Assembly: GCA_045569055.1 (NCBI GenBank)
Contig: JBJKZT010000013.1
Location: 16,087 to 80,086 of the forward strand
Reading direction: 5' to 3'
DNA: 64,000 nt
DNA from: Fidelibacterota bacterium
GTDB taxonomy: Bacteria; Fidelibacterota; Marinisomatia; Marinisomatales; TCS55
Position numbers and translations under genes: made by a program. Positions 1 to 64,000 of the stretch are shown in pieces (the first letter of the stretch is position 1; each line of letters starts with the position of its first letter). Under the pieces are notes generated by a model. The model worked only from the letters and a program-made list of their open reading frames with translations. It was not told the origin of the DNA and did not search any database.

Positions 1-1774
1 GCTTCAACATTTTTTTGACCGATGGATATGATAAATATCCAGATAATTCAGAAGCTGCATCATAACGACCAATGACGTTATCCCTTTTTAATTGCACTAA
101 TAAACCATCAACTGTTTTTTGTTGATTTAATGTTAAAAGTAATACTTCCTCAGGATCTAACCTTACTAACACTGGCTCTTTTTTAAAATTGAACCGATGC
201 ACAGTGTTTCTACCATCAATTAAAATAGATTTGTTCACAACTCGATTATTAAAATAAAAGTCAATACTCATTGGCAACCTGTAAAATTCAGGTGTTTTTA
301 TCCCAGATTGTACCTGATCTATTTTTATTGTTAGAACGCCTGAATCCCAATAAGTCTCAACTTCTAGTTGAGGATGACCAGCACTCAAAACCCATTGGTC
401 AAAAAACCAGGTCATATCCCTTCCAGTAGTCTCATTAACTACCCTAATTAAATCTTTAGTCTCTGGGTTGCCATAAGCATATTCAGTAAGGAATTGTTTT
501 TGAAATGCTTTCATATTATCATTTCCAATAATATCTCTTAGCATGTGAAGCACAGCTGCGCCTCTAGGATATATGTGACTATCAAAATTTTGACTTGGCC
601 ATTTCCAATAGGGATTAACCATCGGACGAGAATATTTGTTGTCAAACTCTCTTAAGTATGATTGTTTCTTCTTCCAGAGATTTATGTGACCCTCGTCTAC
701 TCCTTTAGAATGAGCGCTGTATAGGTATTCACCATACGTACCAAAACTTTCATTTAACCATGCATGGTGCCAATTACGCATCGTAATATAATCTCCCCAC
801 CAATGATGAGCCGCTTCATGTGCAACTAACCAATGGCTTGGGAAATCTTTTTCAGCTTTTGCATCATGAATTGTAGACTGACCTAAAATAGTTGCCGTTG
901 TACTTTCTGCCCCTCCTCCAATGGCAGGTATAGTAATTTGGTCCATTTTTGGCCAAGGATATGGTATGCCATATTCATCCTCAAAAAATGATAGAATTTC
1001 ACTGGTTCTATGAAATGATCGCATTGCATGTTTTTTATCATTTGGATATACCCAATAAGAAATGGGTATATTACCATGATAATCATTAATAACCTCAAAA
1101 GGACCAGCTACCATAACATAGAGGTATGTTGAATTAGGTAAATCTAAATCCCAGGTGTAAGTGACAGAATCTTGATCAACCGACTTTTCGGTTAACATTC
1201 CATTTGCTAACACTTTCCAATCTGATCTTACTGTAGCGGAAATTCTACTAGTAGCTTTATCAGCTGGATGATCATTGCTAGGAAACCAATGACGTGCTCC
1301 TGTTGGGAAAGAGTGGGTTTGTGCTAAGTTTGGATTATCATCACTTTTATCAAAAAATCCTAAACCAAGCAATACATTCATTCCAAATTTAGTCGGATCT
1401 GATACTTTACCTTCTGAATCATAAAAGATTGTATACGTAATCACTTCATTCTTTGAAATTGATCTTTTTGGATTAATTCTTAATAATCCATTTTTCTGAT
1501 TAAAGGATAGTCTCCTATTTTTCTCATAAACTGAAATAATTTTTACAGTTTCAATATTCAGTTTAACAAAATTAAGATTTGGCTTTAAAACCTTAAACTT
1601 TACAGATGTCTTTCCTTTAAACGACTTTATATGATCATAAAGATTTAAATTTATATCATAGTGAAGAACATCAATATCAAAATCAGGTTGCGTCTGGAAA
1701 GGTCTATCATAGACATCAATTTTTTGAGAAAATAAAAAAGAAAAGATAGTTGAATAAAGAATTAAGTATTTCAT
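1..1774 (-). CDS. M1-family zinc aminopeptidase (aminopeptidase N-like); the C-terminus runs off the window start
   Basis: Absent from the ORF track because no stop lies inside the window. My translation from the ATG at 1774 gives a signal-like MKYLILYSTIFSFLFSQ, then GGGAES (GxMEN-like), then LVAHEAAHHWWGDYITMRNWHHAWLNESFG. That is HExxH-x18-E, at about 750-830. Confidence 0.85.
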   Translation of the reverse strand, partial: MKYLILYSTIFSFLFSQKIDVYDRPFQTQPDFDIDVLHYDINLNLYDHIKSFKGKTSVKFKVLKPNLNFVKLNIETVKIISVYEKNRRLSFNQKNGLLRINPKRSISKNEVITYTIFYDSEGKVSDPTKFGMNVLLGLGFFDKSDDNPNLAQTHSFPTGARHWFPSNDHPADKATSRISATVRSDWKVLANGMLTEKSVDQDSVTYTWDLDLPNSTYLYVMVAGPFEVINDYHGNIPISYWVYPNDKKHAMRSFHRTSEILSFFEDEYGIPYPWPKMDQITIPAIGGGAESTTATILGQSTIHDAKAEKDFPSHWLVAHEAAHHWWGDYITMRNWHHAWLNESFGTYGEYLYSAHSKGVDEGHINLWKKKQSYLREFDNKYSRPMVNPYWKWPSQNFDSHIYPRGAAVLHMLRDIIGNDNMKAFQKQFLTEYAYGNPETKDLIRVVNETTGRDMTWFFDQWVLSAGHPQLEVETYWDSGVLTIKIDQVQSGIKTPEFYRLPMSIDFYFNNRVVNKSILIDGRNTVHRFNFKKEPVLVRLDPEEVLLLTLNQQKTVDGLLVQLKRDNVIGRYDAASELSGYLSYPSVKKMLK

Positions 1775-1956
1775 AGTGATGTTAATATAAAATAAAAAAA
1801 TCTAAATCCCTTCTAAAATAGCAAATGCAATATCCTGAATATTAAATATTATATGTAATTTCTTTCACAAATCACTTCTGGCTGATATTAAGGATATATA
1901 AATGACCAAGATAAAATTGATAGTTATAACAAACATATGCAAAGAAATGATCATTC

Positions 1957-3855
1957 ATGACAACTGATCAAATTGCAATATGTTTAATTATTATCACAAC
2001 TTTTGCACTTTTTGTGTGGGGTCGTTGGCGATATGATATTGTATCACTAGTAGCTCTATTTATCCTTGTATTAGTTGATAAAATACTTGGTGATAATAGT
2101 TCCCAACTAATTGAAGACCCAAGCCAAGCGTTTATGGGGTTTGGGCACCCTGCAGTGCTTACTGTTGCAACTGTATTAATTATTAGTCGTGCTTTACAAA
2201 ATTCGGGTGTTGTAGACCTTATAACTCGATCAGTAAAGCCATTTATAAATAATCAAATTGCACATATAAGTAGTTTAAGTGGTGTAATAGCTATCTTATC
2301 AGCTTTCATGAATAATGTTGGTGCTTTGGCTTTAATGTTACCCGTTACTCTCAAAACGGCATGGGAACAGAAACGTTCACCTAGTATTTTATTAATGCCT
2401 ATTGCTTTTGCCTCCATACTTGGTGGGATGATCACCATGATTGGAACGCCGCCAAATATAATTATTGCTAATCTAAGGAAAGAGCAACAACAACAAATTC
2501 TTTCGAAAGCTCTAGCAGATGCTAATTCTCAAGCGGCTGCCTATCTAGAGCACTTAAATATTATCAAAGAATCTTATGTACCCGCTGCATTTGGACTGTT
2601 TGACTTCACACAAGTTGGCGGAATTATAGCAATTTTAGGTGTTTGCTTTGTGGCATTCGTTGGTTGGCGACTGGTTCCTAAGGAAAATCAAAAAGCAGCA
2701 AGCTCAGACTCTCTTTTTTCTCTCGATGAATATGTCACAGAGCTACGTTTTCCAAAAGGGAGTTCATTAATAGGAGAATCTATAGGACAAGTAAATAAGC
2801 TAACTGGTGACAAGCTAACTCTGATTCGCTATATTGATAAAAATGGAAAAGCAATAGCTGTGAATCCTAATAACAAAATAAAAGAAAATGATCAATTTCT
2901 TGCCATGGCCGACCCAAGTGATTTAAAAGGAATGATGGATGAATACGATTTACGTCTTACTAAAGAAATGCGCTACCGTATTGATTCATTAAAAGATGAG
3001 AATACAACTTTTATTGAAGTTGTAGTTTCACCTGAATCACCATTGTTAGGAAGAGGTCGAAGCTATTTAAGAAGAAGATCATCGAACCATCTAATCCTTA
3101 TGGCAGTTGCAAGACAAGATAAACCAATACATAAGCGCTTAGGTAAAGTAAAGTTTCGAGTTGGAGATGTACTTTTATTACAAGGACCTGAAAAAGAGTT
3201 TAAACATGTTATTACATTGCTTGACCTTTTACCATTAGCTGAACGTGAAATAGAAGTCGGTGTTTTTTCAAAAGTTAGTTACTCATTATTAATTTTCACT
3301 GCTTCAATTCTACTAAGTATACTATCTATAGTACCTACGACAGTCGCCTTCGTAGGAGCGATTTTGGCTTATATTTTTTCAGGTATATTACCAATTCGTG
3401 ACTTATATAAGAATATAGATTGGCCCATTATTGTTTTATTAGGCGCTATGATACCCTTAAGTAATGCACTGGAGAGTACGGGCACTACAACACTAATTGC
3501 CGATCAAGTAGTTAGTCTAACAAACGGGTTACCAATTTGGTCAATAGTTGCTTTAGTTATGGTCATAACAATGTTTATGTCAGATATTATTAATAATGCG
3601 GCTACTGCCATGATTATGGCACCAATAAGTGTTGGTATTGCAATCTCATTGGGAGTTAACATGGATCCGTTTTTAATGTCGGTTGCCATAGGTGCTTCTT
3701 GTGCATTCCTAACTCCAATTGGTCATCAATGCAATGCGCTTATTTTAGGACCTGGAGGTTATCGCTTTAGTGATTATTGGCGTATGGGTCTGCCCTTGGA
3801 ATTAATTATTGTCATAGTAGGAACTCCATTAATATTATATTTTTGGCCTCTATAA
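1957..3855 (+). CDS. SLC13/DASS-type permease with two central TrkA-C-like domains
   Basis: 632-aa ORF. Two polytopic hydrophobic halves flank two soluble TrkA-C-like segments (ELRFPKGSSLIGESIGQ... and FIEVVVSPESPLLGRG...). This architecture is typical of SLC13 permeases. Confidence 0.75.
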   Translation: MTTDQIAICLIIITTFALFVWGRWRYDIVSLVALFILVLVDKILGDNSSQLIEDPSQAFMGFGHPAVLTVATVLIISRALQNSGVVDLITRSVKPFINNQIAHISSLSGVIAILSAFMNNVGALALMLPVTLKTAWEQKRSPSILLMPIAFASILGGMITMIGTPPNIIIANLRKEQQQQILSKALADANSQAAAYLEHLNIIKESYVPAAFGLFDFTQVGGIIAILGVCFVAFVGWRLVPKENQKAASSDSLFSLDEYVTELRFPKGSSLIGESIGQVNKLTGDKLTLIRYIDKNGKAIAVNPNNKIKENDQFLAMADPSDLKGMMDEYDLRLTKEMRYRIDSLKDENTTFIEVVVSPESPLLGRGRSYLRRRSSNHLILMAVARQDKPIHKRLGKVKFRVGDVLLLQGPEKEFKHVITLLDLLPLAEREIEVGVFSKVSYSLLIFTASILLSILSIVPTTVAFVGAILAYIFSGILPIRDLYKNIDWPIIVLLGAMIPLSNALESTGTTTLIADQVVSLTNGLPIWSIVALVMVITMFMSDIINNAATAMIMAPISVGIAISLGVNMDPFLMSVAIGASCAFLTPIGHQCNALILGPGGYRFSDYWRMGLPLELIIVIVGTPLILYFWPL

Positions 3856-3915
3856 AAAAATCTTGTTTTTGGACAATAATTAGTAAGTTTTTTCAGATTT
3901 TTTTTGATTTAATGT

Positions 3916-4776
3916 CTACTGAGATTTTTTTCTTATATACCAAAAAACAAATGGTAGGCAGATAAAATACATCAAAATACTATACACGCCTGATGGAATG
4001 CTCAATATTGACAGTCCGCTTTCTGGATTAATAATTAAATTACCAACAGTAATCCCTACGGTGCCATTTTGAATCCCAGACTCTATTGCTACGGTTATAG
4101 ACTGCTTACTGCTCATCTTAAACAACGTTGAACTACTATAAGCGATTATAAGCATCGCAATTATCAAGAATACAATTGCTGGACCTAAGTGCAAAAAATT
4201 AGTAATAAATATATCCCATTCGCTTGCTAGTGCGCCTAAAATGATGATTATAAATAATACAGTAGAAATTTTGGTTGCCGTTCCATCAAATGCATCTGCA
4301 AAAAGTTTATTTTTAAATCGTACCAGCATTCCTATTCCTACAGGTACAGCAGTTATAAAAAACATGGTTAATCCTAATGACAAAATATTCAATGGTGGCG
4401 CATCAGCTCCCATAAAATAATTCATAGATAGACCGGTAATTATTGGAAGGGTGAATATGGTTAAAATACTTATAACGGCAGTATAAGATATCGATAATGC
4501 AGTATCACCATTTGCCAGTTTAGTTATCATATTTGACGTGACACCACCAGGACAGGATGCGAGTATCATCATCCCAACAGCGATCTCTTTTGTGATGCCC
4601 ATTAATGATATAATGATGAAAGCTGCTAATGGAAGCATCAACATTTGATTTATGATGCCAACTAAAAATGGCTTCGGTTTATGAATCAGATTTGTAAAGT
4701 CACTAGACTTTAGTCCTAGGCCTAAAGTGAACATGATAAATATCAATGAGAGTGGTAAAAAAATATCAATTATCAT
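3916..4776 (-). CDS. Bile acid:sodium symporter (BASS/SBF-like) family transporter
   Basis: 286-aa polytopic ORF with BASS-like segments QMLMLPLAAF and ILASCPGGVTSNMITKLANGDTALS. Confidence 0.75.
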   Translation of the reverse strand: MIIDIFLPLSLIFIMFTLGLGLKSSDFTNLIHKPKPFLVGIINQMLMLPLAAFIIISLMGITKEIAVGMMILASCPGGVTSNMITKLANGDTALSISYTAVISILTIFTLPIITGLSMNYFMGADAPPLNILSLGLTMFFITAVPVGIGMLVRFKNKLFADAFDGTATKISTVLFIIIILGALASEWDIFITNFLHLGPAIVFLIIAMLIIAYSSSTLFKMSSKQSITVAIESGIQNGTVGITVGNLIINPESGLSILSIPSGVYSILMYFICLPFVFWYIRKKSQ

Positions 4777-4801
4777 AGGCTTAATATATAATTATAAAGA
4801 T

Positions 4802-4831
4802 AAAAAACCCTCCAATTAAGGAGGGTTTTTT
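4802..4831. terminator. Possible bidirectional intrinsic terminator
   Basis: AAAAAA-CCCTCC-aattaa-GGAGGG-TTTTTT. The stem is perfect, with an A-run on one side and a T-run on the other. It lies between the BASS gene start region and the tRNA-Leu 3' end. Confidence 0.5.
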
Positions 4832-4856
4832 ATTCAAAAGTAGCTTTCTACTTTTG

Positions 4857-4943
4857 TGGTGCCCGAGGCCGGACTCGAACCGGCACGGCTTATTCAGCCA
4901 ACGGATTTTAAGTCCGTCATGTCTACCAATTCCATCACCCGGG
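4857..4943 (-). tRNA. tRNA-Leu (anticodon UAA), CCA encoded
   Basis: The reverse complement reads GCCCGGGTGATGGAATTGGTAGACATGACGGACTTAAAATCCGTTGGCTGAATAAGCCGTGCCGGTTCGAGTCCGGCCTCGGGCACCA. It has a 7-bp acceptor stem, anticodon loop CTTAAAA, a long variable arm and a GGTTCGAGTCC T-arm. Confidence 0.9.
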
Positions 4944-4954
4944 CAAATATTAAT

Positions 4955-5029
4955 GAGGCGTCGGCCGGATTCGAACCGGCGAATGGCGGTTTTGCAAACC
5001 GATCCCTTAGACCACTTGGGTACGACGCC
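4955..5029 (-). tRNA. tRNA-Cys (anticodon GCA)
   Basis: The reverse complement reads GGCGTCGTACCCAAGTGGTCTAAGGGATCGGTTTGCAAAACCGCCATTCGCCGGTTCGAATCCGGCCGACGCCT. The acceptor stem is GGCGTCG/CGACGCC, the anticodon loop is TTGCAAA, and the discriminator is U as expected for Cys. CCA is not encoded. Confidence 0.9.
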
Positions 5030-5094
5030 ATTTAAAATAAATTTATCATTTAATTAACAGGGTCGGAAATTAGGGTCATTTACCAATAAATCAA

Positions 5095-5241
5095 TCAAGC
5101 AAATCTAAATAATAACTCTCTAATAGCCTCCATTTTTGTATTTAATTCATTAATAGCTTGAGTTTGAAGCCAAACTTGCACTGATAGTGATAAAAACCCG
5201 ACAATCATTAATCCGTAAAGAACCTTTATATGTTTTTGCAA
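5095..5241 (-). CDS. Possible 48-aa single-TM mini-protein (below the track's size cut-off)
   Basis: TTG start 6 nt after AAAGGAG. Translation is LQKHIKVLYGLMIVGFLSLSVQVWLQTQAINELNTKMEAIRELLFRFA*. Support is only the SD-like site and one hydrophobic helix. Confidence 0.25.
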   Translation of the reverse strand: MQKHIKVLYGLMIVGFLSLSVQVWLQTQAINELNTKMEAIRELLFRFA

Positions 5242-5281
5242 AGAAGTACTCCTTTCACTAAATTATTTTATTGGGTTAATT

Positions 5282-5524
5282 TTGAATATGGAAATGAAAA
5301 ACATAAACATGTATCAACGACTAAGGGATTTTAATGTCCCAGCAATGGTTTTAGATGAAATATTTGCGAATGAAAAAGATCTCAAAACGTTAGAAAAATC
5401 ATGGAAAGATTTAGTGAAGGATGGATTAAAGAATGATGAAGTTGCTGAATCTATTGCAAAAGTTATGCTAGAAGAATTAGGAGATGACTTCATTCAATCA
5501 ATTTCTGATTTTAATGAAAAGTAA
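5282..5524 (+). CDS. Hypothetical small acidic protein
   Basis: 80-aa track ORF with no motif I recognise. The start is ambiguous (TTG 5282 or ATG 5288). Confidence 0.3.
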   Translation: MNMEMKNINMYQRLRDFNVPAMVLDEIFANEKDLKTLEKSWKDLVKDGLKNDEVAESIAKVMLEELGDDFIQSISDFNEK

Positions 5525-5850
5525 TGATAGCGAATATTAGAAGGTTTTTTCTTTTTTACTGGTTGATAATATTTAGTTTCTGAAAAGGATTTAACATCAT
5601 TATTAATTTGAATCATTTTTCTATTTAATACTTTATCATAACCCTTTTCGTCCAATAATATATAATCATTACAATTATCATAAATATTATTTAAAAGAGC
5701 CGACTTTGGTTCATTCATATAAAGTATTGGATTTGCATCCATTCTTAGTTTCATCCTAAGAGCAATTTTATAGTTTTCACTTGAACTATCCTTAATCTGA
5801 CAAAAGACTGAACTCATTAAAAATAGAATTGATATAAAATATTTTGTCAT
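5494..5850 (-). CDS. Hypothetical secreted protein
   Basis: 118-aa ORF with signal peptide MTKYFISILFLMSSVFCQ. It is the last gene of a tightly packed three-gene minus-strand cluster. Confidence 0.4.
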   Translation of the reverse strand: MTKYFISILFLMSSVFCQIKDSSSENYKIALRMKLRMDANPILYMNEPKSALLNNIYDNCNDYILLDEKGYDKVLNRKMIQINNDVKSFSETKYYQPVKKKKPSNIRYHYFSLKSEID

Positions 5851-5851
5851 T

Positions 5852-6178
5852 TTAATTAAAAGATAAATAGGCTATAAATAAAACAATGCAGTATGTAAAA
5901 GTTGAAGTTTTTCCAACAAACGTCTTTGCATTCTCTGAATCAGATATTAATTGATTTTGATTAACTTCTTTTTTCACAGCTTTTACTAAATCTTTATTCT
6001 TACATCTTCTTAAATCTAAATAATATTCCATTTTTTCAGATAAATTTAAAGAGCGATAACCTGATTCTCTTGCTTTTTTAACAATTAGACTTCCACAAGA
6101 ATCATTAATATTATTACCACTTTGCCCTACTAAGCAGGAAAAAAATAAAAAAAATGATATGATAGAAGATTTTACCAT
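5852..6178 (-). CDS. Hypothetical secreted protein
   Basis: 108-aa ORF with signal peptide MVKSSIISFFLFFSCLVGQ. It overlaps the upstream gene by 7 nt and sits 1 nt from the downstream gene. Confidence 0.4.
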   Translation of the reverse strand: MVKSSIISFFLFFSCLVGQSGNNINDSCGSLIVKKARESGYRSLNLSEKMEYYLDLRRCKNKDLVKAVKKEVNQNQLISDSENAKTFVGKTSTFTYCIVLFIAYLSFN

Positions 6179-6894
6179 GCAAAAATAAAATGTAATTTAA
6201 AAACTGGTAACTTTTTAATATTCATCGTTGGCCCATCAATCTTTTCACCTTCTAACTTCCAATTTTTTTCTTTATAAGAGTTTTGCAAAAACCCAGCTTT
6301 TCCATCGACCGCAAACCATGGATAAAGATAATATCTAAAGCCTATCATGCTTGCTAAACCGAACCACCGTTTTGTCATTTCACTTTCGGTTGAGGTCTTA
6401 ATACTCGAATTTCCATAGCTGGTTAAGATTGAGTCCCAATCTGTGGATGCGCCTGTAGATGATAATTTAATAATTCCTTTATTGTACATTGGAGCTAACA
6501 TAAAGTTTAGCTCCATTTTCTTTCTTGGATAATAAAAGGTTTCGAATGTTAGCATACGATATGAAATTGTTCTTAGATAATCAGATTCTCCTATCTTTCC
6601 AGAATGATAGGAATTTGATCTAGAATACCCTATCCTAGTATTTGGGTAAAACTGATATTTTACTCCCCAATCTAGTAAAATATTTTTTCCAAAAGCTCCT
6701 AAAGATGGGATCACTTTATTTGAATCAGGGTCTAAATATCCAAGAGATGGGCTATAAAAGCCAGTACCTATATGAAATGAAATTTTTGGTTGAGCTATTA
6801 TTGTAGCTAAAAATAAAAAATTAAGTAGAATAAACTTTTTATATTTTTTAGACTGATGTCGATTGTTGAATATCATTAAATTTCTGTATTGCAT
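6172..6894 (-). CDS. Putative outer-membrane beta-barrel protein
   Basis: 240-aa ORF with signal region ...KKFILLNFLFLATIIAQ, alternating Gly/aromatic-rich strands, and a C-terminal aromatic signature ...FKLHFIFAW. Confidence 0.4.
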   Translation of the reverse strand: MQYRNLMIFNNRHQSKKYKKFILLNFLFLATIIAQPKISFHIGTGFYSPSLGYLDPDSNKVIPSLGAFGKNILLDWGVKYQFYPNTRIGYSRSNSYHSGKIGESDYLRTISYRMLTFETFYYPRKKMELNFMLAPMYNKGIIKLSSTGASTDWDSILTSYGNSSIKTSTESEMTKRWFGLASMIGFRYYLYPWFAVDGKAGFLQNSYKEKNWKLEGEKIDGPTMNIKKLPVFKLHFIFAW

Positions 6895-6949
6895 TTCAAG
6901 TAAGAATTTATTTTAACTACACAAAAGACCAACATACTTTATCTTAAAC

Positions 6950-9076
6950 ATGAAAAATTTACAAATATACTTAATTTTGCTCTTCATAATTAGTTGTGGA
7001 CCAGAATTGCAAACAGTTATTAATCGCGATCAATATGATCGAATAATTCTAAAAGCTGAACTTAAAGGTGACGCTGATACACTATGGACTCATATTTACA
7101 CCTATCATGAATTAATTGAAGATAGTCTTCTTACTGATAGTTCAAGTAGCGAATTATCTATTGATTCAGCAGGAGATTTAACTTGGGGTGAAGAACCAAA
7201 AATAGACAATGAATCAATTAATGATAGTTTAAATGAAAGCAAAAAAGACTCTATTTTGATTCCCGTTAATGTTGATACAACTAAAAAAAGCTTTTCAAGT
7301 TTTATTAAAAATAAAGCTGATGGTGAATGGAAAGAATGGTATCCAAGTGGAACAATTAAATCAACTTCATTCCATAAAAAAGGTAGGTTGGAAGGTCTTT
7401 ATAGCTATTATGATAGCTTGGGTGTTCTGATTAAAACTGAAACTTATTCAAAGGGACTTCTTACAGGTTTTGTAAGAGAATATTTAGATGGCTCTACCCT
7501 TTTATCAGAAAAAACATTTAAAAAAGATAGCTTAGATGGCAAATGGTCTATTTGGCATTCAAACGGTCAAATAAATGTGATTAAAGAGTTTAAGAATGGA
7601 TCACCCACAGGTAATTGGATCTTTAATTCTGATAAAGGTGAATGGTCAAGAGAAGAACAATATAAAAAAGGGCTAGCTGATGGAATATGGTCATTTTATG
7701 ATTCTATTGGTGTAAAAGTATTTCAATATTATACAAAAGGTGAATTAATAGCTGAGTATAATGAAGCTAAATGGCCCAATGGCCAAATTAAAGAAGTACC
7801 TGAATTTAAAAATGGACTTCCTCATGGAACTTGGACTGGTTACTGGCCTGATGGTTCAATAAAATATAGTTTAAATTATAAAAATGGTAAAAAACATGGT
7901 TTAAATACAAAATATGATTCATTAGGCGTTCTAATATTTGAAGTAAATTATGTAAAAGGTCAAAAAGATGGTTCTGAAAAAGATTTCTTTTCTAATGGTA
8001 AAATTAAAAGATTAGCAAAATACAAGGAAGGAAAGCTTAATGGAAAAACTGAATTATTTAATATTGATGGAATAAAATTAGAGACGTTAACTTACAAAGA
8101 TAGTCTAAAGAATGGCGATCATATTTATTGGTGGAGAAATGGAGAAAAAAATAAAGTTTTTATTTATGATGCTAATATTCTAAATGGAAAATATGAAGAA
8201 TGGGATAGTTTAGGGACTGATATAGTTAAAGGTTTTTATTCTGATGGAAAACAACATAAAAAATGGCTTTATTTTGATAGTGAAGGACATCGTGAAAAAA
8301 TAATTTTTATAAAAATGGATTCAATTATAAAAGATTATACATTTGAATATTATACTAACTGGCAAGTAAAAGAGGAACCTAGCTTTAATGATGAGGGTCT
8401 TTATAATGACAAATGGGAAAAATTCTTTTTAAATGGTATGACATCAAAAACATCCTACTATTTAGATGACAAACTATCAGGGTTAACAACCGTTTTTTGG
8501 GATTCAACTTATAATAAACAGTCTGAGAGCATGTATCTTAATGACAGTCTTAATGGAAACTATTTTGAATGGTATATTGATGGTAAACAAAAAGAAGAAG
8601 GCAATTATAAATTTGATAAAAAAGATTTACTTTGGACCTATTGGAATGAATTTGGTGAAAGGCGTTTTGAAGAATGGCAAGACGGTGTTTTATTTGATAC
8701 TTTTGAATATGAATATTATCCCAATGGTCAGGTTAAAGAAGAACCATCTTATGAAAATGGTAAAAAACATGGTGATTGGGTACGATACTTTCAAGACGGA
8801 ACCATCAGAGGCACATCGGCTTACAAAGATGGTATGAAAGATGGTTTGTGGATCGATTACTTTAGACCTGAGCAAATTGCTTTCCAGGGAAAATATGAAA
8901 AAAACATAAAAGTTGGTAAATGGGAATGGTTTTGGTTGAATCGCTCATTGATGAGTAATGTAACGTATGATAATGGCACCATTTCTTTTGAAGAGTGTTA
9001 TAATCGCTCTGATGGTTCAATACGTGACTGTTCAAAAGTATTTAGCCCTGATGATATTTATTTTAAAAATGAATAA
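6950..9076 (+). CDS. MORN-repeat-variant (YwqK-like) repeat lipoprotein
   Basis: 708 aa with lipobox LILLFIISC. More than 20 copies of a ~23-aa G-x-W-x-x-(Y/W)-x-x-G repeat, for example GEWKEWYPSGTIKSTSFHKKGRLEGLYSYYDSLG. Confidence 0.75.
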   Translation: MKNLQIYLILLFIISCGPELQTVINRDQYDRIILKAELKGDADTLWTHIYTYHELIEDSLLTDSSSSELSIDSAGDLTWGEEPKIDNESINDSLNESKKDSILIPVNVDTTKKSFSSFIKNKADGEWKEWYPSGTIKSTSFHKKGRLEGLYSYYDSLGVLIKTETYSKGLLTGFVREYLDGSTLLSEKTFKKDSLDGKWSIWHSNGQINVIKEFKNGSPTGNWIFNSDKGEWSREEQYKKGLADGIWSFYDSIGVKVFQYYTKGELIAEYNEAKWPNGQIKEVPEFKNGLPHGTWTGYWPDGSIKYSLNYKNGKKHGLNTKYDSLGVLIFEVNYVKGQKDGSEKDFFSNGKIKRLAKYKEGKLNGKTELFNIDGIKLETLTYKDSLKNGDHIYWWRNGEKNKVFIYDANILNGKYEEWDSLGTDIVKGFYSDGKQHKKWLYFDSEGHREKIIFIKMDSIIKDYTFEYYTNWQVKEEPSFNDEGLYNDKWEKFFLNGMTSKTSYYLDDKLSGLTTVFWDSTYNKQSESMYLNDSLNGNYFEWYIDGKQKEEGNYKFDKKDLLWTYWNEFGERRFEEWQDGVLFDTFEYEYYPNGQVKEEPSYENGKKHGDWVRYFQDGTIRGTSAYKDGMKDGLWIDYFRPEQIAFQGKYEKNIKVGKWEWFWLNRSLMSNVTYDNGTISFEECYNRSDGSIRDCSKVFSPDDIYFKNE

Positions 9077-10343
9077 AAGTTCTATTATAATATTATTTTT
9101 ATTATTTACCTCCTTTCTTTTAGGGCAAGAAAAAACATATTCAATTAAAGCAGAAGCTTCTTTTGCAAATGGACTATTGGTAAGTGATGCAGAAGTTGTC
9201 CTTATGGATACAACAGAAAAAGTGATTCAAAAAACCAGAACTTCAAAAAAAATCTTTAAACGTTTTGGTGGTGGTAAGTTTACGTTACTAAATATCCCTT
9301 CAGGTGATTATATAATCAATGTAGATCTTGGTACTCGGGTTGGTATCACAAAAAAAGTCACCATAAAAGATAAAGATATAGATTTAGGCACTATCTATAA
9401 TGTTGTTGAATTTCCTAAATACACCATTAATGAGTATATAGATACGACTACAGTTCTAATGAAAAGAATATCAACGATTCCAACTCCTGAAGACACAATT
9501 AACATTCGATTTGTTATTGTTGACCTTGATGGATATGCTAAAACTGTTATAGTAGACTCAATGATTGTAGACTCAATATATTTTACTGATGTAGATAATT
9601 TAGAATCGAGGATGATTCAAAAAGATAAAACTTATTTTATTTATAATGATTACGGAGTTTTTATTTACCAGTCTAGGTCATTTAAAGATAGAATTAATGA
9701 AGTTCAAAAACGTGATGGATTTATAATTTTCCAAAATAATGATACACTTCAGTTTGATAATATTTATTTTGAAAATGAAATGAATAACCCACAAGTTGCC
9801 ACATTTCACTTAACTGATAGTACTATTAATACCAAATACCACTCAATTTTTGATATATATAAAGTAAAAACAGGGCCTTCTTATGTAGGCAATTCAGTAG
9901 AAAAAGGGTTTTGGAATGGTGTTTATACAATCGGAGCTATTGTTACATTTCAAATGATTACGACAAAATCATTCAAGCCTATAATTGAACTACTTCCTGA
10001 TATGACACCTCCTATTGACGGTAATTATGGGACAGCAATTACAATTATCCCGCTATTTACCTTAGGACGGATTGCATATGATTGGTATAAGGATAAGCGT
10101 TCAAACTACTTTATACCTATAAATGAAGGAACTCCATACTCTAAGTTTGTTTGGGAGGAATCTCAACCAAGAACAAAATCTCCTGCAAATATGTTTGTTT
10201 TTTCTTTTTCTGAATGGGCTTGGAAGAAATCACAACCAATCATAAAACCGATTATGAATAGCCCTCCTGTTAAATGGTGGCAGAAAAGAAAATTAAAAAA
10301 GATTCAAAAAGAAGCAGCTAAGCGGAGATCCGCTTCCGACTAA
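9069..10343 (+). CDS. Hypothetical membrane-associated protein with a carboxypeptidase-regulatory-like N-terminal domain
   Basis: The start is set at the internal ATG at 9069 (MNKSSIIILFLLFTSFLLGQ signal), which overlaps the stop of the MORN gene. The track's 8967 start lies inside that gene. Contains a CarboxypepD_reg-like beta-sandwich segment (FTLLNIPSGDYIINV), C-terminal hydrophobic helices and a basic tail. Confidence 0.5.
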   Translation: MNKSSIIILFLLFTSFLLGQEKTYSIKAEASFANGLLVSDAEVVLMDTTEKVIQKTRTSKKIFKRFGGGKFTLLNIPSGDYIINVDLGTRVGITKKVTIKDKDIDLGTIYNVVEFPKYTINEYIDTTTVLMKRISTIPTPEDTINIRFVIVDLDGYAKTVIVDSMIVDSIYFTDVDNLESRMIQKDKTYFIYNDYGVFIYQSRSFKDRINEVQKRDGFIIFQNNDTLQFDNIYFENEMNNPQVATFHLTDSTINTKYHSIFDIYKVKTGPSYVGNSVEKGFWNGVYTIGAIVTFQMITTKSFKPIIELLPDMTPPIDGNYGTAITIIPLFTLGRIAYDWYKDKRSNYFIPINEGTPYSKFVWEESQPRTKSPANMFVFSFSEWAWKKSQPIIKPIMNSPPVKWWQKRKLKKIQKEAAKRRSASD

Positions 10344-11154
10344 GGGCAGGAACTCCAAATAAACGAGTTATTTTATCTGCTAACTTCCAGGATATCTGTC
10401 CTAATGCTAATAAAGGTCTAATTGGACCTGAATTAACTATGATCTCACATGAACCTTTCCTTAATGCTTTTATAACGGCATTCGCTACTTTTTGAGGACT
10501 TGAAGTCCCAAGCAGCTTAGGTGCAGTAACTTTTCCATCATAAAACATACCTGCATCAGAAACAAAGCCCGGACAAATAACTGAAATATCAATTGGAGAG
10601 TCTTTGTATTCTTGACGTAAAGCATCTGACCACATTAATAACCCTGCTTTAGATGCTGAGTATACTGAATTATATGCAACACCTTTTTTCCCAGCTAAAG
10701 AGGAAATATTTATTATATGGCCTGATTTTTGATTGATCATTTTAGGTAGAAGACATCTTGATAATTCTATAGGTGATCTTAAGTTTGTTGAAATTATATC
10801 GGAGAGTACATTTTTAGTAAGGTGGTCAAAATGTTGATAATTTTCAATTCCTGCATTATTGATTAATATATCGATAGGTCCATATTCTTCACATATATTA
10901 TTTACAAGGGAATCAAGTTCATTTATTTGAGTTAAATCAAAAGAGACAACGTTGCATTTTTGTCCAGTTAATTGAACATCTAATTTTGTCTTTTCTAATC
11001 CTTTAAGGTCACGTGCAAGAGCAATAATATTAACTCCTTTTAAAGCTAAAGTTTTAGCAATGTATGGACCTAGTCCCCTTGAAGCTCCAGTAACAATGGC
11101 CGTTTTCCCGGCTAAATTCAATCTATAAGGATCCAGATAAATTTTGAATTGCAT
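10318..11154 (-). CDS. Short-chain dehydrogenase/reductase (SDR)
   Basis: Carries TGASRGLG (the TGxxxGxG cofactor motif), NNAG, and the catalytic YSASK. Confidence 0.85.
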   Translation of the reverse strand: MQFKIYLDPYRLNLAGKTAIVTGASRGLGPYIAKTLALKGVNIIALARDLKGLEKTKLDVQLTGQKCNVVSFDLTQINELDSLVNNICEEYGPIDILINNAGIENYQHFDHLTKNVLSDIISTNLRSPIELSRCLLPKMINQKSGHIINISSLAGKKGVAYNSVYSASKAGLLMWSDALRQEYKDSPIDISVICPGFVSDAGMFYDGKVTAPKLLGTSSPQKVANAVIKALRKGSCEIIVNSGPIRPLLALGQISWKLADKITRLFGVPALSRKRISA

Positions 11155-12391
11155 TAAGCAATTCTATAGGATCATTTGAATGAGGCGCGTTGTTTGGATC
11201 AAGAATATCCATCTCTGATGCTGCATTGACATATTGGCCAATATAATAATGTGCTTGAATCTTACTCATTCTTACATGTTTATAATTCACGGATTTTTTA
11301 TGAGTAAATTCATAATTTGGATATTCTGACAACACATTATTTGCAGCACTAATGATCAATGTTGCAGATGTCTTTTCAAGAGCCAAAACTCCACTAATTG
11401 ATAATCCAGCCAAGACATCATAATAAGTATTCATCGGTAATAAATTGTTATTTACACAATTAAAAAAGTTATTATAAGCAGCTAAGGCATAATCATTAGT
11501 ACCACGATTAAATAATAACGACCAACCCACTCCATGCATTGCTTTATCATAAATAGTATCATAAACACTACTAATTCTTGCTTGGTTCATAGCTTCAGCA
11601 AATGAATTTAAACTCTCACTATAATTGCCACTTTCAAATTGATTCCACCCTTTAGAAATATTAGATATAATTTCCACAGAAATATCCATAGTTCCTGTCA
11701 ATGGAATTTGTGAAGGACTATTAATAACTGAGCTATTATGAACAATTTTCAATGACTTTGAAGAAGTACTTACGGTTGGAGTATAACGAACCGTAATTGT
11801 TTCAGATTGACCTGGAGGAATAGTTAAGGTTGAAACATTACCTAATATTGTGAAATCACTGGAAGGAATTGAAAGTGCTAACTCGAGATCAAAGCCTGAT
11901 GATGCATTATTTAAAAAATTCACTTCTAAATCTTTTGAATCTCCAGGCTGGATAAGTCCAAACTCTAATTTTGTCTTATCATAAGTAAATGAAACTGGAG
12001 CAACACCCTCACCCCTAACATACATCTCAAAGAAATCATCATTATCATTAGTTACAGTTAATCTAGCACTATATTCTTGAGCTGCAGTAGGTAGAAATGT
12101 TACATAAATTTCTTTTGATTCATTTTTTTGAAGAGTTAAAACACCACTAAAGTCCATTTTGAAGGCTGGTGAATCCATTAGTTTAATTTGACCAACGAAA
12201 GCTTCTGAGGAATTATCAGTATTTTTTATTTTAATTCGCTGAGAGAGTCTTTTATTAATTTCAATTTTGCCAAACTCATATTCTACTGGATCAAAAATTA
12301 TTTCAAAGCTTGGCCCTTTTTTATCTTCACAGGCTATAAAAAAAATAAGTACGCTAATACCAATATATAGATATTTACGGAACATCATCAT
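11123..12391 (-). CDS. Hypothetical lipoprotein (Ig-like beta domains plus a helical C-terminal half)
   Basis: 422 aa with lipobox VLIFFIAC. Its start overlaps the stop of the upstream T9SS metalloprotease (ATGA at 12388-12391). Confidence 0.45.
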   Translation of the reverse strand: MMMFRKYLYIGISVLIFFIACEDKKGPSFEIIFDPVEYEFGKIEINKRLSQRIKIKNTDNSSEAFVGQIKLMDSPAFKMDFSGVLTLQKNESKEIYVTFLPTAAQEYSARLTVTNDNDDFFEMYVRGEGVAPVSFTYDKTKLEFGLIQPGDSKDLEVNFLNNASSGFDLELALSIPSSDFTILGNVSTLTIPPGQSETITVRYTPTVSTSSKSLKIVHNSSVINSPSQIPLTGTMDISVEIISNISKGWNQFESGNYSESLNSFAEAMNQARISSVYDTIYDKAMHGVGWSLLFNRGTNDYALAAYNNFFNCVNNNLLPMNTYYDVLAGLSISGVLALEKTSATLIISAANNVLSEYPNYEFTHKKSVNYKHVRMSKIQAHYYIGQYVNAASEMDILDPNNAPHSNDPIELLNAIQNLSGSL

Positions 12392-15375
12392 CGAGAAATT
12401 ATCATTTTCTTAGTTTGAGAAAATTGTTCTGTACTTAATTGATAAAAGTAAATACCACTTCCTAGGTGATTACCATAAGCATCTTTACCATTCCATGTAA
12501 TATTAAATCTACCTGCAGAATGGTCACCATCTATTAATCTTACTAATTTTCTACCAAGAATATCATATATAGTTAATGTTACATAACTATCTTTAGGTAG
12601 GTCATAATGAATGCGAGTTTCTGGATTAAAAGGGTTTGGATAATTTTGAGATAAAGCAAAATCCATTGGAATAGATAAATCTTCAGTTATTGACAATGGC
12701 ATTCCACTTCCTCTTGGAATTAAAGTATAATGACCAAGATGAGTACCATCTCCAACTATAGATAAACCATCTTCAGATAAATAAGAGGGTAGTTCACGCC
12801 AAAGTTCACCATCCCAATAGCCAATAGAAACATTATAAAAATCTATATTATTTAATAGAAATTCTATTTTCAAACCCTTAGACAATTCCTTACCTACGGG
12901 ACTTACGGTATAGATAGAACCAAATTTAGAATCTTTTGCTAAATACATCTGCTCAGCCGTTTGGCCAAAAGCACCCTTCCCAATTATCAAGTACAGATTT
13001 TCTTCTAAACTATTCTCTGGGATAGAAATACTATATGCACCGTCTCTTGAAGTGATCTCACCACCTTTGCTAGAAAGTGTGTAATTAACATTATAATTGA
13101 AGGTAGTATCAAAAATAGCTGCACTATATAAATAACTACCTGATACGCTAATATCTAAAGGTCCAGAAGCATTTAGTCTATAATTTGATATTAAGATAGA
13201 ATCATTAGAAGCTAATGCAGAGCTCGAGACAACTTGTCTATTACCAGCATTATTTATTATTACAGTTGTATTTTCAGTGTCAACTATAGAATTACCAATT
13301 ATATAGATTTTTAATTCATCTGTAAAAATACTATGTTGCATAAAACCAGCATGAAGCTTTGGTATTGTGGAATTCTTAAGAAGCCATGTGGTCCTAAACA
13401 TAAAATTCCATCCGTCTAATGATGTACCACCAACATTGAAATTAGCCATAGTTGCAATTTTACCACTACCATTATAGTTATATGCATAGGTGTGGTTTTC
13501 ACCTGTTCCGTTATTATTCAGGCCAAAATAAGTACCAATTGTATCATCATCAACAATACCAACAACAATTTCACCAAGATTAGTTAAATCATCTTTGTAG
13601 TTATTTAAATCTATATTTATATCTCCTATACCACTCACACCATTTTCTTTACCATCAAATCGAATTGGAGGAAGAAGATCGATAACACTACCATTGTCAT
13701 CTGTTTTTTTCCATATGTGAATATCAAAATCTTTATCAGCAGTTTGAGGTACTGTTGAGCCTCCAAAGTCTTGAGCAAAACCTAAATTAGCACTAAAACC
13801 AATTAACTGATTTTCTCCTACAATTGGATCAAAATCAACACCCCAACCTTGGCCAGCACTATTATTACCAGAACCAAGATAGCCAAAAGAACCTCCACTG
13901 TACTCGAAAGCATCTACTTCACCATCATCATAGGTCAATAGCTTTGAAGCCGTCCATCCACCTGTATTTTTTCCATTTGAAACATATTTATAATTTATAT
14001 CACTCGTAAAATAATCGTCATTATTTGCAACAATAAATACTACGCTATTTGTGATTGAAGTATCATTGTAAACTAAATACTCTTCATTATCTGAAAGGTC
14101 ATTGATAGTAATATCAGAATCTGTGAATTCAATCGATTTATATAGAGGTGTTAAACCACCAGAAGAAGTAAAAGTTATCGGCAATGAATCTGCACTTGAA
14201 GAATAATAAATATAATTTACATCGCGTTCTTTAACTGTCTTTAATTCTGACTCAACTTGACCAGTAACGTGCCAAGCAGATGGCTTTGCATTACCAACTT
14301 CATAATCGTATCCATATGCAGGGTTAATCGATTTATCATTTAAATAATTTGCAATGAACCAGTTCATAAACCAATCTTTTGTCGTTAAACCGGTATTATA
14401 ATGAGCTAAAAGTTGCTGAAAACCTTGCCAACCAGATTGATTTATATTTAAAAAGACTTTAATTGATTCATCTCCAAGTTGTTCAACATAATAAAGAGTA
14501 AAAAGTGCACCCATATCATAATCTACACCATCACCATTCCATTCCCATCCTATCTCGCCTGTTCGACTTAGATATCGACTAAAAGAGACTCCATATTGAC
14601 CATAGCCACAAATAATTATAGCCATTTCACTTAAACCTTCATTGATTTTTAAATCCTTACGTGTATATGAAGCGTGAACTAAGTGTTGTAACTCATGCGC
14701 AATAACAGAGAAGGTATAATTTTGGGACATATTTATATCTATGTATAACATGTCTCGTTCATTACTCCCTAAACCATCTGTTTGATCATTAGGACTAAAG
14801 TAACCTCCTACACCAGAAGGAAGATCCGCAAATAAGTAATCAACAATTCCATCCCCATCTTTGTTAGGCGGCGAACCAAAATATTCTAAAAGTAAATCAT
14901 AAATACCTTTGGTAGAATCACGTGAAGCCCCAGGTGTATTCTCTTCCAAAGCTTTTAAATATATTTGAGCATCAGAAAGAGTTATTGCAGTTCCAATCTC
15001 ACTTGTATCAGCCCAAATTGCATTATGTTGGCCTTTAGCTAGTAATTCAGCTGTAAGCTCAACTTCATTACTACCACCATTTCCATCATCAATATTTACA
15101 AAAAATGTTTGCAAGTCACCTACAGTTGCTGACTTATATAAAGGACGAGGAATAGACATTCTTTGATAAAGAGCAGGGTTTTCTGATCTAATTCTATCCA
15201 ACCTATCTATATAATATTGATCATTGAAATCAGATGTTAGACATAATGGTCGAGAATGATGTTCATCATGTTTATCAATTAAACCTGAAGAAATAACTGC
15301 ACGGGTGTACTGTGCAGAAGTGATGCACAAAGATGATAAAATTAAAATTTTAAAGATTAGTCTATTCAAAATCAT
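12388..15375 (-). CDS. Secreted gluzincin-type metalloprotease-like protein with a T9SS C-terminal sorting domain
   Basis: 995 aa with a signal peptide. Contains VIAHELQHLVHASYTRKDLKINEGLSE, which is HExxH followed by an NE..SE third-ligand-like motif at thermolysin/M1-like spacing. The C-terminus is QNYPNPFNPETRIHYDLPKDSYVTLTIYDILGRK. Confidence 0.65.
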   Translation of the reverse strand: MILNRLIFKILILSSLCITSAQYTRAVISSGLIDKHDEHHSRPLCLTSDFNDQYYIDRLDRIRSENPALYQRMSIPRPLYKSATVGDLQTFFVNIDDGNGGSNEVELTAELLAKGQHNAIWADTSEIGTAITLSDAQIYLKALEENTPGASRDSTKGIYDLLLEYFGSPPNKDGDGIVDYLFADLPSGVGGYFSPNDQTDGLGSNERDMLYIDINMSQNYTFSVIAHELQHLVHASYTRKDLKINEGLSEMAIIICGYGQYGVSFSRYLSRTGEIGWEWNGDGVDYDMGALFTLYYVEQLGDESIKVFLNINQSGWQGFQQLLAHYNTGLTTKDWFMNWFIANYLNDKSINPAYGYDYEVGNAKPSAWHVTGQVESELKTVKERDVNYIYYSSSADSLPITFTSSGGLTPLYKSIEFTDSDITINDLSDNEEYLVYNDTSITNSVVFIVANNDDYFTSDINYKYVSNGKNTGGWTASKLLTYDDGEVDAFEYSGGSFGYLGSGNNSAGQGWGVDFDPIVGENQLIGFSANLGFAQDFGGSTVPQTADKDFDIHIWKKTDDNGSVIDLLPPIRFDGKENGVSGIGDINIDLNNYKDDLTNLGEIVVGIVDDDTIGTYFGLNNNGTGENHTYAYNYNGSGKIATMANFNVGGTSLDGWNFMFRTTWLLKNSTIPKLHAGFMQHSIFTDELKIYIIGNSIVDTENTTVIINNAGNRQVVSSSALASNDSILISNYRLNASGPLDISVSGSYLYSAAIFDTTFNYNVNYTLSSKGGEITSRDGAYSISIPENSLEENLYLIIGKGAFGQTAEQMYLAKDSKFGSIYTVSPVGKELSKGLKIEFLLNNIDFYNVSIGYWDGELWRELPSYLSEDGLSIVGDGTHLGHYTLIPRGSGMPLSITEDLSIPMDFALSQNYPNPFNPETRIHYDLPKDSYVTLTIYDILGRKLVRLIDGDHSAGRFNITWNGKDAYGNHLGSGIYFYQLSTEQFSQTKKMIISR

Positions 15376-15436
15376 TCCAAGGTGATTTACTAAATTATGA
15401 ATTTAAAACTTGAGATAATACACTTATTACCTTGGG

Positions 15437-16810
15437 TTACCTTGGAAGTCTTTTATCCATATCTGCAACAACATAAGCCATCACCGCCATTGTTGCAACA
15501 CAACGATTGAACTCATCTTTGTCTACTTTGTCAAAAGTATCAGCCGTAGTATGATGGTACCAAAAATACCTTGAGCCATCAACTTTAAGACCCATTCCAG
15601 GAACCCCTTCTTTCATGATTGGACCAATATCAGCACCACCACCACCTTTTGTAATTATACCTGAATCAATTCGATATAATAATGATCCAATATCCTGTAA
15701 TATTTTTAATGATTCATCAGGGCCTGAAAAGCCAAAACCTGACGGTTTAAATACACCTGCATCAGATTCCATCGCAAGAATATGATCATCTAATTCATCC
15801 ATATGAGCATCTCTATAAGCATTGCCACCACGTAATCCATTCTCTTCATTTGTCCACATAACTGCACGAATAGTTCGCTTTGGCTTTAAACCAAGCTCCT
15901 TGATAATTTTTACAGCTTCCCAAGCAGCTACACAGCCACCCCCATCATCATGTGCACCTTGGCCTGCATCCCAAGAATCAATATGACCTCCCAATACAAT
16001 TACTTCATCAGGAAATTCGGATCCTATGATCTCACCCATAACATTTTGTGAAGGTACATCTCCAAAAGACCGTCCTTCCATATAAAGCGATACTTTAATT
16101 TTTAACCCTCGATCTGCCATGCGTCCCATCATTGCAGCATCTTCTAATGTTAAGGCAGCATGAGGAATCTTTTTTACATCATCCTCATAAGCACTTGTTC
16201 CTGTGTGAGGAGTATTCATAGAATAAGGCCCTACTGAGCGTATAAGGCTTGCTATTCCTCCAACTTTAGCTGCCTCAGATGCACCTCTGTATCTGTACTG
16301 AACTGTCTCACCGTATGTTGTAAATGGTACATTGTATAATATGATTTTTCCTTTGGCTTCACTTGCTCTTGATTTAAGGTCATCAAAACTATTAACTACA
16401 AACACTTCTCCCTTTAATCCCTTAGGTCCAGTTCCAATACTGCCACCCAAGCCTAGTATGACAAGATCTTTTTCCCAAGGTGCAGTCATAGTGGCAGATT
16501 CTTTTCCACGTACCCATTTGGGAACCATTACTTCTTCACCGTGAACATTATCTAAACCATCCTTCTTCATTTCATCTAAGATCCACTCTAAAGTTTTTTC
16601 CAGGTTAGTTGATCCAGAGAGCCTAGGACCAAATGTATCTAACATCTCTCCTAATCGGTCATACCCTTTTGAATCATTCATCGCTTTTTCAATAATTAAA
16701 TTGCTATTTTTTTCAAATTTCTTTGCAATTTCACCGAGTTGATTTTTGTTACCATTATTACTAGAAAAACCAACAGACAATAATGTAAATATTAAAATAA
16801 TTTTATTCAT
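15437..16810 (-). CDS. M28-family metallopeptidase (carboxypeptidase Q-like)
   Basis: Carries GGHIDSWDAGQGAHDDGGG and MWTNEENGLRG metal-ligand motifs. I prefer the ATG at 16810 (MNKIILIFTLLSVGFS signal) to the track start at 16903. Confidence 0.8.
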   Translation of the reverse strand: MNKIILIFTLLSVGFSSNNGNKNQLGEIAKKFEKNSNLIIEKAMNDSKGYDRLGEMLDTFGPRLSGSTNLEKTLEWILDEMKKDGLDNVHGEEVMVPKWVRGKESATMTAPWEKDLVILGLGGSIGTGPKGLKGEVFVVNSFDDLKSRASEAKGKIILYNVPFTTYGETVQYRYRGASEAAKVGGIASLIRSVGPYSMNTPHTGTSAYEDDVKKIPHAALTLEDAAMMGRMADRGLKIKVSLYMEGRSFGDVPSQNVMGEIIGSEFPDEVIVLGGHIDSWDAGQGAHDDGGGCVAAWEAVKIIKELGLKPKRTIRAVMWTNEENGLRGGNAYRDAHMDELDDHILAMESDAGVFKPSGFGFSGPDESLKILQDIGSLLYRIDSGIITKGGGGADIGPIMKEGVPGMGLKVDGSRYFWYHHTTADTFDKVDKDEFNRCVATMAVMAYVVADMDKRLPR

Positions 16811-16935
16811 TTTATTCAATTGAACCTCTTTGACTAATGATTGAAAATAAAAAATAATTCCATTCACATGGATAAAAAATAAAAAAATTGATTTTTTTAG
16901 CATTTAAATTCTATTAGCTAATAAGTGAGCCTAAC

Positions 16936-18450
16936 ATGAATAAAAAGATTTTATATGGAATTATAATTCCTCAAATAATTTTTACACAATCATTGGATAT
17001 GAATGAAATTATTTCTTTATCACGTAGTAAAGCCCAATCTGCATTTAAAGAGTATAGAGAATTTCTTTCATTGCCTAATGATGCAAATAAACAAGATGAA
17101 CTCATACCAAATATGATTTGGTGTGAAAAGGCTTTTCAAAAAAGAGGATTTACAACAGAACGATTAAAAACAAAACGTCTCCCTCTTATTTTAGCAGAAA
17201 AAAAATATTCAGGAGCAAAAAATACTGTTCTATTTTATATACAAATTGATGGTCAGCCAGTAGACCCATCTAAATGGTTTCAAGAAGGACCTTTTATACC
17301 CACATTAAAGAAACAAGTTAATAACGATAATTGGGAGACTATCCCCTGGGAATCCTTATATAAAGATTATGATGATGATTGGAGAATATTTGCACGATCA
17401 GCATCAGATGCTAAGGGACCAATAAATAGTTTCTTAATTGCCTTAGATATAATTGAAGAAAAAAGAATTAAGCCAGATTATAATATCAAGGTAATTATGG
17501 ATATGGAGGAAGAAATGGGCTCTCCAAATCTTCCGCCAGCCGTTAAAAAGTTTCGAAAAAAATTAAAAGCTGATCGATTAGTTATACTTGATGGCCCTCG
17601 ACATCCATCTAATGAGCCAACATTAACGTTTGGTGCAAGAGGTATTGTAACAGTTCAGTTAAAAGTTCACGGTCCAAAATTTCCACAACATAGTGGTCAT
17701 TACGGTAATTACGTACCCAATCCTGCCATTAGACTTAGTCAATTAATCGCATCAATGAAAGACGATGATGGAAGAGTCACAATACCAGGATATTATGATG
17801 GAATTACTATATCTGAAGAAGCACGGGCAATTATGTCTGCTGTACCTGATGATGAAAAATTTATTAAAAAATCTATTGGAATTTCAGAGTCAGATAAGGT
17901 CGCTAGTAACTATCAAGAATCAATACAATATCCGTCATTAAATGTTCGAGGTATGCAATCTGGATGGGTTGAAAAAGAAGTTAGAACTATAATCCCATCT
18001 TACGCGCTTGCAGAAATAGATGTTAGAGTAGTGAAAGAAACTGACCCAGATAGATTAATCAAATTAATTAAAAATCATATCAAATCTCAGGGTTATTATC
18101 TTATTGATCGCGATCCTAAAGAGAATGAAAGATCCAAATACAATAAAATTGCTTCATTTAATTATCGAATAGGCTACCAAGCTTTTAGAACACCTGTGAA
18201 TTCGGAAATAGCATATTGGCTTAGAGCAGCACTTGTAAATGGATTTGGGAAAGAACCAATCATTAAGAGAACATCTGGAGGATCGATACCGATTTCTCCT
18301 TTTGTAAATACTTTAAATATACCAGCGGTTACAGTTCCAACAGTAAACCCTGATAATAATCAACATAGCCCAAATGAGAACCTAAGAGTTGGAAATCTAA
18401 TTGAGTCAATTAGGACACACGTAGCATTATTGGTACAACCTTATAAATAA
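16936..18450 (+). CDS. M20-family dipeptidase/metallohydrolase
   Basis: 504 aa with ARSASDAKGP, MDMEEEMGSP and a C-terminal HSPNE. This is the M20 catalytic-plus-dimerisation layout. Confidence 0.7.
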   Translation: MNKKILYGIIIPQIIFTQSLDMNEIISLSRSKAQSAFKEYREFLSLPNDANKQDELIPNMIWCEKAFQKRGFTTERLKTKRLPLILAEKKYSGAKNTVLFYIQIDGQPVDPSKWFQEGPFIPTLKKQVNNDNWETIPWESLYKDYDDDWRIFARSASDAKGPINSFLIALDIIEEKRIKPDYNIKVIMDMEEEMGSPNLPPAVKKFRKKLKADRLVILDGPRHPSNEPTLTFGARGIVTVQLKVHGPKFPQHSGHYGNYVPNPAIRLSQLIASMKDDDGRVTIPGYYDGITISEEARAIMSAVPDDEKFIKKSIGISESDKVASNYQESIQYPSLNVRGMQSGWVEKEVRTIIPSYALAEIDVRVVKETDPDRLIKLIKNHIKSQGYYLIDRDPKENERSKYNKIASFNYRIGYQAFRTPVNSEIAYWLRAALVNGFGKEPIIKRTSGGSIPISPFVNTLNIPAVTVPTVNPDNNQHSPNENLRVGNLIESIRTHVALLVQPYK

Positions 18451-18482
18451 TAATTATTTTTTTATACATTTGAGAATTGATC

Positions 18483-19640
18483 CTAATATAAACGATCAGA
18501 TTCAGACATCATATAAACAGCAAAAGTTGCAAGCCAATGCTCTCCTCCATACCCACTATCAAACATAATGTCATATCCTGCTCTTGCATGAATTGCAGCA
18601 AGGCGAGTAAATACATCTCCACGTTCATCGGAAGATGGTAAAACGGAAGCCAATTGATTCATGGTCCATGCTCTATGAAACATAAGACCAATGAGATGAC
18701 CAATTCCTGGATCTTTGGGGTCTAATACTAATGGTGGTGAGAGTAAAGGACTAAACTTATCATCTGTTAATGGTGGCAAAAAAGTCCTTAGCCAAATTGA
18801 AAATCGATCTTTTTCCATCGTTTTGCTCATGGATTCTGCTTCTGCAAGACAAGGTGAAAGGAAATCTGTGCCAGAAGGTTCATACCTTGTAGGGCAATCT
18901 TTATCACCAGAAAAATACTTATTACTAAACTTCTTAATACTGTTCAACAAATCCTTATCATTAGTTTCCATAGCATAATCATGCATTAAGGAAAAAGAGA
19001 ATGCAGTATTCACATGTGTTCCCGGTCTAAGGGGTGAAGTTAAAACCTGAAGATAGTCAATTGTTTTTTGTGAAAGTAAATTGACTAAAGGAAGCATATT
19101 TTCTGCCCAAATTTGTCCCTCTGGATCATCCCAGGTTGCTAATTCACTATATAGTTTCATTAGCCAAGCCCAACCATAGGTTCTTTCAAACGTTTTGGCA
19201 AAATCATTATCATTAAAAAAACGATATTCAGCTTCTAAGCGTTCCTTACTAAGATTTTTACGTAGTTTTAATCGAATATCATCCTTTACTGAAATATTGG
19301 GAAATAATTTCAAAATTTTTATCATTGTCCAATGCCCATGGACTGCTGAATGCCAATCCCAACATCCATAAAAAGATGGCGTTACTTCATAATGCGGTTT
19401 GATCCATTCAGGGCTATTAAAACGATAACCAATCTTATATGGAAATTTCTTATCAACACATTTTAAGGAAAGATTTACCAATTCCACTGCACGTGCCTCA
19501 TCAAGTATTGGCGCAGAAACATCTGGCAAAGATTTTAATAATGATGAATTGCTACGTTTATTTGGAGAACAACTTGCAATAAAAAAAATAATAAAGAATG
19601 ATGATAATTTTATTATATAGTGCATTTTTTTAAAATTCAT
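18483..19640 (-). CDS. DUF2891-like lipoprotein
   Basis: 385 aa with lipobox FFIASC. The segment SFYGCWDWHSAVHGHWTMIKIL resembles the DUF2891 signature as I recall it. Confidence 0.45.
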   Translation of the reverse strand: MNFKKMHYIIKLSSFFIIFFIASCSPNKRSNSSLLKSLPDVSAPILDEARAVELVNLSLKCVDKKFPYKIGYRFNSPEWIKPHYEVTPSFYGCWDWHSAVHGHWTMIKILKLFPNISVKDDIRLKLRKNLSKERLEAEYRFFNDNDFAKTFERTYGWAWLMKLYSELATWDDPEGQIWAENMLPLVNLLSQKTIDYLQVLTSPLRPGTHVNTAFSFSLMHDYAMETNDKDLLNSIKKFSNKYFSGDKDCPTRYEPSGTDFLSPCLAEAESMSKTMEKDRFSIWLRTFLPPLTDDKFSPLLSPPLVLDPKDPGIGHLIGLMFHRAWTMNQLASVLPSSDERGDVFTRLAAIHARAGYDIMFDSGYGGEHWLATFAVYMMSESDRLY

Positions 19641-19654
19641 TTCTACTAAAATAA

Positions 19655-21166
19655 TTATTCAACTTTTACAAAATCTCTTACTTCATTTAAAAATTTATCA
19701 AAAGATGGCTGATGGTTATACATCATGTGCCCACCTTCAAATTCAGTAAATTTTACTCTGCTTATATCAATACCATTTTCATGAATCGTATTAGTCATAG
19801 TAAAACAAGGAGTGGCTAAATCATATATTCCGCAAGCTACATAAACTTTAAAATCAATATTCTCTCTCATTGCTTTGCCAATATGAGGCGCAACATTTAC
19901 ATAGCGTGGCCACCCACTTTGAGTAGAAACCCAATCCCAGTTTTTTCCTAATTCACTATCACCACTTCTATAAAGTCTTTTAATATCAACTCCGATTTCT
20001 GATAGCCACGTATGAAGTCCAGCAACATAAGCAGCAGAAAAACCTTCAGCTGAAATATCTGTATCTGGTCTTTCACCTGCGACAATATAGTCCCTACCTT
20101 TATATCTTGAGTCAAGTCTTCCAACAGAAAAACCTTCAGCTCTTAATAATTCTTTTCTAAAGCTGCTTGCATTAACTCTTAGATTTGAATTCAAGACAAA
20201 TTCTTTTGAAAGTCCAGAGTAATATGCAATTCCTTCAGCAATTTTCTCTTTTTCTAATTTGGATATTCTTGATCCTTTGACTAAAGCTGGGGCAAGTTTA
20301 TTTATACTAAAGTCTTTTGACTCTTCATAAAATGACTCTAATGATTGATTTGTTTTGATCTTACCATGATAATAAGCTGTAACAGCATATGTCGGAAGAT
20401 ATCCAATATAGGGTGAGTTATTACCAGGAGTAAAACGGATATGTTGGAGATCTGTTGCAGGAGAGACTAAAATAATTCCATTAATCTCAATGTTAGTTAA
20501 GCTTCCATTGCGTAGTTCTTTTAACATTTGTGGTCCTCTTATGCCACCATAGCTTTCACCTAAAATGTACTTTGGAGAGTTCCATCGGTTATTATCTTGT
20601 AACCATCTACGTACAAATTGTGAAACACTTTCAGCGTCCTGTTTGACTCCCCAGAATTCTTTATTTTCATGATCGCCCATTGCAAGACTGTAACCAGTCC
20701 CTATGGGATCAATGCAAACTAGATCTGCTACATCAAGTGGTGATAATGCATTGTCTATCAATTTATAAGGTGGAGAACCATCATCAGTGGCATCTGATGG
20801 AACCTTTACAACTTTTGGACCCATTACACCTATATGTAACCATAAAGAAGCTGATCCAGGGCCACCATTAAAAATAAAAATCACAGGTCTATTGGGGTCA
20901 TTATTTAAAGAACGGTACTCTGTAACAAAAATAGATGCCATTGGCTTATTATAGTTATTTTTTTCATATAAAATTGTTTCATAATGGGAAGCTAAGTAAT
21001 TCATTCTTTTTCCATTAAAGGTGCCCTTCATCTGCTTACTAAATCTCACTGGTTCCTTTTTATTAATAATTATTTTTTCTTCATTTATTGTTTTTTCTTT
21101 TTCAACCTGTGAAAAAGCTGAAGAGATAACTAATAAGATTAATAGAATTTTTTCAATGATTTTTAT
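19655..21166 (-). CDS. S10-family serine carboxypeptidase; the start is probably non-canonical (see findings)
   Basis: Carries NGGPGSASLWLHIGVMGP and the nucleophile motif GESYGG. The track begins at GTG 21049. The in-frame upstream sequence encodes a signal peptide (KIIEKILLILLVISSAFSQ) that opens at ATA 21166..21164, 5 nt after AGGAG. Confidence 0.75.
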   Translation of the reverse strand: MKIIEKILLILLVISSAFSQVEKEKTINEEKIIINKKEPVRFSKQMKGTFNGKRMNYLASHYETILYEKNNYNKPMASIFVTEYRSLNNDPNRPVIFIFNGGPGSASLWLHIGVMGPKVVKVPSDATDDGSPPYKLIDNALSPLDVADLVCIDPIGTGYSLAMGDHENKEFWGVKQDAESVSQFVRRWLQDNNRWNSPKYILGESYGGIRGPQMLKELRNGSLTNIEINGIILVSPATDLQHIRFTPGNNSPYIGYLPTYAVTAYYHGKIKTNQSLESFYEESKDFSINKLAPALVKGSRISKLEKEKIAEGIAYYSGLSKEFVLNSNLRVNASSFRKELLRAEGFSVGRLDSRYKGRDYIVAGERPDTDISAEGFSAAYVAGLHTWLSEIGVDIKRLYRSGDSELGKNWDWVSTQSGWPRYVNVAPHIGKAMRENIDFKVYVACGIYDLATPCFTMTNTIHENGIDISRVKFTEFEGGHMMYNHQPSFDKFLNEVRDFVKVE

Positions 21167-21190
21167 TTTTACTCCTATTTTAACTATTCT

Positions 21191-21592
21191 TTACAAAGCA
21201 AATGTCAGTAAACCAATAATTGTTAGAACAAAATAATTTACTAGAACTGCTGCACCTTCGTAATCTTTTGCATATCTTTGGCCAAAAAACAAAGCAGTGA
21301 GATTTATACCTATAAGTATTAACCCGGATAATATTAAGCTAGTATCATTATTAAAAAGACCAAATAAAGATCCAATTAAGCATAATACTCCGCTTAATAT
21401 TTCTAAAATTAAAACTATCAACAGCATTGGCATTACAAAGGACTTCAAAAATGTTTTTGAAAAATGATCTTGAAGCCATTGGTAATTACCTTTCCAATCT
21501 AATATTTTATCTGTTCCTGATTGAAACATGCATATGCCAAGAAATAAACCAATTAAAATTTGACAAATTTGTACGATGCTTAAATATCCCAT
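21191..21592 (-). CDS. DoxX-like small membrane protein (tentative)
   Basis: 133 aa with four hydrophobic helices and an N-terminal ...QSGTDKILDW segment like DoxX. Weak call. Confidence 0.35.
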   Translation of the reverse strand: MGYLSIVQICQILIGLFLGICMFQSGTDKILDWKGNYQWLQDHFSKTFLKSFVMPMLLIVLILEILSGVLCLIGSLFGLFNNDTSLILSGLILIGINLTALFFGQRYAKDYEGAAVLVNYFVLTIIGLLTFAL

Positions 21593-21601
21593 ATATTTTA
21601 G

Positions 21602-23182
21602 CTATTTCTTCTTAATCGTTGGATATTTTATACCAAGTTGATCAAGGTACGTATCATACTTGCTTGGATCGTAATAGTATTTCTTCATTTCAGCTCTATA
21701 GGTACGCATAATTTCCTCATTTAACTCTATGGCAGGTTTATCTGTTTTACCCATCATAGGCTTATATTTGGTTTCTTTTGTCTGATTTTTGAAATATTTT
21801 TTTGCATCCTTTACCAAACTCTTATCAGTAAACAAGTCAACTAAGGTCATTGCTGTAACTTTAGCGCCTGCGACAGCACCTTTATGAGCTAAAGGTGTAG
21901 CCATTGATATTCCATTAAGCCAGTTATGTCCTGGCAAGCCTGGAATATTTGATGGAAACCGTAGAGTAACAGTTGGAACCGCCCAACTGATATCACCAAT
22001 ATCATCTGAACCTCCACCCCAATTATTTCTAGTGGACACAGGGCCTCTCAAAGTATCTAATTTTGTTGCCAAACCTTTTATTTCTTTATTGCCAGCTTCT
22101 TTTTGAACTGCTTTAGCTAAAGCTTGATCATTTTTATCCCATTTAGGAAGACCAACTTTCTTAATATTTGAATACATGGCACGTGCGATAGGTTCATTAA
22201 AATGTCTTGGCCATGCAGAGCCTAATATCCTTGTTGATATAAGTTTAGTATCCGTCATTTTTGCTGCACCTTCAGCAATATCATTAGAATAATCAAAAAG
22301 TTCCATTATGTGCTCATAGTCAAGTTCACGAAGATAATACCAAACCGTAGCATTTCTTGGTACTACATTTGGTTGATCACCCCCATCTGTTATAATATAA
22401 TGAATTCTATTGGGTGGACGAAGATGCTCTCTTTTAAAATTCCAACCTATATTCATTAATTCAACAGCATCTAGAGCACTTTTGCCGCGCCATGGTGATC
22501 CGGCAGAATGAGCTGTTTTACCTTGAAAAGTGTATTCAACGGATAGCAAACCATTTCCACCAGCTTGTCCATGAGTAACAGATAAATTACTACTCACGTG
22601 AGTAAAAATACAGGCATCTACATCTTTAAAATAACCATCTCTAACAAAATAAGCCTTAGTAGCAACTAATTCTTCAGCAACTCCTGGCCATATTTTAAGT
22701 GTTCCTTTCATTTTTTCTTTAATCATAATATCCTTCATTGCAATTGCCGCTGCAATAATAACAGCCTGTCCGGAGTTATGACCTTCTCCATGTCCAGGAG
22801 CACCTTCAATCATTGGTTTATGGTATGCTACGCCAGGTGTTTGGGATGCTTTAGGTATCCCATCAAGATCAGAACCTAGAGCAATAACAGGCTTACCTTT
22901 ACCCCATTCAGCTATCCAAGCAGTTGGAATACCTGAAATTCCTTTAGTGACCGTAAAACCATTCTCTTCTAAAATTTCAATTAAATATTTAGAGGTTTCT
23001 ATCTCTTGAAAACCTAGTTCTCCAAAACTATAGATCATATCGACCATTTCTTGAACAAGTTTTGACTGTGATTCTACTTTATTAATAGCCATCTCTTTTA
23101 ATTTATCTGAAGATTGATTCTGGGCAAATGAAAATGGTATTATCAATAAATAGATAAGTGATTTAATATTTTTTTTATTCAT
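21602..23182 (-). CDS. M20-family amidohydrolase (AbgB-like), exported
   Basis: 526 aa with a signal peptide. Carries APGHGEGHNSGQA and ALGSDLDG motifs typical of aminobenzoyl-glutamate-utilisation B-like M20 enzymes. Confidence 0.7.
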   Translation of the reverse strand: MNKKNIKSLIYLLIIPFSFAQNQSSDKLKEMAINKVESQSKLVQEMVDMIYSFGELGFQEIETSKYLIEILEENGFTVTKGISGIPTAWIAEWGKGKPVIALGSDLDGIPKASQTPGVAYHKPMIEGAPGHGEGHNSGQAVIIAAAIAMKDIMIKEKMKGTLKIWPGVAEELVATKAYFVRDGYFKDVDACIFTHVSSNLSVTHGQAGGNGLLSVEYTFQGKTAHSAGSPWRGKSALDAVELMNIGWNFKREHLRPPNRIHYIITDGGDQPNVVPRNATVWYYLRELDYEHIMELFDYSNDIAEGAAKMTDTKLISTRILGSAWPRHFNEPIARAMYSNIKKVGLPKWDKNDQALAKAVQKEAGNKEIKGLATKLDTLRGPVSTRNNWGGGSDDIGDISWAVPTVTLRFPSNIPGLPGHNWLNGISMATPLAHKGAVAGAKVTAMTLVDLFTDKSLVKDAKKYFKNQTKETKYKPMMGKTDKPAIELNEEIMRTYRAEMKKYYYDPSKYDTYLDQLGIKYPTIKKK

Positions 23183-23281
23183 AACTAAAATATCCTCTCA
23201 TTATGTAATAGACCTCGCTGTAAGTTAATATTCGTAACACCATAGTTACTTTATCAAACTTTTTATATATTTAATAATATT

Positions 23282-24331
23282 ATGGAGTGGTTAAAAGATA
23301 ATTATGCAATATTGATCGCCAATGATCTTGCGAGAAGTTTTCTCATTATTATTGGTTCTATTATCATTGCTAAGATAACTGATTTAATATTTTCAGGATT
23401 TTTCAAAAGAATTTCTTCGCGAACTGATACAAAATTAGATGATGATATTGTTGATCTTTTTCATCGTCCAATTTTCTATTCAATCCTTTTTATTGGGTTT
23501 TCTATGGCAGTAAAAACTGCTTCATTGCCTGATTATATTGATTTTGCTTTAGTTGGAATATTTAAGACCGCTACAATAATCATCTGGTTATTTTTAATTT
23601 CTAGAGTATTTATTATTTCTATGAATTGGGCTTCAGAGCAAGCTGAAAATCCACTGCTTCAACATAAAACTTTACCTCTATTTAATAATTTAGGGAAGAT
23701 TGCAATTGGCTTATTTGGAATTTATTTTATTTTTCTTAGTTGGAACATAAATATTAATGGAATTTTAGCATCGGCTGGTGTTTTAGGTGTTGTTTTAGGT
23801 TTAGCTGCAAAAGATACCGTGGCTAACTTTTTTGCTGGAATTTTCTTAATGGCAGATTCCCCATTTAAAGAAGGCGATTATATTTTGTTAGACACTGGTG
23901 AACGTGGCTATGTAAAGAGTATGGGGTTACGTTCTACCCGATTCATGACTCGTGATGATATAGAGATAACTATTCCAAACTCAGTTATTGCATCTTCAAA
24001 AATTGTAAATGAAAGTGGTGGCCCAGAAGATATTGAAAGAGTACGAATTTCTTTAATTATTGCTTATGGATCAGATATTGATGAAGTCAAATCGTTGCTG
24101 AAAGATATTGCACTTAAAAATAAAAATGTTCAGAATGAGCCTGAGCCAAGAGTTCGCTTTAGAGAATTTGCTGAATCAGGACTCAAACTTCAGCTTCTTT
24201 TCTGGATTTATAAACCTGAGATTCGCGGCAAAACAGTAGACCGGGTGAATACGGAGATCTATAAACAATTTGCATTAAATAATATATCTATACCTTACCC
24301 CACAATGAAAGTATTGATGCCAGAAAAATAA
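23282..24331 (+). CDS. MscS-family mechanosensitive channel
   Basis: Pore helix and beta-domain signature GVLGVVLGLAAKDTVANFFAGIFLMADSPFKEGDYI, with three or four N-terminal TM helices. Confidence 0.85.
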   Translation: MEWLKDNYAILIANDLARSFLIIIGSIIIAKITDLIFSGFFKRISSRTDTKLDDDIVDLFHRPIFYSILFIGFSMAVKTASLPDYIDFALVGIFKTATIIIWLFLISRVFIISMNWASEQAENPLLQHKTLPLFNNLGKIAIGLFGIYFIFLSWNININGILASAGVLGVVLGLAAKDTVANFFAGIFLMADSPFKEGDYILLDTGERGYVKSMGLRSTRFMTRDDIEITIPNSVIASSKIVNESGGPEDIERVRISLIIAYGSDIDEVKSLLKDIALKNKNVQNEPEPRVRFREFAESGLKLQLLFWIYKPEIRGKTVDRVNTEIYKQFALNNISIPYPTMKVLMPEK

Positions 24332-24335
24332 TTCT

Positions 24336-24854
24336 TTACATTTCTTTTTCCGCAAGCTTTGCCTTAAGAGGAAATGTTCCTAGTGAAGTTTCAATATAAT
24401 AAGTTCCATCTACACGATATTTTGCTTTCTTCTTAATAATTGAATTAAAAATAGCTTTACCCATTACACTTAATTTCAAATCTGCTTTTTCTTCAAATGA
24501 AAAATCTCCATTTTTAGGAATAATTATTTTCTTATCATTGTAAAACTTACTGGCATGTTTTCCATCAATGAATAAATCAAATTCCACACGATTTAAAGAA
24601 ACACCTATCCTATTTGGATTATTTCCAGAAAAGACTACATCTAAACCAACTTTATTAACTGACTTTAATGGATTATAACGAATTTTTTTTATATTATGAT
24701 CAAGAGTGAGTGGCTTTACCTCTTTATCAACTACTTTTTTAACCTCTTTTGTAACTTTAGACTTTAAAGATTTAAGACTTTTTAATTGAGATCTTAATGG
24801 ATTTACAAAAACTGATAGTGAAAAATATATAATTAAAAATAAAATTTTTAACAT
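24336..24854 (-). CDS. Hypothetical secreted protein, LEA-2/WHy-like (tentative)
   Basis: 172 aa with a signal peptide, a Lys-rich linker, and a beta-sandwich-like region (VEFDLFIDGKHASKF...YRVDGTYYIET). Confidence 0.3.
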   Translation of the reverse strand: MLKILFLIIYFSLSVFVNPLRSQLKSLKSLKSKVTKEVKKVVDKEVKPLTLDHNIKKIRYNPLKSVNKVGLDVVFSGNNPNRIGVSLNRVEFDLFIDGKHASKFYNDKKIIIPKNGDFSFEEKADLKLSVMGKAIFNSIIKKKAKYRVDGTYYIETSLGTFPLKAKLAEKEM

Positions 24855-24870
24855 TTATAGCCCCTTAATT

Positions 24871-27189
24871 TTACTTGAAAAGATAACTAACTTTTAAAAA
24901 ATACCCATCTGACTGTCTATCAATAGATTGAAATCTAAACCTACTTGGTTCTGATAAAACTGAACCATATCCAAAAAATAGTAATGTTCCAGGAGTTGGA
25001 CGATAAGAGAAAAGGAAATCAGCTTGAATATCGTTACTCTCAACTGGTACAGATAAGTTAAAATCACCATCTTCGTTCTTAAAATAAATTGGTAATTCTG
25101 TACGAGAGTTATCTCTTAATGAATCTCTATATCTTGAAGTGTACTGAACAACGCCTCGTAAAAATATTGATGGAGTTATTTGATATTCAATTTTAATTCT
25201 TGGAGTCCGACTCTCAGATACTAAAGACTTATCAAATGCTCTATAATTTTTCTGTTGATTATATCTCAAAAACATTCGGATTTGATCAGTAGGGTTCCAT
25301 CTTATCTTTGATTCTATAAGATAAATATCACCTGGTGCCCACTCGTCATAATTAGGATCTCTTCCAAAGCCATATTTAAGACTAGCCGAAAAACTTTCTA
25401 ATTGAGGAGTCGTTAGTTCAAACATGGCTCCAAGGTTAAAAAGTTCTTTTGTACCTATATAAGGAGCAAATTCATTATTTGACTTTATATAATAATTTGT
25501 ATAAAACTTTTCTGGATAACCAAAATATTCAATCCAAGTAAAATTGGTAAATCGCCATCCACCTTTAAATTGCATTGAAAATGAAGGATACATCCTTCTA
25601 TCATCAGGCTTATCATTTGCAATAAAGCCATCATAATTCCAATTGCCAGTTAATCGATAAGATATTGATAGTTGTTCAAGAAAAGCATCCTTTTTACCAT
25701 AAAAACGTCGAGTTGGTCCGGCTGAAATAGTTACGTAATCTCCTCGCTGAATAAAACCAACTGCTGGATTAAAGTTGCTATGATAACCAGTGGTTGAAAA
25801 TGAGCTTGACCATTTTCGACCAGAAGCATTTGCTGCAATATTCCACATAGGTGCAATTTCAGCACTTTCTAAATTACTATTAGTAACACTAAAGCCACTT
25901 TGTGCACGAAATGAGTATTTATCATTTTTGATAAATTTACCATCAGCCGCTATGACTCGATTTGATAAATCATTATGCATACGATCAGTATAAACAAGCC
26001 CGATATGATTTTGATCTGAAAGATCACGTTTTAATCGAATTACATTAACGTAAGCGGCATCAAGGTTAGATATAGAAGGACCTTTATTATCTACTGCCGA
26101 AATATAACCAACTGTTGTATTGCCAATTTTTCCTGCTATTTTAGCAGCGGCTGTAGGGTTAGAAATTTTTCGAGTATATATTAATCGAGTAGGTGTACTA
26201 AATAGTTCAATTCCATCCAAAAAGAATGGCCTTTTTTCAGGGAAATATAATGACCTTCTAGGATCATAGTTAATTTGAGCAACATCAGCTTCAATTTGTG
26301 AAAAATCAGGATTAATTGTCCCGTTTAAAATGATATTTGATGATAAGCCATAACGTAGATTAACTCCTAGTAAATCATTTGAAGCTGTAGTGTACTTATC
26401 TGTTGATGGGCCTCGTTGTAATGAAGATCGAAGTTCTGGGTTAATTTCAAATATCTTTTCATGCTCAATACCACTTATATTGATAAGCTTTCCACTTTGC
26501 GCAAGAAAAGAAGCAACATCTAATTTCACATTGAATAAAGTTGATCTGTATCCAGAATGTTGCACTCGTCTTAAAACATTAAAACCCCAATTTTGAACAT
26601 CTGACTTTTTATACCTTAAACTTTTAAATGGTATTTCAACCTCTACTACAAATCCTCTATCAGTCAACCTACCTTTAGATGTAAAAGCATAATCAGGATT
26701 ATCATCAAAATTAAATGTTAAAGTAGAGTTTCTACTTGATGTTTTGTCTGTAATAATTCCATCAGCTTGTTGTCCTAGTGGATTAACTGCAAATGCAAAA
26801 GCAGATCTTTGATCATCATATGTATCGAGAAATAAAATTATATAATCATCATTGTCTAAATTATCTCTATCTGCTAATGTAGAACGCACTTCATCATGAA
26901 TTTCCCAAGCTGTTATGCCTATATATAATGCTTTAGAAGTGTACCAAACTTTAAGATGAGTATCATCTTCGGCTGGACGACCATCCACAGGAAGATAACT
27001 AGTAAAGTTTGATAAAAATAAGGATTTTGACCAAGGTTCTTCATCTAAATATCCATCGACTTTTATATTCTCTTCATCTATAAAAGGAGGTATGAACTCA
27101 ATGGATTTATTAGAACTTTCTGTTTGTGCTAAAAGACAAATTGGTAAAAATAGAAATAATGAACGTATTTTTGATAGATTAAGATTCAA
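24871..27189 (-). CDS. Large outer-membrane-type protein, CBM9-like N-terminus plus DUF5916-like barrel (tentative)
   Basis: 772 aa with a TTG start and a signal peptide. The N-terminal VDGYLDEEPWSKS motif resembles family-9 carbohydrate-binding modules. The long C-terminal region is beta-strand-rich. Confidence 0.5.
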   Translation of the reverse strand: MNLNLSKIRSLFLFLPICLLAQTESSNKSIEFIPPFIDEENIKVDGYLDEEPWSKSLFLSNFTSYLPVDGRPAEDDTHLKVWYTSKALYIGITAWEIHDEVRSTLADRDNLDNDDYIILFLDTYDDQRSAFAFAVNPLGQQADGIITDKTSSRNSTLTFNFDDNPDYAFTSKGRLTDRGFVVEVEIPFKSLRYKKSDVQNWGFNVLRRVQHSGYRSTLFNVKLDVASFLAQSGKLINISGIEHEKIFEINPELRSSLQRGPSTDKYTTASNDLLGVNLRYGLSSNIILNGTINPDFSQIEADVAQINYDPRRSLYFPEKRPFFLDGIELFSTPTRLIYTRKISNPTAAAKIAGKIGNTTVGYISAVDNKGPSISNLDAAYVNVIRLKRDLSDQNHIGLVYTDRMHNDLSNRVIAADGKFIKNDKYSFRAQSGFSVTNSNLESAEIAPMWNIAANASGRKWSSSFSTTGYHSNFNPAVGFIQRGDYVTISAGPTRRFYGKKDAFLEQLSISYRLTGNWNYDGFIANDKPDDRRMYPSFSMQFKGGWRFTNFTWIEYFGYPEKFYTNYYIKSNNEFAPYIGTKELFNLGAMFELTTPQLESFSASLKYGFGRDPNYDEWAPGDIYLIESKIRWNPTDQIRMFLRYNQQKNYRAFDKSLVSESRTPRIKIEYQITPSIFLRGVVQYTSRYRDSLRDNSRTELPIYFKNEDGDFNLSVPVESNDIQADFLFSYRPTPGTLLFFGYGSVLSEPSRFRFQSIDRQSDGYFLKVSYLFK

Positions 27190-27226
27190 ATAATTAACTC
27201 ATATTAATGATACTAACATAAACACA

Positions 27227-27250
27227 AAGGCCTCCAACAAGGAGGCCTTT
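27227..27250 (-). terminator. Intrinsic terminator candidate downstream of 27277..28113
   Basis: AAAGGCCTCC-aacaa-GGAGGCCTTT, a perfect 9-10-bp stem. The U-tract on the minus strand is only partial. Confidence 0.5.
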
Positions 27251-27276
27251 AAGTTTACAAATTTAAATTAAAAAAT

Positions 27277-28113
27277 TTATTTATTTGTATAAGATTGATT
27301 CCAAAATAGTCCAATATCTTCATGTGAAGCAGGAGCCCAATATTTTCCGTAAGCTTCTTTATCTTCATCTGACTTAAAAACTTCATTAAACATTTTAGGT
27401 TCAGTTTCTAAATCATCAGCATCTTGCATTGAAGCAAATTCAGTAATCAATGTTATTGGATAATAACCATTTGATAAAGAACCAGACCAAAGATGTGTAA
27501 CCCAACGCTGACTTAATATTTTATCATTTTTCATTGTGATATTTTTAAAATATTTTTTCATCATCTTTTCACGTTCTTCAGAAGAACCTCCTTCAACTTT
27601 GGATAAAGGTTTCCAATATGTTGTTGTTACAGCAACCACTGTATTTGGGTTATCTTTTGATTTCTTCTTCTTTTTTTCAAGTTTTACATGATTCTCAAAG
27701 AGATGGAGATCTTCATGATAGCTTTGAAAATACTTTCCATTAGCAGTTAAAGCAGCCATTCTATCTTCTTCTTTTGGCCAAACCTTTTTATTTAAGGCAG
27801 CTGCATCACCTGAGTAAGTAGTTGCATCTTCCATATCTTTAAACTCATTAATAAAATGAACATCGGTTACTGCACCCGTCCAATAATGTGTTAAAAATAA
27901 AGAACTACGTAATTCTTTAGCTTTTGCATTTCTACCTTTGTGATAAGCTTCAATTGACTCACGGCGATCTTTTCCTGACCCGTCTTCAACTTCTGACATA
28001 GGTTTAAATTTGTACTTTGACCAAGCAATTACTGTATTACCTTTAGTGTATTGTGCAAACACACTTCCAATCATTAAAGTAACTACTAATAGTCTTTTTA
28101 TTGTATTTCTCAA
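27277..28113 (-). CDS. Hypothetical secreted protein built from two homologous ~130-aa halves
   Basis: TTG start 5 nt after AGGAGG, with signal MRNTIKRLLVVTLMIGSVFAQ. The two halves share NTV.A...KP.S.VE.GS...TH.W.G...EF..M.DA...HED..LF.N. Confidence 0.45.
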   Translation of the reverse strand: MRNTIKRLLVVTLMIGSVFAQYTKGNTVIAWSKYKFKPMSEVEDGSGKDRRESIEAYHKGRNAKAKELRSSLFLTHYWTGAVTDVHFINEFKDMEDATTYSGDAAALNKKVWPKEEDRMAALTANGKYFQSYHEDLHLFENHVKLEKKKKKSKDNPNTVVAVTTTYWKPLSKVEGGSSEEREKMMKKYFKNITMKNDKILSQRWVTHLWSGSLSNGYYPITLITEFASMQDADDLETEPKMFNEVFKSDEDKEAYGKYWAPASHEDIGLFWNQSYTNK

Positions 28114-28146
28114 AATGCCCTCCTATTTTGATTAATGTTTTATTTA

Positions 28147-28512
28147 CTATTTTTTACTTTGTGTAAAAAATAACGCAGCTAGAACAATTGTCGCTACCAT
28201 ATTCCCATATGCAGTTGGACCAGCTATTTGTCCTGATAATATATGATATCCAATCAGAAGAACAAACAAACTATTTACAATACCAAAAACTTGACCATAT
28301 GCAGATAGAGAGTCACCTGCGATATCTAAAGATCTCCAAGCAATGACCCCAAATCCCAAAAGAGCCGTCCCCATAGCTTGACTTAAGGTAATTAGAGAAT
28401 CAGTGACTGTAAATCCTGCCATCTCTAAAAATGTATTTGAAAATAATCCAAAACCTAATGCATTGATAAGCTGAACAACTGCAAATATTCTAAAAACTAA
28501 TTTTAAACTCAT
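28147..28512 (-). CDS. Hypothetical small membrane protein (4 TM)
   Basis: 121-aa hydrophobic ORF with no motif I recognise. Confidence 0.4.
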   Translation of the reverse strand: MSLKLVFRIFAVVQLINALGFGLFSNTFLEMAGFTVTDSLITLSQAMGTALLGFGVIAWRSLDIAGDSLSAYGQVFGIVNSLFVLLIGYHILSGQIAGPTAYGNMVATIVLAALFFTQSKK

Positions 28513-28563
28513 GATTATCCTTATTTTATGTTAATTAATTATATGATAGACTTTATTAATAAA

Positions 28564-30648
28564 TTATTTTAAAATAAATGTATTATTGGATTTGTATTCA
28601 ATTTTTTGAATATTTTTATTTATATCTTCTTCATAAAACCATACATCTCTTAATATATTTTTTGAATATAACTTTAATTGATCACCATTATTAGGAGAAT
28701 CTTTTTCTGTAGAGTTACCATAGCTTAATAATGCTTTTGCTTTGATTTTATCTCCGAATTCAATGACAGAGACCCAAGAATCACCTCCACCAACATACAT
28801 ATTTTTATCATCAGATTTACCAGGCCAAGATACCCGATAGACGCCTAATCTTCCGTCAATTCCATTTGCTGGTAAATTAATACCATTATAATTAATTCTA
28901 TAATAATCACCCCAAGCAACGTCTAATTTTCCAAATTTAATTTGAATTTCGTCAATTGCATCTTCAAATATATCTACGGCCTTCTTTGGATTGGTTAAAC
29001 CATCAGGTGTACTTATAGGGTTATTGATATCCCATTGTGTTACATAATTTGATTTATCTGATATTTTAAATTTATTTGACCAAGTATAAAACAATAACAT
29101 ACCTTTACTATCAGTATTAGAATCACGTTCCCAATTTTGTAAAATGGATTTTGCAGATTTAGCTTTTTCAGAGCCATAAATATCAATCGCCTCAAATAAA
29201 TCATCTAAAATTCGATCAGCAAACTCAATATGTGTTGAAAGTTTATAATTAACAAGTTCATCAAATGTAATTGAAGAGTCTTCTATTAACATTTTTGCTG
29301 ACCTTTGAGGTCTGAATTGCATTTCTTTTGGAGCCATATAACCAGGAAAATCCTCTGGATTTAAAGTTAATGGTATAGTAGAAGTCCAAGGTGGATCATT
29401 TGCATTTTGTAACCATCCAATTTCTGGATTTTTTATCTTAGGGAGATCATCGTATGAATGAACATCCGTCCAAATATCTTCAGATTTTCCTCCAGGAATA
29501 ATACGGTCCCAATATTCCCAAGCATCTTGCTTCCGTTTAGGAACTAAACCATTAAAAAGATAAAAAATTTGACCATACTTATCAGCATACATCACATTCC
29601 AGAATGGTATTTGGGCCATTTTAAGAGCTGTTTCAAATTCATTGAAGTTTTTACTATTTAGCATTTTCCACCACTGTAAAAACATATTTGCCCTATCAAG
29701 GCCAACTAACCTTATTGCTAATACCTTATCTTTATTCTTTTTAATTACAGGACCATGAAGTGTTTTTAAAATTTTGATTTCTTTTTCTTCTAAGGTGCCA
29801 TCTTCTTGTTTCACTAAAAGAGTTTTAATTGATGATTGAAATTCTGTTTCTTTACCGTCTAATTCATAACCATTACCTTTTAATTTCAATTCATAAGTGT
29901 CAGAATTGTCAATCGTATTATCAGTATGACTCCATCCTAAACTTTCATTAAAACCAATAGCAATACCAGGCATTCCAAGAAGATTCGCTCCATACAAGTT
30001 TCTGCCATTTAGGTTGAAGTGATATTCGGTGAAAAGAAACTCATTTGACCATGGTAAATGTGGGTTTTGGACTAACATAGTATTTCCAGAAGCAGATTTT
30101 TTTGGACCAATCGCATAAGTGTTTGATCCCATATCTGGCCATTTCTGAACACGACCAAGATCATCTCCACCAATAAAACGAGTAAATACAACGAACATAC
30201 CATGCATATTAACATCTTTTGTCGTTACTGGTAAAACAACTCTATTTTCATTATCAACTTGATCTAAATGCTTTTGGACATATGCGTTCATTCCGTTTAC
30301 AAAATTAGAATAGATCATCTTTAATTCTGAATCTTGTTCAGAGTCCCATTGATCTGCGAGTTCTGAAAAACCTAACGTGTGAACAAGAAGATCATTATTA
30401 ATAAATTCTTTACCCCAATATTCGGATGCTCTTCCTCTTGATTTTCCATAAAGTTTAAGAACTTTATTCGTATGATTTTGCATTAAAGCCCAACCTTGTG
30501 CAAAAAATAAATCTTTTTTAGTTGAGGATTTAATATGAGGAACACCATAAGTATCCCACTTTATGGTAGTAGTATCTGAACTAGATTCACAAGAATAAAG
30601 TAATAGTGAATTCAAAATAATTATTAAGTAATAAAAATAGGTTCTCAT
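28564..30648 (-). CDS. Penicillin/AHL-acylase family (S45, Ntn-hydrolase) lipoprotein
   Basis: 694 aa with lipobox LLLYSC. Contains WDTYGVPHI, plus the autoprocessing/nucleophile region DMGSNTYAIGPKKSASGNTMLVQNPHLPW. Confidence 0.8.
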   Translation of the reverse strand: MRTYFYYLIIILNSLLLYSCESSSDTTTIKWDTYGVPHIKSSTKKDLFFAQGWALMQNHTNKVLKLYGKSRGRASEYWGKEFINNDLLVHTLGFSELADQWDSEQDSELKMIYSNFVNGMNAYVQKHLDQVDNENRVVLPVTTKDVNMHGMFVVFTRFIGGDDLGRVQKWPDMGSNTYAIGPKKSASGNTMLVQNPHLPWSNEFLFTEYHFNLNGRNLYGANLLGMPGIAIGFNESLGWSHTDNTIDNSDTYELKLKGNGYELDGKETEFQSSIKTLLVKQEDGTLEEKEIKILKTLHGPVIKKNKDKVLAIRLVGLDRANMFLQWWKMLNSKNFNEFETALKMAQIPFWNVMYADKYGQIFYLFNGLVPKRKQDAWEYWDRIIPGGKSEDIWTDVHSYDDLPKIKNPEIGWLQNANDPPWTSTIPLTLNPEDFPGYMAPKEMQFRPQRSAKMLIEDSSITFDELVNYKLSTHIEFADRILDDLFEAIDIYGSEKAKSAKSILQNWERDSNTDSKGMLLFYTWSNKFKISDKSNYVTQWDINNPISTPDGLTNPKKAVDIFEDAIDEIQIKFGKLDVAWGDYYRINYNGINLPANGIDGRLGVYRVSWPGKSDDKNMYVGGGDSWVSVIEFGDKIKAKALLSYGNSTEKDSPNNGDQLKLYSKNILRDVWFYEEDINKNIQKIEYKSNNTFILK

Positions 30649-30715
30649 CTTGTTCCTTAGAATTGAATATTTAAATAGTTTTAAAAATAAAAAAAATGAA
30701 GGTCAAATTTAAAGT

Positions 30716-31273
30716 TTATGATCTTATTCCCCAAGTTTGATATGAGGACAAATTCATATCACAGTTTTCTAATTCAATATTTCTAATTAAATGGACGGGA
30801 TTGCCTCCTCCACCTTGAACTGAGCTGTTTTGTGAAACGGTTATGCAAAGGTTTTTATTATTTTCAAGTTTAATTCTTCCATCATCAGTCAATATAAATT
30901 TCTGCAATTCATTTTTAGTACAAGAACCTAATTTAAGATTTGCTGTTTTTTCTGAAGACTCTGCTTCCATGCAAACATCAAAGCTTGGCATAAAAAATTC
31001 ATTATCATTAATTCTTAACAAATCGAAACCTTGATCTACAGCAACCATTCCTTGATAGGAATAACAAGTATGTGCTTGAAGACCATCGTCAATATTTGCA
31101 TTTGACTTATAACCTTTAATATCTAAACAAAACCCTCTTGATTCATCTAATTTTTCAAGAAGATAAATTTCTACTACTTCATTAGGAATAATTTCTATCT
31201 CATCTATTTTTTCATTTTTGTTACATGAAAAAATAAAAATAATAACAAAACCAATAAATGAAACTTTTTGTAT
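30716..31273 (-). CDS. Ricin-B-lectin-like lipoprotein; start codon unresolved
   Basis: The track ORF (30716..31048) starts mid-domain. The same frame stays open upstream to the TAA at 31312..31314 and encodes (I)QKVSFIGFVIIFIFSCNKNEKIDE...LQAHTCYSYQG. That stretch has no ATG, GTG or TTG. An ATA sits at 31273..31271. Confidence 0.5.
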   Translation of the reverse strand: MQKVSFIGFVIIFIFSCNKNEKIDEIEIIPNEVVEIYLLEKLDESRGFCLDIKGYKSNANIDDGLQAHTCYSYQGMVAVDQGFDLLRINDNEFFMPSFDVCMEAESSEKTANLKLGSCTKNELQKFILTDDGRIKLENNKNLCITVSQNSSVQGGGGNPVHLIRNIELENCDMNLSSYQTWGIRS

Positions 31274-31319
31274 ATATAATTTAGAAATAGCTAAAAAATT
31301 GTATTTTAATTGTTAAGGT

Positions 31320-33077
31320 TTATTTTTTATTCACTTTATCTTCAATAAACCACTGAATATGATCTTCAAGTATATTTAGAGGCATTGCACCCTCTTTAAG
31401 TACTGCATCATGAAAATCTCGAATATCAAAGTGATATCCGACTTGTTTTTCCATATTATTTCGCATTGATATCAAGCGATCCATACCCAAAGCATACGCC
31501 AATGCTTGACCTGGCATATCAACAGAATAACGTAAGGTTTCCGTTTGAATTTCTGTTTCAGTAGCGAATGTATATTTGCGCATGAATTCTCTTGCTTCTT
31601 CCAATGACCATCCTAGAGCATTCATTCCTGTATCTAGAACGAGACGATTATAAAAAAACATTTGGAATACCAACCATCCATATTGATCTAATGGTTTTTC
31701 CAACATCCCAATTTCTTCTGCAAGAAACGCAGCATAATTTCCCCACCCTTCTGCTATGGATGCATTAAACAACCACATATCTTTGCGAATTTTGTGTACT
31801 GATTTATTTTCAATATTAAGATTGATTTGAAAGTGATGTCCTGGTGCCAATTCATGATATATTAGTGGCCCAGACCATAACATAGGTCGGTTTTTCAAAT
31901 CTGAACCATTATAGTTATACTCACCTCTTTCATTTTCCGCAGTAGGCACCTGATAATAACCAAATGTCATCGCACCTTCTAATGCTTTATCCAATCGTCT
32001 TACACCGTATGGTGCGTCCGGTTGATTTCGGAAAAGGCGAGAAATATGAGGTTCAATTCTATCCATATAATCCATATATCTTTCTTCAACATCATTGGGG
32101 GTTTTTGCAATAAAATATGGATCACTCATAATTTTTTCATGAAAAGCTTGCTGACCCTTTTCAAACCCTAATTGTCCACGAATTTGAGCCATCTCTTCAT
32201 ATAATTCCTCAACCCTTTTCAAGCCAATCCCATGAATTTCTATTGCTGATAGTCCTGAATTAGTATGGTATTCTATCATATAATTATAATAGTCTTCACC
32301 TCCAGGATATTGAGACGCTCCAACATTATCAGGCATACGCTTCTTATAATCACTATTCAAAAAATCAATCAATTTTTGTAAGGCTGGTAAAACTTCAGCA
32401 TCCAATTTCTTCCTGATAGATGATGTAAAAGCACCTCTAGCATTATCATCAAAAAATGAAAGTCGATTATCTATAGGTATAAAGGCTGCATCCATTCCTG
32501 ATTTATACTGATCTAAAAGACTCATCACAAGTGGCAACTCTGGTTTGGGTAAACGAATGCCTCGATCATCTTGCCCTTTTAATTTTTCCTGTTGCTGATT
32601 CAAGTGATCCGCATATTCATCCATAAGTGACAAATAAATATCTTGATCATCTTGATCATCAAACTGGTAGGTTAAAAACACCTGTCGCATACCCCTTCCC
32701 TGTGAACCAAACTTGTAAGGAGTAATCGAAAACCCATTCCAATAATGAGGAAGTCCATCTACTCTAGTTTGGAGATGTTGGCGCATCATGGATAAGGTCA
32801 AATCATCAGTGTGGCTAATTTTTTTTCGATCTACTGCATCAATTTTTTTAATAAATGTTTTCGATTGCTCAACTTTTAACCTAGCTGTTTCATAATCCAT
32901 ATCTGGAAACTTAGTTATTGGCAAACCAAACTTCATTCTTAGAGCAATATCATCTTCAAGCATTATTTCATAGATTTCATCTGCAATCACTTTGACTTTA
33001 TTGTTAGAGTTATTCGTATTTGAGCAACTCCAAATGACAAAACATATAAAAAGAAGGATTTTCTTTTTATAGAACAT
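31320..33077 (-). CDS. DUF885-family (metallopeptidase-like) lipoprotein
   Basis: 585 aa with lipobox FVIWSC. Contains YHELAPGHHFQ, the DUF885 HExxPGHH signature. Its start overlaps the stop of the upstream oxidoreductase (TAATG). Confidence 0.7.
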   Translation of the reverse strand: MFYKKKILLFICFVIWSCSNTNNSNNKVKVIADEIYEIMLEDDIALRMKFGLPITKFPDMDYETARLKVEQSKTFIKKIDAVDRKKISHTDDLTLSMMRQHLQTRVDGLPHYWNGFSITPYKFGSQGRGMRQVFLTYQFDDQDDQDIYLSLMDEYADHLNQQQEKLKGQDDRGIRLPKPELPLVMSLLDQYKSGMDAAFIPIDNRLSFFDDNARGAFTSSIRKKLDAEVLPALQKLIDFLNSDYKKRMPDNVGASQYPGGEDYYNYMIEYHTNSGLSAIEIHGIGLKRVEELYEEMAQIRGQLGFEKGQQAFHEKIMSDPYFIAKTPNDVEERYMDYMDRIEPHISRLFRNQPDAPYGVRRLDKALEGAMTFGYYQVPTAENERGEYNYNGSDLKNRPMLWSGPLIYHELAPGHHFQINLNIENKSVHKIRKDMWLFNASIAEGWGNYAAFLAEEIGMLEKPLDQYGWLVFQMFFYNRLVLDTGMNALGWSLEEAREFMRKYTFATETEIQTETLRYSVDMPGQALAYALGMDRLISMRNNMEKQVGYHFDIRDFHDAVLKEGAMPLNILEDHIQWFIEDKVNKK

Positions 33078-34351
33078 TAGCTAGCACCTGGTAAAAAAGA
33101 ATTGAACTGAGTTTTCTTTTTCAAATCATTATCAAATCTTGATAGTGCAAAGAATGGATCCACCTCTTTTTTACCAATCACACAATCGGCTACAAATTCA
33201 CCAAGCGCTGGTCCTAGCTTAAATCCATGACCAGATCCTCCACCTACTACCCAGGTATTTTCTGCGCCTGGATGTTGGTCAATAATGTAGTGACCATCAG
33301 GACTATTTTCATATTGACACACCCGTGATTCAAGTAATGGTGCATCTTTCATTATAGGAAATCTGTTTGCTAAATATTTACGTGCTGAGGATATTCCACT
33401 TTTGGATGCTGTGCGATCACCAGTGGTTGGATCAAATTTGACTCCTCTTGTATCATCAGCAACTTTAAACCCTCTCCAATCAGCACCAGGTATACCGTAC
33501 CATAACTTTTCACCAAAATCAACCCATACAGGCATATTTGATTCAAATAAACTCGAATTACCATAAGGAGTTCCAAAAAAGAAAACTTCTTGACGTGTTG
33601 GTTTTATAATGTTTTTTAATGCTTCTGGAAATATTTTACTTAGCCAAGGACCACAGGCAAAAACATATGAATCAGCTTGAAGTTTAGATCCATCAGAAAG
33701 AATCAATTCAGTTAATTCATTATTAATAATTTTTCCAGGAGTAACTGCTAATTGTTTATACTCTCCACCTTTTTTAACAAAATTTTCTAAAACAACTTGG
33801 CAACAGTGTCTTGCAGGTAAATATCCCGCCTCATGTTCATAATAAAAAGATTTAAGTCCTGATAAATTTATTTGAGGATATCGCTTTTTAACTTCAGCTT
33901 TTGATAATTGTTCAGATTTTAATCCAGCCTCATTGACAATTGGAAGTGACTTTTGAGCGTATGTATCATCTATTTGAAAGAACCAAAGTGCACCTGTTGG
34001 GAAATATAATGATTGATGCCACTGTTTTTGATAGCGTTTCCAAAGTTTAAAAGAGCGGGCAACTAGATCTACGTAAATTTTATCTTCACCATATATACCT
34101 CTAATCACTCTAGAATCACCACCTGAGCTAGCTCGAGAATTGCCAGGACCAAATACATCTAACAGCGTAACAGAATAACCTTTTTTTAATAAATGATAGG
34201 CAGTCCATCCACCAAATGCACCTGCACCGATTACAGCAATATGTCCTTTTTTACTTTTCTTAATTTTCTTTTTATTAGATTTTGTCATAGCATGAATTGG
34301 ATTTGCCAACGCTGCTATAAGTGATGTTTTTACAAAACGGCGCCGGTCCAT
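33077..34351 (-). CDS. FAD-dependent oxidoreductase (DAO/sarcosine-oxidase-like) with a Tat signal
   Basis: Twin-arginine N-terminus MDRRRFVKTSLIAALANPIHA, and the dinucleotide fold IAVIGAGAFGGWTAYHLLKKGYSVTLLD. Confidence 0.8.
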   Translation of the reverse strand: MDRRRFVKTSLIAALANPIHAMTKSNKKKIKKSKKGHIAVIGAGAFGGWTAYHLLKKGYSVTLLDVFGPGNSRASSGGDSRVIRGIYGEDKIYVDLVARSFKLWKRYQKQWHQSLYFPTGALWFFQIDDTYAQKSLPIVNEAGLKSEQLSKAEVKKRYPQINLSGLKSFYYEHEAGYLPARHCCQVVLENFVKKGGEYKQLAVTPGKIINNELTELILSDGSKLQADSYVFACGPWLSKIFPEALKNIIKPTRQEVFFFGTPYGNSSLFESNMPVWVDFGEKLWYGIPGADWRGFKVADDTRGVKFDPTTGDRTASKSGISSARKYLANRFPIMKDAPLLESRVCQYENSPDGHYIIDQHPGAENTWVVGGGSGHGFKLGPALGEFVADCVIGKKEVDPFFALSRFDNDLKKKTQFNSFLPGAS

Positions 34352-34464
34352 ATATGCTCCTTTTGTGGAAATTTTATAATTAAAGTTACTAAATATATAT
34401 TATAGTTATAATGGAATTGGTTTAAGTGCTTATTATCCATATGAACACATTTTATTAAATCAAT

Positions 34465-34493
34465 AAAAAAACCCCCAGTAGCGATACTGAGGG
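34465..34493 (-). terminator. Rho-independent terminator after the Cys-rich mini-ORF
   Basis: The minus strand reads CCCTCAGTA-tcgc-TACTGGGGG-TTTTTTT. The stem is 9 bp with one G.U pair and a T7 tail. Confidence 0.65.
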
Positions 34494-34540
34494 TTTTCAA
34501 AGAGTGACAGAATTTGAATTATAAATTGGTTCTAGAGCGA

Positions 34541-34624
34541 TTAACAGCAATTATCGCTATCGCAGCAAGAACAATCACAATCATCAAAAGATTGAAACTT
34601 TTGATTAAAGCTATTGAATTTCAT
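34541..34624 (-). CDS. Unannotated 27-aa Asp/Cys-rich mini-protein
   Basis: ATG 34624 to TAA 34541 gives MKFNSFNQKFQSFDDCDCSCCDSDNCC*. An AAGG lies 6 nt upstream. It starts 20 nt after the MerC-like stop and is followed by the terminator at 34465..34493. Too short for the ORF track. Confidence 0.45.
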   Translation of the reverse strand: MKFNSFNQKFQSFDDCDCSCCDSDNCC

Positions 34625-34644
34625 TGTAACCTTTGAATTAATTA

Positions 34645-35040
34645 TTAATGACAACATTCTTTACATAATTTTTTATTTTTGATATGTCCAAAAGATAAAA
34701 TTGAGGTTCCTGCTAAAGTAGAGACTATTTCACCAGTCTCTCCAACTAAATCATGCCCCCAAATAGCACTAACAATCATAATTGATAAGCCTATAATTCC
34801 ATAATAAATGACATTATAGCTTTTATGTTTTCTGCAACCCATTATCATGGCAAAAGCACTTACTGGAATAACAAAAAATAAGAGAATCTTATGAAATGAT
34901 TCATCGGCTAAGGGCAAGAGAGAAATTGCAGGTATAAAAAGAAGTGAAAGTGGTAAAATTAAGCATTGAACTGCACAAAATACTGATAAGTAAATAGCAA
35001 ATTTATCAAAGCTAATTGATGAAGATATATTATTAATCAT
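34645..35040 (-). CDS. MerC-family-like metal-transport membrane protein
   Basis: 131 aa, 4 TM. Has a TM1 Cys pair (FCAVQCLILPL), GCRKH, and a C-terminal Cys cluster KKLCKECCH. Confidence 0.55.
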   Translation of the reverse strand: MINNISSSISFDKFAIYLSVFCAVQCLILPLSLLFIPAISLLPLADESFHKILLFFVIPVSAFAMIMGCRKHKSYNVIYYGIIGLSIMIVSAIWGHDLVGETGEIVSTLAGTSILSFGHIKNKKLCKECCH

Positions 35041-35109
35041 GAAAGAATTTAACTATTTTATTTTTTTGCATCCACATCATTTATAAGTATAAATAATGAC
35101 TAAATCTTT

Positions 35110-36318
35110 CTACTCAGAATTTGATATAAAACGATAAAGATATAAATGCCCAAAGCCAACATACCAAATATCTTTCCTATTGCTGATATATTCTAAATGA
35201 CTCCAAGTAAAATTTTTATTCCACTCTAGAATATTTGGATGAGTAATCAAATGATAGACTCCGTTTGAACTGATAGCATTATCAAAAGTAACATTTAGTT
35301 CATTTATATTAGTTGAACCCCAATAAGAAGAGTTTCCTAATTCAATTGAACCTCCCACACGATTAAACTTATTTAAATCACTATTCCAATTAGAAAAATA
35401 AATATCATCATAAGTAAAGATTCTAGAAACCAGATATTTTGCTTTACTGGTCATTGTATCAATGGCCTCACTATAATTACCAAATGGTGCTACCCATGCA
35501 TAAACATACTCATTTGAGCCTGAACGATTTTGGTTTAATAGATTTAATTTTTCTATAATATCTTCTTTACTGCCTACAACTTCGCTTTCTAAATCAGCGT
35601 AAGGAACATAGGGGTGAGTCCTAGAGTGAGATAATACTTCAATAAAGCCATTGTCAAGCTGATCTTGAATAGCGTTCCATGTATTTTGATCATTTATCCA
35701 ACGAGTAATTATTCCAACTGAATACCATAAATTATAACTGCGGAAATTTTGACAAGCTTCAATAAATTTTTTATTACTATAATCAGCCCAATCATCTGCT
35801 GTTACGGTTACAGCAGCTCGTCTATTATCATAATATTCACTAATACGTTTGAATGGTGCATTAGTATTTTCATTAATATTATTTTCTATTTTAATGTAGA
35901 TAGTGTCAGATAAAATTGAAAATCCTACTGATACATAAGCAATATTTCCATCGTAATCAAATCTTACTGCCTCTATTCCATTAAAAAAATCATTAGATGT
36001 TTTTTCATCAATTAAATTCCAATCATGAGAATCTTTGTGTTTTCTATAAACATTTAAATTTTCTGAATTTTGAGGTATGCTAAACTCATATGTCACTGGG
36101 TATGTTAAACCATAATCAATATGCGCTTGAGCATCCGCAATAACCATAACTTGGTTTATATTATTTTTAACTGTGATTACTTGCCCAATGCTTACTGAAC
36201 TTGTATCACCTTCAAAAACATGGTTGCTCTCTTTTTTATTTTCACTTCCTAATTCAGAGCAAGACTGCAAAACTAGAATCAACGGGAAAAGAAATAATAT
36301 GATCAAGCGGAAAATCAT
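35110..36318 (-). CDS. Polysaccharide-deacetylase-like (NodB-fold) lipoprotein (tentative)
   Basis: 402 aa with lipobox LVLQSC. VTVTADDWADY resembles the TFDDG motif, and SHSRTHP resembles the H(S/T)xxH motif. Confidence 0.45.
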   Translation of the reverse strand: MIFRLIILFLFPLILVLQSCSELGSENKKESNHVFEGDTSSVSIGQVITVKNNINQVMVIADAQAHIDYGLTYPVTYEFSIPQNSENLNVYRKHKDSHDWNLIDEKTSNDFFNGIEAVRFDYDGNIAYVSVGFSILSDTIYIKIENNINENTNAPFKRISEYYDNRRAAVTVTADDWADYSNKKFIEACQNFRSYNLWYSVGIITRWINDQNTWNAIQDQLDNGFIEVLSHSRTHPYVPYADLESEVVGSKEDIIEKLNLLNQNRSGSNEYVYAWVAPFGNYSEAIDTMTSKAKYLVSRIFTYDDIYFSNWNSDLNKFNRVGGSIELGNSSYWGSTNINELNVTFDNAISSNGVYHLITHPNILEWNKNFTWSHLEYISNRKDIWYVGFGHLYLYRFISNSE

Positions 36319-36351
36319 GAAGGTGTAATTGTATTTTTAGTAAGCAATTGA

Positions 36352-37203
36352 TTATTCTTCTTCTACAACAATAACGATCTTATCCATCTTTGGACTAATA
36401 GCTAATCGCGTAATTTCATCCATACCGTAATCAGCAAGATCAGCAATTTGTACCCATCCCATCTGCTCTTGGGGGTAAAAACTATAAAGGATACTACCTC
36501 TTCCCATAATTAGAACACCGGACTTAGTAACAGCAAAATCCTCAGAGCCCTCCAACGAAGAGGTCATCGTTTTAATGCTGCCATTTTCGAGATCAATTGT
36601 ATTTACTGTCCATGGTTTTTGCTTTTTACTTATGTAAGCTACCAATCCAGATTTAGGTAGTTTATGGATGGCACGACCAATGTTAATATCCAAAATTTTA
36701 TTCTCTCCTGTTTTCAGATTACTATGCTGTAATGTAACCGGATCACCCAATACAAAAGATACGAGTTCATTTCGTCCAACCCATAAGTGGTAACCGATCT
36801 TTAAATCTTTGACCAATTCTTTTGAATTTTTAGAATACATACTATATTTGTATAAACGTTGATATCCATTAGGGTCAAGTCGAATCGCAGAAAAAGAATT
36901 GCTTGAACCAATTTGCAAGGGTGAATATTCTCCCCCTTCTGTTTTAGTTAGCCATTTCTTTTTATCAGTCCGAATGTTATAGCTCACAATATCTGTTTGA
37001 TTATTTCTGGTAGATGAAAATAAAATATGACGGCCATTCTTTGTAAATGAGGGTTGATTATCATAGCCTGGATTTTTGGAAATATTAACTGGATTGGCTA
37101 TAACATATTTATTATTTTTTGATAAAAAGTCAAAGAGATACAACTCGGTACTTGATTGAGCGTAAAGTATTGAACAAGTCATTAGTACGATGAATATTTT
37201 CAT
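36352..37203 (-). CDS. TolB-like beta-propeller periplasmic protein
   Basis: 283 aa with a signal peptide. Contains WD40-like/TolB repeat motifs (PGYDNQPSFTKNGRHILFSS, GGEYSP). Confidence 0.5.
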   Translation of the reverse strand: MKIFIVLMTCSILYAQSSTELYLFDFLSKNNKYVIANPVNISKNPGYDNQPSFTKNGRHILFSSTRNNQTDIVSYNIRTDKKKWLTKTEGGEYSPLQIGSSNSFSAIRLDPNGYQRLYKYSMYSKNSKELVKDLKIGYHLWVGRNELVSFVLGDPVTLQHSNLKTGENKILDINIGRAIHKLPKSGLVAYISKKQKPWTVNTIDLENGSIKTMTSSLEGSEDFAVTKSGVLIMGRGSILYSFYPQEQMGWVQIADLADYGMDEITRLAISPKMDKIVIVVEEE

Positions 37204-37275
37204 TTTATCACCCTTTATTTAAGTCCGAGGTGTTTCATTTACAGTTAGAGCCTAAAATTCAAACCAACAAAAGTC

Positions 37276-40200
37276 TTATTTCAGTAAGACCATTTTTCGA
37301 GTCTTCACAAAGTCTTTTGTTTGCAATTGATATAAATATAATCCAGCCCCTGCTGGGTTGCCCAAATCATCCATTCCATTCCAAGTAATATTATGTCGCC
37401 CCGCTTCCATATTACGGTTAACAAGTGTAGCTATCTTTTGCCCCATCAACGTATAGATATTTATTTTCACTAACCCTGTTTTTGGAAGACTATATTGTAT
37501 ACGTGTAGTGGGGTTAAATGGATTTGGGTAGTTTTGGCTCAAACTATATTCATCGGGAATTATTGATTCATCCACTGATAGCGCTGCATATTTCCCAATA
37601 ATTAACACAACTCTTTCATCCGTCGAATAAACAGTATCAATTCCATCCGTAACGTCTACTTTCCAAGTTAAAATACCTCCAGGACTTAAAAATTGATCTA
37701 GCTTTTCAAGAATATCAAAATATGGAATAGATAATCCTGGATAGTTCAAGTTTCTATTTTCAATGTAATTAATTTTTTCATTATTTATACTGATCATATT
37801 TAGTTCATATTCAAAAAGATATGTTAATTCATTATTATCTACATCATTAGAAAAGTCCCAATCAAATTTTACATTTGAAGTATCTTTATTTAGTATAGTA
37901 ATAGTTATCTCACTACTATCTGTTGGACTAATTAAAGTAACAGGATTTGGCGGATCATTTACAGGTTCTACATTGATTAAGATTATTCCCTCTTCACTTT
38001 CAGATATAGTATCATTAACCTTAAATCCAAAATTTCCATGCTTATCACCATAACCATCTTTAGCTGATATGTAGATAACTCTATGGCTGCTATCAGTTAC
38101 AATAGTTTGAAGCACATTGATCGTATCGCCCCTTGAGATTCCATCACTGGTCTGAAATAAATAACCGTTAATTGGTAACTTTGAAATTTTGTATACTAAT
38201 GAATCACTAATATTTGTAGCACCTGTTAAAGTAATTGTCACATCAATATCTTCAGTGGCAACTATATTTTGAGAGAAGGCCTCTGCACCATCAGCTTTTG
38301 ATAATACATTAACTGTGACAATCTTTTCTTCAGAATATTCTTTTCCATCATGTGCTTTAAAACCAAAATTTCCATGTCCATCACCATAACCATCTTTAGC
38401 TGATACATATATAATTCGATTTGTATCAGTAATAGCAGTAGGAAATGATTGAATGGTATCACCTCTTGTTATTCCATCACTAGTCTGAAATAGATAACCA
38501 TTAATGGGAAGAGTTGAGATAGAAAAACTAAGCGTATCACCATCTACATCTGATCCTTGAAGCAAAATAGTTTTATCTATATCCTCATCAGCAGTTATTG
38601 TCTGTGATAAGGAAGTAGGTTTATCATTTACATTAATAACATTTAATATGATTATTGCTTCTTCAGAGTCAGATATACCATCACTCGCATTAAATCCAAA
38701 ATTTCCATAATTAATACCATTTTCATCTTTTTCCGATATGTAGATAACCCTATTGCTGCTATCGGTTACTATAGTTGATAGCACATTGATTGTATCGCCC
38801 TTTGAAATTCCATCACTGGTCTGAAATAGATAACCATTGATAGGTAGTGATGTGATCTTATAAAATAATGTATCACCATCTGGATCTGTTCCCATCAATG
38901 TGATGATTTGATCTAAATCTTCATTAGCAGTTATAGTTTGAGATATAGCAATAGGTAATTGATTAAGTTTTTCAACATTTACTACAACTATTGTTTCCTC
39001 AGATTCATTAGTTCCATCAGTCACTTTAAAACCAAAATTACCATGTCCATCACCATAACCATTTTTAGCTGATACATAGATCACTTGATGATTTTCACTT
39101 ATAATAGTAGTGGGTATTGACTTGATGGAGTCACCTCTTGTGATTCCATCGCTGGTCTGAAATAGATAACCGTTAGAAGGAAGTATAGAAATGATATATG
39201 TTAGAGCATCTTCCTCTATATCTGTTCCAGCTAATGTAATGGTTTTATCTATATCTTGATCAGCAGTTACAGTTTGAGATGTAGCTTCATTATTTTCTGG
39301 TTGTGAGTTTACATTTAAAGTAACGACCGCTGCTCTAGAATCAGCTGTACCATCATTAACTTTAAATTCAAAATTCCCATGTCCATCACCATAACCATTT
39401 TTAGCTGATACATAGATCACTTGGTGGCTTTCATTACTAACAGTCGTCGGGATTGACTTAATGGAGTCACCTCTTGTGATTCCATCACTAGTCTGAAAAA
39501 GATATCCGTTAGAGGGCAGTTTAGTAATGATATATGTTAGAGCATCTCCATCTGGATCCGTACCTGCTAATGTAATAGTTTTATCTAGATCTTCATCAGC
39601 AGTTACAGTTTGAGGTGTAGCAATACCAATATTTAATGGTAAAATATTTATATTTGCATAAAAAACTGGACTTGATGAAAAATCATCATTGATTTTAAAT
39701 CCAACTTGAATTGATCCTATGTAATTACTTTCCGGTGTTATTGAATTTTCATTTACTGTATAATTACTCCCTGGATCAATTGTTAACTTCAAATTAGAAT
39801 CTGGAATACTATCGTTATCTAAAAATTGAAAATCATTTAACGTGAATTCATATTTTTGGTTCTGATCAAGATCCTTAACATTACATTCATTTATAATGGG
39901 ATCTTTATTATATACAAAATTGAAAAGCCTATTGGGATTATCATATCCACTTATAGGTATAAAATTAGTTCCAACCCATCCAGAATGACTTACTTTATTC
40001 CCCAAGCTATCTACTTCCACAAAAATTTGATCTGTGCTTGCATCCCATAGTTTTAAAATAAAATCATCTCCATTGTTCATTCCTTCATCAACTTCAGTAG
40101 TTAATGGATCATCACCATACAAAACAAAATTACTTTCATTAACTCCAAACCTAATTTGACCAAAACTATTTACAAGAGACGTTGAACCAACTGATGTAGA

Positions 40201-42237
40201 GCTAGTATCGAATGCAGCTACCCAATCACCAACAGATGCATTATTACCATTCAATGTCACAGAACCTTGGATAATGCCTCCAATATTTGTTTTAATAGGT
40301 ATAAAATTATCTGGCCTAATCTTATTAACAGTTACTTTGAAAGTCGTTGAAACTGTATTGATACCACCATTACTGCTTCCTCCGTTATCACTTACAGTTA
40401 TAGTCAATTTGGCAGTACCAATCATATCTGGAACGGGTTTAAATGAAATCGTACCACTAGTATCTGGTGATGTATATGTCACTGTGGGATTTGGAATCAA
40501 ACTTGTATTATCGCTGGTGGCTATTACAGTCAACGTCTGATTGACGTGGAAGTCACCATCGGCAACCCCCGTAAAGCTAACGGTGCGATCACCAGAATCT
40601 TCATCTATAGATATATTTGGTAGACTCTGATTAATAAGCGGTTGTGTATTAGCTGCTGAGATTAGAGAGTTTTCATAAGCACCAATATCTGGATTGTTTC
40701 CTGTGGGCCTAGAATTACTATTAAAGTCCAAACTTACTGGTATTGAAGCAGGTGAATAAGAAGCATCATTAGTACCATATCCTATGGCAGGTGAGTTATC
40801 TTTTAAAGTGAAGTCATTTAATATCACATTTGAGAATAAAGGCTCTGTATCAAAATTAGAATTATCTGTATCAATAGCATCATTATTCTCTGATTTTTCT
40901 ATACTAGATAGACTCTCAATGATTGAGTTTTTTGATTCAAATCTTCCTGCTGTCGTTCCTGCGCTCCCAAAAATAATTTGATTTATTGCACCATTATTCC
41001 AAATAATTGAGTTATAAAAATATATTTTGGATCCAGTATTAGAATAAATCGTAGCATTTAAAGCCGCAGTGTTTTTAGATATAGTTGTATGATAAATTTT
41101 AACAGTGGAAAGGTTGTTTGAATAAATTGCACTTCCATTTTGAGTTGCAGAATTATTAACCAAAAGACTATTAATAAGATTTAATTCTACAGTTGGTTTA
41201 TCAGCAAAAATGGCACCACCATTTATTGATGAATTACTTTCAAATAATGATCTCTCAATTATAGGTTTTGCCTCAAAAATATATGCCCCACCTCCATATT
41301 TATCCGCAGTATTATTTTTGATTGAAACATCATACAACTCAATTTTATTTTGGGATCTAGTTATATATAAACCTCCACCATTAACTGCTGCATAATTATT
41401 TCTTATTTTTGTATTATACATTTTTACAATCCCACTTGTTGTACCACCAATATATATTCCGCCACCATTATTAGCTTGATTTGAGTTGATATCTAGTCTT
41501 TTAATAATATGTGTTGCTGCACCAAGCTTTGCAGGACTTGAAATACCCCCACCAGTGCCAGCTTTATTATTAACAATTAAAATACTATCTAATGATACGT
41601 CAGACCTCCCATTAAGATATATTCCACCGCCATAACCAAAATTAAATGCTTTACCATTATTAATAATCACCGAACTATCAAGGAAGGCATCACTATACTG
41701 ACCAAAATAAATACCTCCTCCATATAAATTATTTGCACTAATTGAATTAGCATTATCTCTGATTATCAAATGTTTTAATGAAGGACTAGCTGATTTTGTA
41801 TATATACCACCTCCATATCTAATATTACTCATCAACAAACCGTTGCCATTTTGCAAAGTAAAGCCTACAAGTTTTGCTGATGATGTTTCACCTCCAAGGA
41901 AAGTAACTACTGAGGCACTATCACTATTTGTTGGAGAGCCGCCATCAATGATTGTCTGAGAAACATAACTTTTATCACTGGTAGTAAGGGTAAGCGATCC
42001 AATGACGATATCCTTACCTCTGAAATTGATGTTTTCCGCGTATGTGCCTACTGCCACCAAGATGGTATCTCCGCTAGACGTATTGGCATGTTCAATGGCA
42101 TACTGTATTGTCTTGAATGGGCTTCCAGATGAACCATCCCCATTGGTATCAGAACCAACATTTGATACATTAATCTGTTTTCCAAATACAAGATTCAAAC
42201 TAAGAAATAGAAATAAGATTATCGTTTTGGGAATCAT
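37276..42237 (-). CDS. Giant T9SS-sorted surface protein: parallel beta-helix, Ig/cadherin-like domains, five 112-aa tandem repeats and a CTD
   Basis: 1653 aa with a signal peptide. The N-terminus has SPFKTIQYAIEHA...GTY and many GGGIY beta-helix rungs. Contains FYNSIIWNN...DPLF..DF.L...SPAIG, a choice-of-anchor-Q-like motif. The repeats read TAD(E/Q)D(L/I)DK.ITL.GTD.DGD.L.Y. The C-terminus is SQNYPNPFNPTTRIQYSLPK...IYTLMGQK. Confidence 0.8.
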   Translation of the reverse strand: MIPKTIILFLFLSLNLVFGKQINVSNVGSDTNGDGSSGSPFKTIQYAIEHANTSSGDTILVAVGTYAENINFRGKDIVIGSLTLTTSDKSYVSQTIIDGGSPTNSDSASVVTFLGGETSSAKLVGFTLQNGNGLLMSNIRYGGGIYTKSASPSLKHLIIRDNANSISANNLYGGGIYFGQYSDAFLDSSVIINNGKAFNFGYGGGIYLNGRSDVSLDSILIVNNKAGTGGGISSPAKLGAATHIIKRLDINSNQANNGGGIYIGGTTSGIVKMYNTKIRNNYAAVNGGGLYITRSQNKIELYDVSIKNNTADKYGGGAYIFEAKPIIERSLFESNSSINGGAIFADKPTVELNLINSLLVNNSATQNGSAIYSNNLSTVKIYHTTISKNTAALNATIYSNTGSKIYFYNSIIWNNGAINQIIFGSAGTTAGRFESKNSIIESLSSIEKSENNDAIDTDNSNFDTEPLFSNVILNDFTLKDNSPAIGYGTNDASYSPASIPVSLDFNSNSRPTGNNPDIGAYENSLISAANTQPLINQSLPNISIDEDSGDRTVSFTGVADGDFHVNQTLTVIATSDNTSLIPNPTVTYTSPDTSGTISFKPVPDMIGTAKLTITVSDNGGSSNGGINTVSTTFKVTVNKIRPDNFIPIKTNIGGIIQGSVTLNGNNASVGDWVAAFDTSSTSVGSTSLVNSFGQIRFGVNESNFVLYGDDPLTTEVDEGMNNGDDFILKLWDASTDQIFVEVDSLGNKVSHSGWVGTNFIPISGYDNPNRLFNFVYNKDPIINECNVKDLDQNQKYEFTLNDFQFLDNDSIPDSNLKLTIDPGSNYTVNENSITPESNYIGSIQVGFKINDDFSSSPVFYANINILPLNIGIATPQTVTADEDLDKTITLAGTDPDGDALTYIITKLPSNGYLFQTSDGITRGDSIKSIPTTVSNESHQVIYVSAKNGYGDGHGNFEFKVNDGTADSRAAVVTLNVNSQPENNEATSQTVTADQDIDKTITLAGTDIEEDALTYIISILPSNGYLFQTSDGITRGDSIKSIPTTIISENHQVIYVSAKNGYGDGHGNFGFKVTDGTNESEETIVVVNVEKLNQLPIAISQTITANEDLDQIITLMGTDPDGDTLFYKITSLPINGYLFQTSDGISKGDTINVLSTIVTDSSNRVIYISEKDENGINYGNFGFNASDGISDSEEAIIILNVINVNDKPTSLSQTITADEDIDKTILLQGSDVDGDTLSFSISTLPINGYLFQTSDGITRGDTIQSFPTAITDTNRIIYVSAKDGYGDGHGNFGFKAHDGKEYSEEKIVTVNVLSKADGAEAFSQNIVATEDIDVTITLTGATNISDSLVYKISKLPINGYLFQTSDGISRGDTINVLQTIVTDSSHRVIYISAKDGYGDKHGNFGFKVNDTISESEEGIILINVEPVNDPPNPVTLISPTDSSEITITILNKDTSNVKFDWDFSNDVDNNELTYLFEYELNMISINNEKINYIENRNLNYPGLSIPYFDILEKLDQFLSPGGILTWKVDVTDGIDTVYSTDERVVLIIGKYAALSVDESIIPDEYSLSQNYPNPFNPTTRIQYSLPKTGLVKINIYTLMGQKIATLVNRNMEAGRHNITWNGMDDLGNPAGAGLYLYQLQTKDFVKTRKMVLLK
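37942..39618 (-). repeat. Five in-frame tandem repeats of 336 nt (112 aa) inside the 1653-aa gene
   Basis: The units begin TPQTVTADEDLDK, TSQTVTADQDIDK, ISQTITANEDLDQ, LSQTITADEDIDK and FSQNIVATEDIDV. An identical run of at least 46 nt occurs at 39041..39086 and 39377..39422, exactly 336 nt apart. Confidence 0.85.
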
Positions 42238-45200
42238 TTATTTTAAGAATATTAATTTTTTAACAGATTGAAAATCAGGTGTTTCCATACGATAGAAATA
42301 CATCCCAGATGCAATCTGTTTACCCCATTGATTTCTCCCATTCCAATTGACTGAATACCGCCCCGGGGCAGAGACCTGTTTTACCAGTGTTTTGATCTCT
42401 CGGCCCATTAAGTCATATATAATAATGGAAACGGGTCCATCCTTAGGAAGATCATACCGAATGGTAGTAATCGGGTTAAAGGGGTTAGGATGGTTTTGGT
42501 ATAGGGCAAATGTAGTTGGTAAAAAGGTATCATAATCTAGACTTACATCATGGAATGACATGGAGTTAAACTGAACGTGGGATGCAAGTGTATCACCATC
42601 ATAAACAAATGATATGTTTCCCCCAGCTTTAAGCCCATCAATCTCCTCAGTGGTCACATCATCACCATATACTGCCGAGTTTTGTAAATACCCACCTTCA
42701 GTGATTATTGCCGCACCAACAACAGTATTATCCTCGGAAAGTACCTTAACCCAATCCCCTACATTATACCTACCCATGATCTTTCCTTTGACAAACATAA
42801 AAGATGGATTAGGCTTGACTTCGGGATGGTTTACAGGATTGTTGGTTGCGATCTTTCCGACTGCACCACCTTGGGTCTGTGCCGGAAAGGTGAAGTTGGT
42901 AACCGCTGCGTTGACTTTTACCCAGTAACCTTTTGTAGGCTTCAAAGTACTTAGAGTACTGGATTGCGGTGCATCAGGATCATACACTAAGGCACCTTGC
43001 GTAAAGCCGGTGACATACTGAAGCGTATTTGAAGCAATAAGACTTTCAAAGGCTTTGTCCACCGCTAATTCATAATCAGGAGAATAGGCAATCATGTTCC
43101 AGCCAGCTGATAAAGAAATTGTTTTATCATCTGATCGCTTGCCTCGAAAGAAAATTTTATTCAACGGGCCGTTTAATTTTAGATAATAGCCTTCTTTCTT
43201 ATTTATTCCATTTAATGTAGAAAATGGATCTCCTGGCTTAAAGTAACCGTTTGGACTAGTGATATATTCAAGCAAACCTTTGCTCAATAAACTCCTGAAT
43301 AATTTTTTAGGGCGCTTACTTGTACTATTGAAAGGAATAGAAATCAAGTTCCACTCTTTTTCTAGTGGTATGTCATATGAAACAGACAAGCTGTCCTTAG
43401 AGAATGAAAGACTGGGCCAAGCACTTTTATCAGGGATATAAGGCAATCTCCACCTGTATTTACCGTAACTAGTGACTAATAATTTCTCGCTAGTATAGAA
43501 TGATACACTATCATCAGGGTTCAAGGATCCAAGTGCAAAAGAGTACTCACCATTATTTTCAATCAACGAAGTTAAATCAAACTTTATTAACTGACTTTCC
43601 GTGATTGAAAAGACTGTATCAATTGGAGTCAATAGGCTCTTGTCAACAAATCCAATATTCTTACTATTAAATGATTCATTCCAGCCCTTATAATCATATG
43701 TATAAAGTACAATTCCTCCGCTCATAGAATATTTTTTATACGGCATAAGGTTAAGTTCAATTTTATAACTATTATTAATTGAATTAGGCATATCAAAACG
43801 CATGAACGATAATCGATTTTTTGATACCACCATTAAACTATCTGGCTGTTTTAGTTTAATGCCAGTTACTGTCGTATCTATTGAAAGATCGTTTAATGGG
43901 TACAAGCGATCTTTCACAGTAAATTTCCATGTGGGGCTTGATACCCCGTCAACAGTTACGCTCCAATGATAGGTGCCTCCAGGTTCGAAAGTCTCAAATA
44001 GCACATTATTGGGATATTGAAATGTTTTAGTTCGGTTTACACCTGGCCCTGATATGGTTAACGTAGCACTTACATTGGTATAATCTTTTTTATATGGATA
44101 GTTAAAAGCTATACCATATTCCAAAGAGATGTCTGTTGCTCCATCGCTAGGTATGGGTACACTGGGATATGAATATCGATAGCCCGGGATCCAATAAGCC
44201 GAATCTCCATATTCATACGGGCCGATGTCCGGTGCCTCACCAATAAATTTTCGGTTTTGACCTGAGAAGGAAGGTGCGTGATTATAGGTTTTATCTGTGC
44301 CATCATTTATACCTTCAATGATAATCCCACCATCAATAAGAGCTGAACCTTTTTTGGGCCTAAAATCGTAATTTTGAATTTTGTTTTTTATTGGAGCAAC
44401 CCCGTGCTCATCTAATAGGTTTTGATCAGAATATGCTTTATTTGTATTCCAAGGATTTTCCAATTCACCATCAAGTTGGTAATAAGGAGCGCCATTTTCA
44501 TTAGATTCAATACCTCGTCGTCTATTATTGAATCTTGTGATATTTCTTAAGTAATAAATCCCTGAGGAGTCTAATTGAGTAGGGCTTTTAAATGCTCCTT
44601 TTTCAGGCAGACAATTCAAAGCCATACATTCAAAATCAATACTAACCGCAGAATTTTTTATTTTGGAATTTGCATTGCCTACTGCTGATGGGGTTTTTTT
44701 GTCAATTCCCTGATATTTATAATCAGGCAAGCTTATATCTGTCCTTTTACTATCATTTGCCAACACGTGTTGAACATCATGCCAATCTCCCTTTAGTCGC
44801 AACCCACGACTATTTCCAACACTGACCACATGATGCATATCTGCGTGATGACCGCTTGCCGTACTGTTCCACCGAATACCATTCCAGCGTGGAGCGTTGA
44901 TAACCCAAGAATATCTGGTCGTAGATGAATCGGTTGCAAAACCATTTCTTTGTATTCCGCTGCCATCACCATAATCAAATATATTTTCAATACGTATGTA
45001 TTCTAACAAAGATCTAATACCCCCAAAAATACCTGCACTGTTGCTATTCATTACGGTGATATAACGCCATGTGTCTTGCCCAAATACCATTTCCCCACCT
45101 ACACCTCTATAGTTTCTCGTTGAGGTCACATAATGATGGGAACCTGAGAACCATGAATGTTTTGTAAAAAGAATATTTTCCATTGTGGCATACATATGCC

Positions 45201-46875
45201 GTGTGTGAGATAGAGGCGGGGCATTATTACTATTTTCAAATACTAAGTTTTTCCACAAACTATATTCACCAAGAATAGTTCCATTCCTTATTTTATCCGC
45301 CCACATATCCGTGCTGAAAGTAAACTTTGAATCTTCTACTGTTAAATAATCACAGTCGTAAGCATGGAGAGGTCCAGAAAAAATATGAAGATTCCTAAAC
45401 TCCATATTATCAGATTCTTGCATTAAAATTAATCCTACTTTTGTTCTTATTCTGACATTATTCTTATCAGGAATAAACCCAACGCTTGGATATAAATAAA
45501 GGGTGCTTTTACCAGGATCAAATGACCATTCTTCAAGAGTATCTAGGAATGCAAGCTCACCTCCACGATAACCTAAATCGTAACTTGTTTCAGACCCAAA
45601 TTGTTTGGTTACAGGTGAATGTATGGTAATACCTTCGCCCTTGTTTGCTCCATATTTATAAATTGATGTTGGTGAGCTATCATCAATACCTCTTGGATCA
45701 CCATTAATTGAGTCTGTTGGATTTTTAAAATTCACTGGCATTGCCATCATCATGTAACGGTCATTTACAAAAACACTATAAACCGAATCCATTCTAACTC
45801 CATAGCGATATGACAATGAATCAAAATCAATCACTGTTTTATATATATTATGACCATTATGATTGTAGGGTACCCATTCAGTATCCAATGGAATGGTGCC
45901 ATCAATAATAACATTCTCACCTGGGTATCCTTCTATCTTCACATCATTTAATTTATATCTCGTTATATACTCTGAATGTCGACCCCCTTTGATAAGAACA
46001 CGATCTCCAGGTTCTGCATCATCCAGGGCACTATTGATCGTAGGATAGGGACAGTTTACTGTACCATCTGGTTTACTACATTCGTTTGAGAAAAACCTCT
46101 GCATCACATTGACATTTTTTATGATACCGTGGTTCTGATTAGGGCTTAGATCAATCAATTGATAGTCACCATTTATATCCATGGGATAATAAGCGACCAA
46201 ATTCGTTTCAGCACCAGACAAACGAGTGTTCATATTATTTTTTATTTCGGATTCACTCCTGGCTACATCCCACATTCTTACTTCATCTATACTTCCTTGA
46301 AGATTTAAGCCTATATATTTTATAGGCGTTTTAAAGGGTGTTTTTCCAGCCGCCCCAGTATATGTATGAATTTTATTTCCATTCACAAATAAAATATAAT
46401 TGGTACCATCGAATGTTACTGCTATGTGGTACCAGCCCGGTGTTGCAATAACATCCTTAGCCTGATAATTGGTCCAAGTGTCGTCACCAGCAGCTCCAAA
46501 TCCATACTGTATACCTGTACCATATCCAATTAATTTCACTGTTGGAGAAATGTCATTTGCTTTTGGGCCTGTTGGCGTGTACCCTATAATTTGTTGCGTA
46601 ACATTTCCCTTTTGGTCAGAATATATCCAGGCTTCTTGAGTGAATGTAGAGCCTAATATAATTGCTTTGGATGAAATATCAATTGTATCAGGAGTTGCTC
46701 CAGGATTAGCTATAAAATTTTTTTGTTCCTTATTCACATCAAAAGAATCAAATCGTAGAAAATTATCTTTTTGATATTTTATTAAAGTAGTTTTATCAAC
46801 TATCAAATCATCTGCAAAAAGAATCGTTATTGAACTAAGGATGATGTGAATAAATAGTTTATTCATTTTATTCAT
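42238..46875 (-). CDS. Giant T9SS-sorted surface protein: LamG/ConA-like lectin domain, beta-helix-like region and a CTD
   Basis: 1545 aa with a signal peptide. Contains a LamG-type segment (WYHIAVTFDGTNYILFVNG...IDEVRMWDVARSESEI...LVAYYPMD) and NYDFRPKKGSALIDGG. The C-terminus is YQNHPNPFNPITTIRYDLPKDGPVSIIIYDLMGRE. Its stop TAA (42238-42240) abuts the ATG of the next gene (42237). Confidence 0.75.
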   Translation of the reverse strand: MNKMNKLFIHIILSSITILFADDLIVDKTTLIKYQKDNFLRFDSFDVNKEQKNFIANPGATPDTIDISSKAIILGSTFTQEAWIYSDQKGNVTQQIIGYTPTGPKANDISPTVKLIGYGTGIQYGFGAAGDDTWTNYQAKDVIATPGWYHIAVTFDGTNYILFVNGNKIHTYTGAAGKTPFKTPIKYIGLNLQGSIDEVRMWDVARSESEIKNNMNTRLSGAETNLVAYYPMDINGDYQLIDLSPNQNHGIIKNVNVMQRFFSNECSKPDGTVNCPYPTINSALDDAEPGDRVLIKGGRHSEYITRYKLNDVKIEGYPGENVIIDGTIPLDTEWVPYNHNGHNIYKTVIDFDSLSYRYGVRMDSVYSVFVNDRYMMMAMPVNFKNPTDSINGDPRGIDDSSPTSIYKYGANKGEGITIHSPVTKQFGSETSYDLGYRGGELAFLDTLEEWSFDPGKSTLYLYPSVGFIPDKNNVRIRTKVGLILMQESDNMEFRNLHIFSGPLHAYDCDYLTVEDSKFTFSTDMWADKIRNGTILGEYSLWKNLVFENSNNAPPLSHTRHMYATMENILFTKHSWFSGSHHYVTSTRNYRGVGGEMVFGQDTWRYITVMNSNSAGIFGGIRSLLEYIRIENIFDYGDGSGIQRNGFATDSSTTRYSWVINAPRWNGIRWNSTASGHHADMHHVVSVGNSRGLRLKGDWHDVQHVLANDSKRTDISLPDYKYQGIDKKTPSAVGNANSKIKNSAVSIDFECMALNCLPEKGAFKSPTQLDSSGIYYLRNITRFNNRRRGIESNENGAPYYQLDGELENPWNTNKAYSDQNLLDEHGVAPIKNKIQNYDFRPKKGSALIDGGIIIEGINDGTDKTYNHAPSFSGQNRKFIGEAPDIGPYEYGDSAYWIPGYRYSYPSVPIPSDGATDISLEYGIAFNYPYKKDYTNVSATLTISGPGVNRTKTFQYPNNVLFETFEPGGTYHWSVTVDGVSSPTWKFTVKDRLYPLNDLSIDTTVTGIKLKQPDSLMVVSKNRLSFMRFDMPNSINNSYKIELNLMPYKKYSMSGGIVLYTYDYKGWNESFNSKNIGFVDKSLLTPIDTVFSITESQLIKFDLTSLIENNGEYSFALGSLNPDDSVSFYTSEKLLVTSYGKYRWRLPYIPDKSAWPSLSFSKDSLSVSYDIPLEKEWNLISIPFNSTSKRPKKLFRSLLSKGLLEYITSPNGYFKPGDPFSTLNGINKKEGYYLKLNGPLNKIFFRGKRSDDKTISLSAGWNMIAYSPDYELAVDKAFESLIASNTLQYVTGFTQGALVYDPDAPQSSTLSTLKPTKGYWVKVNAAVTNFTFPAQTQGGAVGKIATNNPVNHPEVKPNPSFMFVKGKIMGRYNVGDWVKVLSEDNTVVGAAIITEGGYLQNSAVYGDDVTTEEIDGLKAGGNISFVYDGDTLASHVQFNSMSFHDVSLDYDTFLPTTFALYQNHPNPFNPITTIRYDLPKDGPVSIIIYDLMGREIKTLVKQVSAPGRYSVNWNGRNQWGKQIASGMYFYRMETPDFQSVKKLIFLK

Positions 46876-46982
46876 AAAGATTAATTCTAGTTATAATATT
46901 TTTAATTAAAGGAACTGCTCTATTCCAAATACAAACTTGTAAAGTTATGTAAGAATAAAATTTACATAAAATTATAAATGTA

Positions 46983-47006
46983 ATTATTATTATTATTATT
47001 ATTATT
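46983..47006. repeat. (ATT)8 trinucleotide microsatellite
   Basis: Eight perfect ATT units, 108-131 nt upstream of the start of the 1545-aa gene. Confidence 0.9.
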
Positions 47007-47174
47007 TTATTTTAAATAATAAGCTATACACAAAAATCTTTATATATGAATGGAATACGGGGGTTGTATCCACCAAAACCGTATCCACTTTTAGTATATG
47101 TTAGGTATATGTCTGAATACTTCTGATTAAACACAATAAAAAACCCCCAGTCGTGAAACAAGGGGTTTTAGTCG

Positions 47175-47247
<73 letters not shown>

Positions 47248-47296
47248 AATTATATTTCTAAATAAGCACCAAAATTTATAATCTATTTATCCATCA

Positions 47297-47764
47297 TCAA
47301 ACGGGTTTTGGAAAGAATTCAAACTGATATTTCTGACGATAAAAAATTAAAAAACCTAAAATTAAATAACCTATATCTCTAACAACAGTCACTAAGCCTA
47401 TCTTATCACCTTCTGTAGCTGAAGCAGCTGCTGATGATACAGAGAAACATCCACATTCTATACTAATACCTCTTGCTAGTGCCTGTGAGATTGCAATTAT
47501 AAACATTATATTCATTAGTATTATCATAATTGCTGCCCCATCTACCATAATTCCTGCAATAATAAAAATTCCGGTTAATAATTCTAGCCATGGTAAGATT
47601 AAAGCCAGTAAATTTTCGAGCCCAAATGGTAAGACATGATAATTTCCTATTGCAGCTGCAAAATCTCCTGGGTTAGAAATTTTATCTAAGCTTGCTAAAA
47701 TAAAGACTCCTCCTAGTATAAGTCTTGCTAATAAGATGACAGGGCCTTGTAATAAATAATTCAT
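47297..47764 (-). CDS. MauE/DoxX-family redox-associated membrane protein
   Basis: 155 aa, 4 TM. Has the MauE-like N-terminus LLARLILGGVFILASLDKISNPGDFAAAIGNY and the Cys pair ISIECGCF. Its start overlaps the rhodanese stop (ATGA). Confidence 0.6.
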   Translation of the reverse strand: MNYLLQGPVILLARLILGGVFILASLDKISNPGDFAAAIGNYHVLPFGLENLLALILPWLELLTGIFIIAGIMVDGAAIMIILMNIMFIIAISQALARGISIECGCFSVSSAAASATEGDKIGLVTVVRDIGYLILGFLIFYRQKYQFEFFPKPV

Positions 47765-48243
47765 TTACCAACCTCACTAGGATAATTAGCTTTAGACCAT
47801 TCTAACCAACCACCCTTAAAAACATATAATTTTGTAAAACCCATATCTTTAAAATCATAAGCTAATTGTTCACTGTCACCACAACCTGGATCCCCACAAT
47901 AAACTACTAAGGGGGTATTTTTACTTTGTTTTTCCTCAATGTTAAAAATAAGTTCAAAAAGAAAAATATTTTTCATCGCACCTTTGATATGACCAGCTTC
48001 ATAATACGCTTCATCTCTAGCATCTACAAATAAGACACCATCATCAAAAAAATCTTTAGCTTGTTCTAACGATATTGCTGCTAAGATTGGTTCATCAGAG
48101 TCAGTCTCAACCTGATCTACAATAGCTAGCTCAACTGCAAACCAAGGTATTGGTTTACTACTAATAATATTTGAAGTAATGCCGATAAATATAGAAATAA
48201 GGACTAATAATATTGCCTGAACAATAGGTAATCTTATGTTCAT
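47761..48243 (-). CDS. Membrane-anchored rhodanese-domain protein
   Basis: One N-terminal TM helix, then a rhodanese fold with FVDARDEAYYEAGHIKGA, active-site loop VVYCGDPGCGDSE, and GGWLEWSKANYP. Confidence 0.8.
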   Translation of the reverse strand: MNIRLPIVQAILLVLISIFIGITSNIISSKPIPWFAVELAIVDQVETDSDEPILAAISLEQAKDFFDDGVLFVDARDEAYYEAGHIKGAMKNIFLFELIFNIEEKQSKNTPLVVYCGDPGCGDSEQLAYDFKDMGFTKLYVFKGGWLEWSKANYPSEVGK

Positions 48244-49379
48244 TAAGGCAAACTAGCGCTTTGTTTATCTAAAGACTCGCAAGTTTTCAATGTTTGATCA
48301 ACTAAAGATAATAATTTCTTTTCACTTGATACATTTCCATTAAGAGCAATCAAACTATAAAATGAAGTATTAGAATACTTATCTATTGAACTTTCTGACT
48401 CTTTTAAGCCATTCCTGAATTTTTGAATCATATTTAATACGTTAGAATTATTTTTATAAACATCTTCTAGTGGCTTATCAGGATTTCTTTTTTGAAGATT
48501 GTTCAATCTCTCATTAAATAAATCAACAGTCATCATTGAACCTGTTATATCATTTATAGGTTTATTTTTGTCAACTAATTTTAGATCAACTCTACCAAGA
48601 TATTTACCCTGAATACCTGTGCCGTAAAGCATTGGGTTGCCATCTGCTTGTTTTCTTTCTGGTCGCGTTCGACTTGTTTCTCTGCTAGAAAAAATATAGT
48701 CTACATTTTTAGTTTGAGAAACCAATTTATCCAATTGTAATTTATTTGCATTAATTAACATTACTAGGACGTCCACTTGAGGACGTAATTCTTCTACTTT
48801 TGAATTTATAACTGTGAGTGCATCTTTAAGCTCAAGCTCTTTTGCAGAAGCTGGAAGACTAGATAAAATACCAAAAACACCAACTTTTATTCCATTTCTT
48901 TCAATAATAGTATGACTTTTAAAAGCTAGATCATCCGTTCCAGCATTAACGATATTTGAAGAAATAAAATTATTATTTGCTGATATTTCTAATTGCTTTA
49001 AAAAATCTAAACCTGCAGCAAAATCATTATGGCCAACATTATATATATAATTACCCATTTTTGCTGTGGATTCGAAGACAGTTTTAGCTCTGAGCTTTGA
49101 AGAGGCTTCTTTTCCATTTGCTAAAATATTCAATTCAAAAAGTGCGTCACCTGCATCTAATAAAACTGGATCAACGCCACCTTCTCTAAGTTGATTTATA
49201 TAAGTTAATCTTCTAGGCAGACCGCCTAGTGGATTAGCTTTTCATCCACAAGGGTCAAGCTGACCCCGAACATTTGTTGTAACCAACATTGTTAACTGCT
49301 CGGAAGTAGGTACTTTTTCAGAGCATGCCATTATTGAAAGTAAAAAAACAAAGAATAATACAGATTTAGTTTTAAACAT
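48243..49379 (-). CDS. UshA/5'-nucleotidase-like lipoprotein with one in-frame UGA (candidate selenocysteine at codon 46)
   Basis: The track ORF (48243..49133) lacks the N-terminus. The same frame upstream reads ATG(49379) MFKTKSVLFFVFLLSIMACSEKVPTSEQLTMLVTTNVRGQLDPCG-TGA(49244..49242)-KANPLGGLPRRLTYINQLREGGVDPVLLDAGDALFELNILANGKE. It has a lipobox and calcineurin-fold remnants (LDAGD, VGHNDF). A SECIS-like hairpin follows the TGA. Confidence 0.6.
49207..49235 (-). promoter_or_regulatory. Putative bacterial SECIS stem-loop
   Basis: The mRNA reads AAUC-CA-CUAGGC-GGUCU-GCCUAG-AA-GAUU and begins 10 nt after the U of the UGA. It has a 4-bp lower stem, a 2x2 internal loop, a 6-bp upper stem and a GGUCU apical loop. 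Confidence 0.6.
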
Positions 49380-49414
49380 TTTTATTTTATTCCTATTTCC
49401 AAAATTTAAACGAG

Positions 49415-49732
49415 CTACCCACCTGATGGTTTTGCAATATGACCATCTTTGCTTAATAGTGAAATTACAATTTCTCTAACATTTCCTTGAAGAAGAATTT
49501 CACTATTTTTAACACTACCACCAATACCACATTTTTTCTTAATTAAAGTTGCATATTCTTCTAATTGATTACGATTACCTTTAAATCCCTTAATAATTGT
49601 GACAACCTTACCTGCTTTACGTCTATCTAAATGAATTCTTAGATCTTGTTTAATAATTGAAGACTGACTATTTGAATCAGTTTTATCTATTTCAAAAGAA
49701 TCATCTGTTGAATAAACAATATTATTTTTCAT
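49415..49732 (-). CDS. yciH: SUI1/YciH-family translation initiation factor-like protein
   Basis: 105 aa. The segment RIHLDRRKAGKVVTIIKGF...KKKCGIGGSVKNSEILLQGNVRE matches the SUI1 fold signature. Confidence 0.8.
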   Translation of the reverse strand: MKNNIVYSTDDSFEIDKTDSNSQSSIIKQDLRIHLDRRKAGKVVTIIKGFKGNRNQLEEYATLIKKKCGIGGSVKNSEILLQGNVREIVISLLSKDGHIAKPSGG

Positions 49733-49775
49733 ATCGTAATCTATCTGTAAGAATAATTAAAAAAATGAAAGTTTT

Positions 49776-50375
49776 TTAGTTAGTTAAAACTCCAAAAGTC
49801 AATGACCAGGCAAATGCCATAATGATAATCAATTCACTGAAGATTGCACCACCAAAAAAAAGTATTGCTCTTCGCATATGTTTGTTTTTGTATGCGTTAA
49901 TATGGCCCAGGGCAAATAATTGAGCAGAGAACATTTTAAATGTATTATCATTATCTTCAGTCATTTCAGCTAAATATGATGCATACTCAACTGGATTTTT
50001 AAATTGAACAATTCCTCCAAAAAAAGTAGCATTTATATCTGGAAGATCTTCATGATTCATGTCATTACGAATTCGAGGAACGATAACCAACATTAAGTTT
50101 ATCAGACCAAAGGTTGCATTTAAAAAATAAATTAAAATCATTACAGCACCTATCATATTTATCTGCTGTCCATCCATCACCTTAGGAAAGTGAACGATAA
50201 AGAAGACCATAAAAGCAGCGAGTAATGACATTAAAGTAAAAGCTTTTTGATCTGTTCTTTGTAGAATCAATTGTTCACTTTGAAGAATTTGGAAAATAGG
50301 CGCAACATTACTACGCACATTACGTGAACTAAATTCTGGTTCTTCTGGTGGAGTGATAGGTTTTTGATCTGACAT
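49776..50375 (-). CDS. DUF5706/Pycsar-effector-like two-to-four-TM membrane protein (tentative)
   Basis: 199 aa. Shows the pattern ...LILQRTDQKAFTLMSLLAAF..(TM)..(TM)..IVPRIR...ATFFGGI...EY....QLFALGHINAYKNKHMR..(TM), as I recall it for that family. Confidence 0.4.
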   Translation of the reverse strand: MSDQKPITPPEEPEFSSRNVRSNVAPIFQILQSEQLILQRTDQKAFTLMSLLAAFMVFFIVHFPKVMDGQQINMIGAVMILIYFLNATFGLINLMLVIVPRIRNDMNHEDLPDINATFFGGIVQFKNPVEYASYLAEMTEDNDNTFKMFSAQLFALGHINAYKNKHMRRAILFFGGAIFSELIIIMAFAWSLTFGVLTN

Positions 50376-50565
50376 TAATTTTATCTTTTACCTTTAAATA
50401 CAATTATGGACTAAGAGATTAACATTAGCTTAAGTGATTTGGCAAGATAGATTTACTATAATTTTATTGATTTTTAATTTTGTCATTTCAATAACAAGCT
50501 CCGTAATATTCTTATTAAATATTTATAATTAGATTAATAATTCATAATCGAAAGGAATAAAAATT

Positions 50566-50886
50566 ATGTCTATACTAGAAAAATGGGGAAAAGCAATCGA
50601 AGCAAGAGATGAAGATACTATGAATGAATGTTTGCATGATGATTACAAGTTTACATTACACTCTGCTGGAAAAGTTTTATCCAAATCAGAAGTTATAGCT
50701 TGGGCAATGAGTGGTGATATTAACAGAGAAAAAGTTAGAATTCTTTTTGAGAATGACGATGTTGGCGTTGAGCACGCTTTTGTTTCTTTTGAAGATGGAA
50801 ATAAACAAGCCGTTTTAGCTTTTTGTACTTTTAAGGAAGGTAAAATATATACCCTAGAGACAGGCGCTTCAAATTTACCAAAATGA
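50566..50886 (+). CDS. NTF2/SnoaL-like small protein (tentative)
   Basis: 106 aa. The N-terminal W..A...RD.D....L.DDY pattern is typical of SnoaL-like folds. Confidence 0.4.
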   Translation: MSILEKWGKAIEARDEDTMNECLHDDYKFTLHSAGKVLSKSEVIAWAMSGDINREKVRILFENDDVGVEHAFVSFEDGNKQAVLAFCTFKEGKIYTLETGASNLPK

Positions 50887-50911
50887 TTAAAATCTTTAAT
50901 TATTTATAAAT

Positions 50912-51442
50912 ATGAAACATCGTTGTGTAATCTTATTGCTAATAGTTGGATGTACGTCAAATATAAAACATCCAGTTACTGAAGATTCTATTTCAATACC
51001 TCGGAATTACGAAGATAAAATCGATTTTGATTTAACATTGTTATATGAATTTGATACTACAATTCAACCAAAGGATAATATTAGTAAGCTAATATCTTCA
51101 TTTGAAACATCAGGATTATTTATAGAAGTTCAATCACTCAATCCTCTTTTAGGTAGCTTTTTTAGCGATTTAGAGGTTGCTGCAAATGGTAGGGCAAAAT
51201 CTTCTGTGAGAGTAATTATAAAAGAATTAAAAAATGAAGAGATAACTTTTACATTAATGCCTTCATATCAAAGAGGTGGATTCACTCAATCATTTATTCA
51301 AAAATTTTCTGATTTAACAAATATTAATATTAGTTCTTTTAGTAATGGAAGACAAAGATGGATTATTAAAGAATCAAAAGATGAACTAATCAATAAATTA
51401 AACAAAATTATGACTCCATTAGGCTTTGTTTACGTGAATTAA
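50912..51442 (+). CDS. Hypothetical lipoprotein
   Basis: 176 aa with lipobox LLIVGCTS. No motif I recognise. Confidence 0.4.
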   Translation: MKHRCVILLLIVGCTSNIKHPVTEDSISIPRNYEDKIDFDLTLLYEFDTTIQPKDNISKLISSFETSGLFIEVQSLNPLLGSFFSDLEVAANGRAKSSVRVIIKELKNEEITFTLMPSYQRGGFTQSFIQKFSDLTNINISSFSNGRQRWIIKESKDELINKLNKIMTPLGFVYVN

Positions 51443-51570
51443 TAATAATCTATCTGATATTGACTTTAATTATCATTAGCCTCTTTTGATTAATATTATA
51501 TTAATGTAATATTTGTCATTAAGCAATTAAGCTTAATTCAACAGAGTAATATAAAATCAAGGAAAAAAAT

Positions 51571-52035
51571 ATGAAGAAACTTTTTATAGTTTGTGTTGGA
51601 TTGTTAATTTTAAATCCAGTCCAACTAATAGCAGGCGACAAAGAAGATCTAATTAAACAGATTCTAGCTAACAATGCTTATTCTAAGAAAAATAGTCAAG
51701 CAGCGGATGAGTATTCATCTAAAGGAGCTCTTGAGTTTTGGTCTAGTGGTGGATTATTGCAAACTGTAGACCCAGGTGGTAGACCTGAAAAATATGATTA
51801 TATGAATATTGATTTTAAACATATTGAAGTAGTGATACTTGTACCAAAGAAGGCTGCCGTTGCTATGTATTATTCAGAAGGTTCAATGAAACCTGAAAAT
51901 GCACCAGCTGTTTCCCATTATCTAACTCGAGTAACACAAGTATATGTTAAAGAAGGTGGTACTTGGAAAATTAGAGCTTCACATTGGTCACCTGTATCAG
52001 GTGGTTCAGGAACTTCACAAACTGCACTAAATTAA
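51571..52035 (+). CDS. Secreted NTF2-like (DUF4440-like) protein
   Basis: 154 aa with a signal peptide. The C-terminal TRVTQVYVKEGGTWKIRASHWSP resembles DUF4440/SnoaL cores. Confidence 0.45.
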   Translation: MKKLFIVCVGLLILNPVQLIAGDKEDLIKQILANNAYSKKNSQAADEYSSKGALEFWSSGGLLQTVDPGGRPEKYDYMNIDFKHIEVVILVPKKAAVAMYYSEGSMKPENAPAVSHYLTRVTQVYVKEGGTWKIRASHWSPVSGGSGTSQTALN

Positions 52036-52053
52036 TTTATATTTTTTTACACT

Positions 52054-52086
52054 AAAAAGCCTCACTTAAAGTGGGGCTTTTTTGTT
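52054..52086. terminator. Bidirectional terminator between convergent genes
   Basis: AAAAAGCCTCAC-ttaaa-GTGGGGCTTTTTT. The stem is 8 bp with one G.U pair and has A and T runs on either side. It overlaps the last codons of 52066..52728. Confidence 0.55.
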
Positions 52087-52728
52087 TATTAAACTTATTA
52101 AGTGCAACCCTAATGCTACAGATGGACCTACCCCAAATGCAAAGATAAGCGTTCCAATACCAACAGATCCTCCAAGAAACCATCCCAATAAAACCACAGT
52201 TACTTCAATAAATATTCTTACCCAAGCAATAGGGTAACCTGAAATTTTTTGTAAACCAGTCATTAAACCATCTCTAGGACCAGGTCCTAAGTTTGCTATT
52301 AAATATATTCCACTTCCTAGTCCGGCAGCAAGTGTACCAACAAATGCAGTAAATAGATTGGTAAAAATAATATTGGATGAAAAATCGAACTGATAAATTG
52401 AAAAATCTAATATTAATGCAATAATTATCATATTCATTACTGTTCCTAGTCCAGGTTTTTGAGCTAATGGTATCCATATAGATAATACTATAATGCTAGA
52501 AACAAAGGTCGCAAAACCAATTGACCAGTTAAATTGGATAGATAAACCTTGTGCAAAAACAACCCATGGAGCATTTCCAATTGAAGCATGTATAAGCAAT
52601 GAAGATCCAAACCCAAAAATAATAAGGCCTAAGCAAAGAAAAATGAAGGTTTTAAGCTTAGGTCTAAAACTTAATGAACTATGAGATGACCAAGAAGTCT
52701 TTGGTATTTTTTTTATTTTTAAAAACAT
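52066..52728 (-). CDS. YczE/YitT-like integral membrane protein
   Basis: 220 aa and polytopic. Carries the GSGIYLIANLGPGPRDGLMTGL motif characteristic of YczE-type proteins. Confidence 0.5.
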   Translation of the reverse strand: MFLKIKKIPKTSWSSHSSLSFRPKLKTFIFLCLGLIIFGFGSSLLIHASIGNAPWVVFAQGLSIQFNWSIGFATFVSSIIVLSIWIPLAQKPGLGTVMNMIIIALILDFSIYQFDFSSNIIFTNLFTAFVGTLAAGLGSGIYLIANLGPGPRDGLMTGLQKISGYPIAWVRIFIEVTVVLLGWFLGGSVGIGTLIFAFGVGPSVALGLHLISLINKKAPL

Positions 52729-52771
52729 GTAAAATCAATAATATGTTTAATTAAATAAACATATTCAATTT

Positions 52772-53206
52772 TCACCATTCTAATTTATTAATTGGTCTTA
52801 ATGGGACAATAACCTTAAAACGAGTTTGGAAATTTTCATTAAGTTCAAAAGTACCGCCAAGGCTTGGAGCTTCAGCTTGACCACCTAAAAATTTTAGTGA
52901 ATTTGCTCTTATGTCTCCTACAATAGAGTCACCATCCAATATTTTCCAATACCCAGAACTAAGTATAGGTGTTGGATTATAAGTCACTTCAAGTTTTAAT
53001 TGAATGCTCTTATAATCTTCAAACTCATAGGTTATATAAGCCTGCGTTAACGCGCCATCTCTTACTCCATATGTTGTATAGTTGGTTATAATACGAGGGA
53101 CAAATAAGCCATCAACTAATTCTTCAAATTTAGGTTTATCATTATTAACACATCCCACACAATGAACTACTGAAATAATTAATAATATTTTTTGGACGTT
53201 ATTCAC
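52772..53206 (-). CDS. Hypothetical lipoprotein
   Basis: 144 aa with lipobox VVHCVGC. No motif I recognise. Confidence 0.4.
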   Translation of the reverse strand: MNNVQKILLIISVVHCVGCVNNDKPKFEELVDGLFVPRIITNYTTYGVRDGALTQAYITYEFEDYKSIQLKLEVTYNPTPILSSGYWKILDGDSIVGDIRANSLKFLGGQAEAPSLGGTFELNENFQTRFKVIVPLRPINKLEW

Positions 53207-53366
53207 TTCTTCTTCAATTCTTCAATTGTACGCTTTAGAGCCTTAATTTGTCTTTTATACTCTCTGATTTCATCTTTGAGATATTCAATGGTACGCTTAT
53301 CAGATGATTCTTCTTTTTGTCTATACATAAAGAGGTTTAAGTTCACTAAGTTTATTGACGTAAAAT

Positions 53367-53439
<73 letters not shown>

Positions 53440-53474
53440 CTTATTTCCTACTATCAATTCCTGCTTTCAATTAT

Positions 53475-55679
53475 TTATCTATTTTTTAAATTAACACTAA
53501 AATAATCAATCATTTTTTTGTATAAATTTTTACGTGCATTTCCTCCACTCATTCCATGTGGTCTATTTGGATAATAGAAAACATCTAATTGTTTATCATG
53601 TTTAATAAATTCTTCAACAAGCCAAGTAGTATTTTGAGAATGAACATTGTCATCTCCGGTTCCATGAATTACTAATAACTTTCCTTTAAATCTATCAACA
53701 TATGATAAAACGGATGTTGAGTCATATCCGTCTTTATTATCTTGAGGTAGTCCCATTGATCTTTCAGTATAAATTGAATCATATAGTCGAAAGTCCATTA
53801 CAGGTGCAACAGATACACCAACATCAAAAAGATGAGCATTTTTAGTAAGCATTAGACCTGTAAAATAGCCTCCTCCAGACCAACCCCATGCTCCTACTCT
53901 TTTAGGGTCAACAATTCCTTTATTAATTAAGTATTCAACACCTGTAGCAGTATCTTTTGCTAAATATTTTGACATATCTCCATAACTTAAGTTTTTAAAA
54001 GCTTCCCCCCTTCCACTCATACCTCTAGCATCCATTGAAAAAACTACATATCCTTGTTGAGCAAGATATTGATTCCATGTACTTCCCCAACGGTTATTTA
54101 CTATTTGTGTACCAGGCATTCCATAACCATAAACAATAACTGGATACTTTTTATTTTTTTTATAATCTGGAGGATAAGTGATTATTCCATCAAGTTTTGT
54201 TGTACCGTCACTTGACATAAAATGAATAATTTCAGGATAACTCCAATCATAGACTTCAAATTGAGATTTATCTGTCTCATTAATAATTTTTATTATATTT
54301 CCATCCATATCTTTTAGGACATGCTTAGATGGACTTGTTAAACTTGAATAAGAGTCAATAAAAGCGCCACCTTGAGGTAAAATTTTAACTGAGTGAGAGC
54401 CAGATTCATTTGTTAATAAATTTAATTCGGAGCCATCAAATTTGACTGAGTAAAACCGTGTTTCAAATACTGATTCTTTATTAGCGGTAAAATATATTTT
54501 TTGATTTGCTTCATCAATTTTTAATATTTGTTTTACTTCCCAATTACCATCAGTTACTTGATTGATTAATTTGCCATCATCTGAATGAATATAAATATGA
54601 TGCCAACCTGAACGTTCTGACTTCCAAACTATTCGACCATCATTTAAAAAATTATAATTTCTATGTAATTCAACCCAACCGTTTGGATCTGATTCAGATA
54701 ATCCAGATTTTGATTTTCCATTTTTTATATCAATGTTTAAAAAATCCCAACGATTTTGAAGACGATTCATTTTCATTACTTTTAGTAGCTTATTATCCAT
54801 CCATTTTATCCAAGGGTAGTATGTATCGTAATTATCTCCAATATCCATCTTTTTACGATTCCCTTTCTTTATATTTGAAACAAAAATAGACATTGTTGGA
54901 TTAGCTTCGCCTGCTTTTGGATAGTGAATTTCTTTAATTTTAGGATAAAGAGAAATTTCATCAAACATTGAAAAAATTGGAACTTTTGACTGATTTTCTT
55001 CCCAGTAAGCAATATGCTTACTATCTGGACTCCATCGGTAACCATCATATGAACCAAACTCTTCTTCATATACCCAACCTAAATGTCCATTAAGTATTGT
55101 TTTAGATCCATTACTAGTTATTCTTTTTTCTTTGAATCTTATTAAATCATAGATATAAATATTATTATCCTCACGAACATAAGACACATATTTACCATCT
55201 GGAGAAAATTTAGCGTTTCTAAGTTTTTCATTATTTTTAGATACTGATTGAATCTTTTTAGTTTTTAAATCCATTACATAATAACTAGCATAGAAAGACC
55301 TTCTCCAAATTTTTTCTTTGTTATTAATAAATAATATCTTTTCACCTTTTTTATCAAACCAAAAAGTTTTAGGTACAAAATTTTCGCTCCATGTGGTTTC
55401 TTCAGTTTTTCGTTTAGAAACAATTATAGCTTTATTCTTTAAACTAAAATCTTTTTCGGTTAAAAAAATTGATGTATCAGAATTCATTATATCAATTTCT
55501 AAAAGTATGTTTTTCTTTCTACTAATATATTTATTCTCATTTGGTACCCATGTTAAAATATTAAGCGAAGTATACTTAAATGGCGATTTCCCTTGAACAT
55601 CCTCAAATGATAAACGTTTAGGATTAGAGTAAAGTGACGTTATGATCAAAAATGGTATTAATATAAATTTTTTCATCAA
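53475..55679 (-). CDS. Dipeptidyl-peptidase IV (S9B prolyl oligopeptidase family)
   Basis: 734 aa with a signal peptide and an N-terminal DPPIV beta-propeller region. The nucleophile motif is GAWGWSGGGY, followed by the GTGDDNVH catalytic Asp/His region. Confidence 0.85.
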   Translation of the reverse strand: MMKKFILIPFLIITSLYSNPKRLSFEDVQGKSPFKYTSLNILTWVPNENKYISRKKNILLEIDIMNSDTSIFLTEKDFSLKNKAIIVSKRKTEETTWSENFVPKTFWFDKKGEKILFINNKEKIWRRSFYASYYVMDLKTKKIQSVSKNNEKLRNAKFSPDGKYVSYVREDNNIYIYDLIRFKEKRITSNGSKTILNGHLGWVYEEEFGSYDGYRWSPDSKHIAYWEENQSKVPIFSMFDEISLYPKIKEIHYPKAGEANPTMSIFVSNIKKGNRKKMDIGDNYDTYYPWIKWMDNKLLKVMKMNRLQNRWDFLNIDIKNGKSKSGLSESDPNGWVELHRNYNFLNDGRIVWKSERSGWHHIYIHSDDGKLINQVTDGNWEVKQILKIDEANQKIYFTANKESVFETRFYSVKFDGSELNLLTNESGSHSVKILPQGGAFIDSYSSLTSPSKHVLKDMDGNIIKIINETDKSQFEVYDWSYPEIIHFMSSDGTTKLDGIITYPPDYKKNKKYPVIVYGYGMPGTQIVNNRWGSTWNQYLAQQGYVVFSMDARGMSGRGEAFKNLSYGDMSKYLAKDTATGVEYLINKGIVDPKRVGAWGWSGGGYFTGLMLTKNAHLFDVGVSVAPVMDFRLYDSIYTERSMGLPQDNKDGYDSTSVLSYVDRFKGKLLVIHGTGDDNVHSQNTTWLVEEFIKHDKQLDVFYYPNRPHGMSGGNARKNLYKKMIDYFSVNLKNR

Positions 55680-56398
55680 TTAATTTTCCTTTTAATTTTT
55701 TTTAAAAGCGACCGCATCATATCAATATTTATTCTTCCTGTATTTACATTACGTGGACTTGGATGATAACTTGCCCATAAGATTTTACCATTTGGTAAAA
55801 GATAGGATTTATCATGACCAAATGGGTAATCTTTCATTTTAAAATCAAAATCTTTCCTAAAATATTTTAAGCAACCATCAAAACCTATTTTTCCCAATGC
55901 TAGGATAATTTGAACATTAGCTAGTAACGACATTTCAGCACTAAAATATTTAGAGCAATTACTTAATTCTAAAGCTTTTGGTTTATCTTGTGGCGGAACA
56001 CATTTTAAGACTGCTGTCATAAATGTTTTATTCAATTCTAATCCATCAATTAATGAATCTGAGTTTGGCTGGTTTGATAAGCCTTCTAAATAAAGGCTCT
56101 TAATAAGAAAATCAGCTGATTTATCACCTGTAAAGACTCGACCTGTTCGATTTCCACCGTGAGCTGCAGGAGCTAAGCCAACTAATAGTAATGATGCTTT
56201 TGGATCACCATATCCTGGTATAGGCTTTCCCCAATATGACCAATCTTTGAATTGCTTTCGTTTCTCATTTGCTATCTTAGTTCTAAAATCCACCAATCTA
56301 GGACATATTTTGCATGATATTATTTCTTTATACAAAGAAGACATTGAGCCAGATTGAATTAGTGGGTGCTGTTTAGCTACTGGATTAAGATTTTGCAA
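55676..56398 (-). CDS. Uracil-DNA glycosylase superfamily protein (family 4/5-like, Fe-S type)
   Basis: Carries CKICPRL and GLAPAAHGGNRTGRVFTGD. The track start is TTG 56398; an internal ATG 18 codons downstream is also possible. Confidence 0.7.
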   Translation of the reverse strand: MQNLNPVAKQHPLIQSGSMSSLYKEIISCKICPRLVDFRTKIANEKRKQFKDWSYWGKPIPGYGDPKASLLLVGLAPAAHGGNRTGRVFTGDKSADFLIKSLYLEGLSNQPNSDSLIDGLELNKTFMTAVLKCVPPQDKPKALELSNCSKYFSAEMSLLANVQIILALGKIGFDGCLKYFRKDFDFKMKDYPFGHDKSYLLPNGKILWASYHPSPRNVNTGRINIDMMRSLLKKIKRKIN

Positions 56399-56587
56399 AG
56401 TTTAAATAAGATTTATTTTTTAAAGTAATTAGTATAATTAAAGATTAACATATAAAGACAATATGAGATAATAAATTTTTAAATATAATCTTTTATCATA
56501 GCCATTGCCTTTGGGACATTCAAAAACATAAATTTGCAACCTCTTTTATAAAGATTAAAACATTATTTATTTGAAGGATAATCATTT

Positions 56588-58423
56588 ATGGCAATGATGA
56601 CAATGTTAAGAAATAGAATGCACGTAGTACTTTGGGCTCTACTTGTTCTTTTTCTTTTAAGTATGACAGTTGGTGGTTTGGTAGGTGGTGCTAACATTAT
56701 AGATCAACTTCTTGGTAGAGTAAATCCTGCTGAAGCTATTGGTTTAGTTAACGGTCAAAAGATTACTCCTAATCAGTTTAATCAAGCTGTAAATGCTCAA
56801 ATGGATGCAATTCGCAATTCAGGGAGTCAAATTTCAGACCAAGATCTTGAGAGAGTACGTTCCCAAGTATGGAATGGTTTTATAGAAGAATATTTAACAA
56901 AAGAAGCTATTGAAGATTTAGATATTTCCGTTTCGGATGAAGAAATTATTTACCATTTAGAAAATAACCCGCCTATTGACATTCAACGGTTATTTTATGA
57001 AAATAATGTTTTTAATGAAGAAAGGTATCGACAAGCATTAACTACGCCTGGAATGATTGATTGGACACCAATAGAAGCTTGGATGAAAGATTATTTTATT
57101 CCACGTTTTAAACTTCAACAATATATAAGTATGTCATCTGTTGTTACTGAAAATGATATAAAAGAAGAATTTATTAAAAGGAATATTGAATATACCATAT
57201 CTGCTATTCATGTAACGAATTTATCAGTTAAAGATAAAGTATCTAAACCTACAGATGAGGAATTATTAGAAAATTACAAATCTCGACTTGAAGATTTTAA
57301 ACGTGATGAAAAAAGGCATATCTCGTTTGTAAGTTGGCCCAAATCACCAACTGCAAGTGATACTCTTCGAGTTAAACAAGAAGCTTTAGAAATTATTATG
57401 TCATACAGTGAAGGTGATGATTTCGGTGCTTTAGCTAATATTCATACTATGGACCCTGGCAATCAAGTCACAGCTGATTCTGGAAGAGGTGGTGACTTAG
57501 GGTGGTTTGGCAAAGGGCAAATGGTTCCAGCTTTTGAGGATGCTACATTTAATGCAAAGTCAGGGTCTGTTGTAGGGCCAATATTGACTCAATTTGGATA
57601 TCATATCATTAAAGTAGATAGCATTAAAAATAAAGGTAAAGATGATCATCAAGTTAAAGCTAAGCACATATTATTAAATATTGATATGGGTCAAAATACT
57701 CGTACAAACTTAAGAAGAAGTGCTACGCTTTTTAGTTATGATGCTCAAGATTATGGCTTTATGGCTGCCCAAGATACTCATAGTGTAGAAATGCAACCCT
57801 CAAATTATTTAGGACAAGGTGATATTTTTATAGCAGGTCTAGGTCCTTTCAGATCAGCTGTAAGGTGGACATTTAATGCAGATGTTGGTTCAGTATCTGA
57901 TCCCCTTGAAACAGATGATTTTTATGCCGTTTTTACACTAGATTCTATTTCTCAAGAAGGAATCGCTCCTTTTGAAGATGTACGTTCTCAAGTACTTACA
58001 GGAATGGAGAGAGATAGAAATATTGAAGCTTCATCAAATTATGCAAATGAATTAAAAGCTAAAGTAGAAACTGGATCATCTTTTAAGGATTTAACTGAAA
58101 ATAATAAAACTTTAGAGTATGTTCCTTCAGATAAAAAGAAATTAAGCTCTTCATTTATTTCTTTGGGGAAATCAGAACAACTAATAGGAGCATTATTAAA
58201 TTCTGAAAAAAATAGTTTAATTGGACCAATTAAAACAAATCGAGGTTATGGAATAGTAAAAATTCTAGAAATAAGCACTTTTGATTCAACAAATTGGAAT
58301 AATCAAAAAAATATTATAAAAACAGATTTAAATCGTTTAAAAGAAACAACAAATTATCAAAATTGGATGAGTAATTTAAAAGAAAGTGCTGAAATTGTTG
58401 ACAATAGAAAGTTTCATTTCTAA
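56588..58423 (+). CDS. ppiD: PpiD-like membrane-anchored periplasmic chaperone / parvulin PPIase
   Basis: 611 aa with an N-terminal TM anchor and a SurA-N-like region. The parvulin motif is GGDLGWFGKGQMVPAFEDATF...GYHIIKV. Confidence 0.75.
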   Translation: MAMMTMLRNRMHVVLWALLVLFLLSMTVGGLVGGANIIDQLLGRVNPAEAIGLVNGQKITPNQFNQAVNAQMDAIRNSGSQISDQDLERVRSQVWNGFIEEYLTKEAIEDLDISVSDEEIIYHLENNPPIDIQRLFYENNVFNEERYRQALTTPGMIDWTPIEAWMKDYFIPRFKLQQYISMSSVVTENDIKEEFIKRNIEYTISAIHVTNLSVKDKVSKPTDEELLENYKSRLEDFKRDEKRHISFVSWPKSPTASDTLRVKQEALEIIMSYSEGDDFGALANIHTMDPGNQVTADSGRGGDLGWFGKGQMVPAFEDATFNAKSGSVVGPILTQFGYHIIKVDSIKNKGKDDHQVKAKHILLNIDMGQNTRTNLRRSATLFSYDAQDYGFMAAQDTHSVEMQPSNYLGQGDIFIAGLGPFRSAVRWTFNADVGSVSDPLETDDFYAVFTLDSISQEGIAPFEDVRSQVLTGMERDRNIEASSNYANELKAKVETGSSFKDLTENNKTLEYVPSDKKKLSSSFISLGKSEQLIGALLNSEKNSLIGPIKTNRGYGIVKILEISTFDSTNWNNQKNIIKTDLNRLKETTNYQNWMSNLKESAEIVDNRKFHF

Positions 58424-58471
58424 AACAACTCAATTTATATTTAAAACCATAAAACATAAGAGACCAAAATA

Positions 58472-59236
58472 ATGAAAATTAAAAATCTAGCAATAACTCT
58501 ACTCCTTTCTTCATTTATTTTAGGACAAGAAGAAATTTCTAATAATTTAAATACTGCAGTTGTGAAATTTGAATCAACTGGAATCAATGATATGGAGAAT
58601 CAAGCTTTTTTTGAATATTTTCTTCAAGAGTTAACTAATTCTTCTCAAAATAACTTTATTGATCAAAAGCTAGTGAATCAAAAAACTAAAAGTTTAGATT
58701 TGACAACGAACAGTTGTTTTACAAATGAATGTTTAAAAGCTGCAATGGATTCAACAAATTCTGATGAATTAATTGCAGGAACTATCCAATTTTCAAAAAA
58801 TAAATTTCGTGTTAAAATTCATAAAATTGAATCATCAAAAAATAAATCAAAGACTTATAATATAAGATATAAAGGTGAAGTTGATGGATTTATAACTGAG
58901 CTTCAAATACTTGCGTGGGAAATTATGGGGAAAAATCCACCTGGAACTTTAAGCGCTAAAAGGAAACCTAGTAGAGAGTCCTTTTTAGAAAATCCAACTA
59001 ATAAAAGAATTTTGGTTTTTACTATAGCTGGATTAGCAGGAGCATCATATGTCTCAAATACAGCAGGATACAATAAATCTATGGATGGTGCAAATAATGA
59101 TCGAGAAATTTTTTATGATGATCATATAGCAAGTGCTAATAAGTCCAAAAATGAAGCAAACTTATCATTGGTAGTTATGATTGCTTCTTTAGGGTATGCT
59201 TACTATGATGGTTTACTAAAATTTGGAGATAAATAA
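58472..59236 (+). CDS. Hypothetical secreted protein with a C-terminal TM helix
   Basis: 254 aa with signal MKIKNLAITLLLSSFILGQ. No motif I recognise. Confidence 0.4.
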   Translation: MKIKNLAITLLLSSFILGQEEISNNLNTAVVKFESTGINDMENQAFFEYFLQELTNSSQNNFIDQKLVNQKTKSLDLTTNSCFTNECLKAAMDSTNSDELIAGTIQFSKNKFRVKIHKIESSKNKSKTYNIRYKGEVDGFITELQILAWEIMGKNPPGTLSAKRKPSRESFLENPTNKRILVFTIAGLAGASYVSNTAGYNKSMDGANNDREIFYDDHIASANKSKNEANLSLVVMIASLGYAYYDGLLKFGDK

Positions 59237-59258
59237 GTAACTGATAAAATAAAAATAC

Positions 59259-59678
59259 TTACTGTATCTTTGGTTCAATTCTAGTTCTAATTATCCAAGG
59301 TGATTGGTAACCTTTTTTTATAATACTTTGCCTAAAATTTTCAGCTTTATTCCTTTCTATAAAATTACCGACACGAACCTTATAGTTAGGTGCTTCAAAA
59401 ACTATATATATTTTTTCATTTAAAATATTTGACAAATCTTTTTGTAATAGTTCAGCCTTAGACAATTGTTTTGTTGCTAATATTTGGACGCGGAATCCTT
59501 CAATAATAATTTGAGTTGAATCTATTGAAACTTTATTTTCTAAAATACTTTTAGATTCTAATGGTGAAATTATCATAGGCCATCTAGGTTCTGGATTATT
59601 AAGTTTGTCTGGATCAAACTTAATTTTTTTATCTTGCGCAATTAATAAAGTTGAAAATAAAATAAATAATATTTTCAT
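59259..59678 (-). CDS. SPOR-domain (peptidoglycan-binding) protein
   Basis: 139 aa with a signal peptide. The C-terminal GFRVQILATKQLSKAE...YKVRVGNFIERNKAENFRQSIIKKGYQSPWII matches the SPOR fold pattern. Confidence 0.65.
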   Translation of the reverse strand: MKILFILFSTLLIAQDKKIKFDPDKLNNPEPRWPMIISPLESKSILENKVSIDSTQIIIEGFRVQILATKQLSKAELLQKDLSNILNEKIYIVFEAPNYKVRVGNFIERNKAENFRQSIIKKGYQSPWIIRTRIEPKIQ

Positions 59679-60415
59679 ATTTTTCTCATATATTGATTGT
59701 TAACCCATCCTTTTTTACCATCAAGTAGTAATATTTCATACCATCTTGTTTCAGATGTTGTAATTTGTACTTTTGTTCCTTCATGTATTCTAAATAATAC
59801 ATTCTCACCCCTTGCTATTGGCGCTGAAAGAACATCAATTGAAGTTGAAATAACAATGGCTTCATCAATATCAGAAATATTCCAATATTTATCAAATGAA
59901 ATCCATATTAAAATTAAAAAGGATAATGTTAAAGTATAATTAAAAAAGATCTTTATTTTTTCATTTATAATGAAATATGATTTAATTAAATAGATTATTG
60001 AAATAGTAACGAAGAAAAACCCACCTAAAATTATAATATCTAGAATAGTTGTTTTATCTAAAACTGCTTTATATAATGAAAATAAGAAAAAATTATCTGG
60101 CGGTACAATTCTATCTTTTACTTGAGAACGCACAAAATTTAAATTATAAAGTATATCTTTATCTCTAGGAGAAATGGAATGACCTTTTTCATATGCCCAA
60201 ACTGCGTTACCTAATTCGCCCATTCTATAATAACTATTCCCAAGATTTAAGTACAGATGCTCATGAGTAAAATCTTTTTCTAATTCATGAAAATGATTAA
60301 CTGCATTTTCATATTCCTCACTTTCATAATAATAATTACCTAATTGAAATAAAGAATCAGCATTTTGAGATGATGATATTGAAAATAGCACTAAATTTAT
60401 AATTATAAATTTCAA
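59675..60415 (-). CDS. batE: BatE-like TPR plus SH3-like membrane protein
   Basis: 246 aa with a TTG start. It has TPR repeats, a TM region, and a C-terminal SH3-like WYEILLLDGKKGWVNNQYM. It holds the last position of the bat operon. Confidence 0.5.
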   Translation of the reverse strand: MKFIIINLVLFSISSSQNADSLFQLGNYYYESEEYENAVNHFHELEKDFTHEHLYLNLGNSYYRMGELGNAVWAYEKGHSISPRDKDILYNLNFVRSQVKDRIVPPDNFFLFSLYKAVLDKTTILDIIILGGFFFVTISIIYLIKSYFIINEKIKIFFNYTLTLSFLILIWISFDKYWNISDIDEAIVISTSIDVLSAPIARGENVLFRIHEGTKVQITTSETRWYEILLLDGKKGWVNNQYMRKI

Positions 60416-60428
60416 GATAAAGCCTTAT

Positions 60429-62144
60429 CTATTTTTTTAATAAATTAATTGCTTGATCTTTTAAAGTTGAAAGTTGTGTATCTGCTTGGGGACCAAATCG
60501 TCCAGCATCACAAATCTTTGTAATAGAAATAATCTCTTTAAGAAGAGAATTATTAATTTTTCCTTTAAGCTCAGATTCAATTGTAAGTGGATCTAAATTT
60601 TCAGTTGATAAAAATAATTTTGATTGAAAGTATTTATAAAGGACTAATGAAGTTAAGGCGAATGGATCGTCAGTAGATTTTGATATTTGTTTTATAGCTA
60701 TTTTAAGCGCACCTTGTGACTGTCTTTGGCCATATGTTGATAAACGATTTGCTTTAAATCTCGATAGAAAAGTTGGAAATATATATAGAGTAGTTGCAAA
60801 AACATAAGTGCCCCAAACCCAAATTGGAATTGACCTTTCACCTTTTGAATAAAATTTAGGTGTTAAAATTTTAATATGTCTTATATCATTACCTAATAAA
60901 GAAATGTCCTCTTTATTAAATTGAGTTGAAGCAATATTTGTTTTATCTCCAGGATTAATTGTTAAAGGCAATGGCTCAGATCTTGAAATTATAAATTTTT
61001 CTAGAGTCGGATCAAAATATGTCAGCTTAACTGGTTTTAATATAAATTGTCCAGAAATTCTAGGTATTAAAATATATTCAAAATTTAGTTCACCAGTAAT
61101 ATCATCTCTGAATTCATTTCGCTTAAAAGAAGAAGTTGGGGGAAATACTTCCATGTTTTGTGGAAAATCTATACTATTAATATTGAACTGATTAAGATTA
61201 CCTGTTCCTTTCAGTTCTACTCTGAAAGTAATAGCTTCATTGATTTTAACAATTGATGTATCTATCATGGAAGAAATTTGAAATTTACCAACTGCTCCAC
61301 TAAAATCTGATGGGGGAGAATTTGGATATTTGTTAACCATAATATTTATCGAGTCAGATTGAATAAATTGACGCTTAGTCTCTTTAAACATTGAATTAAA
61401 GAAAGCATCATTAAAAGGGTTTTTTGATTTTCCACGAGAAGGTATTTCTACATTACATATTGCTGTCATTGGAGCAATAATTAAGTTACCAGTTTGAGTA
61501 GGAAATAAAGCTGATTTATATAATGTAGCAACTTTATAGTCTACACCATTTATTTTAGTATTATTAAAACGTATAGTTTGAGCAACACGGAGGTCTTCAT
61601 TCCAAAAACCAGTACTCTTAGGATATTCAATATCTTCAATTGATAGATTAAGACGTGTAAATAAACGATAAGTTACAGTTATCTGTTCTCCTGGAAATGC
61701 TTCTTCTTTATCTGCTTTTGCTTCAATGAAGAGATTAGCCATCTGAGCTCGGCCAGCACCTTTTTCTACCGAAATGCCAATTGGATTAGTTTTAAAAACC
61801 TTTTTTTGAACAGTTACGTTTAAACTTGGTATATTAATTTTTCCATCATTTTTAGCTAGTAAAGTCCAAGTTAAACTTCTTGAACTTGTCATAGCGCCAT
61901 TAATCCATTGGATATTTGTTTGTTGAGCTGGTCCGCTTATAATTTTAAAATCTTTTAATATGGGAGAAATATCTACGCTTGGAGTACCATCTGCGTTAGT
62001 AGCTACTATTTTTAAGCCTAACGTTTCATTTTGCGAAATACGATTAGCATCAACCGAAGCTGCTACAATTGTTTGAGAAAAAGTAAAATTGAACAGTAAT
62101 AGTAGTAAACTAATAAAGTTTTTATATTTCTTAACCATTACCAA
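60429..62144 (-). CDS. batD: BatD-like oxygen-tolerance protein
   Basis: 571 aa with a signal peptide, repeated beta-sandwich regions, one late TM helix, and a position between the TPR genes. Confidence 0.65.
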   Translation of the reverse strand: MVMVKKYKNFISLLLLLFNFTFSQTIVAASVDANRISQNETLGLKIVATNADGTPSVDISPILKDFKIISGPAQQTNIQWINGAMTSSRSLTWTLLAKNDGKINIPSLNVTVQKKVFKTNPIGISVEKGAGRAQMANLFIEAKADKEEAFPGEQITVTYRLFTRLNLSIEDIEYPKSTGFWNEDLRVAQTIRFNNTKINGVDYKVATLYKSALFPTQTGNLIIAPMTAICNVEIPSRGKSKNPFNDAFFNSMFKETKRQFIQSDSINIMVNKYPNSPPSDFSGAVGKFQISSMIDTSIVKINEAITFRVELKGTGNLNQFNINSIDFPQNMEVFPPTSSFKRNEFRDDITGELNFEYILIPRISGQFILKPVKLTYFDPTLEKFIISRSEPLPLTINPGDKTNIASTQFNKEDISLLGNDIRHIKILTPKFYSKGERSIPIWVWGTYVFATTLYIFPTFLSRFKANRLSTYGQRQSQGALKIAIKQISKSTDDPFALTSLVLYKYFQSKLFLSTENLDPLTIESELKGKINNSLLKEIISITKICDAGRFGPQADTQLSTLKDQAINLLKK

Positions 62145-62854
62145 TCTTTAGCTAGTTTACGAGATTTTGAACGAGATATTTGTTTCTTTTGCATGATTTT
62201 TTCATCTTGCTTTAGTGCATCTAATATACTTTCAGCTTGTTTTAAATCTTGATCCTTTTCTTCATTTGAAGATTCTTCCTGCTTTTGCTCTTCTTTATTT
62301 TGCTCTTCTTTATTTTGCTCTTTCTGATTCTGCTCTTGGTCTTTTTGCTCTTGCTCTTCCTCCTTCTGTTCTTCGTCTTGTTCTTTCTGTTCTTCTTCTT
62401 CCTCCTTTTGTTCTTCGTCTTGCTTATCTTTTTCTTTATTTTCTTCTTCTGGAGGTTTCTTTTGATATTTTAAATATTCATAATTGAATCTAGCTTCTTT
62501 ATCATTTGGATTTAGCTCGAGTGCTTTTCTGTAAAAAGAGATTGCTTCTTCAGCTTTATTATCTTTGTAAAAGGTATTACCGAGATTGTAATAAACTTTT
62601 GAGCGAAGGTTCTCATCAGAACTTTTTAAAGATTCTTGGAAACTTTTTTTTGCAACTTCCCAGTCTCCTTTTTGATAAGATGAAGCACCACTACCAAAAT
62701 GTGCTTCTACATTCTCACTTCTTTTAATTATTATATTTTCATAATAATTTTTTGCTTCTTCATATTCTTGATTTTGATAATACTCTAGACCCTTATCTTG
62801 CGATAAACAAAATGAAATTAAAAAAAGAATTGTAATTATTTGATTAATTTTCAA
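62138..62854 (-). CDS. batC: BatC-like TPR protein with an EEQKE-type low-complexity tail
   Basis: 238 aa with signal/lipobox LFLISFCLSQ and TPR repeats (AISFYRKALELNPNDKEA). About 70 aa of E/K/Q repeats follow. Confidence 0.6.
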   Translation of the reverse strand: MKINQIITILFLISFCLSQDKGLEYYQNQEYEEAKNYYENIIIKRSENVEAHFGSGASSYQKGDWEVAKKSFQESLKSSDENLRSKVYYNLGNTFYKDNKAEEAISFYRKALELNPNDKEARFNYEYLKYQKKPPEEENKEKDKQDEEQKEEEEEQKEQDEEQKEEEQEQKDQEQNQKEQNKEEQNKEEQKQEESSNEEKDQDLKQAESILDALKQDEKIMQKKQISRSKSRKLAKDW

Positions 62855-63869
62855 ATCTATTTTTCCATTTTTTATATTTTTTTACTTTTGTAGGTATTAT
62901 CATACCAGTAAACATTAATCCAAAAGAAATAATTGCAAAAGATTGGTAACGATCTTCATATTCACTAAAAATTTGAGATTTTAATGTACGTTTTTCCATA
63001 TTATCAATTGCATTTGTAATCTTTTTAAAGTTTGCTGGTTTGTTATCAAATCTAACATAAGTACCATTCCCAGCTTCAGCAATATTATTAAGAATTTTTT
63101 CATTTAAAAGAGAAGTTATTAACTTTCCTTCAGCGTCTCTTTTATAATCTCTAATACCTTGTTTATCAATTATAGGAATCAATGAGCCATTTGATGTTCC
63201 GACTCCAACAGCATGTACAATCATTCCTCTTTTAGCTGCTTGACCAGCTAGTTCTATAGCTTTGCCTTCATGGTCCTCACCATCTGTAACTAGGACTAAA
63301 ACTTTGTATTTTGAATCTTCTTCAGTGAAAGCTGATAGGCCAGTTTCTAATGCCATGCTCAAAGCAGTACCTTGTGTTGGAATCATTTTTGTATCAATCT
63401 GGTCTAAAAATAGTCGTGCAGCCTCATAATCAATAGTTAAGGGTAAATACATATGGCTAGACCCAGCAAAAACAATTATGGCCACTCTATCACCCTTTAA
63501 TTGTTGAATCATTTGAGATATCTCAAATTTAGCTTTTTCTAGTCTACTAGGCTTAACATCTTCAGCGTTCATACTAGTTGACACATCTAGAGCAAAAACT
63601 AAATCAATACCCTTTCTATCAAAAGGTGCTAAGCGAACTCCAATTTGTGGACCTGATGCAGCAAAGATTAAAAAGATTAAAGATAAAAAAAGTAATCGAT
63701 CTTTTGTTTTAATTCTTATTAAATCAGTATTTGCCAATAATCGAGAACGTAATTCTTTTGAGATTTGTCCTAGTTCAGGCTTAGATCTATTTTTAAAAAT
63801 CAAAAAAATTAAAACTACAAATAGTGGTAAATATATATAGAGAATAAGTGGAAATCTGAATTCAATCAT
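62844..63869 (-). CDS. batB: BatB-like von Willebrand factor A membrane protein
   Basis: The start is set at ATG 63869 (MIEFRFPLILYIYLPLFVV TM segment), overlapping the batA stop as ATATGA. The MIDAS motif is DLVFALDVSTSMNAEDV. The track start at 63944 would lie inside batA. Confidence 0.75.
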   Translation of the reverse strand: MIEFRFPLILYIYLPLFVVLIFLIFKNRSKPELGQISKELRSRLLANTDLIRIKTKDRLLFLSLIFLIFAASGPQIGVRLAPFDRKGIDLVFALDVSTSMNAEDVKPSRLEKAKFEISQMIQQLKGDRVAIIVFAGSSHMYLPLTIDYEAARLFLDQIDTKMIPTQGTALSMALETGLSAFTEEDSKYKVLVLVTDGEDHEGKAIELAGQAAKRGMIVHAVGVGTSNGSLIPIIDKQGIRDYKRDAEGKLITSLLNEKILNNIAEAGNGTYVRFDNKPANFKKITNAIDNMEKRTLKSQIFSEYEDRYQSFAIISFGLMFTGMIIPTKVKKYKKWKNRFEN

Positions 63870-64000
63870 ATTTTTCTTCTGAAAAGAGTTCTGTCTAATG
63901 TTTGACCACTTAAACCAAGTATCAAAGCCGGAATTAAAAACCAACCAAATAATTCTTTATATTGAGTGAATTCTTTTATTTCAATTTCTGTTCTTTCTAG
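63866..64000 (-). CDS. batA: BatA-like VWA protein, C-terminal 44 codons only (the gene continues past the window end)
   Basis: My translation is LERTEIEIKEFTQYKELFGWFLIPALILGLSGQTLDRTLFRRKI*. It ends in a terminal TM helix and basic tail, as in BatA proteins. Confidence 0.55.
   Translation of the reverse strand, partial: LERTEIEIKEFTQYKELFGWFLIPALILGLSGQTLDRTLFRRKI

Follow-up and report, generated by a model that had tools for sequence, protein, structure and literature searches.

The UshA-like CxU proteins have been known as a selenoprotein family since the survey of ocean metagenomes by Zhang and Gladyshev (2008; PLoS Genet 4:e1000095, PMC2398784), where they are entered in Table 2 as "COG0737, UshA-like, CxU", the GOS samples having yielded 76 forms with Sec and 92 homologues with Cys. 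The family, one of the 20 most abundant selenoprotein families of surface ocean waters, is also listed in two reviews (PMC9312934 and PMC13188914), and no function is assigned to it in the survey or in either review. NCBIfam describes it through the model NF041198 ('UshA_like_PCGU', UshA-like (seleno)protein), which has 519 positions and a curated cut-off of 275 bits.

The gene described here lies in a 64-kb stretch of DNA, referred to below as the window. Compared with the published survey, its product belongs to the same protein family and to the same marine subfamily. The P-C-G-U motif stands after the first beta-strand, 71 sequences in the supplement of PMC2398784 contain DPCGU, and the supplement carries LLTTNVRGQLDPCGUKANPLGGLPRRLTYINQ..., whose block TNVRGQLDPCGUKANPLGGLPRR is identical to the window protein. 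Homology to the published members is seen with JCVI_READ_114950 from the same supplement, which shows 60% identity over 289 aa (E 1e-125). Searched with N-terminal strings of the window protein, the GOS supplement gives no exact match; what it contains are family members of 60% identity. The survey, in contrast to the present locus, is read-based and comes without organism, operon context or full-length gene.

Concerning NF041198, the window protein matches model positions 2-385 with 198 bits (E 2.4e-58), below the cut-off, and positions 386-519 stay unmatched. The deficit is explained by the lack of the model's cytochrome part: the scanned homologues that reach or approach the cut-off (P0104, P0106 and P0109) all carry a C-terminal multihaem cytochrome c domain, a feature of NF041198-type members that lies outside the literature definition and that the window protein does not have. 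The P-C-G-U motif and a homologous UshA-like domain are common to both, whereas the window protein ends in a helical C-terminal region and is partnered in Marinimicrobia by a rhodanese and a MauE/DoxX protein. Judged by its sequence, the protein is a member of the literature-defined UshA-like CxU family, outside the NCBIfam equivalog as calibrated.

The family being already known from Zhang and Gladyshev (2008) and from NF041198, the novelty implied by an earlier, sequence-only reading of this DNA does not stand, and the scientific addition is small; the case also shows that such a reading can recognise a real selenoprotein gene together with its SECIS. We hold with high confidence that a single intact gene, at 49379..48243 on the minus strand of a marine Marinimicrobia (SAR406/Neomarinimicrobiota) genome, encodes a lipoprotein with selenocysteine that belongs to the known UshA-like CxU/PCGU family, with a hairpin following UGA46 and with lost metal ligands, and with predicted Sec insertion and a presumed thiol/selenol relay.

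The gene, its UGA codon and its homologues

The minus-strand frame 49379..48243 comprises 378 codons, and its translation (MFKTKSVLFFVFLLSIMACSEK...LDPCG*KANPLGGLPRR...) contains one stop only, the TGA at 49244..49242, preceded by Asp-Pro-Cys-Gly; the lone in-frame TGA after Cys-Gly and the 378-aa frame are thus as the sequence-only reading had them. An ORF listing under table 11 cuts the gene in two, giving products of 45 aa (49242..49379) and 296 aa (48243..49133). The complete CDS of the UshA-like selenoprotein (48243..49379, minus strand), 378 residues including Sec46, is based on the translation, on full-length homologues of 377-399 aa, on 34 orthologous loci, on the NF041198 match and on a confident AF2 model (see below). 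It ends in a TAA stop codon (48245..48243, minus strand) that overlaps the following gene's start codon.

The N-terminus shows a signal peptide with lipobox (residues 1-19, ...LSIMA-C19; 49323..49379, minus strand), which accounts for the lipoprotein signal that had been noticed upstream of the truncated ORF. Cys19 is kept in 34/34 full-length orthologues, always closing the hydrophobic N-terminal stretch, and the protein is therefore predicted to be a lipoprotein lipidated at Cys19. The Cys44-Gly45-Sec46 codons (TGT GGA TGA; 49242..49250, minus strand) encode the end of the block D42-P43-C44-G45-U46.

The orthologue set consists of 34 loci from different GTDB species with 31-87% identity, or 35 sequences with the window. 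TGA is found at the Sec column in all 35, and Cys44 in 34/34. An alignment of 11 sequences shows no variation in the surrounding block, NVRGQLDPCG-U-KxNPLGGLxR, which is near-invariant in all 35. In the distant homologues P0104-P0107 and P0109, which are fused to multihaem cytochromes, the aligned column reads C-G-C, which gives the Sec/Cys correspondence for which the earlier reading had suggested inspecting this column. P0104-P0109 match Pfam cytochrome families, whereas CXXCH motifs number 0 in the 8 orthologues checked and are lacking in the window protein. Among the neighbours of the Cys-form cytochrome fusions P0109 and P0106 none is informative.

Fold, lost metal site and operon partners

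The proposed 5'-nucleotidase/UshA-like fold is confirmed. A profile search against the PDB returns 5'-nucleotidases, among them 3ivd (E 8.7e-12), and Foldseek with the AF2 model returns 3ive, 1oie and 2ush at E about 1e-16 (for 3ive, E 2.4e-16, prob 1.0, TM about 0.6). The model is that of P0001, a protein of 99% identity to the window protein in which position 46 is Trp. The pLDDT of the model is 89.3, with values below 50 for the CGU loop, which together with the Trp in place of Sec makes the placement of this loop relative to the former active site unreliable. For residues 279-375 the model shows long helices and a single strand.

Compared with 5'-nucleotidase, UshA and SoxB, the protein keeps the N-terminal calcineurin-like metallophosphoesterase fold and the Asp of motif II (Asp78), the only canonical metal/catalytic residue retained, but the ligands are replaced: five of the seven canonical positions are now conserved non-ligand residues (Asp to Asn36, His to Arg38, His to Asn210, and GHxH to Arg233/Thr235), and in the GNH motif the Asn and His positions (117/118) are variable, being canonical in only 1 of the 35 sequences. 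Of the motifs DxH, GD, GNH(E/D), H and GHxH of an active metallophosphoesterase, only Asp78 thus persists within an otherwise matching fold. A Pfam scan of the full-length protein, with Sec as Cys, gives no match, hence neither PF00149 nor PF02872, and the C-terminal substrate-binding (nucleotide-binding) domain of 5'-nucleotidases is missing. The loss of ligands, the lack of a Metallophos match and the missing C-terminal domain together make a role as phosphoesterase very unlikely.

Two co-transcribed genes follow the selenoprotein gene on the minus strand. The first (47761..48243) encodes a membrane-anchored rhodanese-domain protein of 160 aa (Pfam PF00581, E 2.8e-15), whose start overlaps the selenoprotein stop and which is syntenic in 27/34 orthologous loci; its C116 and C121 are invariant (YCGDPGC). 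The second (47297..47764) encodes a MauE/DoxX-family membrane protein of 155 aa (Pfam PF07291, E 3.4e-24, and PF07681), has a 4-nt overlap with the rhodanese gene, is syntenic in 26/34 loci and has an invariant C104-G-C106. In six loci of one clade (L008, L009, L010, L015, L016 and L018) the downstream sequence examined contains no rhodanese or MauE match.

For M. tuberculosis, a membrane thiol oxidoreductase complex formed by a DoxX protein and a sulfurtransferase has been described (Nambi 2015, as cited in PMC7907618). This DoxX-SseA-SodA complex likewise pairs a DoxX/MauE membrane protein with a rhodanese-type sulfurtransferase, whereas here there is no SodA, the third component is a Sec lipoprotein, and any interaction is putative. 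The likeness is an analogy that concerns the operon partners only.

With regard to function, the reactive centre would be, from its context, the flexible Cys44-Gly-Sec46 loop adjoining the former dimetal site, in which Cys44 and Sec46 may act as a selenenylsulfide-forming CxU pair or as a Se/S ligand; a selenenylsulfide redox centre at CGU, as first suggested for this locus from its letters, is plausible. The Sec lipoprotein, the rhodanese (Cys116/Cys121) and the MauE/DoxX protein (Cys104-Gly-Cys106) could then constitute a periplasmic thiol/selenol or sulfane-sulfur redox relay, a function suggested by gene order in the conserved operon and by the invariant paired cysteines of both partners. 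In the cytochrome-fused relatives, the multihaem cytochrome c domain might fill the role of the rhodanese-MauE/DoxX pair. The wider proposal, that in the UshA-like Sec lipoprotein of Marinimicrobia a 'dead' phosphoesterase scaffold is built around Cys-Gly-Sec, that the protein works in a three-component periplasmic relay and that its partners are functionally interchangeable with a fused multihaem cytochrome, is put forward tentatively. If true, the relay would be the first functional assignment for a family without known function since 2008. The conserved operon with rhodanese and MauE/DoxX, plus the loss of metal ligands, offers in any case a testable starting point for working out what this abundant marine selenoprotein does.

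The same loop also allows for another function, which we regard as possible but rather doubtful: the protein would be a true selenoprotein, but Cys44/Sec46 would form a metal-binding or Se/S-carrier site, for example one with a Se/S-ligated metal replacing the dimetal centre. The position of CGU just after the degenerate metallophosphoesterase motif I fits such a site, as do the retained Asp78, the co-transcribed rhodanese, a type of protein that typically carries persulfide or selenium, and the fact that among canonical relatives the thiosulfohydrolase SoxB has the best NCBIfam score (61.8 bits). The selenoprotein literature, however, counts CxU and CxC among the redox motifs (PMC2398784, PMC13188914), and the paired cysteines of both operon partners likewise speak for a redox role.

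The hairpin downstream of the UGA codon

Just past the UGA, the mRNA contains the 6-bp hairpin CUAGGC-GGUCU-GCCUAG, in which GGUCUG occupies nt 22-27, the U of UGA being nt 1. As folded here, the SECIS element (49202..49240, minus strand) is composed of a lower stem, internal loops, the 6-bp upper stem and the GGUCU loop, the latter at 49219..49223 (minus strand; nt 22-26 from the U of UGA). The minimum free energy fold of 49190-49250 (minus strand) has -14.7 kcal/mol and contains the hairpin that the sequence-only reading had described. Its z of -2.64, with 5 of 200 shuffles folding equally well, is only modestly unusual for a single sequence, and the significance of the element rests on comparative data.

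An alignment of 31 distinct sequences defines a conserved core at 49213..49229 (minus strand), in which the 6-bp upper stem is paired in 31/31, whereas the register of the lower stem is not conserved across species. The stem pair at columns 24/36 occurs as AU (12), GC (10), GU (6), UA (2) and UG (1) and is broken in none, and both of its sides fall on synonymous third positions (Leu/Pro wobble). The codons of Gly52 (GGC), Gly53 (GGT) and Leu54 (CTG), in turn, show an entropy of 0, that is no synonymous variation, whereas other conserved columns reach 1.1-1.9 bits for Gly and 1.6-2.2 bits for Leu. Frozen loop codons along with a covarying, unbroken stem pair show that the hairpin is under selection at the RNA level.

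The SECIS of E. coli fdhF, the SelB-binding hairpin in the mRNA of formate dehydrogenase H, carries GGUC as a loop of 4 nt, and a U is bulged out of its stem. The comparison with fdhF made in the sequence-only reading proves accurate: the fdhF query (TGACACGGCCCATCGGTTGCAGGTCTGCACC...) matches annotated fdhF in 5,413 E. coli records with at least 99% identity, the identity being 100% among the matches listed, and its GGTCTG stands at an offset equal to that in the window hairpin. In both, the hairpin lies just 3' of the UGA with GGUCUG at nt 22-27 in an apical position, and the window loop places G23/U24 at the fdhF distance from the UGA. The differences are that the window gene is unrelated to fdhF, that its loop is the 5-nt GGUCU on a perfect 6-bp stem, and that SelB binding is putative. 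At gathering thresholds no SECIS family from Rfam is matched, the only matches being tRNAs.

In the aligned loci, conservation of both the UGA and the hairpin extends across the phylum-level family, far beyond what chance would give. With a conserved UGA, an fdhF-like stem-loop selected as RNA and a Sec/Cys pair among homologues, the locus has the marks by which a bacterial selenoprotein gene is recognised. These data support the in-frame TGA being a genuine selenocysteine codon with its insertion hairpin, as was called from the letters. Following established Sec biology, SelB with Sec-tRNA(Sec) would bind the hairpin and insert Sec at UGA46, and the product would be exported and lipidated at Cys19.

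Decoding of the UGA codon

The machinery for such decoding is assumed, since searches of the 64-kb window and of about 420 kb flanking the 34 related loci revealed no selA, selB, selD or tRNA-Sec. ARAGORN detects no tRNA-Sec in the window and the 34 loci. Tblastn against the window and all loci with E. coli SelA, SelB and SelD queries gives no matches, which is weak evidence of absence as the queries were approximate. Family-library scans covered 27 of the 44 window ORFs of at least 120 aa, the other ORFs and the flanks being covered by this one tblastn; according to Pfam, 20 further large ORFs of the window encode transporters, peptidases, VWA/Bat and other proteins, with SelA, SelB and SelD absent among them. 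SAR406 single-cell genomes have been reported with SelD (PMC5029168), and this 'orphan SelD' listing is all that the literature on selenocysteine in Marinimicrobia/SAR406/Marinisomatota yielded. A scan of the window for ORFs split by one TGA finds a stable hairpin at the UshA-like gene only, and no second selenoprotein gene. The same scan over the 34 loci gave noisy output, dominated by the high-GC locus L034.

The lack of Sec machinery in the sequence searched could be taken to mean that the UGA is decoded as Trp, Gly or Cys, either through genome-wide reassignment (table 4 or 25) or through near-cognate read-through, and many database protein entries (P0001-P0046) indeed have Trp at the Sec column. 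This Trp is the product of gene calling with a TGA=Trp table, there being no TGG codons at this column and TGA in the DNA of all loci. The 44 window ORFs of at least 120 aa (about 18,900 codons, 32% GC) include 6 that end in TGA and contain 297 in-frame TGG codons, which is incompatible with a reassigned TGA and agrees with the initial view that TGA does not serve as a general sense codon in this DNA; genome-wide reassignment is accordingly rejected. Homologues show Cys, and not Trp or Gly, at the column, the fdhF-type element stands at the canonical distance under strong RNA-level selection, and the SelD reported from SAR406 points in the same direction. Altogether, decoding as a standard amino acid is highly improbable.

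Even less credit can be given to the TGA as a true stop, with a 45-aa signal-peptide-like ORF and a separate protein of 272-330 aa, or a pseudogene or assembly error, which would agree with the two ORFs of table-11 calling, with most code-11 annotations and with the truncated NCBI and JGI records, but not with an identical TGA in 35/35 independent assemblies and species, with the residues between the TGA and any later start (K47-NPLGGLPRR...) being among the best conserved of the protein, with a downstream ORF that begins mid-fold and has no export signal, or with annotated starts that are inconsistent between records. Assembly error and recent pseudogene are excluded by the retention of the TGA in all 35 sequences from distinct species.

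A final point is related to annotation. The public records (NCBI, JGI) keep the UshA-like gene either truncated, as products of 210-330 aa that are named 'hypothetical protein' or '5'-nucleotidase family' and whose annotated start positions vary between records, or with Trp at the Sec position. Since the Marinimicrobia form scores below the NCBIfam cut-off, it is left unnamed by annotation pipelines.

Selenocysteine codon and SECIS element

The minus-strand frame 49379..48243 comprises 378 codons and reads, in translation, MFKTKSVLFFVFLLSIMACSEK...TNVRGQLDPCG-TGA-KANPLGGLPRRLTYINQ..., its sole interruption being the TGA at 49244..49242, directly after Cys-Gly; the sequence-only reading is thus confirmed here in every detail. 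With table 11 the frame splits into a 45-aa ORF and a 296-aa ORF, the latter starting at TTG, and this is the truncation that had been suspected of hiding the gene. The source organism does not use TGA generally as a sense codon, also as proposed, since TGA terminates 6 of the 44 window ORFs of at least 120 aa, in which Trp is encoded by 297 TGG per ca. 18,900 codons at 32% GC.

The mRNA immediately 3' of the TGA folds as AAUC/CA/CUAGGC-GGUCU-GCCUAG/AA/GAUU, with -14.7 kcal/mol and a z of -2.64 against dinucleotide shuffles. With the U of UGA as nt 1, GGUCUG spans nt 22-27, the position that GGTCTG also has in E. coli fdhF. The fdhF sequence given in the earlier reading agrees with annotated fdhF at 99% identity or better across 5,413 E. 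coli records, and at 100% among the matches listed. In all 31 distinct sequences every pair of the upper stem (6 bp) is kept; its third pair, AU in 12, GC in 10, GU in 6, UA in 2 and UG in 1, is broken in none, with one partner at the synonymous third position of a Leu codon and the other at that of a Pro codon. In the loop and stem top, the codons of Gly52 (GGC), Gly53 (GGT) and Leu54 (CTG) have zero entropy in 35 sequences, as compared to 1.1-1.9 bits for Gly and 1.6-2.2 bits for Leu at other conserved columns. Selection at these three codons targets the RNA, not the protein.

The protein search yielded 164 relatives. All that measure 377-399 aa (36-99% identity) show W at the TGA column, and calls made with the standard code yield truncated products of 210-330 aa. 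Searching one genome for each GTDB species gave 34 orthologous loci (31-87% identical), nearly all labelled Marinimicrobia or Neomarinimicrobiota. The DNA reads TGA in every locus (34/34), so the database W is an artefact of TGA=Trp gene calling. Nowhere is the protein better conserved than in the stretch flanking the codon, N-V-R-G-Q-L-D-P-C-G-U-K-x-N-P-L-G-G-L-x-R. At 23-25% identity, the cytochrome-fused relatives P0104-P0107 and P0109 carry Cys-Gly-Cys at the Sec column, which, set against Cys-Gly-Sec here, makes a classical Sec/Cys pair; Cys or Sec at this column is what the selenocysteine interpretation entails. That the TGA is a sequence error, marks a pseudogene, separates two genes or is a reassigned codon is in each case excluded or very unlikely from the comparative data. 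The analysis supports the interpretation as a real selenocysteine lipoprotein gene with an fdhF-type SECIS.

Neither tRNA-Sec nor SelA, SelB or SelD was found in the window or in ca. 420 kb flanking the related loci, and the window has no second TGA-split gene with a hairpin. Three SAR406 single-cell genomes are reported to carry SelD (Peng et al. 2016, PMC5029168).

The high-GC orthologous locus L034 (9899-11248, plus strand) retains EPCG-TGA-KANPLGGLPRR and the identical GGCGGTCTGCC hairpin, and its product has a long, Pro/Ala-rich C-terminal tail; it comes from a bin labelled Enterobacterales and is probably mis-binned. The homologue P0108, from a high-GC source and with the cytochrome domain, has W-G-R replacing C-G-U, and is hence a member without either chalcogen residue.

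Protein fold and family

Residues 1-19 form a predicted signal peptide ending in a lipobox, whose Cys is kept in 34/34 full-length orthologues, in agreement with the lipoprotein signal proposed upstream of the TGA. The family profile matches 5'-nucleotidases of the PDB (3ivd, E 8.7e-12; UshA 1ush, E 3.7e-9), and the AlphaFold2 model (pLDDT 89.3, pTM 0.85), built on a 99% identical homologue with Trp at position 46, retrieves with Foldseek the 5'-nucleotidase structure 3ive (E 2.4e-16, prob 1.0, TM ca. 0.6). Together these matches confirm the suggested 5'-nucleotidase/UshA-like fold. Neither the Metallophos nor the 5'-nucleotidase C-terminal domain of Pfam matched the window protein, and residues 279-375 are long helices in the model.

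When the family is aligned to canonical phosphoesterase members, Asn36 (34/34) and Arg38 (32/34) stand at DxH, Asn210 (34/35) at the motif IV His and Arg233 and Thr235 at GHxH; GNH is variable at 117/118, and Asp78 of GD is kept (31/35). By this alignment, the UshA-like domain is very unlikely to be a working phosphoesterase scaffold. The Cys44-Gly-Sec46 loop lies directly after the first strand and would adjoin the former metal site; its low modelling confidence (pLDDT below 50) fits a mobile loop.

The UshA-like selenoprotein family is already described, and the window gene is therefore not new. Zhang & Gladyshev 2008 reported "COG0737, UshA-like" with motif CxU, classed as previously described and one of 20 major marine selenoprotein families, with 76 GOS selenoprotein sequences in 20 samples and 92 Cys homologues (PMC2398784). 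Their supplement holds 71 sequences with DPCGU, among them JCVI_READ_114950 (...LLTTNVRGQLDPCGUKANPLGGLPRRLTYINQIKQSG...), 60% identical to the window protein (E 1e-125). These matches place the gene in the literature-defined family, within the published marine subfamily. Two reviews include the family (PMC9312934, PMC13188914), one giving the accession NF041198.

This NCBIfam model, "UshA_like_PCGU, UshA-like (seleno)protein", has 519 positions and a curated cut-off of 275 bits; the window protein reaches 198 bits (E 2.4e-58) and thus falls outside the equivalog. The three scanned homologues at or near the cut-off all have a multihaem cytochrome domain, whereas the Marinimicrobia form has none. 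The score below the cut-off is why annotation pipelines leave this form unnamed, and why GenBank MAG records call the shortened product "hypothetical protein". Public records (P0001-P0046, P0051, P0052, P0055, P0061) carry two wrong forms: Trp at the Sec position, in ENA/JGI/Logan calls using a TGA=Trp table, and a "hypothetical protein" of 210-330 aa, in NCBI MAG records. In the literature consulted on the UshA-like CxU family, we found no description of phylum-wide Marinimicrobia conservation, of the loss of phosphoesterase metal ligands or of an operon with rhodanese and MauE/DoxX genes.

Operon and proposed function

The selenoprotein stop codon overlaps the start of a 160-aa rhodanese gene (47761-48243, minus strand; PF00581, E 2.8e-15; N-terminal membrane anchor). 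The rhodanese gene shares 4 nt with the next gene, for a 155-aa MauE/DoxX membrane protein (47297-47764, minus strand; PF07291, E 3.4e-24); both are translationally coupled to the selenoprotein gene. This three-gene arrangement recurs in 26-27 of the 34 loci, even where selenoprotein identity is as low as 32%. Cys116 and Cys121 of the rhodanese (YCGDPGC) and Cys104-Gly-Cys106 of the MauE/DoxX protein are invariant, so that, with CGU, each of the three proteins has a conserved chalcogen-residue pair. NCBIfam "rhodanese_LYCAU (seleno)protein" also gives a weak match to the rhodanese, in which Asp takes the place of the Sec of that family. tRNA-Gly(GCC) (47174-47247, minus strand), immediately after the operon, and tRNA-Ala(GGC) (53367-53440, plus strand), a few kb upstream, flank it in most related loci, indicating a stable chromosomal neighbourhood.

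In M. tuberculosis, as PMC7907618 relates from Nambi et al. 2015, a thiol oxidoreductase complex of the membrane is known to contain a DoxX protein together with a sulfurtransferase of the rhodanese type. Electron transfer is suggested as well by the distant Cys forms, whose UshA-like domain is joined to multihaem cytochrome c domains; the neighbours of two Cys-form genes (P0106, P0109) gave no functional hint. We infer, as the best mechanistic reading, that the three proteins would form a selenol/thiol or sulfane-sulfur relay in the periplasm, with the CGU loop of the lipoprotein as its reactive centre, the rhodanese as carrier and the MauE/DoxX protein as the membrane-seated component. The CGU loop may instead serve as a metal ligand or as a Se/S carrier, roles that the sequence data do not distinguish from the relay. 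Speculatively, and with the odds rather against it, Marinimicrobia conservation, ligand loss and the conserved operon could offer a testable lead to what this abundant selenoprotein of the sea does.

Other genes in the window

A 199-aa PycTM-like membrane protein (49776-50375, minus strand; Pfam PycTM, Pycsar effector, E 7e-12) adjoins a SUI1/YciH gene (49415-49732). It is syntenic in most Marinimicrobia loci at 53-89% identity, no nucleotide cyclase was noticed adjoining it, and it resembles conserved housekeeping genes more than a defence system that is mobile. Two adjoining giant ORFs on the minus strand encode 1653 aa (37276-42237) and 1545 aa (42238-46875), the latter probably with a sorting-domain-like C-terminal tail (...FALYQNHPNPFNPITTIRYDLP...), of the kind typical of type IX secretion substrates. 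Regions 15437-30648 and 53475-55679 are rich in peptidases (M28, two M20, S10 carboxypeptidase, penicillin amidase, DPP-IV/S9), which fits a protein-degrading lifestyle, with DUF885, DUF2891 and a DAO-type oxidoreductase nearby. A Bat-like gene run (59259-63944, minus strand) includes BatD (60429-62144) and a VWA-domain protein (62844-63944), with small ORFs around.
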